A DNA stretch of 62,102 nucleotides, filler included, from Sluysia triapertura (Eukaryota): the NCBI GenBank assembly GCA_046118255.1. It is 5 parts of 5 records of this genome, joined end to end, with 100 filler letters (N's around TTAATTAATTAA, not from the genome) between each part and the next. Parts side by side here need not be neighbours in the genome. Positions count along the whole stretch, not along the records: positions 1 to 11,123 come from JBJNIA010188544.1; 4 more parts are not named here. The stretch is one strand, 5' to 3'. Shown here piece by piece: positions 1 through 62,102 of the stretch. The translations under genes and the position numbers were made by a program. The notes below the pieces were generated by a model that had not been told where the DNA came from, did not search any database, and saw nothing but the letters and a program-made list of their open reading frames with translations. Each line of letters opens with the position of its first letter. Positions within the stretch are counted from its first letter, which is position 1.

Positions 1-61
1 ATGTGACTCTAACCAAATATACAACTAGATGTTATAAAATCGTGTATTTAAATATTTGACA

Positions 62-900
62 TTAAAATCTCTCGCGAACCCATAGTTTAAGAAGGCCTGG
101 TTTATTAAATCCAGAATAAATAATATCATAATTATTTCTAAAATATGTCTTTGTGAATGTATTAATTACAATAATCGAACGGGTCAGTGTAAATGATGCA
201 GGTAAAAATAAAATGTTTATGTAATTGTTTATAACCTTGAATTGAGCAAGTTGAATTAGGATGATAGAATATCGATTTTTTAAAATCAAATATTTCGAAT
301 TTATGAGTAACGAATCGTAAGTAAAACTAAATATTTTTTCTTTATTTCTTCAACATTGTGCTAAATTAAAGCACGAAAATACAGTCCACTTGCTATATAC
401 TGTAAGGTTTGTTGTTTCAACGATATTTTCATCTTTAAATTTTGTCGAAATAGGTTTATATTTAAAATTATCTGTATGACTTCGCTGAAATTTGTTCCTA
501 ATTTGTTGTAATGATATCATTGAATTTCTAATACGATATAACTTTATTTTAGAATTATAAACTAAACTATGTAATTGATTTAATAACATAAAGTTTCTTC
601 TGCTTTTTGAAATTAATTACATCCAAATTAATATCATCTCTTAATCTTTGCTTTTCTGTTTCTGATTGAGAAAATGATGGTATACATTTTTGAACTTTTA
701 TGTAACATGTACTTTGGTATAATAAAGTTTTTCCACAAAAATATGTATTAATTGTAAATAAAACTAAGCACAAATTGTAGTACTGCTTCTTCACAATCAA
801 TAAAACATAGATTCTTAATTAACACTAATTCACATCATCGAAACTCTATGTAGTTTTTTTAAAAAACAAATTTTATGACAGATACTAAATGCGTACTTTA
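62..900 (-). pseudogene. Decayed ORF, possibly BTB/BACK-like
   Basis: A minus frame near 760-835 reads ELVLIKNLCFIDCEEAVLQFVLSFIYN, resembling the BACK motif LxVxxEExVFxAVxxW. Multiple stops and frameshifts. Confidence 0.25.
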
Positions 901-1589
901 TCGAGTAACACATACACAAATATATGACTGCAGATACATAACCTGGAAAAAACAAAAGAATAAGAAGAAAGGTTGCTAATAATAATAATGATAGAGAAAT
1001 AATAATGATAGCAACAACGTAATTATTATATAATTTAAAATAACGATATTGATGATGTTAATATGAAATTTATTATAAAAGTTATTATATGATAATCATA
1101 TTGTACAACAATAGCTATAGTTCATGATAGTCATGTACAATGGTTATGTTTGTTTTTTGAATGAGTTTAGTAATTTGTTTAATGATCTGTGTATATGTGA
1201 AATGTTTTTATGTGATGAAGTGTGATGAACTTTGTGTGATTTCTCTACACTAACTGACATAAGATGAAATAACATGATTTATATATTAAATGATCATCAG
1301 AACATTGGTATTTGTGCATTTTTACAAGAACTGCAAGATGCAAGATTTTTAATTGAATTAAGTACTTCATTTAAATAACAAATAATCATTTTCTGAAATA
1401 TTAATTTCATCATGGTATGCATCGTTTGATCAATATCACTTCTAAAATCAAGTGCCTCATCCATTTATTTATGATATTTTATATTAGAATAGTAAGACGA
1501 CAATAATGCAAAAACAATAACCTTTTACATTATAATAACAATATTAAGTTTTCGTTGTGTAATTAAGCATAGAAGTTACCATTGTCATG

Positions 1590-1737
1590 AGAGTTGCGAA
1601 CAATTGTTGAATTTTGAGTTGTGTTGTATCATTAGTGTTTCTGATATTTGTATATTATTTGTTGATTTTTAATAACTATACTAAGTTCAGTTGAAGTTTG
1701 TTTATGATAATTATGTTTTAGGGTTGGATTCACCATA
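1590..1737 (-). repeat. LTR-like repeat terminus, homologous to 22830-22980
   Basis: Shared blocks with 22830-22980 (tgttgaattttgag, tgtttctgat, ttatttgttgattttta, ttgaagtttgttta). Minus-strand starts are TATGGTGAATCCAAC and TGTGGCGAATTCAAC. Confidence 0.55.
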
Positions 1738-2633
1738 CATGTGTTTTCACCATATAATCTTTTCCATTTACAAAGGCAAGCGATTACTAGTATTTTAGTA
1801 AAAGTATGTGCCTACTAATATAAAACTGATGTTACACAATATACTGTGATATGTCGATGTTGTCGGTCTAAGACTCTTCCTAGCCAACTGTATCACGATT
1901 CTTTAGAGATCCAAGGCCAGGCTGTACCTTGAGGTGGTCCTGCGTAGAGATATCTCCATACTTAACTATAATTACATAACTATTTTATTAAATTTTAAAA
2001 TATCATTATTTAATTGTTCACTCACGTTTTCCATTTTCATTTCTTAACTATTAATGCGGCTATGTTCACTGTACAAGTATCATGTCTGGCAAGTGAAATT
2101 TAATGCAGAACAATTCTATATTGTGCAACATGTGACTTTCAGTTCATACTGAGTAAAATTCATACATTGTATTGGTGATCTCATTTATTAATGTACTTTA
2201 TTTCTAATTTACTTGGTTTGTTAATGAATTCTTTATATAAATTAAAAAAACTTCTTATTTTATATATCCTAATGACTTCGTGTAGTTTTATCCGGTATAT
2301 CGAATTAACACTCATCTCTGTTGTTAAATGCGGAAGTGCTAACACTAAAATCGATGAAATTTTATTTATGATACAAAATTTTAATTCTTACCAAATAATA
2401 TTTGCAAAATTAAAATTATCTTCAACACTGAATAAATCCTATTTTTAGTATGTCTTGTAGATTTTCTCCGTGTAATATTCAACCATTCATAATTTAACAT
2501 TATGATTCATTTATTATGAATTCAAATTTGATTTAATTATTAAATAATTCGCTTCACCAATAAATTCATCATTGTATAGTTAGAAGTACTGCTTGTATGT
2601 GAAGTAATGAAAAATGAAATAAATTAAAATATA

Positions 2634-4178
2634 TTAAAGTAGTATCTTGGAATAACTCGTCAGATAACTATTTTGATTGAACCGATTATACGTATAGTAA
2701 TAATGGTTATTGAAATTATTATAATTGGAATACCTATTACTATTATTATTTACGAAGTAATTATTATTATTAATTGGGTTGGCAGGAAAAATCGGTGTTG
2801 TGAGAGTTGGAATTGCCGAATACACGGGATAGAAGTAGTTTGGTGCTGGAAATAATATCGTGTTGTATGGATTATAAGTGCCGTTATAAAGATAAGAATT
2901 GACAAAATTATTGGTATTATAATTGTGATTATAATTCTGTGGACCCATTGTTATTTGTTCGGTGGCATGCTTGATTTGATTCTTTTCGATGAATTTTTTG
3001 ATACGATTTATGAATCTTTCAAAATTTTCTGGTTTATTAAATAAAGGAGCTTTTACGTAATCTAATGCTAAGAAAACATTTCCAAATTTCAAATAATTGT
3101 TGATCCATTGACTCACATAACTGAATCTAAAAAAAGCTTAATTGAATTCACAATGCAAACTGTTTACTTAAATGATTCTGTTAATCGTCGGAAGTACTTT
3201 CTTCTGTATCCCATCTTTTCAATTTCGCTGTAATTCCTTTTAGAAGGAAGTTGACTAATGTGAAACCACTTGATGGTCTAAAAGAATAATTATTTAATCT
3301 ACTTATTGATCTACTAACCTGTATTTCATTTATTGTGTTACAAGTGAACACTGTGTCTTCGGGCACGCCAATAATTATGAAGAAGCGGAAATTTACTTTT
3401 TTGTATTTGCATCGAAAATATAAGTTTGGATTTAATATTTTCGAAATATCCAATCCTATTTCTTCTTTCACTTCTCTGATTGCACAACTTTCGAAAGTTT
3501 CTCTATCCTCCTTCTTACCTCCAGGATACAACCAATAAGACGTCTTGCAATGTTCGACAAGCACTATTTTATCCAAGTTTTCATTTAATATAATACATGC
3601 ACAAACAGGATAGTTTCTTTGTATCCAATAAGAATAAGTATCAAGCCAGCAAAAATTTTTCAGTTTAATGTGATGGGTCAATTGGTAAAGAAAATTGAAG
3701 AACGATATATCGGAATCATTATTATCGATGTACTTCCAGTACATTTTTTGAACATCAAAACAGAAGTCCATATTACTTTGCTTACTGACTTGGAATTCTC
3801 TGATTTAATCAATCAATTTAATAATATTAAAATATACTTTTGTAAATTTATCATAATTTGTTGTGGAATCCAGTCTCTTCGTAAATCAGATACTTTGACA
3901 CATTCTTTCCAGTCTTCTTTGTAATTGACAAAGACTGATTTGTACATTTCTAAAACTGAAAATTAACATAAAAATAAGTCAAATAGCTAACCTTTATCTA
4001 AAAAAAAATTATATGCCATTGATTTGTGAATGTTAGGATTGAAGTATTTATCCATGAACTCGCAATATATCTTTTCAATTTCAATGAAGATGTCTGTCAA
4101 TTCCATATTATTAATATTGTGATCATTGACCAATTTTTCTAAAATATCGTCAAACGACAATTTAGATCGATTTTTCAT
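2634..4178 (-). CDS. Dcp2-like mRNA-decapping Nudix hydrolase, paralog 1 (5 coding exons, duplicated Box A, Asn/Tyr-rich tail)
   Basis: Intact Nudix box GKKEDRETFESCAIREVKEEIGL. Dcp2-type segments: FCFDVQKMYWKYID, YPVCACIILNENLDKIVLV, and spliced NEIQ/TIKWFHISQLP. GT-AG introns at about 3956-3991, 3802-3835, 3278-3318 and 3121-3167 restore one frame. Confidence 0.85.
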
Positions 4179-5359
4179 TTTCAATACCTTAAAAAATGAA
4201 TGCCAAATTTTTAAAACAAAAAAAGATTAAATAACAGTTGTATTTCATCAATTTTATTGAGATATTATTAATATTTCTGTTGCTTATTATATTTCATAAT
4301 TTAGGTCACAGTAATTCCAAAATATATAGAAATATCGAAAATAGAAAGTTCTTTATTTTTATTTCTTATTTTCGAGTTAATGTATTATGTAATCAATGCA
4401 ATATGGCTGTGAGAAGTATGAAGTAATTTTAATCAATTAATCAACAGATTTGTCTCTCAGTTTACATTTCTGTATCATCGTTTATCGAACCAATGATTAT
4501 TATTGATTAAATTTATGATAAAATTCAGTATGAAATTATAATACCGTCAATTTCCGAAAAATATCCTAAATTTTCAAAGATTTATTCTAATTATTACGTA
4601 ATTTTTTAAAACTAACCTTTTAAAACCCTTATAAATCTTCTTAATTGATTCTACCATTTTGCCTCTTTTGAACTAAAATCATTGTTTAAAAAATTGATTA
4701 TTACTACAATCAATGATGCATTATTATTCTTTGTTAAAAATTTATTTTAAACATTTTCAAAAATTCTATTTGAGTATTGTGTCAAAGTTATATTTCTTGA
4801 CGAAATATTGATTTGTCGTCACTCACGCGGAAGATATTGATATTTTTAAAAAATTGAAGTTAATCAGATTAAAAATGAAATATACGAAATGCGTTTGGGC
4901 ACAAAAATAGGTTGCGTTTTTAGAACATGCTGTATCAAACAATAATAATAAAAGGCCATTACAGCAAATTATTATAGAAGATTCATTAAAGATTTTTTGT
5001 AAAAGTACACAATCGCTAAGGAAACTAACTTATAAGGTTTCTGAATTTAAGTGTCCTTACTACGACGCCTTTTTTATTGACCGTAGTTGCAAATAACAAC
5101 GCTGTTGGAATAATTTTGAGGCACCTTATGGAAATAATAATTGTCGCCGCCTATATATATTGTTTATAAATTGTTTAGACATTACTTATTAGGACATAAA
5201 GTTTACTTGTATGCAGACTAAAGAGACTACGCTATCAGAATTCGATTTGAGCATTATTTATATTAAATAAAAAGGCTTCCGCTGGATATAAACCGCTAGT
5301 TGCGGGTGAACCAACATACATAGATTCGTAAATATAAATGTTTGTATTAAATGGATGTA

Positions 5360-7293
5360 TCACTTCGAATTTGATGTGGACAATACGTAGACATCGTCGT
5401 TGTACTCTGTTGAAGTATTGTCGATAGCGATATTAGTATAATAGTTATTACCACCGATCATTCGATAATCACCTTCATCGACAGTGACGCAGTGCTTGTT
5501 GGTGTTGCATCTTGCACAGTATTTATTGGTACAGTATCTACTAGTGTCACAACTGATGCAGTAATTACCAATACCGATATCAGTATCACAGTTAGTACAA
5601 TAACTACTAGAACAGGTGGCGGTACAATATTTAGAAGTGGCACATTCGATACAATAAATATCACTGTGACTTCTGTTGTTCCCTTTCCGAACAAAGGGAA
5701 AATGATTGGTCGTCCGAGTGACACTGAAGTCGTGTTCATTGGTCGATAATTTACAAGATCCATTCTTTGATTTATTATTTCTATTATTGTTTCCTTGTTT
5801 TGTGTTGGTTGCTTTGCATCTTACGTCTCCATAGTTACGGTTGTTAATTGACGTACAACTGTTAAATGAAAAGTCGAATATATTCACTTCGCAACTACTG
5901 CCATTTTTCGAAAAATCACTAACCGGCTTCATATCAAAACTGTTTGTCTTTCTATATTTTCTTGAATATGAATTTCTCCTGTAATGACAACCTTCAAATG
6001 AGCAATTTATTTTCTTTCCAACACTGTAGCCGCGCATCTTACTTAATACATCTTCATACTCATCATCTGTTGCTATGTTTTCATTTTCATCATTACAATA
6101 CCGAATGAAATCTTTTTCATAATTATCAACGCAATTACCCAATAATTCCCCTCTTTTTCTTGGTTTTGTATTCTTATTCGTCACATCATTTAGTGCTTCG
6201 TACACATTTTTACCGAAACAGCGATGATGTTTGATCCATTCTTTTAAATACCTGTGAAATAATGTTAGTTTCCAATAATCACAATAATTACCTGCAAGAA
6301 TTGATCACCAAATTGAATGAATGCACTTGAGAACCCATTTCTTCGTACGTATTTCTTTTCCAAGGAATATCACTTAAAGGAAACCATTTGATGGTCTAAG
6401 ATTACAAGTTACAATGATAGAATATAAATTATTACTTTTATTTCGTATTTCGACAGCGGACTGAATGCAGTGTCCTCAGACACACCAGCTACAATGAAAA
6501 AGCGTCTTCGAATATTGTGGAAACTGCTTCGAAAATATAAATTCGAATTTATTCTATTTGAAATGTCGATACCAATTTCTTCTTCCACTTCTCTTATGAC
6601 ACACTGTGTAAAGTTTTCTCTGTGTTCTTTCTTTCCACCCGGAAAATACCAAAGCGGTGAATTAAAACCGAGAAGTAACAAAATTTTACTATAATCTTCG
6701 TTCAATATTAAACAATACGAAACTGGATGGACCTTGCGCTTCCATTGGAAGTAATTTTCTAACCAATCAAATTCAACAGATTCACCAGTTTCAATGAAAA
6801 GGTATAAAAAGTGAATAAACGACAATGCCGAAATTTTGCCATCGTCTTTCATCTTCCAATACATTCTCTGTACATCGAAACAAAAATCTGGATAATTCAT
6901 CTTTTTAATTTTGAATAGTCTAAATTAGATATTGATAATGTTTTCTTAGATTATTACTTCTGAATATCGACAATTTTCATTTCAAAAAGTCGATTCTTTT
7001 TCAATTTCCATATGTGAAAGTACTCACGCCAATTTTCGTCATATTTGCTTATGTTTTCTTTGTACGTTTCAAAAACTATAACTTAATAAATAATATTCGA
7101 ATAATTTACTTATTTCTAAAAATGTGACACACGATTTTATTTCCTGAAACAAAGCATTGTAAAATCTGTCCATAAATGCGCAGTAGATTTTTTCTACAGC
7201 TGAAAATATGTCATCTAATTCCATTTCCCATATTCCCCCATTTGCCCTAACCATCTCATCGATAAAAATAAATTCATCACTGTTAGGGTCCAT
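5360..7293 (-). CDS. Dcp2-like mRNA-decapping Nudix hydrolase, paralog 2 (same intron positions, Cys-rich tail)
   Basis: Nudix box GKKEHRENFTQCVIREVEEEIGI; FCFDVQRMYWKMKD; spliced YEIK/TIKWFPLSDIP. Four short introns sit at the same positions as in paralog 1 (e.g. 7076-7109). The last exon is in frame with track ORF 5360..6205. Confidence 0.85.
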
Positions 7294-9618
7294 TTGAAAT
7301 AACGAAGAAGAAAAAGATTTAAAAAAAAACAAATTCTAGCATGATAAAGTTTAATTTTCAACATTCGAAATATAATAATCATAATAAAAATAATAATCCT
7401 AATCACAATCACAAAAGGAAGGACTGTACTGATGAAAAACTTAAGAAAGAAGGCAAACATCCGTAAAGAACATCATTATCTTGGCCAGGCTCTACGAGAG
7501 AAGCTTTGGTTGAAGTATAAGTTTAATTATTTTAATGCATTATGTTTTGAATGATCACCTAAATAATGAAAATAAAAAACTAAATAATGAAAATAAAAAT
7601 ATTACAAAAAATTAAACTTTTCTACAGCTTTTTTTATTTTATAATTAATAATTTCAATAATTAATATATAAAAAATTGAATCAATATTGACGTATAAATT
7701 CCATATTAAATAAAGTACTTACTTTAGTGAATAATTGAATTGTATCTAAAATAGAAATAATAAACATTGAGTTGTCCAAAAAACTATCCAGCGAAATAAA
7801 CCAATCGAGTAAATTTTAGTACGAGTATTTGAAATACACAAAGTAATATTATCAGTCATTCTTTATTAACATTTTTAAATAAATATGCTCATCATTCAAA
7901 TAATAAATAATAAGTTAGTAATAATTCGTTGGACATTAATTAATACGTCATCTTTTGAAACTGCACATCAATTTTAAACTTTTTATAAATATCTATTCGT
8001 AGATGAATCAGAACAGAACTGTATGTAAATATATTTTCAATATAAATGAGAAGATACTAGTAATTATTCTAGTCCAGTATTGATGGACATTCGAAAATCA
8101 CTATTCTTTTTCAATTTCTTTTGAAGCAGTTGATATCAGTTTTAATTATGATTTTTATGTACTTTGTTGAGATACTTCTGACATATTGAATTAAGAATGT
8201 TTGGAACCTTTAAAATGTCCTTGGATCTTAATAACGAGCTGCCAATTTCCCAATTTAAACTCCATTTTCAAATAAACGATTATAACATTTAAAAATCAAC
8301 ATATTTCATCGAATCTGGTAGATAATTTTAAATAATCATAATATATTTTGGATATCTTTGAACTGAATTTGCAACAAATATTTTTTATCTTTACTGTTAC
8401 AATCAAAATGAATCATATTTCATAATTTGCTCATTATATAAATTTTTTAATTCTTTGTTAAAATAATAAATTAAATTAATTATTAAAATATTTAAAATAT
8501 AATAGTTAAAAATATTCAATTTATAATATAAAAAATATGCTTTATTTTATATAAAAAATAAAACTGAATTAATTGACTATAAATAATTGAAATTTTTGAA
8601 ATTGTAAATCAAAAAATATTTACAAAGCACTTTTATTAATTGATTAAACAACTGACGATATTTTCTATTTTTTAATATTTACATTTTAATATTTACTATT
8701 TATTTCCATTTATTTTTTTTCATTTTTTGGAAAATAAGATTGAATTTATTACATGAACATGTTATGAACATATTATTTTTAAAGATAGATTATTTCTGAA
8801 AATATTAAATTTATCTAATTTGAAACTATTTCGTGCTTGCATTCCCAATATATGGATTTTTGGGGGATTTAATTTTTTTCTTCAGTTAACAATGATTGTA
8901 ACTTATCTAAATATATTGTGAGAAGCACGCATGTAGAATAAAGTTGATTTAAGATATCGTGAATTCACCAACGTACTGGACTTACCAACGAGGGCCAGCC
9001 GTTGGAATTTACGTAAAGAAAAGGTGCTTTTAAAATCTCAAAAATTTAATCAACTTCCTAACTAAAAACCTGGAGGTAACTTTATTAATGTTATTCTAAC
9101 TTGTCCTATTAACTTAAGAATGATTTTACACGAATCCTGTAATAAGGATTCTTTATATTATTTTTTAATTAAGGATTTTACCAAAAACTTGTTACTATTT
9201 TATTTTTCAATTATATCAGAACTCAATACGTTTCTTCTATGAAGGTTTATTATATTCACAAAAAGATAAAATACAATAATAAAATAATAATGATATATAT
9301 TTTGCTTGAATTACTAAATGTAATTCAAATGATACTAAAATTTTAAAAAAGGATTTTGCAGTGATCTATAACAAGATCACGAAAAATTAAATAAGTTAAT
9401 GATTTTACCTGTATTTTTCAGTGATATTTTTTAAATAATATCTTCCTTAAAGAAAATAAACTAACGTGTACAATTAATGTTAGACAGATTGATAGGTAAA
9501 GAATTATTCGTCCAATAAACTGTAAAAACTGCCAAGAGGATTGAAACTTTGAACCAACAAAGTTTATATTAACCGAATCTTGCTTTAAAAATTTGTGTTT
9601 GAAAAATTGTGAATTATG

Positions 9619-10302
9619 TTAATTATAATGCTGGTTATACGGGGTACAAGTGACACATAGAATCTGAGGTTTATTTAAAAAATTTGTGGCATATTGGAAT
9701 GCCACAAACATAAGCCTATCCTCATCATATGCAGAGAGAGGTGGCACATCTGTAAATGAGGAACCCATTTTCCAACGGCCTATGTTGTCAGTATCTTGGG
9801 CGAAAGGTAGAAAAGAGGGCGCAAAAAGAGGCGGGCGGGGTATGACAAATAAAAGGGCTACATACGTTGGATATTCCAACGCCTCTACTGTCAATTCACA
9901 ATCCTTTGTCAACTCAGAAAGACAGAGAGTTGACAAACCCTCTAAACGCAAGAGTAATGGGGTTTTGTTGACCGAAAGACTTATTTTGACTGTTCCGAAG
10001 GCGGATGCAATATATAAGGTATTAAAGGATTCGGGAGCGTTATTAAGACCACATAGAGATATAGCTGGACTTTCTGAAGTTAAGGAGAAAATATGTGTCG
10101 CTAAGTTGTCTGTAAGTTCCGATTTTAACTTACAGTCTGTCGCAAAAGAAGTGGGGTAAAAGACTAGGGTAGTATTAGCGGCGCAGAATCGTTCTACCGC
10201 TGTATAAAAAGCCCTTATTTGAGTAAGAACGCGGGGCTGGTGGCGATGATTGAGTTGAAGTTGAAGATCTTGTTGTGGCTGTTGTTGAGGTGGTGTTTTG
10301 TA
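9619..10302 (-). CDS. Unknown protein; ~228-codon open frame starting after a splice acceptor
   Basis: The frame of track ORF 9619..9951 stays open up to about 10362 (YKTPPQQQPQQDLQLQLNHRHQPRVLTQIRAFYTAVERFCAANTTLVFYPTSF...). It lacks a 5' ATG, and tttttttatcag acceptor precedes 10302. Confidence 0.55.
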   Translation of the reverse strand, partial: YKTPPQQQPQQDLQLQLNHRHQPRVLTQIRAFYTAVERFCAANTTLVFYPTSFATDCKLKSELTDNLATHIFSLTSESPAISLCGLNNAPESFNTLYIASAFGTVKISLSVNKTPLLLRLEGLSTLCLSELTKDCELTVEALEYPTYVALLFVIPRPPLFAPSFLPFAQDTDNIGRWKMGSSFTDVPPLSAYDEDRLMFVAFQYATNFLNKPQILCVTCTPYNQHYN

Positions 10303-10431
10303 CTGATAAAAAAACGTTAAAAATATAACGAAAATGCATATGTAAAAAGGAAGTTTTTTGTCTTAAGTAATTAATTTTTTCAACATAATTCATTTTTTAT
10401 GATATAATATATAATAATATTTGAGAAATAA

Positions 10432-10968
10432 CTAAAATTGTTTAAGAAAAGGATTTTTACTTAATCGTTTATTTCTTTTATGAAATTTTTTAAGTTGGCG
10501 TCTTCGATAATTACGCCTTTGAGACTTAGTTAGTCCTGGTGGATAATCAGGCTTTGGCATCTGAAATCCGTTATACAGGACAGTGACACCTGGAAAAGTT
10601 GGAGGTTTATAAATATAAACACTCGCATTCTCCTGGAGCCCATTATAAGCTACAACAGGATTAGACCCAGGTTTGATGAATTTGACGGAGAAGTCGTAGG
10701 ACTTACGAAATAATTTTTTATAGTAGATATCGAATTCGGTGATTGTGACTCGGCACAAAGGGCAAGAAGGTAAAGGGGTAGGAGCAGAGTCGAACAGAAA
10801 GTATAGACATCTAAAGTGAAATCGATGTCTACATGGCAATGCGATAGCGTAGTATCTGTGTATGGTTCTTCTACATATGGAGTATAGGGTGAATCGTAAT
10901 GATGATTTCGTGATTTTGCTAGAAAATAGAATAATAAGATGATTTTTATAAAATAGTAAATAAAACAA
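10432..10968 (-). CDS. RING-finger protein (degenerate RING-H2) with basic C-terminus
   Basis: YSIC...LPCRHRFHFRCL...SCPLCR, with the first Cys replaced by Tyr. Basic tail SQRRNYRRRQLKKFHKRNKR. No 5' ATG; candidate acceptor near 10919. Confidence 0.7.
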   Translation of the reverse strand: MFYLLFYKNHLIILFSSKITKSSLRFTLYSICRRTIHRYYAIALPCRHRFHFRCLYFLFDSAPTPLPSCPLCRVTITEFDIYYKKLFRKSYDFSVKFIKPGSNPVVAYNGLQENASVYIYKPPTFPGVTVLYNGFQMPKPDYPPGLTKSQRRNYRRRQLKKFHKRNKRLSKNPFLKQF

Positions 10969-11123
10969 ATTTAAAATTTACACTTATTTAGCTAATTGTA
11001 TTAGTAAAACTCATTCTTTTTTAATTATTGTGATGATTTTACTAAAATATGAATTTCAACACTGTCCTATCCACAACCGAAAATGGGCAGTTAACAGCCG
11101 CCACATATGGTTAGTGAACAGGA

Positions 11124-11223
11124 NNNNNNNNNNNNNNNNNNNNNNNNNNNNNNNNNNNNNNNNNNNNTTAATTAATTAANNNNNNNNNNNNNNNNNNNNN
11201 NNNNNNNNNNNNNNNNNNNNNNN
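11124..11223. other. Assembly gap with artificial TTAATTAATTAA linker (also ~22480-22579, ~36023-36122, ~47554-47653; plain N gap ~31322-31449)
   Basis: An identical 12-mer with stops in all frames sits between N runs, often next to (TTA)n/(AAT)n microsatellites. Confidence 0.95.
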
Positions 11224-11277
<54 letters not shown>

Positions 11278-12369
11278 TTCATTATTATTATTATTATTAT
11301 ATTGCATTACATTTCATTGTATTTTATTATATTAGTGTATTACATTATTATTATTGCTTATTTATTATTATTAATGCAATTGAAGCAAACGTTTTATAAA
11401 TGTTTGTAACTTTAATTTTGATCTTTCATGTTCATTTGAAAATGTCTTAAAAGAAAAGATTGTGCTTAAAATAATGATCCTTTTACTTAAAATTAGGTTT
11501 TATAACACCACATATAACAATACTGATTCATAATACCTATATGCTTTATAAATGATTGTACTGTTGACTACGGAATTTATTTGTCAATGCATAATTGAAG
11601 AGTTCATCCAGATTACTGTCACATTCAACTAATTTAACAATGTACAGTAATAAAATTGAAATGTTGAATTTTCTATATATTTGCATTTTCCTCTATTATT
11701 GATGATTAAGTCATTATAATGTCCTGGCCATCAGTAACTATTAAATATCATAAATTAATTATATTTCAATTTCTATCTTACAATTATTTTTTTAACATAA
11801 AATGCTTACATTTTCTCCAGTTAAATTTTATAATAATAATAATGCTGGTTAATTTAATTTTTAATATAATAATATTAAAGAATAAGGTTTTTGTGTAATG
11901 TTAAGTAGTGTTTTACTATTTAAAAATTCAAGTAGATTCACTATTAATATTCTAATTATTATATTTTAAACAAAATTAATAAATGTTGCTTAGTAAGTTA
12001 TTATTATCGTTATTAATAATATCTATTACGTACAATGTAGTTATATGGCAGTATTCGAAACGTATTGTTTTATATTAAAATTTATGTAAACTGCATCCTA
12101 TTATTACAACTAAAAGTATATAAACCTAACTACTGCTACAAATTACTTTTGAAATTTGTAATACAAATGCAATGCTAAAGAACCAGTAAACTATAAATTA
12201 CCAAGAAATTTTATCAAACGTTTTAGGCATCAAAGTATGTATTTACGTTTGTTATATTCTTAACGTTGCTTAAGAGGTCGACTCGTCAATAAGAAACAAG
12301 AAGCTTTCATGTTTTTCAAAAGTGAAGCTCAATCTAACGTAACAATTGAATCTAAGACTAGAATGCTTC

Positions 12370-12960
12370 GTTAATACGTACAATGTTAAAATCTACAATG
12401 TACATTTTAAATAAAAATTCATTAAAAACATTTTACACAATTCAATATCAATATAATCATAATTTTCAACATCGCACAACTATCTTTTAGAATGTACCAA
12501 AACTTGGGCTATAATTTATCTCCTTCAGATACACTAAAACTTCATTCTAACCTTCTCAAAACATCTCTATTTCACACTTCATAATATCAAAAACACACTA
12601 CCAAATTAACTGACATTCAAGAATCCATTAAAGACATTTTACTCATCGGTTAACATTCAAACCAGTAATGCACATTCAAACCCAGTTAAAACATTCCATT
12701 CATTATTGCACAACATCAGAATTAAAATTACACCTTCAAAATAATTCAAAACTTATCAAAATCATAGTCTACCCATATCGGAGCCACATGTACCTTCAGA
12801 GTTAACATTTAAAGTTCATAAAAAACATTTTATTCACAACACATAACCTTAGAAACACAATATACGTCATCAAGTTTACCTAAAACTCTTCAAGTTCACA
12901 ATTCTTTATACTTACACTTTGTGACTCTCAACTAACTCCAATATAGCTAAAAACTATCCT
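12370..12960 (+). repeat. G-poor C/A-rich repeat of the TGTGGTGGCCAAC family (internal part)
   Basis: aatgtacatttt..aaaattcattaaaaacatt and ttcaacatcgcacaac match blocks at 30935-30965 and 35285-35345. Confidence 0.55.
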
Positions 12961-14559
12961 AGTTATTATTCGTGTTCTTAGACTTATGCTAATACATTGG
13001 TTTTCTATTTTTCGCTGTATATTTAATGAGGTTTTCACTTTGTTATTTTGTGTTAATGAAGTCAGTTATAAATAAAAATTTTGTATTTCATTATTTTTAC
13101 GGCCTTAAGCCGGCAAAAAAATTACAAGAATGAAGAAAGTCATAAAAAATTGTTAACATTTATTAATTTAAATAATTATATCAGATCTAAAAATAATGTT
13201 GGAAATAGTAACTTTGAATTATAAAATACTACGAAAATTTATTACACAGTACATCTACAATTTATTAATTTTGTATTAATTTGGATATAGCTTGTAATTG
13301 ATGATTGGTCATTAAACAACCTTAGTACACTGCACAATGAATATTAAAACTCAAGTTAAACATTGAAATGAGTAAAAAGTAAAGCAATCAAAACACTAAC
13401 ACTAATAGATAATATTTTAACATGAATAATTTAAGTAACATCGGAAAAGTTATTATTTCAAAAACAATGGATTTGGATAGTGATAATTGACATTGTGAGC
13501 ATAAAGAGAATTCGGTAGCACTTAATACAAAATTAGAAGAATTTCGATGTTATTAGTGTACACTAAAAATCAAAACATAATAAAATATATAATATAGCAT
13601 TTACATTAAAATGACATTTCTTGTGTTTTAGTATTGTCTTTTCCTGACTATCGAAGAAAATTTATTTCAGCACAAATTATGCTTTTCCTTAATCTAAAAA
13701 ACCTCAGCACAAAACATATTTTACTTTTTTGGTTTTTATAAGTTGTAAACATGCTATAAACATGCCAACGTTAATTTTCACTCATGCAATATTCAAAAAT
13801 GGAGGTTTTCTTGAATCTCAAAATAAAATGCAAATTTCAGAAAATCTGGAATAAAATATTGCACTACATGCATTATATAAAAATAAAAGCTCGAAATGTT
13901 TTTATATCAAAATTAAATTTTATATTATAAACTAACATATCTTGTTGGTTACTACTAAGTAAATCGTTTTCATTGAATGAATTTTTGTAATTTAGTCCCG
14001 ATCCGACTGGTCTTAAATTATAAGATTAAAATTACATAAATTGCGGTAAAATAATCAAATTTTTTAATGTAAAATGTGGTACTGCTTTAAATCACATCAC
14101 TTTGAAAATCTATATTTTAATTTTGAGATTAATTAGAATTTAAAAACTCGTTTAACGCTTTCTAAGTGGAACGAAAAGTAGCATGATTCGGTTTGAGAGA
14201 AAATAGTATGTCAGTCGTGAATGTCGATGAAAGCAATTTTTACTTTGAATACTAGTGGCCAGTGACACTGGTAACTGCATTTAATTTCTTTTATTTTCCC
14301 AAGTATTAAGAGTACCAGAGTTTGTTATTATATTACTCATACAATTACTACTGTCAAAAGCCAAACATAAGTTTTACCTTCATATAATGAAAAGTTTGCA
14401 CAAAAACTTACAAAAGCGATATTTTAATAGAACGTATTGATATAAAATCCATTTCATTATCAGTGTTAAAATCTAATTCATAGTCTCAAAATCTTGTGAC
14501 TCCTAGTTTTCGTATGTGCAGGTTATGCAAAAGAAAATAAATTAATGTTATTAACATTA

Positions 14560-15480
14560 ATTATTTGATATCAATTAAAATTATTGATAAATTCGTATAA
14601 TTCCTTAAATAGAGATTACTTACAAAACCTCAACAAGAATATTTACTCTTTGTAATAATCACATTTAATAGTGGGTAGATGTAGTTATAAAGCAGCGATT
14701 GGATAAGTTGTTACTTGGCATTAATAGGTCAACAGGTTCAACTTCATTTCATGTTTTATGGCAAAAGATGGCATTTTTGATGAGGTTTTTTTAAAACATA
14801 AAAATAAGTGAAAAATTAATTCGTTGCTCTACCTGTAACAATATCAGAGAATTAAAATTAAACTTTTACAAACATAAATGGATGAAAATATGTTTTGCGT
14901 GTAAGCCATAATTTGTAGCATTACTGATATAAGTTAATTATATATCAAAAAGAATAGAAACGATTTTTCATCCTGGTCATTTAACGAAAACATATATCTT
15001 TAGATTGAGGTTGCTTAATTTCGTAATACCAATAGTTTTACTTGACCATAAATGAATTTTTACGAAGATTTGCTTGAAAATATAACTGAGCAGAATAAGA
15101 AAATTTATAAATTCGAAAAAATTACGTAAGATAAATTTAACATTTAATATTTTGTTCAGAAAAACAAATGAATGCATTCCTTTCCCTTACATAAATTGAT
15201 TTTATTTGAAACGGTTCGAAATAAATTCGTCTGATAAAGCATGTCCATTTAACTTAACTTCCCATCCGCACTATGCGATTCGACTGTTTAATCTTTAGTA
15301 GTAAGCTTTGATGAAAAAGCATCGTAATCCAATCTTTGTAAAGTCCAAAATTTTGTAATTGCACAACCAAGCCTTTGTGATATATTTCGACTAAAAAATT
15401 CTTAGTTATTTTATGCCTAAATGTCATCTAAAAATTCAGTGGTAACGTTTAATCGCTTCAATAGAGATAAAGAATTTGTA
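14560..15480 (-). mobile_element. Highly decayed Tc1/mariner-superfamily transposase relic
   Basis: Scattered fragments on the minus strand, e.g. LNLLTY (DLNPLD-like) and VKIHLWSS. Many stops. Confidence 0.3.
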
Positions 15481-15944
15481 ATGAATTTATGAACTAACCA
15501 ACTAAAAATCGCAAAAACTTTTTAATATCGACAAAATAAAATTCTTTGATATTCCAGCAAATAACAATATATATCTTCGTAGTTAAGTTTAATTAAGTCA
15601 ACATAAGTCAATTAATTTGTAAATCAGATTAAAATTATCTAATAAATGTAGCTTGAAATTGCGAACTCCCAAAATAAACAAATCACTGTTATTTCCTAGT
15701 TGGTAACATAAAACATCGTATTACAAGACAATATTAATATTATGATTATTGGTTAATTATTCCTGTTAATTACTATTATGTTGCATGATAATTAAAATTA
15801 TTATTGATAAATATTGGAAGTCGACAACGAGGATATTGATTAAAATATTACTTTTATTACAGTTATTTATTGACGTAAGAATAAATTATTATTATTTTTG
15901 AATTTAGTAAGATAAAACTTCAATAAGTGCTGAAACAGTAATAC

Positions 15945-16806
15945 TTACAAAGATTGTTTATTGAAGCATTGCTGCGAACAAAATACAGCACAACAAATTT
16001 GTTCCAAACAAGCAGGACCTTTGCAAGGAATTAATGATACGGTAACACTACTTCGATGAGAATGTGGCTTGTAAATCTGATTTTGTTTACTTTTTGTTTT
16101 ACTGGTTGATTTACTCGAATTGTTAATATTACTGCTACTTGCTGCATTGTGAGAATTACTGTTACTATTTTTGTTTGGTCTTGACTTTGTTTGGCTTTTG
16201 TGAGATTTTTGTAAATTTGTCAATATATCGGATTCATTATTTAAATTCATTTTTTTATTGGAACTTTTGGGGTACAGAGTAAACAAGGATCCATTTATTG
16301 TCGTTGATTTATCTGTAAAGCTCTTATAACGACACATATCCACACAGAATGTATCTTTTTCATCATCATCATCATAACCTTTTAAAATTAAAAAACAAGT
16401 AAATTACTTATTATAAAATAATTTAAAGATTACGTTGTCATGCTAATTAAGCGTACGAAAAATTTAGAAACCAAAACGTTAAATGAATATCAAAATCACT
16501 TACTTTGCCCAATTCTTTTATTATTGGACATTGATGAACCATCCAAAGACTTATCAGTACTGTAGAGAAGTTCTTTTTTAAGCTCAGAGTTTATACTATC
16601 ATCTATCGATGAAATTTCACCTGAAGATATTGGTTCTATTAATATTTCCAAAAAGTAATTCAATTACTTCCATATAAAGGTGTGGTTGAACTTGAACCAG
16701 ATGAAGCAAATTCAGGCTCATTAAAATTTTGATCCACCTCTCTTTGAAAATAATTTTCGTTTTTATCATTTTCTGTATTCAACTTTCTTTTTCGTTTAAA
16801 ATTAAC
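15945..16806 (-). CDS. Unknown spliced protein with low-complexity S/N/K region and C-terminal Cys cluster (5' end unresolved)
   Basis: Exons at about 16669-16806, 16503-16621 and 15945-16378, separated by GT-AG introns. KRKRK NLS-like stretch. Ends in PCKGPACLEQICCAVFCSQQCF. Confidence 0.55.
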
Positions 16807-18199
16807 CTTATACGAATAATTCATAACTTTTTTCTATATTTATAAAGTTAAATATTATTTATAAAGCAATACATAATTTTATTTTTAACAAAATTACAAT
16901 GTTCGAAATGGAATTAAAAATTGCATTATTTAAACAATAGAATGACATCAATGTTACCTAAATATTGTTAAAAATTATACTATTTTACTTTATTTTAATG
17001 TTAAACTTAATAAATATAAAATGTGCAGTATCCAAAATCTATAACTAATATATTATTTGTTAACTTAATATTAAATAAAATATCTGAAATGATGTAATTT
17101 TAAATATGATCTTTTAACAAAAAATAAAATTAAATACATTCAAAGTTTTAAAAAACGTTGAAAAACTTAAAATGATTTTAAATAATAACTTGTTTTTAAA
17201 AAAATTTGTTTCAATATGTCAATTAATAATTCAATGATAATGAATCACTTCTTTTGTTTCATTCATTCGTTTATTTCAAAAATTAAACAAAAATGAATAA
17301 AGAAATACGTAGTTTAGATATGAAATTTCTTAGGGGTATCAATGGTTCCTAGTTTTGAATCATTAAAAATATTCGATTATGAAAACTGCCACGACGTAAA
17401 AGCATTACTCAAGGTTATAAAGATGAAAATGTATAATTAAAAAACTAATTTAAAGCAATTTAATTTCATGAAGAATATATTCTAAAAATTTGTCTTTGTC
17501 AAAATAATTAATTCGTGATGTTCACTGACAATAATGTAATACAAATTTCCACTCGTATTTGTAGTAATTATTAGTTTTCCCTTAAAATGTAGAATTAAAT
17601 CAGGTATTGTGCCTTTTACAAAATAGCAATGAAGTATTAAAATAAAAAAGTATCAAAATAAGATTTAACCTTAATCATCAAATTTCACAAAAATAATAAT
17701 TATTACCATTAAATGTGCAATTACAAGAAATTCTCCTTAGTCGATTACTAAGTCGTTCCAACAACTGTGGCATAATCCAAGACAAAGTATAATGAGGTAT
17801 TTAAATTTTGCTTAATTTTTACTCTTAAAAAATATTCAAAGTGAAACAATCAACATGAAAACATTAAATCTATTGTTGTAATATGTATTATTTCATTCTA
17901 TTATTATTGTATTATTCTATTTATTCAAAACAGGAAAAAATACATGATTATAATGTGTACATATTTTTAAAAAATTTACAATTAATATTGCAAGGTAAAG
18001 GATTACTCTTTCTTTTTTAGCTCAAAATAAGTATGAAAAGCAGTTTGGACAGTTTTTCTTTGATTCTCTATCAATCTCTTGATAGAGGTATAAGTATCTT
18101 CAATGATTCATAAATAATGCGTTCCACATTAGTATCACCTTCACTAGTTATTTCAATTTGTTCTTTATTCCTTATTCTATTTTCATTAGAAGATCTGTT

Positions 18200-18530
18200 C
18201 CATGAGAATCTAGTAAGTCAATTTCATAATACTATGAATGTTTATTTGATAGAAAATGTTTTTTGAAATATACTTTCACAAAGAAAATAATTCTTTAAAT
18301 ATTTTTTAATTTTTAATGAAGTTATAACAAAATAGAGTAAAATTGGATAACGACGACTACCTTTAATAATTAATTGACAATTAATTTTACAAAACGCAAA
18401 TGCAAAAACCAAAACTATAAAATCCCAAACGTCAGGATTAACATTGTGGTTGTCCAACTTTTTACTTAAACTTTTAATAAAAAATACTCTATCAAAACAT
18501 AACTCTTTACTACAACCCAAACCTCAAATT
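18200..18530 (-). mobile_element. Candidate PPT and start of a 3' LTR
   Basis: Minus strand reads GAGGTTTGGGT then TGTAGTAAAGAG (TG at 18514), downstream of the decayed ORFs at 18600-20912. The distal end is not resolved. Confidence 0.35.
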
Positions 18531-19869
18531 AGGCATCATACAAAGAATTAAATTTATAAAATCATTAAACTCGAAAATAACATATCTTTAAAATAGTTTA
18601 GAAATAAAATAATTGATTGGTATTAAGGATAATTCTAGTATGGTAATAATTAACATGAAGAAGTAGAAAATGGGATCACATAGGTGAAGGTGAAAACTTC
18701 CAGAGCCTTCTGAACACCTCATAAACTACTAAATAACTTTAGTACTTCAACAAAACCTTTAAACATAGAATAAGATTAAGTCTAAAAGTAGATTAATTAA
18801 TAAATCTTTTCTAATAGTCGAATAAAGTCGATAGTCAATAATATTATTAATAGTCAATAATAAAGTCAAAACAACATTTTAATATTTTTTAAGCAATCTA
18901 CAAAATAACAATTGTCTGAATAAAGAAATTGTTATAAAATCTTAAAGCAACTCCTTAATACGGGTTGCGTAATTATAAAATATAAATTATTAACTAAATT
19001 ATTAAGAAGTTGACCTACAACCTATAAACGAAAGTTTTAAATGAAGTACAAGTTTTAAAATTTCCATTAAGTATAAATATTAATTTCTAATAATACGTCT
19101 CCAACAGTGGTATAAATCGTATATATTAGGCTAACCGACTCCTTGGATATTTTGTAAGTTTAAGTTTTTTAAAAGAAATACTTGCAATATTCTTCGATTT
19201 CACAATGATTATAAACATTTTACTGTTCATTTCTAGAAATATTTAATTATGTTTGTATTATCATATTTCAGTTATTTGATATCATTTTTTCTTTTCTATT
19301 TTGTAACTGGACAATCCTAACAATTGGATTGAGAAAATACCAAAATATTTTACCTAACACAACAACAAAACAGTAACAATTGATAATGCAAATGAGAAGA
19401 TCCATGCTTTAAATAATTTTTGAATTTATTTTATAATTAAAAATAATAGTATTTTTTGGAGGATTTTATTGAAATAGTTTTTGTTCTTGTTTTGTGTTGA
19501 AAAATTTATATTTGATAATTGTGAATAATAGTTAATATTTTTCTTAGTGTTGCATCACCTCAGGTTTCTTTTCATAGATTGTTATATCCTTGACACTATT
19601 ATAAACGTTATTTTTAATCTCGTCATTTTAATCATTTTTAGTACTGCTTAATAGATATTTATAATAATACTAATTTGTAATTGATTTTTATTTAACCAGT
19701 AAATTGTAGTGCTGTTATTTATTTGATTTCCAAGAGCTTAATTTTTGGGGTAAATAATTATTGATATTAAGTAAGAAATTTATTTAAAATTTATATTTGA
19801 TCTAGTGAATACTTAAATTATTAAGATTCTTTTTAAGCTATGAGTTATCATAACTAATAATTTTTAAAG

Positions 19870-20912
19870 CCGCAACAATACATCCATTCCTAGTATCATG
19901 TCATCTGGACATTTTCTCATAACTCTAAATTTTATATCAATTTTATTCTGTCCAATTTCACATAATATTTTAATACTCCTAATATTTCAATTTCATCGCC
20001 AGTTACCCCCTGTGAGATAAGAACGTTGTTTAGCTAAATTATTAAGTTCTTTAGTAGTTAACAGTGATTCACTTATTAAAGAAGCTGCAGCTTCTGCATC
20101 TACTAGTGCAGATAACATTCTTCCGCACCCTTATAATTATTATTTGCGCATATCATATACACTAGATTTATTTGAGGAGGTTGATATAAGTTTTGTTTTT
20201 CTTCAGTAACGATTGTAATTACTTACTATGTAATCCGTATTTTTATATTTTTCTTCCATCATTTTAATTATCTTTGATCATGTACTTTATATTCTTTTAG
20301 TTCAGGTAATAATGTTTTATATTTATCGAAGTTAGAGAATTTGTTGGTAATGTATAAATTATGCTTTTGGTATTTAATGTTTCTTCTATATTTATAAGTA
20401 ATTTTCGTTAAATCAATAGGGTTTCTATATATTGGATTTGGAATTATTGTTTCATCGTCATAATCTTTGTTTTTTCTAGGTCTGCTTTGTTTTCTCTTAA
20501 AATTATTTGTTTCCTTATCTCTGTGGGTTTTTATTTAAATCCACTATGTGATCGTCATTAGCATTGGTAAAATCTATAACATTATTATTTTTATTGTTAT
20601 AATTCTCCCATTAATTCTTTTAGTAGTGATCTTAGAGTAAATCAACCCCATTGTCATCATTTATAAGTTCTTCTAAAGGTTTAGTGATGCCATAATAACT
20701 TTGGAAGTCATTGATTCTTTCTCATGGTTTCCATTCTTGAATGGATAACTGTAATTATTAGGTAATAATTTTCTATCATAAAAATATAAATCAACATTAG
20801 TTATGGTTGAATCATTTGACTTAAGTAATTCTATAATATCTCTTACTATTGAAATTACAGGGAATTTCATTGTAACATTTAAAGCATTATTAATGATTAT
20901 ACTTATTTTCAT
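19870..20912 (-). pseudogene. Ubiquitin-like domain - charged linker - retropepsin (retroviral-type aspartic protease), decayed
   Basis: N-terminus MKISIII..VTMKFP.ISIVRDIIELL....VDLYFYDRKL follows the Ubl pattern. Near 20130-20060: MLSALVDAEAAASLISE (D-T-G-A site degenerate). Then LTGVTGDEIEILG, and near 19900 CPDDMILGMD. Confidence 0.6.
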
Positions 20913-21033
20913 TAAATCTTTCGGGTTAATTTATCGTTCTTTTTGTCTTGTTTTTCTTAATAAGTTTATTGCTTTAGTCTTATATAAATTTTTTCCTTTA
21001 CTTACAACAGCTAATATTAATTTTGCAAGAAAT

Positions 21034-22359
21034 TGTATGAGTATGCGAATAAAACTTAAAGCTAGTGAGTTCACCAACGTATTGGTCTTACGAACTCAAT
21101 GGCCAACCGTTGGATTTTCTAACTTAAAAATTAAAATGGAGGTCACAAGGATTTTTGGTTTTAAATGTTTCAAATATTAATTTCCAGAAATTTAGTCAAT
21201 TATTAATACTTATGTAATCGTCAAGGATTAAGTCACACAAGCTAAAATATCAATTTAATATCAAAAAATAATTTAATAATAACACAAGTAATAATTTAGG
21301 GGCAGTTAAGTTTATAATCGATTTTATAAGATTTTAAAAACCTATAATAATGTGTATTTTACTTTGGTTTGGATATACAAACCATATAAATATAAAGGTA
21401 TTTTACTTAGGTTCAAGTTAAATGAACCTTTGTCAGTTTAAAAAGGATTTTTCTTAGATTCTTGTAAGAACCTGATTAGTTTGATTAGTTTAATAAATGA
21501 ATACTTAGGTTAACAAAATGAATTTATATTAATTGACAAAATATATAAATAACAATTATAATAATAAAATTTACAAAGATTATTACTTCAATAATCTTCA
21601 ATATAAAATTTTGCAAACAAGTAATTTACTTCGTTATCAATAAAGGATAACGCAATTAATTTAATTATAATTTAAGTTGAAATTTTAAAGATGCAATCTT
21701 AAATATTGCGAGAAATCTTATGATCAAAAAACTAACGTTAATATATATAAAGTAAAACAATCGAAGTTGAGTTGGCTCGAATAGTATCAAACTGAAAAAC
21801 GAATAGACTCGTAGGATTGCAATAACTGTTGCCGAACAAGTGATAAGCTTAAGCTTTAAAATCTTGAATGCAAGTCGTAAACTTTTTAAAATAAAATTGT
21901 GTGTGAGTTATGAAGAGCTTGCTGTATTTATAGTAGTTTATGTCAAGGTCAAAGAAAAACAATTAAATTAAAACAAATAAATTAAATAATTATAATAATT
22001 TATACAAATTAATCTTTTGACAATAATTTATACAACAGAATATTATACAAATTAATTTCTAATTAATTTTTTATAGAATATTAAAATTAAATTATACAAA
22101 TTAATTTCTAAATAATTTAAATCAATTAAAATAATTAAAATAAAATAATCAAAATAATAAAATAATCAAAATAAAACTAACTTGGTGAGACGATGAAAAA
22201 ATCTTTTGTTATCCTTTAAAATTAATAAAATTTATCCTTTAAAATTACTAAAATGATGAATTTTGAAATTTTATATTTATGATATTTATGACTTTATAAA
22301 TATTTATTTGAACAATAAAGTATATCTGGTTGTTTATACAAATGGTTGTTTATACTACA
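21034..22359 (-). repeat. LTR-like repeat, same family as 8930-9617
   Basis: Shared gtgaRttcaccaacgta..ccgttgga hairpin, tggaggt and aactaacg blocks. TATAAATA on the minus strand near 21925. Candidate TGTA...TACA termini. Confidence 0.55.
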
Positions 22360-22799
22360 AATTTGAACTTTACAGAAATGTTTATTAAAAGATTTAAGTT
22401 TAAAATGCTTGTTGAAAAGGTTGAAGTTGTTTTGATCTTGACTGATGATTGCAAAATAAGTTTTAATGTTTATTATAATNNNNNNNNNNNNNNNNNNNNN
22501 NNNNNNNNNNNNNNNNNNNNNNNTTAATTAATTAANNNNNNNNNNNNNNNNNNNNNNNNNNNNNNNNNNNNNNNNNNNNCTCTTAAACAATAAGACTGAA
22601 AATGATAATTTTTTAAAATAGCTATTCTTTCCTAGTAACGTCAAATTCCACTTTAAAATAAATCGAAATAAAATACGATTATAATGTATAAAAGTAGAAG
22701 TGATGAGTAGAGATGACAAAATAGAAATTAAAAAATAAAAAATAAGAGAATGATAAAATAACAATATTAAATTTTATATTGTAGCTTTGTGTGAATGTT

Positions 22800-22980
22800 A
22801 TAGTCGTAATTATTATGATTATTGTAAAAATATGTTGAATTTTGAGATAATATGTCGTGCGACAATTGTTTCTGATTTATGTATGTTATTTGTTGATTTT
22901 TATTAATTGTGTTAGGTTGGGTTGAAGTTTGTTTAACATTTTGTTTATGAAAATTATCTTTCGCAGTTGAATTCGCCACA
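22800..22980 (-). repeat. LTR-like repeat starting TGTGGCGAATTCAAC
   Basis: Homologous to 1590-1737. Confidence 0.55.
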
Positions 22981-24109
22981 GTCAAAGTAAAATATTTTCA
23001 ATAATAGAAATGGAAATAATACGAAAATAATATAGCATAAAAAATAATAAAAGTTTAATTTTATATTAATAAATAATAAAATATAAAAATAATGTCAATT
23101 CCAATAGCAATTACAATTGTTAAAATTGAAGATTTATTTTATTTTATCTTGAATATTTATTTTATAGTAGATATTAAAATTAACATAAATAGTGATCGTG
23201 AAAGACAACAATTGATATGTGGACGGTTTTGGGAAATGTGTGGAATGCTATGCGCTGACTGCAATTGATTGTGTTTTTATAGTTTTGATTATGTGCATTT
23301 GGGACAAGGTATTGAGAAAATATGGAGTGTTGGTTATGATATGACGCTGCAGCCAGTTTCTGTTTAATTACGGTATCACTTTGGTAATATATTTTTACTT
23401 TGATTCTAATTCATATTATAATTCTGTATAATTTATTCCATTATACTCGCCTTTCTAGTTAGTATTAACTTGTTAGCGGAATTTTTGTGCTTTATTGGCA
23501 TCTGTGTTTGATCCATAATTTTTCTGAAAGCTAATTAAGTATGAAGTATTCCTGTTTTCTTTATATTTCTTTGACAATTTCCAACTTCTACTTTGTTCCT
23601 GAATTATAAAGTGTTGTAAATTAAGTATAATATACTTTTATATGATTTTATTTTACATTACTTTCAACAAAATTTACAATAATTGTAAATCTATAAATGG
23701 AATTCTTACATTATTATTATTACAACTTTTTAAAATATGAAACAATAACATATGAACTTTATTTAAACCATCTTTAAAATTTCACCTAAAAACTTTAAAC
23801 AATTTAAACAAAATAGAGAATTTGAAGGATTTCCAAGTAAAATTTTCCAGATACATTATTTATCAAGTGAGTTCATTATAAGGTTATTCGGCAATTCATC
23901 ATTTATTAAACACACTATAAAATATATTTGAAATAACTGAGATTATGGACAAAAAATTTATTTATTTAAAGAACTTTTTTAAAAAAATTATTTAATTTAC
24001 AAATTATATATTGTGGCAGGATATAAATTTTTTAAAAACTTAAGGAAACATTATTTTTTTCACAAATATCTATACTAATTAATTTATTTATTTAATTTAT
24101 AAAAATAAA

Positions 24110-25260
24110 AAATTAAAAGTTTATAAATTGAGTTTATATGTCTTTTTATTTCAAAAATTAAACTTTCGCTTCATCAAAATATTTTCCTCCAATTTAATAA
24201 CTACAGCATAGATTTTTGGCACACGATTAGTTAATATTTCTATAGTTTCAGGATCGATTTTCCTCCAAGAGGCATCCAGTATATTCCAGAGCACATTTTT
24301 GGAGATATGTCCTTCTTTCCTCAACTTTCTATCGATCTCATCCTACAACAACACGATGTGGTTGAGATCTGTATATTGAGGTAGCTATTCAAGTTGCTGT
24401 AATTGTTCTACATAATTTTTGCACATTTTACTTGTGTGTTTAGGACCACAAACTTTCCTGGAAACAGCTTTTTACAAATGATAAACTTGATGTTCGAGGA
24501 TGTCTCTGTATGTCACTTTGACATGAGTGTCTACATTCTATAAAGTTTTCCAACTTTAATGTTACCAAAACAGCCCCACCATGTTTTACTGTTGGTACTA
24601 AAAAGTTTTATGCAAACCTTTTTCTTGGAAATCTCCTGAAAAAAACTCAACGCCATGAGCCAAAAATTTCGAATTTCGACTCATCCAATTTTTTTCGTTT
24701 TTCGGCCCAAATTAATCTTTTCTTTATGCTTTCCGGCTTTAAAATAGTTTTAGAGCAGCCACTCGGCATAAAAACCAAACTTTCGTAATCGATTTTTTAT
24801 CGAAGTAACGCCGATGGGAATTTCATTCTGTTTATTATAAATTGACAGAATTTTTTCTGCCGTTAAAAAATGACAATGACAAGTTTTAATTTGTCTCTCT
24901 TTCCTTTCTGTCAGACATAACTTAAAATCTTCCTTTTTTTCGAATATCTTTCCTCGTAAATACAAATTCTTTTACGTTCTACTTCAGTCACTTCATTTCT
25001 CTTCGCCATTAAAACAGTATTAAAACAATGTTTAAGTAAAAAGTGCAATCAACCATTTTTAAACTGCCTTTAAATGAAAGTAAAATTTAACTAAACTCTT
25101 TTAATTTACTTGAGTTGATATTATAATAATATATAAAATTATATAATCTAATAAAATAAATATTTCACTTACTTAGTTGAGGGAGTTTGTTTTATTAGGA
25201 ATCAAATTTATATATAGATAAATCGGTAATTCAAACAAACTAAATAAAAAAGACATATTA
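24110..25260 (-). mobile_element. Tc1-family DNA transposon relic
   Basis: LPQYTDLNHIVLL*DEIDRKLR (WPPQSPDLNPIENLW equivalent), WGCFG, and W-RKIDPETIEILTNRVPK C-terminus. Inverted atatgtctttttattt / aaataaaaaagacatat near both ends. Confidence 0.8.
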
Positions 25261-25639
25261 TATTAACGTTTAACATTTTCATTAATAATTTTACATATGT
25301 AAACTTTATTTATATTTGTAATAAATTGCAATTAATCAAAAAAAATTTCCTTTACAAAATGTTTTAAAAAATATATGGAAAAGTTATTATTCATTACATA
25401 ATAAAACAATTTACAATAAAAATTAAATACTTTTTTATAATTTTCAATAAAAATATAGAAGCACATTGATTTATAATACAAAATTGTAATATTACAGGAA
25501 ATTTGTGATACACTACTTCAGATGAGTATTATTTTGGCATACTATCCACTATTTTATTATTATTTATATTTAAGTTATAATAATATTATTATTATTACTG
25601 TTGTTATTATTATTATTCGAAATTTTTAATAATACTGCA

Positions 25640-25970
25640 AATACTATATCCTTGGAGTCATCTCTTAGGAAATGGATTGAACTTCCAAGTGCTATTTTCT
25701 TTCCTTTTACATCAACATCACACCCAAACTTCTCTATTGTTTCAGTAATATCATCATGGATGGAATAAATGTCATTATCCTTATGTTCAAAATTTTGTAT
25801 ATGGTAGGTATATGCAGGCTGTTTTTAATCTACGTTTTAGTTTTTTTACATGTATAAATTTGAGCAACATTTCATAAAAACATATAAGGAGTAAAATGTT
25901 TATATTTTGAAATAATTTTGGTGCTATGAAAAACTTCAGTCATCATCTGTATAACTGAAATAATTAGGAT
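25640..25970 (-). pseudogene. Spliced gene fragment, unknown product
   Basis: Open exon PAYTYHIQNFEHKDNDIYSIHDDITETIEKFGCDVDVKGKKIALGSS..., preceded by a ~31-bp GT-AG intron. The upstream exon has stops. Confidence 0.3.
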
Positions 25971-27196
25971 CTAAAAAAACTAAATACATTATTATAAAAT
26001 TATCAAACAATCTTACAAACTATTAATGATATACTATTGTAGTGATTATAAACATTATAAATATAATTACAAATCTAGTAAGCAATAAACAGTAAATTTA
26101 CATTAATTATTCATCATTTTACTCTCATTTACACTTTACATTAATATTAATTAAATAATATTAAATAATATTAATTTATAATAAATATTAAATTAAATCA
26201 TTTTTGAAAAACATTAAAATAATTAATTTGATGATTTAAAATTTATATTATAGTTATTCTTATAAGTTTATTTCTTGTTTTTCGCAAATCATTACTAAGG
26301 TTATTCGTAATTAAAAATACAGTAAAATATTCTAAAAAGGAGTACTACAATCAAGTATTAATAAAACTTAGGGCAAATTAATATTTATTTCTACTTTTTA
26401 ATAAAGTTTTTATTTTGGAAGTTATTAATATAATAATGAGCTATATATTATTTATTCCTACAAGTTTACTTGACAGCGGAAATTATGTAACGTTGAATAG
26501 AATTAAAAATAACATTGTTCCTATGAATAAGAATGTGATTTCTCAATATTACAATTTCTTGGAAACAGATATGTTTGAAATTTTTAAATAAGATTTAATC
26601 ATCGGTATAAATGTTTCACGTTATATTTTTTTACTTAATAAAAACAATTACTGGCAGTATAGGCTAAGTGAAGTAGATATGGAATACCAGCAGTTACGTA
26701 CATTAATCTGCGAACTGAACATTGTGAAATATTCATTGACAAATTACTTAGAAAGTATTTGTATTTCGACAGCATTCATTGATGATGATTAGAAACTTTA
26801 AATTATGAACATTTATTTATTAATTTGCAAACAAAAACTTATAATATTAAAGATAGTTATTAAAAATACGGTTATTGAATGAATTTTAATTTGAATTGTT
26901 TATATAATTGTTTGTGGACTTTGTTGTTAAAGAAGATGAATTGGTTAAATTGATTTATCGACAATTTATAGAGTTAAAAAAGAATAAACTGTATGAAAAC
27001 AGGCTTAGTACCTATCGATAATTAAATAATTTTTATTCATGAAAAACTATTTCAATCATTTTATTAACCGAGGAAATAGTGGACAATTTTTTCGAAAATT
27101 ACGAAGGACGAACATATTCTGATTCTGATATTAGACCGGATGTGCGACATGCTACTCTTACATTCACATTCCCAGAAATATCCACGAGAGCCGATT

Positions 27197-28233
27197 TGAT
27201 AGAAATGAAGCATTTCTCAGAATGGAATCTGTGAAGGCTTCTAGATGTATTCAAATATTGTTAAAGACATCAGTAATTTTGAAAATTGTTCTCAACCAGA
27301 TAAAAGAATGTTTTGGAAAAGTGTTGATTATATTTATTGTATGATAAATAGTTTAGTTAAATGCTGCAAATTGCTTAATTTGCAAGATAAATTAAAATAT
27401 TATGAAAGTGTATTACTTAATGAATTTCCATGTTTCTTTTTTCAAATAAAGAGTTATCGAGCAAAATGTGTAGAGTCCGTTGCACATTTGACAACAATTG
27501 CGAAACGTGTATCATTAAATTAATTAATCATAATAAGATTCCTATGTCATTAGCAGTGCTGCCTTTAAAAATGAAACACCAAGATCAGTGAAAATTTTAA
27601 ATTCGGATTTACGCTAATTGAAGACTAGAAGAGTATACTTTTGTCATGTTTTGCAAGAAAAGACAAGAATTTTAATGAAATAAGCTTTTGTGCGGTTAAT
27701 GGTGCCAGTTAGAGAACACGATAGGGTTATTTTTTAGAATCGTTTAAATTATTGATCTTTAGTGTAGATGCGTTTGATATGACAAAACATGACAAAGTAT
27801 ACTCTTCTAGTCTTTAATTCGCGTAAATCCGAATTTAAAATTTTCATTGATCTTTGTGTTTCATTTTTTAAAGGCAGTGCTGCTATTGACATAAGAATAT
27901 TAATTTAATGTTACACAAGGTTCTTAGTGTTGCACATATGGTTACACGTTTCACAATTGTTGTCAAATGTGCAACGGACTCTACACATTTTGCTCGATAA
28001 CTCTTTATTTGAAAAAAACATGGAAATTTAGTAAGTAATACACTTTGAGAACATTCATTATAATGTTTTAAGTTATTTTGTACATTAAGCAGTTTGCAGT
28101 ATTTAACTACACTATTTAACATACAATAAATATAATCATCAATTTTCAAAATTACTGATGTCTCTAATAATATTTTGAATTCCTCTAGAATCCTACATAG
28201 ATTCCATTTTGAGAAATGTTTCATCTTTATCAA
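27197..28233. repeat. Inverted (tail-to-tail) duplication of the 3' part of a decayed gene; ~450-bp arms, ~130-bp spacer
   Basis: 27197-27653 matches the reverse complement of 27782-28233. Both arms encode FPCFFQIKSYRAKCVESVAHLTT. Confidence 0.9.
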
Positions 28234-31200
28234 CGTCATTATTTATTCTAATTATATTTAAAACTTGCAAAAAATCATAATATTTAAAATTAAAGTCTCA
28301 TTCATTGTGAAAAATGCTTCATCTAAGAATTATTCCCAATATTTGGCTATTTTTAAAATACACAGAAAAATATAAAAATAATTTTAAATTCAATAATTTT
28401 TGATAATTAAAGCTTTTTTTGTAAAATTAAAAATAAATTATAATAAAAATAATATCAAAAAAGGCGAAAGAAAAATAGTAAAAATAATACTATATTATAA
28501 TTACAATAAAGGAATTAATGACGCATTCAAACAAAAAGAATGCACAATTTTTAATTAATTCAAATTTTTGATTAATATACATAATTTTTAATTAATATAT
28601 AATTTTTTAATTAATGTATACTTTTTAATCAATACTTATTTTTTAACAAAAACAATTCATTTAATAACAACATTCATTTATTGTGTAATTTGCAAACTTT
28701 ATAACTTTAAACTTAAATATAATTTTTATTTTTCAACGTACAATTTTTGCCAAATAACTACTTGTTACTTTATTTTTTTATATAAAATTTATGAATAACA
28801 AAGTCGCATAAATATAAACTTTATGGAATTAAAGATTTTAAGTTCATAATTATCTTATTCAAAGACTTTAAGTAATGTCATAAATTGAATAAGAATTAAC
28901 AAGAATAAGTTTTCTAATTAAAATTATTAAGTTGTTAATGATTATTTTATTTCACAAGCGCCCCAAACGCCATTATTATTCTTTAATCATAAAACACAAC
29001 CTCGGTAATATGAAGTATAATCCTTGTACATTTAAATGAAAAAATGAAATTAAACGTATAACGTATATTAAACTGTAATTTAAAAACATTTTATATGAAG
29101 ACCAAACGTAGCGTATAAGAAATATTTAAAGTTAAAACTTAAAATGATAATTTAATCAAACAAAATTTTCTTTCAACAAAGAATCAAAATACTTAGATTT
29201 TATACACTATTAAAATTATTTAAATCAAAAAATCATACTGTAGACAAATTCTACTAGAACTTAGTTACAATTTGATATGTTATTATTATTATTATCATTA
29301 TCATTATTATTACTTTTAATAATATTAATATTATTACCAGAAATGTATTTATATATTAAATTTTAATAAAACATATTAATTATAACATTCTTGCACATTC
29401 AGACGTAACTATCAAAAATAATTTATACTTCAAATAATTTCGTTTTCTTTGTATTTTTAAAATATATTTTGCAATATTTTTAAGCAGTTAACTGATCAGT
29501 TTTTGAAAAAATGTCTTTTTTGAATGCTTAATTAATTTTACATGTCACGTGATTAGCAGAGTTAGTTCACATAGTCTTAATATTCAATGAGTTGTACTTT
29601 TAGTTTTGTTTGTTTCAATATCAAAATTTAATTCGTTTAATGGAAGTATAATACTGTATTATTCTTCCAATATGGTGATTAAAATATTAAGTCATTTAAT
29701 AAATATGTAAAAAATAATGATTAAACGAAAAAAATAATATGAATAAAATTAATTTCGCCTTTTTACGTAGTGCTCGCTTTTTAGCGAATTTTTAAGTCTG
29801 AATTGTACACTCATCCACGATAAAATATGAAACTTTAAATTTATTCCAGTAAAAGTGTCAAGACAAATCACAAAAATACCAATTACAAAAATAGTAATAC
29901 GTTGACTATAATTGCTTAATAGACTTTATCTGATTTTACATCAAATTCAATTCTTTGTCAAGACACTATTTAATTTTATAATAATTTTTATTATTTTTTT
30001 ATTTAGTTACTATAATTGTTGCTATTTTATTGTTTTATTTTATTTAATTGTTTGTTTTATAAGCAAGTTACATAATATTGTTTTGAAATTTGTCAATATG
30101 TTTTCTCTTGTTATTTTTTCAATATCTATTTTCAATGTTTCAATAAATATCTAAATCTGCCTCGTATTTACTATTGTTTAACTAAGGAATTCATTATTAC
30201 TAATTTGGATAAAGATAATGGAAAGTGTTTTGTTGATATCAAAAATTATTTTGGTGCACTTTTGAAGGAATATTTATTAAATTTATTTGGATTGATTTTT
30301 AAATAAACATTATTGTTATTGATTATTACAATACATGTATTGAAATTTTAATTTTAAAAATTCTAATAATAAAATTAAATTTACTTAAAACTGAATAGTA
30401 AAAATAATCTAAAGGGCATTCATTCAAAATGTATGTTAAATGCATTATAATTAAACAATTAGACGATATTAGTTTATTAAACATAAAATGTTGGAACATC
30501 TCTGAACATTTTGTTGGTAGGACTTTAAATAGACTAAGACAAGAATCGAAATTAACTAAAAAGAGATGAGAATAAAAATCAAAACATGGCACTTGAAGTA
30601 ACAAACAAAGTATTTCTTCGCTTACAGCATGTTGTTGTGGCAATTGGGGTATTGGATTGTGTCCAAATAATATTTAAACAGCCACTCGTTTGCAGGTTCC
30701 GTTTGTAAAAATCGTCAGCATATATTGGATAACATTCATATATTTTGTTAATCAATGCTGTGGTGGCCAACTTTTAAATTAAAAAATTCAACATAATTAT
30801 CTCAATTGTAATATCACACTTACTCAAATTTTATATTTTACTTCCTTAGATTTATTAAAACTTCTTCACATTTCAAAACATTTTAAATTAACAACTTTAC
30901 AACATTAAAATAATATTTACATTCAAACCATTAATGTACATTTAAAAATTCATTTAAAACATCTTAATTCATTATTTCACAACATTAGAATCACAGTTTA
31001 TATCTCAAATTATCAATTATACATATTAAAATTAACCCAAAACGTTTTAAGTTCTCAATCCCTTCACACTCAATCATTGATACCTTGGAAAAACATTAAG
31101 CTCTTAATCATTAACTTCTTAATCATTTTAATACCTTAGACAAATAAAACTTGATTTAAGTTAATTTTATTTATTTTGTCAAGAAATTTTTAAATTTTAA

Positions 31201-31666
31201 TAAAAGAAAAGATCCTGAAAAGATTTAAATGAAATAAGTTTATGCATTTTGTTATTTTTATTTTTCATTTTATTATTACAATTTTATGATTATTATTTTT
31301 ATTAATCAATTATTTTCATTANNNNNNNNNNNNNNNNNNNNNNNNNNNNNNNNNNNNNNNNNNNNNNNNNNNNNNNNNNNNNNNNNNNNNNNNNNNNNNN
31401 NNNNNNNNNNNNNNNNNNNNNNNNNNNNNNNNNNNNNNNNNNNNNNNNNGTTTTATTAATTTTAGTTGCTATCTACACAATTTTTGTTACTTAATCAATC
31501 TTTTGGTGTTGGCCATGTTATCTGTCATTATTGATAGACATTTTTAATTAAAATTATTTAATAATAACACATGCCATTTGCAAGCATACATTCTTACAAC
31601 TGAATTAATATCAATATAGTTACTTGAATGGCCGTCCAATTAATTCTAGTTTTGTATAATACCGTT

Positions 31667-31680
31667 ATTGGACGTCCAAT
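31667..31680. promoter_or_regulatory. Perfect palindrome ATTGGACGTCCAAT (back-to-back CCAAT boxes around GACGTC)
   Basis: An identical 14-mer at 51355-51368. Both lie upstream of CCCH ORFs. Confidence 0.6.
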
Positions 31681-31789
31681 CATCAGATATAGCACAATTT
31701 GGCCGATTTGAAAATTAATTAAAAATTGTTGATAAAACAAAACATGTGCACAATTTTTACTCAAGGTTAAAAAATTAAGATTAATGAAT

Positions 31790-33170
31790 TAAAATGATGA
31801 GTTGACTAAGTTTATTAGAAGTCATTAAAGACGGTGATTTGCATCAAAATTAGTCGAATTTTTACGTTTTATTTATATTCGACTAAAGTCACCATCATCA
31901 TCATTAAGCAATGTCAAATAAAATTATTTTATAAATCTCACTAATGATAATTTATCTTATAAACGGCAAAACATTGTCGAGTTTTCGAAATTAATAACAC
32001 TATATGCTAATAAAACATCTTGTTTTAATGATAAGACAGAAACGTCAAAATTCCTCGACGATAAGAATGCTTCTCATTGTAATCCTATGATAGCTTTGGT
32101 AGTAAATCAACATTTAGAATAAATTAAATATTATGAAGAAACTATTGTGGCTAATTTTGTAATCATTAGTAATACAAAACATTCTGTAGCATCATTGATA
32201 AATCTCAAGACAAAATTAACTTATACAAAGTTTGAAGCTGATGAATTCAATGTCATTAATTTAATGTTAGATTGGTATATTCTACAATCATATTTAAACG
32301 ATTCAAGAAAATTAGAAAAGATCACTCACAGAAGCAGTTCTAGTCTTTCTTCATCAACACAAATAAAATTGTAATCTTTATCATTAGTGTCTAAAATCAT
32401 GTTACCAATTACGTTAATATCGGAACAATCGAATGTAGCAATTAATGCCATTTTAGATGTAGATCGTGGTATTCAGGTAAAAATGACAGAATTCGAATTC
32501 GTTATGATTAATCACGTTTCTATTTGTCAAAATGTCACTGACACTATCATAAATAAACTTCTAGACATTATGTTTTCGTACTTCATGTTTAGAACAACAT
32601 GAAGTCAATTTTAAGTCTAGACTACTACAATTAATGCCTATCGTCTCGTATAAAAATTCATCTTCCATAATAAAACAATTATTTCAATCATTGAGTAATA
32701 CAAATTGTACAGATTTTCGACTTAATGTTCGTAACATAATGTTAAGAAAAACGATCCTAGGATAACAAAATGACAGACATAGAGGTGACGTACCTTTCGT
32801 CTCAAATGTTCTGCGAAGTCAAACAAGTTTTGTTGATGTTCAAGACAATGCCAATTTACTAACGACGAAAGGATTCAAAAACAGAGGTAAACGAAGTAAT
32901 AAACTTAATCCTATAATCACTTCCACTAACAAAAAGAAGAATATTATCAGTTCTAAAATCACTATTTCGATTGCAACACTTATCGTTCAAAAACGCTTAG
33001 CACAATGTAGTTCTCAAACTAACCAATTTGGATTATGTATTAAGTCTGGTAAAGCCTGTAAATATTATCACATTATCGAAGAAATTGATCATAACGGAAT
33101 TGAAGATACCAATTACAATCAACATATGAACCAGATAAATCTACTCAGCCAAACATCGAAAATTTAGGAA
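31790..33170 (+). pseudogene. Decayed intronless ORF with C-terminal CCCH zinc finger, copy A
   Basis: QCSSQTNQFGLCIKSGKACKYYH (C-x9-C-x6-C-x3-H). NDSRKLE is shared with copy B (NDSRIIE). Several stops. Confidence 0.6.
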
Positions 33171-33579
33171 ACGAACGGAAGTCTTACCACTGACAAGTAT
33201 TACCGAATATACTTGATAATAACTTATTTTCAAAAATAAAATTGATTATTATTTATATTCAATTATTTAACTTTAACTATTTTTATTTAAGAAAACGCGA
33301 ACTTGTTGTTCTGATGACGTTTCCAGAAACAGGCCTAATTTTTAAAATGATAGGACATTTTACACTAGGTTTAATCGATTTTATGTTTCCATATAATAAA
33401 AATTAATTTGTCACTTTATTTTACCTTTTTTTATTCACAAATAGAATTTGTAAATTATTCAAATTAAAGTCAATGACATTTTTATAATTAACAAACATAA
33501 TGTTCACTCAATTTTTATAAATTTCAAGTTTAAATTAAATTTAAAAACTTTAAAAATAATATACTTAACCTATTTACTC

Positions 33580-34170
33580 TTAAAAATGCATTGTTACACA
33601 AGCATCATGATTTAAAGGTTGTTGAAAAATTGATGATAAAAATGCATGATCAACTACAACAATAATATTCTTATTAAAGCTTTTGCTAATTTTAACAACT
33701 TCTTCAATATCAACAATTTTCATCATTGGATTAGATGGAGTTTCAATCCATATCATTTTTGTAGATGAAGTTAAACATCTCTTTAATAGTCTAAAATCTT
33801 GTAAATCAATAGCTTCAAATTTAATTCCAAATTTCAGAGTTACTTTCATAAAATAAAGTATAATTCTTCCATAAACATCAATATAATATAAAATTTCATC
33901 CGGATTAAATTAATTAGTTATAGAAATTAATGCAGCTAATCCTGAAGCGAAAGTAGTACAATATTGACCATTTTCCATTACTGCTATGGTTGCTTCTAAT
34001 ATTTCTCTATTATAATTACTACCGCGTGAATGATCGTATTTTAAAGGTTCGTTTGTTGATTCTCGTTTAAAAGTTGTAGATAATGAAATTGGTGGTCACA
34101 CTTTACCATCGTGATCATTAGGGTGATGACTAATGTGTAAGATATGTGTCGATAATTTTGAATTTATTTT
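33580..34170 (-). pseudogene. CTH: Cystathionine gamma-lyase pseudogene (N-terminal half)
   Basis: PPISLSTTFK, YDHSRGSN, FASGLAA, DVYG, TKMIWIETPSNPMMKIVDI, VVVDHAF..QQPL. In-frame stops. The PLP-lysine motif HSATKY is replaced by HF*E*I. Confidence 0.9.
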
Positions 34171-34530
34171 AAAGTTTTTAAGACTTTTAAAATGTGATGC
34201 TTATGCTATTGAAATGTGACTAACAGTGTTGTAATGAAGTTGCCAGCATTTTATTTTATACGAATTTATTAATAAATTATTAATAATTGTTAACAAACAA
34301 ATTGGTTAGTAACTAAAAATGGGACTGCTAATTAAAAATAAACCAATTAATCCTATAATACTTAGATTAAAATTTCGGTGATTGTGCACTATTTGTTTTC
34401 GACATGTGAGCAATAATAAAATCTTGGCCTGCTACATATATTTATTTTAATTAACTTGACATGATTTCCATCATTACATAAACAATCATTATCTTCCGCA
34501 GCGCTTTCTTTATCTTTATCATCATCATCA

Positions 34531-34579
<49 letters not shown>

Positions 34580-34784
34580 CATTATTATTATTACTGTTGT
34601 TATCATTATCATTTTTTGACCATCTGTTAACTTTTTTCTATCTAAATTTAAACAAAGAAATTGTAAAGTGTTTCTGGTTTTGTTTCTATGATAACTGTCT
34701 ACTGTTTTATTATTGTTGTTATTTTCAATAAAAAGATTATATTACTGTTATTTTTATTGTTGTTTTGGTTGTTGTTAGAATCAT

Positions 34785-35186
34785 TTATTTGAACTTGACG
34801 ATGAGTGTAGTTAAGATACTGTTGCTAGGTGTGGAAAAACAACAACAAATTAGATAACACAATTGACAGCATGTTTTCCATAAATATCCCAAAAATATTA
34901 TTGTTAATGTCAATGTATTGATGAGCAATAAAATAATGGTTTCTGTTGACGTCTGTTGAGGATGATGATGGTGATGATTATTGGTTATTTTATCTATAGA
35001 TTGTTGTAACGGTAAATGATTGGATGTTATGAAAATTTGTTGTGGCACATGGTTTTACAGTACTGCATCCAAGGATCCGTTAGTACTCGGAAATAGAGTG
35101 TTAGTTGAAGATGCTGTATTGGTGGTGTTGGCGCTGTTACTGTTTGCTGTTGACTTTGATGAATTTTCTTGTTTGAGTGTTGCCAC
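34785..35186 (-). pseudogene. S/T/N-rich stalk, TM helix and Cys-rich tail of a small membrane protein, truncated by repeat C
   Basis: STANSNSANTTNTASSTNT..., one stop, then TIILLLINTLTLTIIFLGYLW followed by KTCCQLCYLICCCF. Confidence 0.4.
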
Positions 35187-35949
35187 TGTGGTGGCCAACT
35201 CATTAATTTTAACAAATTTTACTAAAAATTTTATTCCAAACATTTCATAACCACATAAACTTTCAAAACATACAATATACACTTTAAAATTCATTTAAAA
35301 CATTTTTTATATATAATCCTAATTCAACACCGCACAACAACCTCGCAGAATTCGTCGAAACTGTTTCTATATCTTATTCCTTTTCATATCCACCAAAATA
35401 AACTCTCATTTTTCAAAACATTTTAAATTTACAATCTTATAACATACAAACCACATTCAATACCATCAATTTATACTAAAAAAATTCATCCAAAATATTT
35501 TATTCGTCATTCCATAACAATCCAACTACAACCACATTTGAAATTAACTACCAGACACCTTCAAATATTCTAAATTCAAACGATCTTTTATCATTAAATC
35601 CTAACAGCTAAACTTTATTTTTATTCAAAACACCAATGTACATTTATAATCCATTTCAAACATTTATGTTATTTCAAAATAAGCAAATCGTCACTTTTCA
35701 ATTCTCAAGCTCATCTTCAGTCAAAAACATAAATTAACATATAAAAATTCATTGTAAACATTCTACACATTATCAGACAGCATTATAACCACAATCACAC
35801 CTTAAAACATCAAACATACATTCAAAACTAATTCAAACTAACTTGCATTTAAACATGTTTATGTCAAAAAAGTTAAACATGTCAAGAAATATTAAAGATC
35901 TAAAAGCAATATAATGCAAAATTTGAGATTTTTAAGAATCTAAAGACTT

Positions 35950-36022
<73 letters not shown>
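35187..36022 (+). repeat. Composite repeat unit C (5' part), ends in (AAT)n at a gap
   Basis: TGTGGTGGCCAAC start, C/A-rich blocks, and a gtcaagaaat..aaagatc tail as in units A and B. Confidence 0.65.
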
Positions 36023-37108
36023 NNNNNNNNNNNNNNNNNNNNNNNNNNNNNNNNNNNNNNNNNNNNTTAATTAATTAANNNNNNNNNNNNNNNNNNNNNN
36101 NNNNNNNNNNNNNNNNNNNNNNAAAAAGCAATTATTTTAATTCCTCGATTATTAAAAAAATTACAAAAAATTTTTTTTAAAGTAAAATACTTGTATTAAT
36201 TTAAATGATTATTTGTTTATTTTAATTAAATTTTTTTTAATTAGTTATTTATTAGATTGATATTTTTGATAAATGTAATTAACTATTTAATATTAACTTA
36301 TATTTTATATTTATTAGTTTATCTCTGCGAAAACTTTGGAATTTATCAAAATAGTTCGTTATTATCAATATTCTTAATTTACATTTAAGTTTTTATAATA
36401 CTAACTTAAAATGTATGTTAAAATTAAGATATATTTATTAGTTCATTTGTCGTTTGATAATACAATGTGTATTTTAATTAAAAATTGAAAGTGTCACTTT
36501 ATGAATATTATAAAATTATTTGAATTTCCTAAAGAATAACACGTTTTTTTCATATTATGTAACTTTATTTAATTTTTTTGAAAATTAAAGTCACATTGTA
36601 GATATTTTCTGAAATTAGAGTTTCGTATCATAAAACATCTAGACAATAAATTGAAATCTCAATCACTAATGGTTATCAATTTTATTTATAGTACTATTTT
36701 AAATTTTGCAAAAACAAACTATTGAAATAGTTTGATTATTGACTGTTACCTTCTTTGATTTTGCTTAATTTTTTACATTTTTACATTTTGCTTATAATTT
36801 TATATATAATTTTATATAATTAAAATTTTTTATTTGTAATTGTTTATTTCTCAAAATAAGACTATTTTTCAAAGCACTTGTCGATATACAATATTGGCTG
36901 AAATATATTGAGTTAAAGTTAAATAAGTGATGTAATCTACACATGTAAATTAAAACTAAAATGTAAAATTAATAAATAAAATAAGCAAATAAAGATATTA
37001 TATATTATAATTAGTTTAAAATAAAGTAATATGAATAATTAATAGTATTTGTGTTATAATAGTATAATTGTTATAGCTTTTATATAAACTTATAACTAAT
37101 ACTAATAC

Positions 37109-37165
<57 letters not shown>

Positions 37166-40100
37166 TAATAATAATAATAATAATAAATTGATAATAAATG
37201 GAAGCATTATTGTTATAGTATTATTATTATTATTATAATTATAATTATTATTATTATTATTATCATTTATAAAGAAAATATACGAGGTATAGGTTAAAAA
37301 TTTAATGCATTTTTCGTCAGAAGTAAATTTCCATTTCGATATTTTAATAGTAATTGAATAAATTTATAAGTAATTGTAAACCATTTCTTTGAAACTTTTT
37401 AATTCTTGTTCTTTTTACTGATTTAATTGATGTAATTTTGATTTACTATTTCATTGGAAAGAAAGACATTGCAGAAAATATCTGTATAAATTTGAAAATG
37501 GAATAGTTCAAATTTAACAAAATATTCATTTTAGTTATAGATATATCTAAATCTAGACTACATGTAGATGATGTTTTGAACACAAGTTGAATAAAACCCA
37601 AGACCTTCAAACATCCATGATACTTGGAAACAGTTTTAAATCATTTAAACTATTTTGAAAGATTTTAATAAGCGAAATTTGGTTCAACATAGTTTAGCAG
37701 CAAAGTAAGGTTTCTAATAGTCGCCTTTGTAATTTTATCAAGACTAAATCTGGCATCTTTTTCGAATCGAATTGTTGTGGGAAATGAAAAATGTTAATAA
37801 GAGTTGTTAATAACAGTTGCATTACTAGTGCCTTTCATTAGGTCAAGAGTAGGTTGATATGTCCGCGATACTAAGACCATAAGAAACCATATGTTCGAGC
37901 TATCACATTCAAGTCCAGATATTGCTTTGTTTCGCTCGGTGTAACACTTCTCAGGAGACAGAGAATTCGAAGAAATTGATGTTACAAAAATGGCTTTTCT
38001 TAAATATTTCGGCTCCAAATTGAAATTTTTTACAGTAATGAAATAAAAATTTAACATAGAAATGGTAGGCTATCGAAATGGACGCTGATTAAACTCTAAA
38101 GACATGTATTTTTATTTATTACTTTTTCGTAGACTTCCTTTTCAACCGAATACATTTATTTTCAGCAATTATTATTTTTGTCATCACTAAAATCGTAGAA
38201 ATATCATTGAATATCATTGATATAATATTGGTAATATTTTACTAATTTTATTTAATAATACTAAAATTATATATTATATATTATAATATATAATATATGA
38301 TTATATATTATAAATTTTTATAAGTTAAAGGTACTTATAGTTTAAATGGTTATGCTTCTGTGCTTCATTATTTGAATATAATAATTATATTTCATAATCT
38401 CAGATATACTTTTAATCTTTCTACTAAAATAATCTTATTAAATATCAATTTTTATAAAAAGTGTAAACATCGGCTTTGATTGGAACTTTTCGAAAGAACG
38501 GAAATTTTCTGCCTGTCGAATCTCAAATGCAAAGTAAAGTTGTAGTAAATAAATATTTAACTCTTGAAATTTGTAGTAAAGGAAAATTATAGTGCTATTA
38601 TACTTCGTTTTGTGCAGAATAGTGCATTTCCGTTTCACTAGAAAAGCTTGAAATTATAAATCTACAAAAAGGAACTTTGATATATTAAAGATGAATTTAC
38701 ATTACTCATAGAAGTTTGCGTTACTCAGAAAATCAAAACAATAATCTGAATTATCATTTTAAAAAGTCCTAGATTACAAAATTTAAGGAAAAATATAAAG
38801 AATTTCAAGAAAAGCATAAGGCAGAACTGGAAGGAATTTTTTATTTGATTTGGTAGCAGAAATTGAAAGTCATTTTGTAATATTAATGAATTAAAAAGTC
38901 AAAATATCGCCATTCAGAATTCCAAAACATACATATTTAAAACGCATGATTTATGTTTGTAATTTAAATTGTTTAATTTCCTGATTTATGTTGAAGCTCC
39001 AAACTATCATAGCACTTTTTAGTGGAATAGTTAATTTTTTTTTGGTGGAATAGTTAAAGCTTATTTAAACTTTAATTTTTGATGTTTAAACATCATAAGG
39101 TTAATACTTAGATAATTTTTCTTAGATGTGTTAGGTGTGTTGTCATCACAACCCTCCAATATCATTAAATTCCATGAAAAAAACTTTTTACATTTATTAA
39201 TTTCTCTGAAAGAAAATTATTTTCAAAAAAAGAAAATAACATTTTCTAAAATAAGAAATAGAAAATTCTAGAATTTTCGAGAAATTCCATTGATTTATTG
39301 GCTGATATCAGTTTAATTTAAATCACAATTTAATAAGACATTTTAATGATACAATTTAATAAAACAAGTTGGTATCACGATTCAATTTAGATTAACCACA
39401 TTTTTGATTTTCAAGACAAAAAATTAGGTATTGGAAATTTTTACAATCAGCAGAATTTTTCAATTGCAAGGATTTACAATCATTGATTTTTATTGAATTT
39501 TAGTAAGTTAATCTTTTGTAAGATTCGTTTTATTTATTGAATGTGAATCTTAAAATCAACTTTAAATCCAAATTGTAAATGTTACACCCGATATAATGAG
39601 GGTTAAAATCTAATTTAAAATACTAAAGATTACAAATTAAAGGCACAAAAAGGCTTTAATTTTAAAATTAAAAAAGTTATTTGTATCTGTTGCTCTTTAT
39701 TTTACTCTTATAATTATAGATCTTCGTACATAGTAATTTTTTGACAAAATAAATATTCTCAACAGAAAAAGGAGTAAGAAAAATCATCTACTTCAATTTA
39801 AAAGACTAAAGTAAATTAATTTATTATATAAGACCCTCCGTTAAATTCAACACTACGTTAAGTATATTAAATGTCTAAATTGTCATTTATAATTACAGAT
39901 TTGCCAACTTCAAGTCATAAGTCGTATATTATCGTAAGTCGGACCCTCATAAAATTTATATTTACCATAAGTTAAGAGTTAAGAAAACCACTGCAAAAAC
40001 CACTGCTGATACTTTAGAATCTGAGGGAAAATAATTACGGTACTTATTATGTTTTTTATACTATTTAGAAATGTTACTTATAAATTACGTATAACGAAAA

Positions 40101-40319
40101 AATATTTAACTTATGATAAAATAAAAAAAATAAAACAAAATAGAGACATGTTTCGATTTTGTTTTAACAAAAATATTTTTATATTGTTAAACAATAATTA
40201 AAAATACACTAAAATTTTTTTTTAATTTTAATTATTTTTTAAATCAATTAAAATGAATTTTTCGTTTCATTATATTTTTATTTTTAACATTTTATACAAC
40301 AAATGCATAATGTTTTTTC

Positions 40320-41814
40320 AAGTGACTCTGTTCAATATGAACACTAGCGTACAAATTTTTTTCAAATGTTCACATTAAACATTAGTAGGAAAATACATTA
40401 ACATAAGAATTACAAAGATTTTCAGAAAAATTGCATTTATTATACCTATTTATTACTATTTTTATTTCTTTGATAAAGTCTGTGACTTTTAATTACCTAG
40501 ATGCTTTTTCTTCTTGAATTTCATCAATCAGATCGCATATTTTGTACATCTTATCAGGAATATTAGCTTGAAAGGCTTCGTATCCTGTCATTACTACATG
40601 TTCTACACTTCAACCTCTTTTTCAATACTTCTCTCCTAGAGTTCATCAAATTTTGGATTAAACTCAAAACATGGAAAATCATCACATTCAGCATTCACTT
40701 CTTTAACATACGTATTTTCGAAAGACTTGGTAAAACAATTAGAGATATTCACTGGTTTTACACTATTCTATGCTTTCGAAATTCAAACCACTGCTTGATA
40801 CAAATCATATCTCTTGAATTAAAATTCTTATAATAGTCTTTAAAACTTTTTATAATACTTTTTAATACCTTTGAAAAAGAATAATGTGGTGAGAAAAAGA
40901 ATAATTCGATGTTGCTTAGTTCGAGGTCTGTTGGGTTGTCTAACAATATAAAATGTTCCGCTCCTCTGCATTCGTTTTTTAACCAATCTTGAAAAATTGT
41001 TAGCGTCATAGAAGACTTTGTATCCCAACGGTAATAAACAGATATTTTTTTAGATAGAGATCTTTAAAACAACGAGGTTTATCCGATCTGCCTATCACTA
41101 AAGACTTTAACTTTTCTCCTATCATATTTACTCCAAAGAGTATAGTATTTCGATCTTTAGAAAACTTATCGTTTGCCTTATCCTCTTTAGAAATTGCATA
41201 TGTTCTGTTTAATGAACATTTCCAGAATAGTCCGTTTAAAGTCACAATTCTAAACATTTCTATCTTCACATTCTTTAAACTTTGACTTAAAATTAAAATA
41301 TACCTTTCATCCACGGTTTTTGATTCCCCAATAATTCTTTTGGATGAATTATTTAAGCAAGCCAATTTCTAAAGTGTTGCACTATATCACCACGGATGCT
41401 GATATTTCTTGTTCTTTGAATATGGAACCATTCATACAGGATTGCATCAACTTGATATCCACTATGTAAATGTGTTTTTCTTTTTTGTTTGGTATTCAAT
41501 TTTGACTTCAAAATGGAGTCTCTAGATTTCATAAGATTATTTATACAACCTAAGGAAAGATTGTATTTTGATGAAAAAAACGTTGAGAACAACCTTTATC
41601 TTTTAATTTTAAGAAGTTGTGCTTTTTTTCGATGCTTAAAAACAGCTAAAAATGAATATTTAAACAAAAAATGGATAATTTATTAATTATTGTTCATTCA
41701 AAATAAATAGTGTTCGTATTATAAAACTCAATTTTCATGAAAACCATATGGTTTTCAATTTTTGACTAAAATGTTCATATTAAACTCTGTTCGTAATAAG
41801 CAGGATTCATACTG
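40320..41814 (-). mobile_element. Tigger/pogo (CENP-B/DDE_1) DNA transposon relic
   Basis: VDAILYEWFHIQRTRNISIRGDIV (HTH), GLFWKCSLNRT, SKDRNTILFGVNMIGEKLKSLVIGRSDKPRCFK, ILLDN. Frameshifted. CAGTA-type end at about 41814. Confidence 0.9.
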
Positions 41815-42217
41815 AATAGAGTTGAATGTATTTTCAATTAATTTATGTTTCGATAAATTTTTATCTTGAAATTTTCTAATATTTTTACATGCAGGATTTT
41901 TGATAATTCGAATAAAATTAGTTAATTATGACTGATGACCATTTACTAATTACTCTTTAACGCACACTTTTGAAAAAGATCAATTTTTTCTTTAAGAAAA
42001 CCCGTTTTAGAACCGTGTTTTGGCAAAAAATGCAAAAGTAATCAAAATTTTAATTGTAATTTTGGATTTTTATCCATTTTGTAGACATTTTTCTTTTCAA
42101 ATTGCTGTTTCGAAAGAAAAACATTTTTATGAGTAAAAATAATAATAGTAGTTTTTATTTTAAAAAAATTATTCAAAGTTTTGAACCGCTCGTTTTTTCG
42201 ATGTATATTTTACCAAA

Positions 42218-42278
<61 letters not shown>

Positions 42279-42319
42279 CAGCATCATCATCATGTTGATG
42301 TTTTCTTTAAAAGATTATT

Positions 42320-43100
42320 TAAACTTTCAGAATAAAAGTATGTGAGTTCATCAATGTATCTAGGCTTTTTAAAGAAATTTAATATAAAAATTCACTGGAG
42401 GTGAATAATAAGTTTTCTGGACTTGAAGAGGTATATTTGTTATTACACTTATTGTTTTCTTATGTAATGAAGTGTGATATAACGTTTTTATTGTCTTGTT
42501 TTAACATTATTATCAACTTACAAGATATAAATCAATTTGCTGAAGTTATATGGAGATTTTATAAAGGTTCTTTATTAAAGAGGACCTCTTAAATGTATTA
42601 TCAAGAATTTATCAAATTTACTGAGGTTTCATCTTAAAGGAAACCTTGAGAAAACAATGTTTATATTAAAACTTTATTAAAAATATTCAAAATACGAATA
42701 TTTATTATTATTAAAATTTGTATAAATATAAAATAAAACAGATATAAAATTTATGTAATTCAATATAATAAGATAGGAAATAAATATTTTATTTAGATTA
42801 TTTTAATAATAATCTTTTACATTTTTAGATTTTAAATAAAGAATTTTATTAAGCTATCTTAATTAAATGATAGCTATCAAAATTACTTTAAAGATTTTCT
42901 TAGATTTTACTAAAGCAATTTTAAAATATTGCGTAACTTATATAAAATAAAACTAACGACACGAAGAGTTAATAATTCCAAAAATCTCCTTCGAATAGAG
43001 TTAAATTTGTCAAAAGGATCAAATTTTTCTAAAAATCTTGATCATGTAAAACCTTGTCAGATTCACTTGATTAAACTTTTATAATATAATTTGAACGTAT
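42320..43100 (-). repeat. Third copy of the 8930-9617 / 21034-21910 LTR-like family
   Basis: gaataaaa..gtgagttcatcaatgta, ctggaggt, aatattgcg and aaactaacg blocks in the same order. Confidence 0.5.
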
Positions 43101-43649
43101 ATTTTAAATATTTTTGTGAATGAAAAGATATTTGTAAATGTTTAATTTTATATAGCATAACTTTGATCGTGAAGGTCTAAATTTGAACAATTATTTTAAT
43201 AAAATTTAAACAAAAAGTAAATTCTAATAATTAAATATAAATTATCACATGAATTCTAATCATATAAATATTTACGTTTCCAAAATGTTTATTATTTTCA
43301 AAATTAATTTCACAATGCGAAAATTGCTTTTATTTTACAATAAAATTTATAAATGCATTTAATTTATATATTTACATACGTAGATTTCATTATATTACAA
43401 CTTAACAACAACAATAATACTAATAATAATAATAATTTGAAAATTAAAAAACATACCAATTGTATAAATATCTAATTTGCACAATTTTATTTTTTGTAAT
43501 CACAAATTAACTAACTGTCTATAAAGATACGCTTATATAAAACTATTATATAAAACAAACAAGTTTTTGATATTTCATGACTAAAACGTAAAATATAAGA
43601 AATAATAGCCTTTATATAACTTCACGAAATCGCAAAATGATAAATATCA

Positions 43650-43742
43650 ATAAAACGACACCGCTCAAACTGTCTTGCGTGTGCGCATTTTGGCCCGTTT
43701 AGCGCGCTCGAATTAACTCGAGCGTACACGTTAAGGGGTTAA
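43650..43742. mobile_element. piggyBac-like terminal fragment
   Basis: GC-rich subterminal palindromes (gcgctcga..tcgagcgt) ending ...AAGGGG-TTAA. Confidence 0.4.
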
Positions 43743-46700
43743 AATAAGTACTGAAACTATTTAATTAATTTGTAACACTTGCTATAGATGTTTGAAAATA
43801 AGTTAGGAATTTTATACGAATACTTGCTAAAATTGGTGAAATTAATGTGTAAAGGTATAATTATTGTGTAATATGAAATTAAATTATAAAATAAAAATTT
43901 ATTTATTAATGATGAGGCATATAAAATGTTAAAATGAAATGAAATTATTAATTAATGTTGAGGCATATAATTTTGTGTGTAATATGATAAATCAATACGT
44001 GCGTAATATGTGCTATAATAAACGAATTAAATATCTAAGTATGTTTTAATTTTAATCGCAATTTTAAGGAACATTTTAAATTTAATAAATTTATAGTAGT
44101 AATGTACATATTAAATAATCCAAGTGATTTACAATTAATTTATGAAATTATTATTGAATTGTTGGAAATAATATAAATGCGATCACAGAAATCAAATTGA
44201 TAACGTCTACGACTACATTGAATCACAAAACCAGTATTGATACATCGAACCATAAAACCATTTCTGTATTTTGGACGTTGATATTTACCACGTGAATATT
44301 TAATTGTCGATTCTTGCATTATAAATGAATTTTTTGTACTAGAAATTTGAATAATTATTTTAAATTTAAATACTTGTAGTTATGTTATATCTATAAATTG
44401 AAATATAATATTGTTGATATTTGAATTTGTGTTTTCCGTTATTTAAATAATATAACTGGTTGAAATCACTTAGGAACGGTTGAAGAATAAGATTTGATAG
44501 AATAAAGTTAATAGGATTTTCGTTAGCACTTCCATCTTTAAAAACAAGATGAACAACGAACTCATCCTTCAAGACTAATAAGGAAGGTATTAAATAATTT
44601 AAGTGAGAAATTAGTTAAACACAGAGAGCATTTCTAATTTAAAGAATGGAGATAAGAAATATATAAGTTAAATAATAAATGATTTAATTATTAAGCTCAG
44701 TATAGAATAAGTTCAGAGTAATTTTTAAAAAGAATTAAGTTTTTCAATAATTATAAAACATCGACGCGATTTTTCAAGCTAAGAGCTTTGTGTAACGAAG
44801 AAAATTCAAAAAGAATTAAAGTCTGAATGCGACTAGAATCAAGACTAAAAACAAAACAGTACATATAACTAATTAAAGGATAATTTTTAAAATTTAAATT
44901 TTTACTGCATTTACTTTTTTACTAAATTTATCTTCAAATTAAAATACTTATGTTAATATATATTATTGAACAAAAATACAAAACGAATTCGTAATTTATA
45001 AAATCAATGAAAATTACAATTACTGATAGACAACGTAAAATGTAAATACTAAAAATATTTAAAAATTTATATTTTTTGGAAAAAAGCAATTTATTATATT
45101 TTTTAATTTCTATTTATATTAAAATTTTTACAGTGTATTATTTATATAATTTTTGTATTTAGATATATTAAGTTTTTCTTAATATAATTATTGATTTACA
45201 CATTCTTTATAATAGTTGAAAATATAAATAAAATATTTATTTTAAAAATAAACGCAAGCAACTGAAACGATGTATTTTACTAAATCTAGTCAATATGCAT
45301 AAGTTTTATTTTATAAGAAAATGTAGATATTTTTAAACAAAGCTCACAATAATATGTTTACTATCTATTATTTAATCAGGCCAGGCTATATATATCAATT
45401 TTTATATTAATTTTATGTTTATGTTTATAGTTTAAGGTTAATTTTATTACATATTTAAGGAAAAATATTTCTTAAATTCATATCATGAAAAAAATAATGC
45501 GGTCCATAATTTTATTTAAGCAAACATATACTTTATTGAAACAATTTTTAAACATGTCTTGTCACTGTCAGTTGTTTGAGTAGGTCATTTTCTTAGTTAA
45601 TTTTTTGTGTTTTAATATTGTGTTTTGAATGTTTATTCAGAATCACATATATTGTATACTTTAATAATATAAAAATTTAGACTGCTTTACGAAATGAATA
45701 TATATACTAACTTTATTGATAAAGTTAATTGTTCAATAAACTTACATTTCTGATAATGAGTTCACCAATACAGTTTAAATAGGTTTTTATCAAAGTTTTT
45801 AAGCACGTACAAATAATAAATAGTCATTGATGTTCTAATTTCTATTTCTTTTAAAAATGATAGAGAATGTTTAAATTTAGTATAAATTTATCCTGAAAGT
45901 CTAGTTAATACCCATCTCTGTTAAATGTGATAAAATCTTATAACTTATTACTTGAATGTTATTTTTCAAACTCCCAAAACCAATAAAACTTTAAATTTAA
46001 CGAACATAAAAGTTTATTAATTTCGGAAAAGAAAAATAAATTTTAACTTTTTTTTGGAGTGATATTTTAATTAATTTAAATCCTGTACTTACTGTTAGCT
46101 ATATATAATGTTATTCAGAAAACACAAAAATTATTTTTTAATGTTTTCTGCCTATGTTTTTATAACATTTAGTAGGTTTATTTATGTTTCTCTTTATATT
46201 TAAAGGCAAATAAAAAATGTCAAATTGAAATCGAATTTTAATGAGCCTAACTTTAAATTATTTGAATGATTAAACATAAGCTTAAAGCCATTAAAAATGC
46301 TAAAACTAACACATTGAGAGAACTAAACATTAAGAATTTTATATTACAACAAAACACAAAAATAATATAAGTAATATCATAAAATATATCAAATAAACCT
46401 TTGCATGATTTATTTGTAGTCACACTTTCTCGATCCCTATATGTCGATTCGATAAGTAAAACAAAGCAATTGCTTATTCAAATTGTCACCATTATATATG
46501 TCTAATATCTCAAATCAGAAAGACTTAATATTTTTGTGAATATTTAATTCATCTTCCTTTTAAGTCACTAAATAACATTTTAATACCTTTAGTACAACTT
46601 TCATTGTGTATAAAAGTAAATAGTAAATAGTAAATCATTATCTTTTAATGTATTTAAAAGTTGAAATAAAATATATGGCGAAAGCAATAAAATGAAAACA

Positions 46701-47483
46701 ATTGTAATAACGATAATATATACAAAAATGAGTGCTTATGCAGTTATTATGATCATGTTGGTGTTTGCATGTATTGAGTAGAGTATTCGTGTGTTGTAGT
46801 TTGTTTATTTGTCATGTGTTGCTTTGTGATGAAATGTGTTTATGATAATCTTCACTAATAAAATTAAACCTCTTTAACCTTTAGTGTACAAATGTTAGAT
46901 ATATCTAACGTTTATAAAATTTTATTATATATATAACGTAATTTTGCCTGCGTAGTTAATGTCTTTAAAAATAGTTTAAGTAGGCAGAATGTAATTTAAA
47001 AAATGGGTTTCCAGCACACTTTGCAGTTTTTATAAATTCGTATACTACATGTTAATTATTTATCCAATTACAAAGTCTAATTATTCACCAAATATCCGCA
47101 CTATAATGTCTGAATCTTCACCAACAATTATGATATTAATTATCTAATTACAATATTTAAATATTTACAAATTATCCGATAATATTTGAATATTCGCTTT
47201 AATAATAGAATTATAACGCTTATATTCGTCAAATATCAAATATCGAGACAGAATAATATGTATGAAAAATAATAATGAATGAAATAGTTATAGGAGGCCA
47301 TATTTAAAATAAATTCAACTAATAAATTATTATATATAATTTACAATACCAATTTAATAAAGTTAAGTCTTATAATTATTACAATAAATTTTCAATATCA
47401 ATTTATTTGTAAAATTGCTGACTATTAATATTTACTATAACACACATTTTTATTACTACTATCGTTATTATTGTTTTTGTTAC

Positions 47484-47553
<70 letters not shown>

Positions 47554-47653
47554 NNNNNNNNNNNNNNNNNNNNNNNNNNNNNNNNNNNNNNNNNNNNTTA
47601 ATTAATTAANNNNNNNNNNNNNNNNNNNNNNNNNNNNNNNNNNNNNNNNNNNN

Positions 47654-48308
47654 GATTTTATTAATCGATCTTAAGGATCAATCGTACAATTTAGATTTTA
47701 AGTCTGAATTTATAACTTAATTTTCTTTTTATAAGTTTATAAACCTATATGAAAAAAGCTTACTAAGTAATTCACTAAATCGATAAAATTGAATTGAAGC
47801 TTCGGCGATACTCCTCTAATCGGTACGCGGAGGTATCGCTAATATCATAAAATGCGGATCAAGTAAATTAATTCTGTTGCCAATGACTTCTCGATCTTGT
47901 TGTTGAAATACTGACGGTGTTGAAGTTACCAATGATTTTCTGTATTGTATTGAACTGTCTTTTATCGATGAAATTATCTTCTTTATGATTAACTGCCTTT
48001 GTTCGTAGTACGATGGATTTGATGAATAATTGCTTTGTTATTGTGAAAGTATGATGGCTGTTTTTGCTTTATATATATTTTGCCTTTTCTTTGTGGCCAT
48101 TTTTAAAATTAATAAACTTAAACAACTTCCTTCTGGAAGATTCTTTTTTGATAAAATTTAAAGTATAATAAATATAATAATTTTTAAAATAATAAAATTA
48201 ATATTTTTTTGTAATAAATATAATTTTTAATAAATTTTCAAAAATTTAACAATTAAAAAATTTTCTAAAAAGTCCAAAATATATACAAAAATTTGTACAT
48301 CCTTACAC
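47654..48308 (-). repeat. LTR-like sequence, truncated by a gap
   Basis: Minus strand starts TGTGTAAGGATG. TATATAAAG near 48070. GC-rich hairpin gcgatac..gtatcgc at about 47805-47840. Confidence 0.4.
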
Positions 48309-48975
48309 AAGATTCTTTGGTTAATTTTGGTGTGTATACATTTTATTTGTTAAATTTCGTTGTTACATTATTTAATATAAAGTTGTTGCTTGCTTAATTA
48401 TGTTGTCTGAATTTAAATTAATGAAGTTTATCAAAGGCCTTAATGTAAAATTTTCTAACAAATATACTTCTTTTAAAGTTACGAATAAAAATAAAATAAT
48501 TTGAATTTAAAAATAAATTTAAGATCTATATCAAGTCCTCCACAATAACAAAAATGTTAGTTAAGATGTTTATGTAAATAAATTATTAAATTAAATGTAT
48601 TTGGAAATAATGCATCTTAAAAATTAATAATTTTACAATATCAGTCATTACAAAATTTATAATTGAAATTATGATTTATTATTTTGTTAAAATAAACTTG
48701 ATTTGTAGTAATTGTAAAATATTTTTAGAAATAATTTGACAGTGCTTTATTGAAGAAATAATTATAAAAAGTTAAACGTTCTATTATTGTAATAAAATGA
48801 TTTCAGTTAAGAAGACAATAATGACTGCTAATTGTATTGTCACTTCTATTGGGCAGAAAATTTCGTGGTTTCACAGTCCAGAAGATAAAGACTGAGATAA
48901 TAATAATAGTAATAATAATTAATAATATTATTATTACCATGTCAGTGTTTACCCTCTATGTCACATTAAAATATA

Positions 48976-49028
48976 ATGAAGATGAAGCGATGATGTTTTA
49001 TCGAGTTTTCAGTTCGAAACTCTAGAGT
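48976..49028 (+). ncRNA. Degenerate minimal hammerhead-ribozyme-like motif
   Basis: aTGAAGA-TGAA...TTC-GAAAC-TCTAGA-GT, with palindromic stem III ACTCTAGAGT. C3 and the cleavage base are mutated, and stem I was not found. Confidence 0.35.
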
Positions 49029-50640
49029 GTCTACTAGAGAATAGAACAGAGTTTATTTAGTCTGGATTAAATTTTAATTTTTTTATTATTCAATAATATT
49101 TATTAAAACTCACAACACACAATAATTAATTATGATTATATTTTAATAATATAATATAATGTTTATGTATGTATATTTAAAATAGATCGCCTTTTGAAAA
49201 GTGCATACTATTTTAATAGTTAATAATAGTTAGTTTCCTCTTTTCTCTTACACTCAGTCCACCCTATAATAAATCACAAAAATAAAAACAATGTACTTAC
49301 AATTCCTTATTCTGCATGCCAGTATACGATTGATAATCCAATAGCAATTCAAAAACAGATGTATAGTAAATCTTAAATGATAAAAATGCAGTATTCGTAT
49401 AATATTTTAGCCACAATTCTGAGTATTGTTGTAAATCTTGTTCATAAAATGATAATATATGAGAAAATGATTGAAATATCGGTTTAAATTTGTTTCTATT
49501 ACCCCAATTAAGGCTGCATTGATCGAACGCGGCCAATATTTCGTCAGTTATTTTCTAAAATACATTTTATATTTCCATCAAATAAGAACAATTATTAAAA
49601 CCTATTATTTATTTAGATTGTTCGCATATCATTGTCCAAATTTACATTTTTCAACTTTTAAGCATTGTAGTATAGCAAAATAATATATCGTTATTTATAT
49701 GTATTATTGTAATTTTTCAAATTAAAATTAAGCATTTCAAATGTAATTTATGTTTCAGAAATTTTATTTATACATAGTCAAAGTTCGTTAAAAATTTTAA
49801 AAAGCAGTTATTATGTTTAGAGAATGAAATAATATGACATATAGTGAATCTAATAGTTGCATTTGTTGCTCGTTTTAAAGATTTAAAGACAACAAATTTG
49901 ACCTGAAAAAAGAATGACCAAGCATGCCCATCATGCTTTTGGGAATGACAAAGAAAATACCTTGATGTTAGTATTTAAAACTCTAAACAATTAAGTAAAA
50001 ATCATAAATGTATTTTTTAGAAATATGTGGTTGCATGCAATTACAAAATAATTGTATCAAGAGTGGTAATAGGAAAATATCAGAATAATGATTAGATAAA
50101 CATGTGTCCAAAACCGATGATTAACGATAGAAAATACTCCTGTGGTGGCCAACCTTAAATTCCAAATTCAAATTAATCTTCTTTATTCGCAATATCATAT
50201 GTATTAACACTTTATATTTTACCTACCCAGATCTATTAGAACCTTTTCATACTTTAAAACATTTAAATTCACAATCTTTCAACATCCAAACTATACTTAC
50301 ATTTAAAAATTCATTTTATTTATTATCCCATAACATTAGAACCATAAATATAGATTGAATCATCAAATATCTATTTCGAAATTAATCCAAAACATTCAAC
50401 TTCACAATTTTTCAACACTCAACCTTTTATATCATTGAAAAACATTAAATTCACATTCTAAAACCATTTTAAACATTGCAATCAAAATGACATTCCTTTA
50501 ACATTTTTAGTTTTGCATTATTTCCTTTAAACATTCTCTTATCACCTCTTTCCACAATCCATACCTTTGTAATCACCGAATAAAGTCTATTTCAAAGGAA
50601 ATAAGAATTAGACCTAATAATTAAAGAAAGAAATGAAGTA

Positions 50641-50780
50641 CACCTATCCCCCGATTTACACGGTAGATACGTTCCTGAGAAAAACGCAAAAAAAACTTAT
50701 TTGGAAAAACGATAAAAACAGACAAAAACTTATTTGGAAAACCGTGTAAAACAAGTACCGTGTAAATCGGAGGATAGGTG
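50641..50780. mobile_element. 140-bp MITE with TA target duplication (Tc1/pogo type)
   Basis: TA|CACCTATCCCCCGATTTACACGGTA...TACCGTGTAAATCGGAGGATAGGTG|TA; 25-bp TIR with one mismatch. Confidence 0.9.
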
Positions 50781-51073
50781 TATTTACATAAATAAGAAAG
50801 AAAAGATCTAAAAAGAAATTTATTTAAAAGAACTTAAGTTAAAAGAATTTTTATTCATTTAATTTTAGTTTAAAGAGAAGAGATTTTAAGAATTTCAAGA
50901 ATTTAAGATATTTATAAATTTATGCATTTTCTTGGTACTTATTTTTATTACTATTATTTATTATTATTTTGTTACACATTTCGTTTTTATTTTACATTAT
51001 TATTATCATTATTTAATGTTATTATTTTTATCATTATCACCATTATTTATAAAACCACCATGTTTAACAATTT

Positions 51074-51104
<31 letters not shown>

Positions 51105-51353
51105 CACCCATTATAGTTACTATCACCTCTATAACCACTTTTATATTTCATTTCAATTAAAATCAGTACATATCAATTGGTAAACTGTCGACAAATGACA
51201 GTTGTTTTGGACACAATCAATTTGGTATTTTGAAATACATACAAACATACATGCAAACACCATCAACTATTAGTATGTTTAATTTACTGTGCATACAGTC
51301 ATACAGTGCACACTAGCGTTTTACAGCACTTTTGTTCATAATAGTTTGTATTT

Positions 51354-51369
51354 GATTGGACGTCCAATC
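51354..51369. promoter_or_regulatory. 16-bp palindrome GATTGGACGTCCAATC with an extra CCAAT just downstream
   Basis: Seen directly; same core as 31667-31680. Confidence 0.6.
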
Positions 51370-51626
51370 CTAAGCAAGCCAATCAACAATGATATCATAA
51401 TTTGCTGTATTTGAGGGTAAAGGATGTTAAAAAAGGAATTTTTTAGATTGTACTATTAATAGCATAGTATCAAAAATTCAGAAACAACATAATTATTAAA
51501 ATTTTTAATAAAAGTAAAACGTTCACGTTTAAAAAATAATAAAACTTCAATATTAGTTTATTTTTTGGCATTAATGGCATTAATATTTAATTTATGTAGA
51601 ATCAAAAATGAAGCCATGACAGATTC

Positions 51627-52593
51627 ATGAAAAATAATTTCAGTGATTTGGAAAGATCAATTAGCTTAATGCGAGGTCGTAATAGAGTTGATATTAATGT
51701 ACAAATTGAAATGCCTATTGAACAAAAAGTAGATGCAATTGACATTATAATAATGAGGCTATATCAAGACAGTAAGTATCTAGATAATGAAGTGATTGGA
51801 AAAGAGAATACAACTGTTCGTCATGAAACTTTGTTTGTTCAAATCGTTCGTTCATTAAGATGATAGCATTAGTTGAAATCATATATTATTCTCCAAATAG
51901 TCAAGTTGGATACTTACGTACATGATATTTTTATCAATCAATAACAGATGAGAAAGATAGTAATGATAATTGTATGTTAAGTAGAGTTAAAGATGTAGTG
52001 TCACGGGTTGTTGATCGCGCAGTGAAGGAGGACAATTAATCCATGTTATCAGCTGATATTCAAGATAAATCTATATCAATTACAAGTACAAATTCGATAA
52101 AAAATGATAAAGTTTTTAAAGATCGAACAAGTAAGTATGCGAAGAGTCATCAATAAAGTCATACTAACAAACGATTCAAGAATAATTGAAAATATATCAA
52201 ATGTAAAATTATACTTCAAAGCAATACCGTCTCACTCTTACGATGAAATTACGAATAAATTTATCAGTATTAGTAAATTATATTTCCCCAATGACCATTC
52301 CTAGACACATTGAGGAAGCTCACTGTAACATGATCAGAAATAATTTGTTTAAAACTATGTCGAGCAACAAATTCACCTCAATTGAAGCAAATCGGAATTT
52401 AGTTAGATTTTTACAATGTCCATTCCAATCCAGTGAGACAGGACGATGCATCAAGTCTGGTTCAGCTTGCGAATTCTATCATACAGTGGATCAAATAAGT
52501 TATCTCGGCACTAATATATTACTATTCCATGATCATTTTGAACCTTATGGAAACCATACTCTATGGCAATGCAACCAGCAGTTCAATATGTAA
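51627..52593 (+). pseudogene. Decayed intronless ORF with C-terminal CCCH zinc finger, copy B
   Basis: QCPFQSSETGRCIKSGSACEFYH. Track ORFs 51627.., 52104.. and 52243.. are collinear fragments. AATAAA at about 52628. Confidence 0.65.
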
Positions 52594-53484
52594 AAAGTAT
52601 TATGAAGTTGGTGGGGAAGTTCAATTCAATAAAGAAATAAAAAACAAAAAAAATTAAAGTAAATATGAATTTTCATACTCATGCATTAACTAATTTTGAT
52701 TTTTCTTATTCTAGGATGCTACAACCTAAGGAAGAGACACTACAGTATCCGGAACACATCACGCCCAATAACTATAACGTCATTAACAAACTTAGTTTTG
52801 ATAAAAATAAATGTTATAATAATTGAACCTTTTTATAGTAAATTTAAAATTAAAATTTATAAAAAGAATGATTATAAATTAATGAAATTCTATAAAAATG
52901 TTGGTAAAATTAATATAAATATCTATAGTTTAAAAATCGATAATATGAACTTACAAAATTTTCTTTTCAATAATACAACGAAACTGCTTTTAACCCGAAA
53001 ACTCCATAGAGCTGTTATTCTCTACAATTTAGATGATGAACACTATTCTAAAATACGCATAGCATAAGTGGAAGCAATCAACGGAAACAGAATATATTAC
53101 TCTTCTTCACAATAATACTAAGTCATATTGCAAAATAACTAAACAGAAAAATATATTAAGTAGTTTCATAGATTATTTAATTATCAAATGATTATCAAAA
53201 CAAACAGATCGCAAGATTACTAGGTGGTGGCAAGAAATATATAAAAGTAAATATGTTTTAGTGAATAGCGATATAATTACTTTTTGTTACATTTTGATGT
53301 GTGCTTCAAGCTAATATTTATAATTCAGAGTTATAAATAGTATAAACTATTCGTATTTTACTTCAGTACCAAATACAGTGCTTCTTTATTGTAAAATTTC
53401 AAATATATCTAGATTAGAATTGGTTTATTTAATAAAGCATACTTTTCCTGTTAACTTTCATCAACTTTTAAAACACTCTTTAAC

Positions 53485-53820
53485 GTACAAACAATATTTT
53501 AATGGTAAGTTCATTAAGTATGGCAGAAAAATAAAAATATTGTTTGTTTTTTTGTTAACAAAATATATGTTTTGTTTTAATACTATATTTTATTTAGGTA
53601 AAATTCGCAATAATATGAATAAAGTTGAATATAAATCAGTGATGAAATTTTTGCATACAAAGAAAAAAAGAAAAAGACATATTGAAAGAAGTAAAGAATA
53701 GATATAAAAGTAAATATTCATTAAGCGATGGATTATTAAGATATAATCCGAAAGACTTCCATTCTAAAAGTATGGAATATCTGGAAACACGGTAAAGTAC
53801 GTAGAACTAAATCGATAAAT
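53485..53820 (+). mobile_element. Internally deleted mariner relic
   Basis: MNKVEYKSVMKFL (mariner N-terminus) joined to a KDFHSKSMEYLETR..YVEL C-terminus-like fragment. Confidence 0.55.
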
Positions 53821-53826
53821 GTTCGC

Positions 53827-54116
53827 TGACGAATCATCTTTAAAAATCTACCGCATATGGTTAAATATCAAGTTTAACTTAGAAACTAATAGTTACGTAC
53901 CGCGTTATAGGAATTCGTGTTATATGGAGACTATCGCGTTTCAACAATTTTAACTGAATACAAAACGAACATAAACATATAAACACCGAGCAATAAAAAT
54001 AGTTTAATTGGGGATCGCGCTATGCAGCGATTCACTATATGTGAAATATTGTGTTATTTTCTATGTTAAACTTGCCATTTAACCCTCTCTGGTAGATTTT
54101 TAAAGATGATTCGTCA
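53827..54116. repeat. Fold-back element / MITE with ~60-bp inverted arms
   Basis: tgacgaatcatctttaaaaatctacc...caagtttaacttagaaa pairs with tttctatgttaaacttg...ggtagatttttaaagatgattcgtca. Confidence 0.75.
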
Positions 54117-54429
54117 ACCAATAGGAATTTTTAAATGTCTTTGTCAAACATATTGCATTCCCTAGATGGATAAACTTTTTTGAGTTAAAGAAAAGGATAA
54201 AAGAAATTCTCAATACAAGAAACTATTGACCATTTTATTTCATTGTTTCTCGTGTTTAGGTCGATAGAATTTAGTTTAAAACCCTCTTTTTATTCGTGTG
54301 ATGGATATTTCAATGTCTTTCTCAATCACTTGCTGAAATTTACAATGATTCTGATTCAGAAACAGATATTTAAAGCAATTCGGATACTGATTATTATTAC
54401 CAATCAAGTGATAATAAGACAGATCTAAA

Positions 54430-62102: not shown

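What the first reader, a model, noticed from the sequence alone, without database searches (positions are those of the whole stretch)
2634..7293. Tandem divergent Dcp2 paralogs, each with a duplicated Box A regulatory domain
Seen: after splicing, both genes read BoxA'-BoxA-Nudix. First copy: FDDILEKL...DIFIEIEKIYCEFMD / DIFSAVEKIYCAFMD. Second copy: WIPQQIMINL...DFCFDVQKMYWKYID / DFCFDVQRMYWKMKD. Known: Dcp2 has a single Box A, whose H-W-F-Y-x-D Trp helps sandwich the cap and whose N-terminal helix binds Dcp1. In both genes the extra copy has Cys at that Trp position, and FP(K/R)GK is PGGK, while the catalytic glutamates are intact. Inference: a lineage-specific decapping subfamily with altered cap specificity (e.g. 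trimethyl or spliced-leader caps) or a second partner-binding surface.
Basis: partly seen in the sequence, partly recalled or inferred. Interest (0 to 1): 0.75.

Follow-up and report, generated by a model that had tools for sequence, protein, structure and literature searches.

The report
Dcp2 paralogs with doubled regulatory domain
Two neighbouring genes in a flatworm-like genome encode divergent copies of the mRNA-decapping enzyme Dcp2 that carry two copies of its N-terminal regulatory domain instead of one, an arrangement not seen in the 150 closest Dcp2 relatives, but what the extra domain does is untested.

Summary
On the minus strand lie two head-to-tail genes of five exons each, 462 aa and 593 aa. 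Their introns are 34-41 nt, GT-AG, at the same places and phases.

Two paralogs elsewhere in the genome each lack one of the first two introns. This shows that the first exons are read in frame with the Nudix exon. No RNA data were available.

The Nudix domain is clearly Dcp2-type, with an intact Nudix box. The domain next to it (B) keeps the gatekeeper Trp and Asp of Box A.

The extra N-terminal domain (A) has Cys (Ile in one paralog) at the Trp position. A resembles Box A only weakly by sequence, and Pfam DCP2 detects neither A nor B. An AlphaFold model of A, built from a family-only alignment, has Dcp2 N-terminal domains as its best matches in the PDB (Z up to 8.0, top 8 entries).

The genome holds at least four intact A-B-Nudix genes, decayed copies, and a separate canonical single-Box-A Dcp2. 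In a tree the family is sister to that canonical gene, within a tapeworm Dcp2 clade.

PGGK is not a subfamily mark: the canonical gene and tapeworm Dcp2 share it. Altered cap specificity and a second partner surface remain speculation.

Verdict: a new variant of a known kind, of moderate interest.

The parts
3992..4178 (-). Gene 1 exon 1: start codon and first two thirds of the extra NRD-like domain A. The A core IYCEFMD lies at 4050-4070, with Cys39 at the Trp position.
   Evidence: fused with exon 2 in paralog C227241
3838..3955 (-). Gene 1 exon 2: end of domain A (YKEDW) and first helix of domain B (WIPQQIMINL).
   Evidence: fused with exon 3 in paralog C172079
3319..3799 (-). Gene 1 exon 3: Box A core of domain B (MYWKYID at 3724-3744), hinge, and Nudix domain with YPGGK (3514-3528) and Nudix box (3451-3519).
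3168..3277 (-). Gene 1 exon 4: end of the Nudix fold and a Box B-like stretch (TIKWF..LP, then an aromatic pair).
2634..3126 (-). Gene 1 exon 5: C-terminal region with an Asn/Tyr-rich low-complexity tail, and the stop codon.
7110..7293 (-). Gene 2 exon 1: start codon and first part of domain A. The A core IYCAFMD lies at 7168-7188. The Cys38 codon is 7180-7182, with a synonymous variant at 7180 in run X1.
6958..7075 (-). Gene 2 exon 2: end of domain A and first helix of domain B.
6436..6919 (-). Gene 2 exon 3: Box A core of domain B (MYWKMKD at 6844-6864), FPGGK (6631-6645), Nudix box (6568-6636).
6292..6395 (-). Gene 2 exon 4: Box B-like stretch (TIKWF..IP).
5360..6251 (-). Gene 2 exon 5: long C-terminal region without a Pfam match. 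It contains four CxxC motifs near residues 497-545, and the stop codon.

Best explanation
The two genes belong to a lineage-specific family of Dcp2-derived Nudix decapping enzymes in an AT-rich, flatworm-like genome. The family has at least four intact genes and several decayed copies.

The family arose from the lineage's own canonical Dcp2. Before the family radiated, the whole N-terminal regulatory domain (NRD, which holds Box A) was duplicated in tandem. This gave the layout A-B-Nudix-Box B-variable tail.

The Nudix-proximal copy B keeps the gatekeeper Trp and Asp. Together with the intact Nudix box and the general-base Glu, it forms the catalytic core, which should decap as ordinary Dcp2 does.

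The distal copy A keeps the NRD fold and length but has Cys or Ile in place of the cap-stacking Trp. It is also the fastest-evolving domain. A probably does not bind the cap. It most likely serves as an extra docking or regulatory module, for Dcp1's EVH1 domain or for an activator.

Shown here: gene structure, family membership, architecture, residue states, descent from the canonical gene. Inferred: catalytic activity, and the role of A.
For: - Gene models have conserved tiny introns. Both junctions are confirmed by intron-less paralogs.
- An independent Logan contig of 5,810 nt covers 2600-7400 with one synonymous difference and no gaps.
- The Nudix exons are Dcp2-type. The best PDB hits are all Dcp2, at E 1e-17 to 1e-18. 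The big search found 2432 hits. Every hit later scanned or looked up was a Dcp2, and 143 of the top 150 match a Box A profile. The query's B core aligns at the targets' Box A position.
- hhalign of B against 105 canonical NRDs gives 79.5% probability, P 1.5e-5.
- A against the canonical Box A HMM scores up to 12.9 bits, reached by 1 of 3000 shuffles.
- A against the genome's own NRD gives z 4.8-5.6.
- An HMM built from A alone places its best hit inside Box A in 89 of 111 canonical Dcp2, where 21% is expected.
- A family-only AlphaFold model of A (pLDDT 66.3) has the S. pombe Dcp2 NRD at rank 1 and S. cerevisiae Dcp2 at rank 2 of 48,161 PDB representatives, with Z 6.6 and 6.1.
- In the second look the top 8 entries are all Dcp2. 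The best is 2qkm_D: Z 8.0, rmsd 3.1 A, 80 residues. The next unrelated entry has Z 5.8.
- Trp is invariant in 105 of 105 canonical NRDs. In A it is Cys in three members and Ile in one; in B it is Trp in all four.
- In the tree the family is monophyletic (0.998), sister to the genome's canonical Dcp2 (0.887), inside a tapeworm Dcp2 clade (0.993).
- The shared WTFPGGK and the shared phase-0 intron after EI(K/Q) fit that origin.
- Background on the gatekeeper Trp/Asp and on Dcp1 EVH1 binding to the NRD: PMC8984151.
Against: - Pfam DCP2 (PF05026) gives no hit at E<=1 for the complete A domain or for ORFs containing B. The own-genome scan did not flag this contig.
- hhalign probability for A against canonical NRDs is only 6.5% (P 0.0057), and for A against B 8.6%.
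- Direct A-B Smith-Waterman is at noise level.
- The structural Z scores of 6-8 lie in the range that helical bundles can reach by chance. Foldseek E-values are 2-5. The Atlas shape search gave unrelated helical proteins at TM 0.49.
- There is no RNA evidence that either gene is expressed.
- The four A segments are related to one another, so their scores are not independent tests.
- Nothing tests catalysis, Dcp1 binding or the role of A.
Confidence: 0.6

Rival explanations
1. Domain A is an unrelated helical N-terminal extension. Its likeness to Box A (the D-I-F..E..Y-C-x-F-x-D pattern and six helices) would be chance or convergence. The proteins would then be Dcp2 paralogs with one degenerate Box A and a novel leader.
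For: - No Pfam DCP2 hit for A.
- hhalign probability 6.5%.
- A-B pairwise similarity not significant.
- Z 6-8 is middling for helical models, and Foldseek E>1.
- The Atlas search returns unrelated helical proteins at similar TM.
Against: - Dcp2 NRDs rank 1 and 2 of 48,161 chains and fill the top 8 in the second look. The model was built without any canonical Dcp2 sequence.
- The A-only HMM lands in Box A in 80% of canonical Dcp2.
- A of C227241 scores as well as its own B against the canonical HMM.
- The alignments are in register over HMM positions 20-77.
Confidence: 0.12
2. The genes are unexpressed or decaying duplicates of Dcp2 with no present function. The odd architecture would be a relic of a duplication accident.
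For: - No RNA run holds the region.
- The family leaves much pseudogene debris with stop codons.
- A evolves fast, at 16-42% identity between members.
Against: - Four members keep open frames across 5 exons at only 45-55% identity.
- All four keep the catalytic Glu residues of the Nudix box and the B-domain Trp. Three keep the box complete; C172079 has Asp at the box's final Gly.
- Decayed copies show what unconstrained copies look like.
- The one variant seen in X1 is synonymous.
Confidence: 0.1
3. One reading: the family has an altered cap specificity (for example trimethylguanosine caps of spliced-leader mRNAs) because of the Trp-to-Cys copy and PGGK.
For: - The genome looks flatworm-like.
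- From my own knowledge, flatworms use spliced-leader trans-splicing; this was not checked here.
- TMG caps occur on trans-spliced mRNAs (PMC8984151).
- A Trp-less extra NRD is unusual.
Against: - The NRD adjacent to the Nudix domain (B) keeps the canonical Trp and Asp.
- PGGK is shared with the canonical Dcp2 of this genome and of tapeworms, so it is not specific to the family.
- From my own knowledge, not verified here, ordinary nematode Dcp2 already decaps TMG-capped RNA.
Confidence: 0.1
4. Domain A is a built-in decoy or autoinhibitor. It would compete with B for the Nudix docking surface or for Dcp1, and keep the enzyme off until a partner displaces it.
For: - A has the NRD fold but lacks the cap-stacking Trp.
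- In known Dcp2, NRD-Nudix docking and Dcp1 binding control activity (PMC8984151).
- Only one intact Dcp1 candidate was found in the genome.
Against: There is no direct evidence. It differs from the docking-module reading only in sign (inhibition versus recruitment).
Confidence: 0.2

Closest known systems
Dcp2 (catalytic subunit of the Dcp1-Dcp2 mRNA decapping complex; e.g. S. pombe 2QKM/5J3T, S. cerevisiae 6Y3Z, K. lactis 5LON)
   Same: - Nudix domain most similar to Dcp2, with intact Nudix box and general-base Glu.
- An NRD with gatekeeper Trp/Asp directly before the Nudix domain.
- A Box B-like stretch after it.
- A variable low-complexity C-terminus.
   Different: - Two NRD-like domains in tandem instead of one.
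- The distal one has Cys or Ile at the invariant Trp.
- Both NRDs are too divergent for Pfam DCP2.
- Box B has lost its Pro-Phe.
- None of the 150 best relatives has two Box A domains.
The same genome's canonical Dcp2 (contig C202457, locus L001), and tapeworm Dcp2 (Taenia, Schistocephalus)
   Same: - The WTFPGGK-type motif.
- A phase-0 intron after EI(K/Q).
- A phase-2 intron just after the first NRD helix.
- Sister position in the tree.
   Different: The canonical gene has a single NRD starting at residue 1 and passes the Pfam DCP2 cut-off (30.1 bits). The family members are about 29% identical to it in the Nudix exon.
P0001, an unnamed 588-aa protein from an ENA contig (best hit of the big search)
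   Same: A Dcp2-like protein with a duplicated domain. Its second Nudix domain has FPGGN.
   Different: There the Nudix domain is duplicated (Box A-Nudix-Nudix), not the NRD.

Membership tests
Dcp2 (Nudix mRNA-decapping enzyme) | Nudix box G-x5-E-x7-R-E-U-x-E-E-x-G-U with the catalytic glutamates | tested here: met
   Both window genes and C227241 match the full pattern. C172079 has Asp at the final Gly but keeps all the Glu residues. Pfam NUDIX E 1e-11.
Dcp2 (Nudix mRNA-decapping enzyme) | Nudix domain closer to Dcp2 than to other Nudix classes | tested here: met
   The top 14 PDB sequence hits are all Dcp2, at E 1e-18 to 1e-11. The next class (MutT) is at 1e-6. In the big search, every hit scanned or looked up was a Dcp2, and 143 of the top 150 match a Box A profile.
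Dcp2 (Nudix mRNA-decapping enzyme) | N-terminal regulatory domain with gatekeeper Trp and Asp directly upstream of the Nudix domain | tested here: met
   Domain B has M(Y/H)W-x-x-x-(D/E) in all four members. hhalign against 105 NRDs gives 79.5%, P 1.5e-5. phmmer alignments place it at the targets' Box A position.
Dcp2 (Nudix mRNA-decapping enzyme) | Pfam DCP2 Box A (PF05026) at the gathering score of 28 bits | tested here: not met
   No hit at E<=1 for exons, for the complete A domain, or for B-containing ORFs. The contig is absent from the own-genome scan. The joined proteins could not be given to Pfam because they have no reference.
Dcp2 (Nudix mRNA-decapping enzyme) | Box B after the Nudix fold (I-x-W-F..LP .. 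F-F/Y-x-V-x-P-F) | tested here: inconclusive
   TIKWF..(L/I)P and an aromatic (YF or SF) are present, but the Pro-Phe is lost, as it is in the genome's canonical gene.
Dcp2 (Nudix mRNA-decapping enzyme) | Releases m7GDP from capped RNA; binds Dcp1 | not testable with these tools
   Needs biochemistry. A Dcp1 EVH1 candidate exists on C210242.
Second Dcp2 NRD / Box A domain (domain A) | Adopts the all-helical Dcp2 NRD fold | tested here: met
   The model is of moderate confidence: pLDDT 66.3, family-only MSA. VIA ranks 1-2 of 48,161 chains are Dcp2. The top 8 in the second look are all Dcp2, up to Z 8.0, rmsd 3.1 A, 80 aligned.
Second Dcp2 NRD / Box A domain (domain A) | Significant sequence similarity to Box A | tested here: inconclusive
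   Custom HMM scores 3.7-12.9 bits, with empirical p 0.0003-0.05. hhalign P 0.0057 but probability 6.5%. Smith-Waterman against the genome's own NRD gives z 4.8-5.6. Pfam gives none.
Second Dcp2 NRD / Box A domain (domain A) | Invariant gatekeeper Trp | tested here: not met
   Cys in three members and Ile in one. Trp is present in 105 of 105 canonical NRDs.

The most novel reading that the evidence does not exclude
The tandem-NRD Dcp2 family would be a new way of regulating decapping. The Trp-less distal NRD would act as a built-in second Dcp1/EVH1 or activator docking site, or as a decoy that gates the catalytic NRD. This would give a parasite lineage several differently wired decapping enzymes beside the canonical one, perhaps for stage-specific, germline or trans-spliced mRNAs.
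Probability: 0.2. Interest if true: 0.7.

Novelty: new variant of a known kind. Interest (0 to 1): 0.5.

Why it matters
Dcp2 is controlled through its single N-terminal regulatory domain. That domain binds Dcp1 and supplies half of the cap-binding pocket.

A natural enzyme with two such domains separates those roles. One copy keeps the cap-stacking Trp and the other has lost it. It could show which NRD surfaces are needed for partner binding and which for catalysis.

The family also shows that the decapping machinery, usually single-copy, has expanded by birth and death in one flatworm-like lineage. This bears on mRNA turnover in parasites. The practical weight is limited until expression and activity are shown.

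Tried and rejected
- Pfam exon by exon and on complete A or B ORFs: NUDIX only, no DCP2.
- Own-genome PF05026 scan: found the canonical gene but not this contig.
- Word search with the Nudix exon and with the A domain: blank both times. This says little because of the tool's length limit.
- ESM Atlas features for A: low recognition, bacterial DUF3841. Judged chance.
- Single-sequence AlphaFold of A: pLDDT 47.7, and its Foldseek search was meaningless.
- Foldseek on the better model: Dcp2 chains have the best TM (0.50), but E is 2-5.
- Atlas shape search: unrelated helical proteins, TM below 0.5.
- Direct A-versus-B Smith-Waterman: not significant.
- RNA runs: none. The only holder looks like DNA and may be the assembly's own sample.
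- Weak A-HMM hits in L032, L012 and the N-terminal extension of C172079: at noise level, rejected.
- tRNA, Rfam and tandem-repeat scans: nothing relevant.
- The first treekit run failed on a row name and was redone with FastTree.
- Joined (spliced) proteins were used only inside local scripts. They were not handed to Pfam, the PDB, the big search or AlphaFold, because they have no reference. Those searches were done exon by exon, or with paralog exons that are naturally fused.
Full report
WHAT IS THERE. The piece (1-11123) is contig C188544 of a 619-Mb assembly in 263,945 contigs. GC content is 19-38%. Between 2634 and 7293 the minus strand carries two head-to-tail genes.

I built the models from the sequence. 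Gene 1 has exons 4178-3992, 3955-3838, 3799-3319, 3277-3168 and 3126-2634, and gives an uninterrupted 462-aa frame. Gene 2 has exons 7293-7110, 7075-6958, 6919-6436, 6395-6292 and 6251-5360, and gives 593 aa. All eight introns are GT-AG, 34-41 nt, and sit at the same places and phases in both genes. About 1.2 kb separates the genes.

IS THE FIRST EXON SPLICED TO THE NUDIX EXON? No RNA run holds the region, so there is no direct evidence. The comparative evidence is good.
- The genome has further paralogs.
- On contig C227241, exons 1 and 2 are one continuous exon.
- On contig C172079, exons 2 and 3 are one continuous exon.
- In both cases the reading across the former junction is what my splice models predict.

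A 5,810-nt contig from a public run covers 2600-7400 without gaps. It has a single difference, G>A at 7180. This is the synonymous third base of the Cys codon in gene 2's A core. That run may be the assembly's own sample, so it confirms the sequence but is not independent.

THE CATALYTIC PART.
- The Nudix exons hit Pfam NUDIX at E 1e-11.
- Among solved structures their 14 best matches are all Dcp2, at E 1e-18 to 1e-11. The next Nudix class is at 1e-6.
- The exhaustive search of 1.84 billion representatives gave 2432 hits and none above 47% identity.
- Every hit I went on to scan or look up was a Dcp2, from fungi, insects, nematodes and tapeworms. Of the top 150, 143 match a Box A profile.
- The query's MDFCFDVQKMYW stretch aligns at target positions of about 31-45, which is Box A.
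- The Nudix box, the general-base Glu (NEIQ, YEIK) and a Box B-like TIKWF..LP are present.

DOMAIN B. The domain next to the Nudix domain has Trp and Asp at the gatekeeper positions, which the review PMC8984151 calls invariant and key to cap binding. A four-member profile of B matches a profile of 105 canonical NRDs at 79.5% probability, P 1.5e-5. Pfam's own DCP2 model, however, does not report B at E<=1.

DOMAIN A, THE CLAIMED EXTRA BOX A. Sequence evidence is weak but consistent.
- Direct A-versus-B Smith-Waterman is at noise level.
- A of both window genes resembles the NRD of the genome's own canonical Dcp2 at z 4.8 and 5.6. Only 3 and 1 of 2000 shuffles reach these scores. B gives z 4.2 and 1.7.
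- I built a Box A HMM from 105 canonical NRDs. It scores the four A segments at 12.9, 8.0, 4.1 and 3.7 bits, reached by 1, 18, 118 and 146 of 3000 shuffles.
- The same HMM scores the B segments at 16.5, 12.0, 10.7 and 5.1 bits. A aligns over HMM positions 20-77, further than B does.
- An HMM made only from the four A segments puts its best match inside Box A in 89 of 111 canonical Dcp2 proteins. By length, 21% would be expected. Canonical Box A domains are all related, so this amounts to roughly one test rather than 111.
- hhalign gives A against canonical NRDs P 0.0057 (probability 6.5%). A against B gives P 0.0039, in register over 73 columns.

STRUCTURE OF A. The A domain of C227241 is a single exon (L006:524-829), so it could be folded by reference.
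- Without an alignment the model was poor, at pLDDT 47.7.
- With a seven-row alignment of A pieces from the family only, and no canonical Dcp2, pLDDT rose to 66.3, and to 66-82 over residues 10-75.
- Aligned against 48,161 PDB representatives, rank 1 is the S. pombe Dcp2 NRD: 2qkl_B, Z 6.6, rmsd 3.7 A, 80 of 90 residues. Rank 2 is S. cerevisiae Dcp2 at Z 6.1.
- In the second look the eight best entries are all Dcp2, with Z 8.0 to 6.0. The first unrelated entry has Z 5.8.

These Z values are middling for helical proteins. Foldseek E-values are above 1, and the Atlas search gave unrelated helical models at TM 0.49. The weight therefore lies in the ranking, not in the score. Taken together, I accept A as a diverged NRD.

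RESIDUE STATES. At the Trp that is invariant in 105 of 105 canonical NRDs, A has Cys in both window genes and in C227241, and Ile in C172079. B has Trp in all four. Identity between family members is 16-42% in A, 27-53% in B and 50-57% in the Nudix part. A is thus the least constrained domain, yet it is kept in frame in all four.

THE FAMILY AND ITS ORIGIN.
- The genome has a canonical Dcp2 on C202457, with one NRD starting at residue 1. Its Pfam DCP2 score is 30.1 bits, over the cut-off. Its Nudix box is intact.
- Its best matches are Taenia and Schistocephalus Dcp2, and all three read WTFPGGK.
- Gly at that position occurs in only 3 of 150 Dcp2 representatives. Two of those are tapeworm sequences (P0013, P0102) and the third (P0004) is an unnamed ENA fragment. 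PGGK is therefore a trait of this lineage's Dcp2, not of the new family.
- A FastTree tree of 49 NRD-plus-Nudix sequences makes the four A-B-Nudix genes monophyletic (0.998). They are sister to the genome's canonical gene (0.887), and all lie within a clade with the tapeworm Dcp2 (0.993). Long branches call for caution.
- The phase-0 intron after EI(K/Q) is shared by the family and the canonical gene. So, to within four residues, is the phase-2 intron just after the first NRD helix.
- All four members have A and B, so the NRD duplication predates the family's radiation.
- At least six further loci carry stop-interrupted pieces, which indicates birth-and-death turnover.
- None of the 150 closest Dcp2 representatives has two Box A domains. 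The word search found no relative of A, but database coverage of this lineage is unknown.

HOW IT LIKELY WORKS. B and the Nudix domain look like a competent Dcp2 core. A has the NRD fold without the cap-stacking Trp. In known Dcp2 the NRD binds the EVH1 domain of Dcp1, and its docking on the Nudix domain switches activity (PMC8984151). A Dcp1 candidate exists on C210242. The most economical reading is that A is an extra docking or regulatory module. Whether it recruits or inhibits is open.

LIMITS. There is no expression data. The structural model of A has moderate confidence. The joined proteins were analysed only in local scripts and were not passed to the search tools. The organism's name is hidden and is inferred as flatworm-like from its Dcp2 and its tiny introns.

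Noticed in passing
L002:1276-3096 (-), contig C247472: A 606-aa intron-free ORF without a Nudix domain has a Box A-like stretch at residues 493-532. Pfam DCP2 scores 23.5 bits, under the cut-off of 28. It may be an orphan NRD-like segment or chance.
   Followed up: partly
P0001 (ENA contig, 588 aa): The best hit of the big search is a Dcp2-like protein with one Box A and two Nudix domains in tandem. The second Nudix domain has FPGGN.
   Followed up: partly
window 5480-5700 (-), gene 2 residues about 490-550: The C-terminal region of gene 2 has four CxxC motifs set in YC..C repeats, so it may bind metal. No Pfam match.
   Followed up: no
window 2634-2950 (-): Gene 1 ends in an Asn/Tyr-rich low-complexity tail, unlike the tail of gene 2. 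The C-terminal regions of the paralogs are unrelated.
   Followed up: no
window 10432-10968 (-): An ORF with a RING-H2 finger (Pfam zf-RING_2, E 1.6e-6). It is a neighbouring gene in a stretch of higher GC (36-38%).
   Followed up: no
window 7180: The public-run contig reads A where the window has G. On the coding strand this is TGC to TGT, a synonymous change in the Cys codon at the former Trp position of gene 2's domain A.
   Followed up: yes
window 5167-5212 and 7368-7397: Short words here have depths in the hundreds to thousands in run X1, so they are parts of repeats dispersed in the genome. 7368-7403 is also an 18-nt tandem repeat.
   Followed up: no
contigs C184619, C139837 (two copies), C227791, C37148, C189892, C187801: Stop-interrupted or partial pieces of the same A-B-Nudix family. 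These are probable pseudogenes. C139837 holds two copies about 1.4 kb apart, so tandem arrangement recurs.
   Followed up: partly
L001:1-75, contig C202457: The contig with the canonical Dcp2 begins with a near-perfect inverted repeat of about 30 nt per arm, resembling the end of a small mobile element.
   Followed up: no

Follow-up and report, generated by a model that had tools for sequence, protein, structure and literature searches.

The DNA analysed here, i.e., the window, is a stretch of 62,102 nucleotides from Sluysia triapertura that consists of five joined parts. Within it a gene-carrying unit recurs, with two copies, A (30759..33584) and B (50141..53000), that can be followed from end to end, a third, C (35187..36022), that runs into an assembly gap (36023-36122) with its right end unseen, and a fragment, D (12388..12918). 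Unless otherwise indicated, features lie on the forward strand; the palindromes and the nested MITE have no orientation. Copy A measures 2826 bp, in which a gap of nominally 128 N's (31322-31449) is counted. Copy B measures 2860 bp, including a nested MITE, with limits set by its target-site duplication, by landmark distances that are as in A, and by a step in read depth. A previous, sequence-only reading of this DNA had described a unit seen twice in the same order, which holds: left end, arm, palindrome and finger are found in both A and B, and the left-end motif occurs as well at 35187. The starts given then, 30759 and 50141, also stand, but the ends move from 33340 to 33584 and from 52770 to 53000, making B 230 bp longer.

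Layout of the copies

Copy B is preceded by the target-site duplication ACTCC (50136..50140) and begins with the invariant left end TGTGGTGGCCAAC (50141..50153). A C/A-rich arm follows (50154..50620, the right limit being approximate), made up of diverged sub-repeats approximately 180 to 260 bp apart. The 140-bp MITE at 50641..50780, with terminal inverted repeats (93%) and TA on both sides, lies outside of the family, that is, it is absent from A and C, and it is absent also from the earlier description. Next come an AT-rich block, common to A and C (z 2.9), and an ATT/ATC microsatellite (together 50790..51104), and then the perfect palindrome GATTGGACGTCCAATC (51354..51369), in which two inverted CCAAT boxes surround ACGT. 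Pieces of a broken N-terminal ORF, with stops, frame changes and no family match (51627..52206), are followed by a stop-free frame of 128 codons (52207..52593) containing a C-x9-C-x6-C-x3-H finger (52417..52482). Downstream are a putative intron-like GT..AG tract (52659..52714; 56 nt, 21% GC) and a GC-richer stretch (52715..52830), which is likelier a last exon plus 3' UTR, with AATAAA at 52806. The second ACTCC (53001..53005) directly follows a terminal AAA.

Copy A repeats this order between two copies of AATGC (30754..30758 and, again following AAA, 33585..33589), with its palindrome at 31667..31680, a broken N-terminal ORF at 31838..32600 (3 stops in 254 codons), its CCCH finger at 33006..33071, and a putative intron-like GT..AG tract at 33197..33291 (95 nt, 14% GC). 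Copy C displays the left end, a longer arm and the microsatellite before its gap, and D solely the sub-repeats of the arm. The fragment reported earlier at 12.4 kb is confirmed as to its arm, which is related to that of A (z 9.6), and lacks the end motif. Between A and B the arms align at 69% over 343 columns (E 2e-31, z 19.4), with sub-repeat spacings of 182 in B and of 195 and 263 in C. The exact left end is found with 3 of the 4 arms in the window, and is intact in both finger-bearing units. A microsatellite slot is present, as had been claimed, but the repeat units differ among copies: in A degenerate ATT leads into a gap, B has ATT and (ATC)10, and in C (ATA)23 leads into a gap. The palindrome ATTGGACGTCCAAT, by comparison, is identical at 31667 and 51355, as was reported (2 matches, versus 0 of 100 shuffles), extends to 16 perfect bp in B, and lies 1.6-1.9 kb from the right end of the unit. 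Its position suggests a promoter.

Ends, duplications and the interrupted host gene

Very probably A and B each represent the full length of a non-autonomous mobile family, dispersed and some 2.7-2.8 kb long, that inserts with a 5-bp target-site duplication and has a fixed internal order. There is equally little doubt as to what that order is: invariant left end, sub-repeated C/A-rich arm, microsatellite, CCAAT palindrome, one long ORF with a CCCH finger at its end, and AT-rich right end. At no more than one mismatch, TGTGGTGGCCAAC matches at 30759, 35187 and 50141, a count of three that was reached in 0 of 100 shuffles, and the motif is invariant in those three copies. A C precedes its TG in each of the three, with nothing else in common further upstream (left flank z 1.3). 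The unit may start at that C, with a 4-bp instead of a 5-bp duplication, or the duplication may be longer than 5 bp, at 10-11 bp, and degenerate. The left motif may resemble an Ile-tRNA primer site, but B has no repeat upstream of it. A fourth GTGGTGGC, at 53224 and outside of B, is regarded as chance. Past the motif, ends of similar appearance at 22980 and about 1738 fail to align with any of A, B and C (z below 0), and their link to a protease remnant therefore says little.

At the right, both complete copies end in AAA, an A-run of just 3-5 A, and neither a CA nor an inverted repeat is present; against the reversed left end, 5 of 14 and 6 of 14 positions match. Over their final 60 bp the two copies show hardly any similarity (z 1.5), whereas the left 13 bp are invariant. 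Both complete copies, the only two seen, have a 5-bp duplication, AATGC or ACTCC; C is interrupted by its gap and has no findable duplication. Measured to the right end, landmark distances in A and B are 578 and 583 to the first Cys, 293 and 286 to the acceptor, 189 and 194 to AATAAA, and 29 and 31 to AATAAT, i.e., all within 7 nt. AAA plus ACTCC within 200 bp of the end of B as predicted from A is found in 0.9% of 20000 shuffles. An inner 7-of-8 repeat in A, at 32630, was dropped, having been matched by 9 of 200 shuffles.

Copy A splits a cystathionine gamma-lyase pseudogene, on the reverse strand, within its PLP-lysine motif. The 5' part of the target (33585..34164) ends at MH and the target continues, at 30734..30757, as the H-stop-LTKYMN of that motif. 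With one AATGC kept, i.e., the empty site of A, the frame MH-x-LTKYMN is restored, versus H-satkylg in the profile, and the enzyme profile score goes from 175.8 bits (model 4-195) for the right flank alone to 184.2 bits (model 5-204). T-K-Y codons are found at 21 of 123244 positions. The left flank alone does not yield the enzyme in Pfam and PDB searches, nor is a later exon of it seen elsewhere in the window. Around B, 0 of 12 frames in the two flanks have a Pfam match, and the empty site of B offers no such gene check. As A interrupts a gene, and as the flanks of A and B are unrelated to each other, the simple segmental duplication reaching into the flanks that the sequence-only reading had set against a mobile unit fails. 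The unit is an insertion, one that offers base-exact ends along with a datable host-gene disruption.

Read depth, from one public run, was 19-33 in single-copy contigs and 123-3650 in bins inside B. It rises in the bin starting at 50132 and falls in the bin containing 53000, with no repeat upstream, so that all of B is multi-copy between single-copy flanks. In that run the arm of B stands at about 110x the flank contigs and the rest of the unit at 4-32x, with the nested MITE above 15000, and there is no increase toward the 3' end, unlike with 5'-truncating retroposons.

The finger ORF and the stretch beyond it

No C-x9-C-x6-C-x3-H fingers are shared within the window other than that of A and that of B. 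Their zinc ligands are retained through synonymous change, so that the element must once have needed the protein; the finger was conserved at the protein level. The N-terminal ORF parts, by comparison, are unalignable (DNA z -0.6), in agreement with the previous account of strongly diverged ORFs that keep the finger. As few as the 3 stops of the N-terminal ORF of A were reached in 0 of 2000 shuffles (mean 17). Both ORFs are now broken, and these copies therefore no longer appear to spread a functional gene. Of the earlier interpretation, which stands in part, the proposal of a non-autonomous mobile unit carrying an RNA-binding gene is supported and has gained ends and target-site duplications.

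The finger had been called unusual. Its pattern is indeed shared by A and B, but the spacing is Unkempt-like rather than unique, with Unkempt zf-CCCH_UNK (PF25427) being the only Pfam family matched by both. The finger may be said to resemble that of Unkempt (PDB 5ELH, 5ELK), at a match for B (E 9e-05, 22.8 bits) that is below the curated Pfam cut-off of 31.1, and with a weak match to 5ELH of 22 versus 22 residues, as an ungapped C-x9-C-x6-C-x3-H would give. Different from Unkempt, there is one clear finger here rather than an array, and the rest of the ORF is unmatched. Searches that are weak for queries this short, broken and diverged returned 0 of 544 candidates for the A/B finger alignment versus longer proteins, 0 homologues with HMMER over 1.84 billion representatives, 0 of 1126 for the N-terminal part of A, 0 of 10 by exact look-up and 0 of 17 among viral contigs; no parent gene for the cargo emerged from them. 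A metagenome pattern scan gave two loci, both unrelated on inspection. Atlas returned zf-CCCH clusters at 0.77, which is a lead only, and no usable match for 9622-10362. AlphaFold models had a mean pLDDT of 33. In the accessible literature covered, no CCCH gene was found in an LTR or non-autonomous element.

The intron-like tract is present in both A and B, and the stretch following it had been read as hammerhead-like. Copy A does hold CTGATGA..GAAA, 19 nt past its acceptor, but the hammerhead is unsupported: A is without helix II, B is without an intact core, Rfam yields no hammerhead match, and sense-strand folding is no better than that of shuffles. The stretch is more likely a last exon.

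Assignment to a class

The copies seen appear to be dead, and any class assignment rests on two complete copies. Tentatively, and as our best single guess, the unit stems from a large gypsy-like retrotransposon, as a solo LTR or an LTR derivative that houses an accessory gene, which is close to the giant LTR suggested by the sequence-only reading. A gypsy-type DDE integrase, supplied in trans, would have made a staggered 5-bp cut. The LTR of such an element would carry the accessory gene, the C/A-rich arm serving as U3-like enhancer repeats, the CCAAT palindrome as the promoter of that gene, and AATAAA, about 190 nt before the unit end, as polyadenylation signal. The finger protein would most likely have bound RNA (element RNA or host silencing factors), and the copies seen would have been left by LTR-LTR recombination and have decayed afterwards. 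Consistent with an LTR, TGTGG, a fit to the TGTNR pattern that Gypsy LTRs have in common with Ginger (PMC2836005), opens 3 of 3 copies and the duplication falls, in 2 of 2, within the 4-6 bp expected. The lack of a rise in depth toward the 3' end is counted in favor as well, as is gypsy debris with accessory ORFs within the window, consisting of protease-like frames, an integrase-like frame (rve_3 E 0.007) and two homologous RING ORFs.

An integrase, however, requires a conserved CA at both element ends, and the AAA found in place of a 3' CA with short terminal inverted repeat, in 2 of 2, thus stands against the LTR reading; the sense-orientation intron-like tract does so too, as it fits badly with an RNA intermediate. 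No copy adjoins a primer-binding site, polypurine tract or gag-pol in the window scan, nor is a direct pair of units around a gag-pol with those sites seen there. In planarians, gypsy elements of large size are described that contain tandem repeats and accessory domains (PMC6431247, section 7). The solo LTRs of the large gypsy-like retrotransposons treated there (Burro/GYPSM1 of planarians, Ogre) are like the unit in that they start with TG, have a 5-bp duplication, reach kilobase length and contain tandem repeats, and in that accessory genes occur in their element family. They differ from it in that the unit has AAA rather than CA, no terminal inverted dinucleotides, an accessory ORF with an intron-like tract inside it, and no linked internal domain; that review names no CCCH protein (0 occurrences). 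If the unit is an LTR, then a complete accessory gene lies within that LTR, whose right end is non-canonical.

Rather doubtful, though deserving of some weight, is a cut-and-paste DNA transposon, non-autonomous and of Ginger-like or other DDE type, with a captured, Unkempt-like gene piece and intron, i.e., a multicopy Pack-TIR whose right inverted repeat was lost or replaced by a cryptic end. The constant 5-bp duplication (2 of 2) and the intron-like tract in both copies would fit. So would features of Ginger1 and Ginger2/TDD, as described in PMC2836005: a TGTNR left end, shared there with Gypsy LTRs, introns, sizes of 2.6-7 kb, and 5-bp duplications for TDD-4/5. Ginger TIRs, however, are of 40-270 bp, and no inverted repeat is found at either right end or further downstream; the unit is without an integrase-like transposase, and AATGC and ACTCC are unlike the CCGG/CCGT of Ginger1 or the RTATAY of Ginger2. 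Multicopy Pack-TIRs such as Ssk-FB4 amplify protein-coding cargo non-autonomously, as here, and Turmoil-1 (PMC2572040) captured an RRM, an RNA-binding domain, with its intron. In animals such gene-carrying multicopy units exist but are rare (4 cases, or 1.4%, among the Pack-TIRs surveyed in PMC8277862). A Pack-TIR holds its cargo between two TIR ends and has an identifiable parent gene; the unit has no TIR pair and its cargo no homologue in the searches above, the cargo having diverged under protein-level constraint.

An ORF1-only non-LTR retroposon is unlikely. Such an element would resemble HAL1 (half-L1), with an internal promoter having 5' repeated monomers, one RNA-binding ORF, a 3' end at the polyadenylation site, and a LINE RT acting in trans. 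HAL1, which encodes only ORF1p (PMC5753468), is like the unit in its approximately 2.8 kb, single RNA-binding ORF, asymmetric ends and A-rich 3' end, as AAA ends both copies 29-31 nt after AATAAT. The unit nonetheless appears to differ in that each duplication is of exactly 5 bp, the 3-5 A at the end make no real poly(A) tail (n = 2), the exact left end persists in most arms and in both finger units, the 3' excess in depth is missing, the intron-like tract is retained, and no RT is found among the 140 frames scanned in the window.

About as improbable is an element with unequal ends that joins LTR, DNA and non-LTR features and fits none of these classes. Its invariant left end (TGTGG...) would be of integrase type, a polyadenylation-like signal would fix its A-rich right end, its duplication would always be of 5 bp, and it would carry a promoter of its own along with a CCCH gene that has an intron and was kept by selection across subfamilies. 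Should such unequal ends hold genome-wide, then the chemistry of insertion would call for an explanation. No autonomous partner of the unit came to light.

Very unlikely are a Penelope-like unit with hammerhead and retained intron and a rolling-circle unit of Helentron/HINE type. Penelope-like elements keep introns, in one case with an intron ending at helix I of the ribozyme (PMC4209133, PMC8557442), and A has CTGATGA..GAAA just past its acceptor; their hammerhead nevertheless has a G10.1-C11.1 pair and a helix II (PMC4209133), and these the stretch does not supply. HINEs share invariant subterminal motifs, central repeats, microsatellites and a palindrome (PMC4067079), but have T-rich targets, no duplication, paired subTIRs and a palindrome near the 3' end, versus the 5-bp duplication and non-T flanks seen here.

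An initial reading of the left end as hAT (Buster) was dropped: neither the 8-bp nnnTAnnn duplication nor the 11-16 bp TIRs (PMC3517528, PMC12637253) are present, none of the copies has an exact 8-bp repeat further downstream, and the best near-match, in A, was equalled by 9 of 200 shuffles and is overruled by the gene frame there. Also rejected were tyrosine-recombinase elements. Ngaro and Crypton are not known to make a true duplication, having instead split or fixed short direct repeats, while here the repeats differ between copies, that of A is part of the target frame, and no long internal direct repeat pair occurs in the units.

Least credible of all is the view that an old segmental duplication joined a host CCCH gene family to a high-copy 5' repeat unrelated to it, which would account for an arm so much deeper than the rest, for arms without a finger in C and D and for the unalignable middles of A and B, but C is interrupted by its gap, the several sub-repeats inflate arm depth, and, with arm and finger lying between the duplication copies inside a gene at A, the empty-site frame there already refutes most of this reading.

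Shared plan and boundaries of the unit

The unit is real and has defined bounds: it is a non-autonomous mobile family whose CCCH gene was once under constraint. The evidence base is the window, one public run compared with copy B, and published papers. The window has a GC content of 25%, five assembly gaps or gap pairs, abundant transposon debris, and genes carrying intron-like tracts of ~40 nt. These genes, along with the cystathionine gamma-lyase-like enzyme described below, suggest a eukaryotic and probably animal source.

Two complete copies, A (30759-33584) and B (50141-53000), as well as copy C, which is cut by an assembly gap, share the left end TGTGGTGGCCAAC (at 30759, 50141, and 35187, respectively), three matches being reached in 0 of 100 shuffles. 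Similarity starts at the C base preceding TGTGGTGGCCAAC, with none further upstream (left flank z 1.3). Behind this end is a C/A-rich arm (A versus B: 69% identity across 343 columns) that is built from diverged sub-repeats spaced ~180-260 bp; fragment D (12388-12918) consists of arm sub-repeats only. The CCAAT palindrome upstream of the ORF is exact in both A and B, and a C-x9-C-x6-C-x3-H finger is found in each, while the interval between palindrome and finger cannot be aligned, neither as DNA nor as protein. The sequence-only reading, i.e., a repeated unit with shared left end, arm, palindrome, and finger, its ORFs otherwise strongly diverged, holds in these parts. Copy B additionally contains a nested 140-bp MITE with TA on both sides.

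Right of A, on the minus strand, is a pseudogene of cystathionine gamma-lyase type (the enzymes closest to it among solved structures) that breaks off at MH (Pfam model 91-194). Left of A, on the same strand, is found H-stop-LTKYMN, and AATGC flanks A at 30754-30758 and 33585-33589. A profile was built from seven bacterial ORFs, the motif H-S-x-T-K-Y being present in the four inspected. Against this profile the right flank by itself reaches 175.8 bits, with 195 the last model position, and the insertion-free site with a single AATGC scores 184.2 bits, continuing gaplessly to position 204. As the pseudogene frame resumes across that site, the boundaries of A are 30759-33584. The continuation of the enzyme left of A rests on eight codons, since the left flank by itself goes undetected in Pfam and PDB searches and no later exon is found in the window; T-K-Y codons occur at 21/123244 window positions.

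With B, the five bases preceding the TG, ACTCC, repeat at 53001 (one of two downstream places), with AAA directly preceding the right-hand repeat as in A. ACTCC recurs by chance in 9.5% of shuffled 300-bp windows, and 0.9% of shuffles have it together with AAA no more than 200 bp from the A-predicted end, so by itself this evidence is weak. The right end of B, 53000, is supported nevertheless, as four landmarks are equidistant from the end in A and B (578/583, 293/286, 189/194, and 29/31 nt). Ends with 5-bp duplications are thus defined for both complete copies. The final 60 bp of A and B show a similarity of only z 1.5, the flanks of B yield 0 Pfam matches in 12 frames, and neither an 8-bp duplication nor an inverted right end is found for any copy. 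The same junctions might also be read as an element beginning at C with 4 bp duplicated, or as a degenerate duplication of 10-11 bp.

The public run contains 0.53 of B's words, with contigs compared at 80% likeness. Its long single-copy contigs have depths of 19-33. At B's left edge, depth goes from 30.6 in the preceding bin to 3650 in the next, followed across palindrome and ORF by 123, 225, 244, and 437, then 1056 at the finger, and subsequently 443, 113, and 47. The value 113 agrees with an element depth of ~200-225 terminating at 53000. Summed contig depth is not copy number, but every part of B is multi-copy, in contrast to its flanks. The arm's excess may come from its sub-repeats or from arm-only copies; as contigs are too short for linkage, that of arm to finger rests on A and B. 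In one single-copy contig (48308-50141, depth 19.4) the match breaks off at 50141 and 84 letters remain, a pattern that an insertion-free allele would give. Another contig (depth 212) skips 66 nt, a multiple of three, of B's finger-bearing frame (52275-52342).

The cargo gene and the hammerhead-like stretch

The N-terminal frame of A, with 3 stops in 254 codons (matched by 0/2000 shuffles), clearly represents an ORF in decay. Within the 35 codons surrounding the finger, A and B share 16 identical residues, 8 of them by different codons, including three of the four zinc ligands, which means that the protein was constrained during subfamily divergence. Both fingers match only zf-CCCH_UNK in Pfam (best E 9e-05, below the cut-off). 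PDB matches are weak (tristetraprolin, best, E 0.09; Unkempt chains, 0.2-3.4), with none for the A finger; that to 5ELH, also weak, spans 22 residues versus 22, as equal finger spacing would give. No relatives were found in large protein sets. RNA binding, as had been proposed, would follow from family membership.

The suggestion of a hammerhead-like motif fares less well. Rfam finds no hammerhead in the window, nor in the A or B stretch, at E up to 10. The A stretch has CTGATGA..GAAA without a closing pair for helix II, and B has no intact core; the G10.1-C11.1 pair is kept even in minimal Penelope ribozymes (PMC4209133). Folding of the sense strands stays at the level of shuffles (z 0.1 and 0.3); the A antisense strand gives z -2.1. 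As an AT-rich GT..AG tract precedes it in both copies (95 nt in A, 56 nt in B), reading the stretch as a short last exon, with splicing predicted, would be simpler.

Mechanism and class

The units are inserted full-length with a 5-bp duplication, and no reverse transcriptase or transposase is matched inside them (scanned were 19/28 long frames, plus 120/129 shorter, GC-richer frames and one other), which agrees with the proposed non-autonomous mobile unit. A DDE integrase or transposase working in trans would presumably insert them.

Ranked first, at somewhat less than an even chance, is a large gypsy-like element from which the unit would come as a solo LTR or a derivative of its LTR. The grounds are the TG, fixed 5 bp, size, repeats, an AATAAA common to A and B at ~190 nt from the end, the remains of gypsy elements and accessory RING ORFs in the window, and planarian precedents (PMC6431247). 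The left end conforms to TGTNR, common to Gypsy LTRs and Ginger (PMC2836005), but the right end is unlike either, being AAA in 2/2 complete copies and matching the reversed left end at only 5/14 and 6/14 positions. For the idea of a giant LTR, the start, duplication, repeats, and AATAAA speak in favor and the right end against. A gene-carrying DNA transposon (PMC8277862, PMC2572040) would account for the intron but requires a lost right repeat, and is unlikely. Still less likely is an ORF1-only retroposon (PMC5753468), which accounts for the unequal ends, yet leaves the fixed duplication and the flat 3' depth unexplained. The hAT (PMC3517528, PMC12637253), Helentron/HINE (PMC4067079), Penelope-like (PMC8557442), and tyrosine-recombinase elements (PMC3783388, where a term search gives no mention of CCCH) fail tested features. 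As each family fails a defining feature, the unit is not assigned to any of them. Most likely it is a variant of an already known kind of element; that its unequal ends mark something new is improbable.

Other features of the window

A second family of similar plan, at 22600-22981 (-) and 1350-1740 (-), has ends CTGTGGCGAATTCAAC and GTATGGTGAATCCAAC followed by a C/A-rich arm; its members are related (z 14.8) but cannot be aligned to A, B, or C, and no duplication was found. At 18444-18800 (+), a degenerate start, TTGTGGTTGTCCAAC, precedes C/A-rich sequence of borderline similarity to A and B (11/200 shuffles each). Adjoining C's left end is low-complexity, Q/N/S/H-rich coding-like sequence (34620-35186, -), its other half not found.

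A tandem pair of diverged Nudix genes (3181-7330, -; 46% over 137 aa), each with an intron-like tract of ~40 nt, found no relatives in a homolog search, and we take them to resemble Dcp2 decapping enzymes. A 54-bp motif with CCAAC/ACGT elements is common to 8959-9010 and 21065-21118 (81%), lying, on the minus strand, upstream of the Nudix cluster and of a broken gag-protease-like frame (~20000-21000), respectively. An ORF at 15945-16403 (-) has a terminal Cys cluster presumably reminiscent of a MYND finger, with no Pfam match. Related ORF pieces form an inverted pair at 27245-27600 (+) and 27883-28239 (-), 73-79% alike in amino acids over short stretches, with no family match. PiggyBac-like and pogo-like transposase remnants, and another MITE with 68-bp arms, occupy 54300-56700, 25573-25824, 40758-41595, and 53822-54121. 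A broken gypsy-like integrase (57834-60215, +) is followed by broken, possibly env-like ORFs with a hydrophobic N-terminus and no family match. RING ORFs at 10435-10977 (-) and 61023-61393 (+) are homologous (31-47%). The latter has a protease-like frame (60275-60919) on one side and, on the other, a purine run with TGTAATAG near 61464, which looks like an LTR start.
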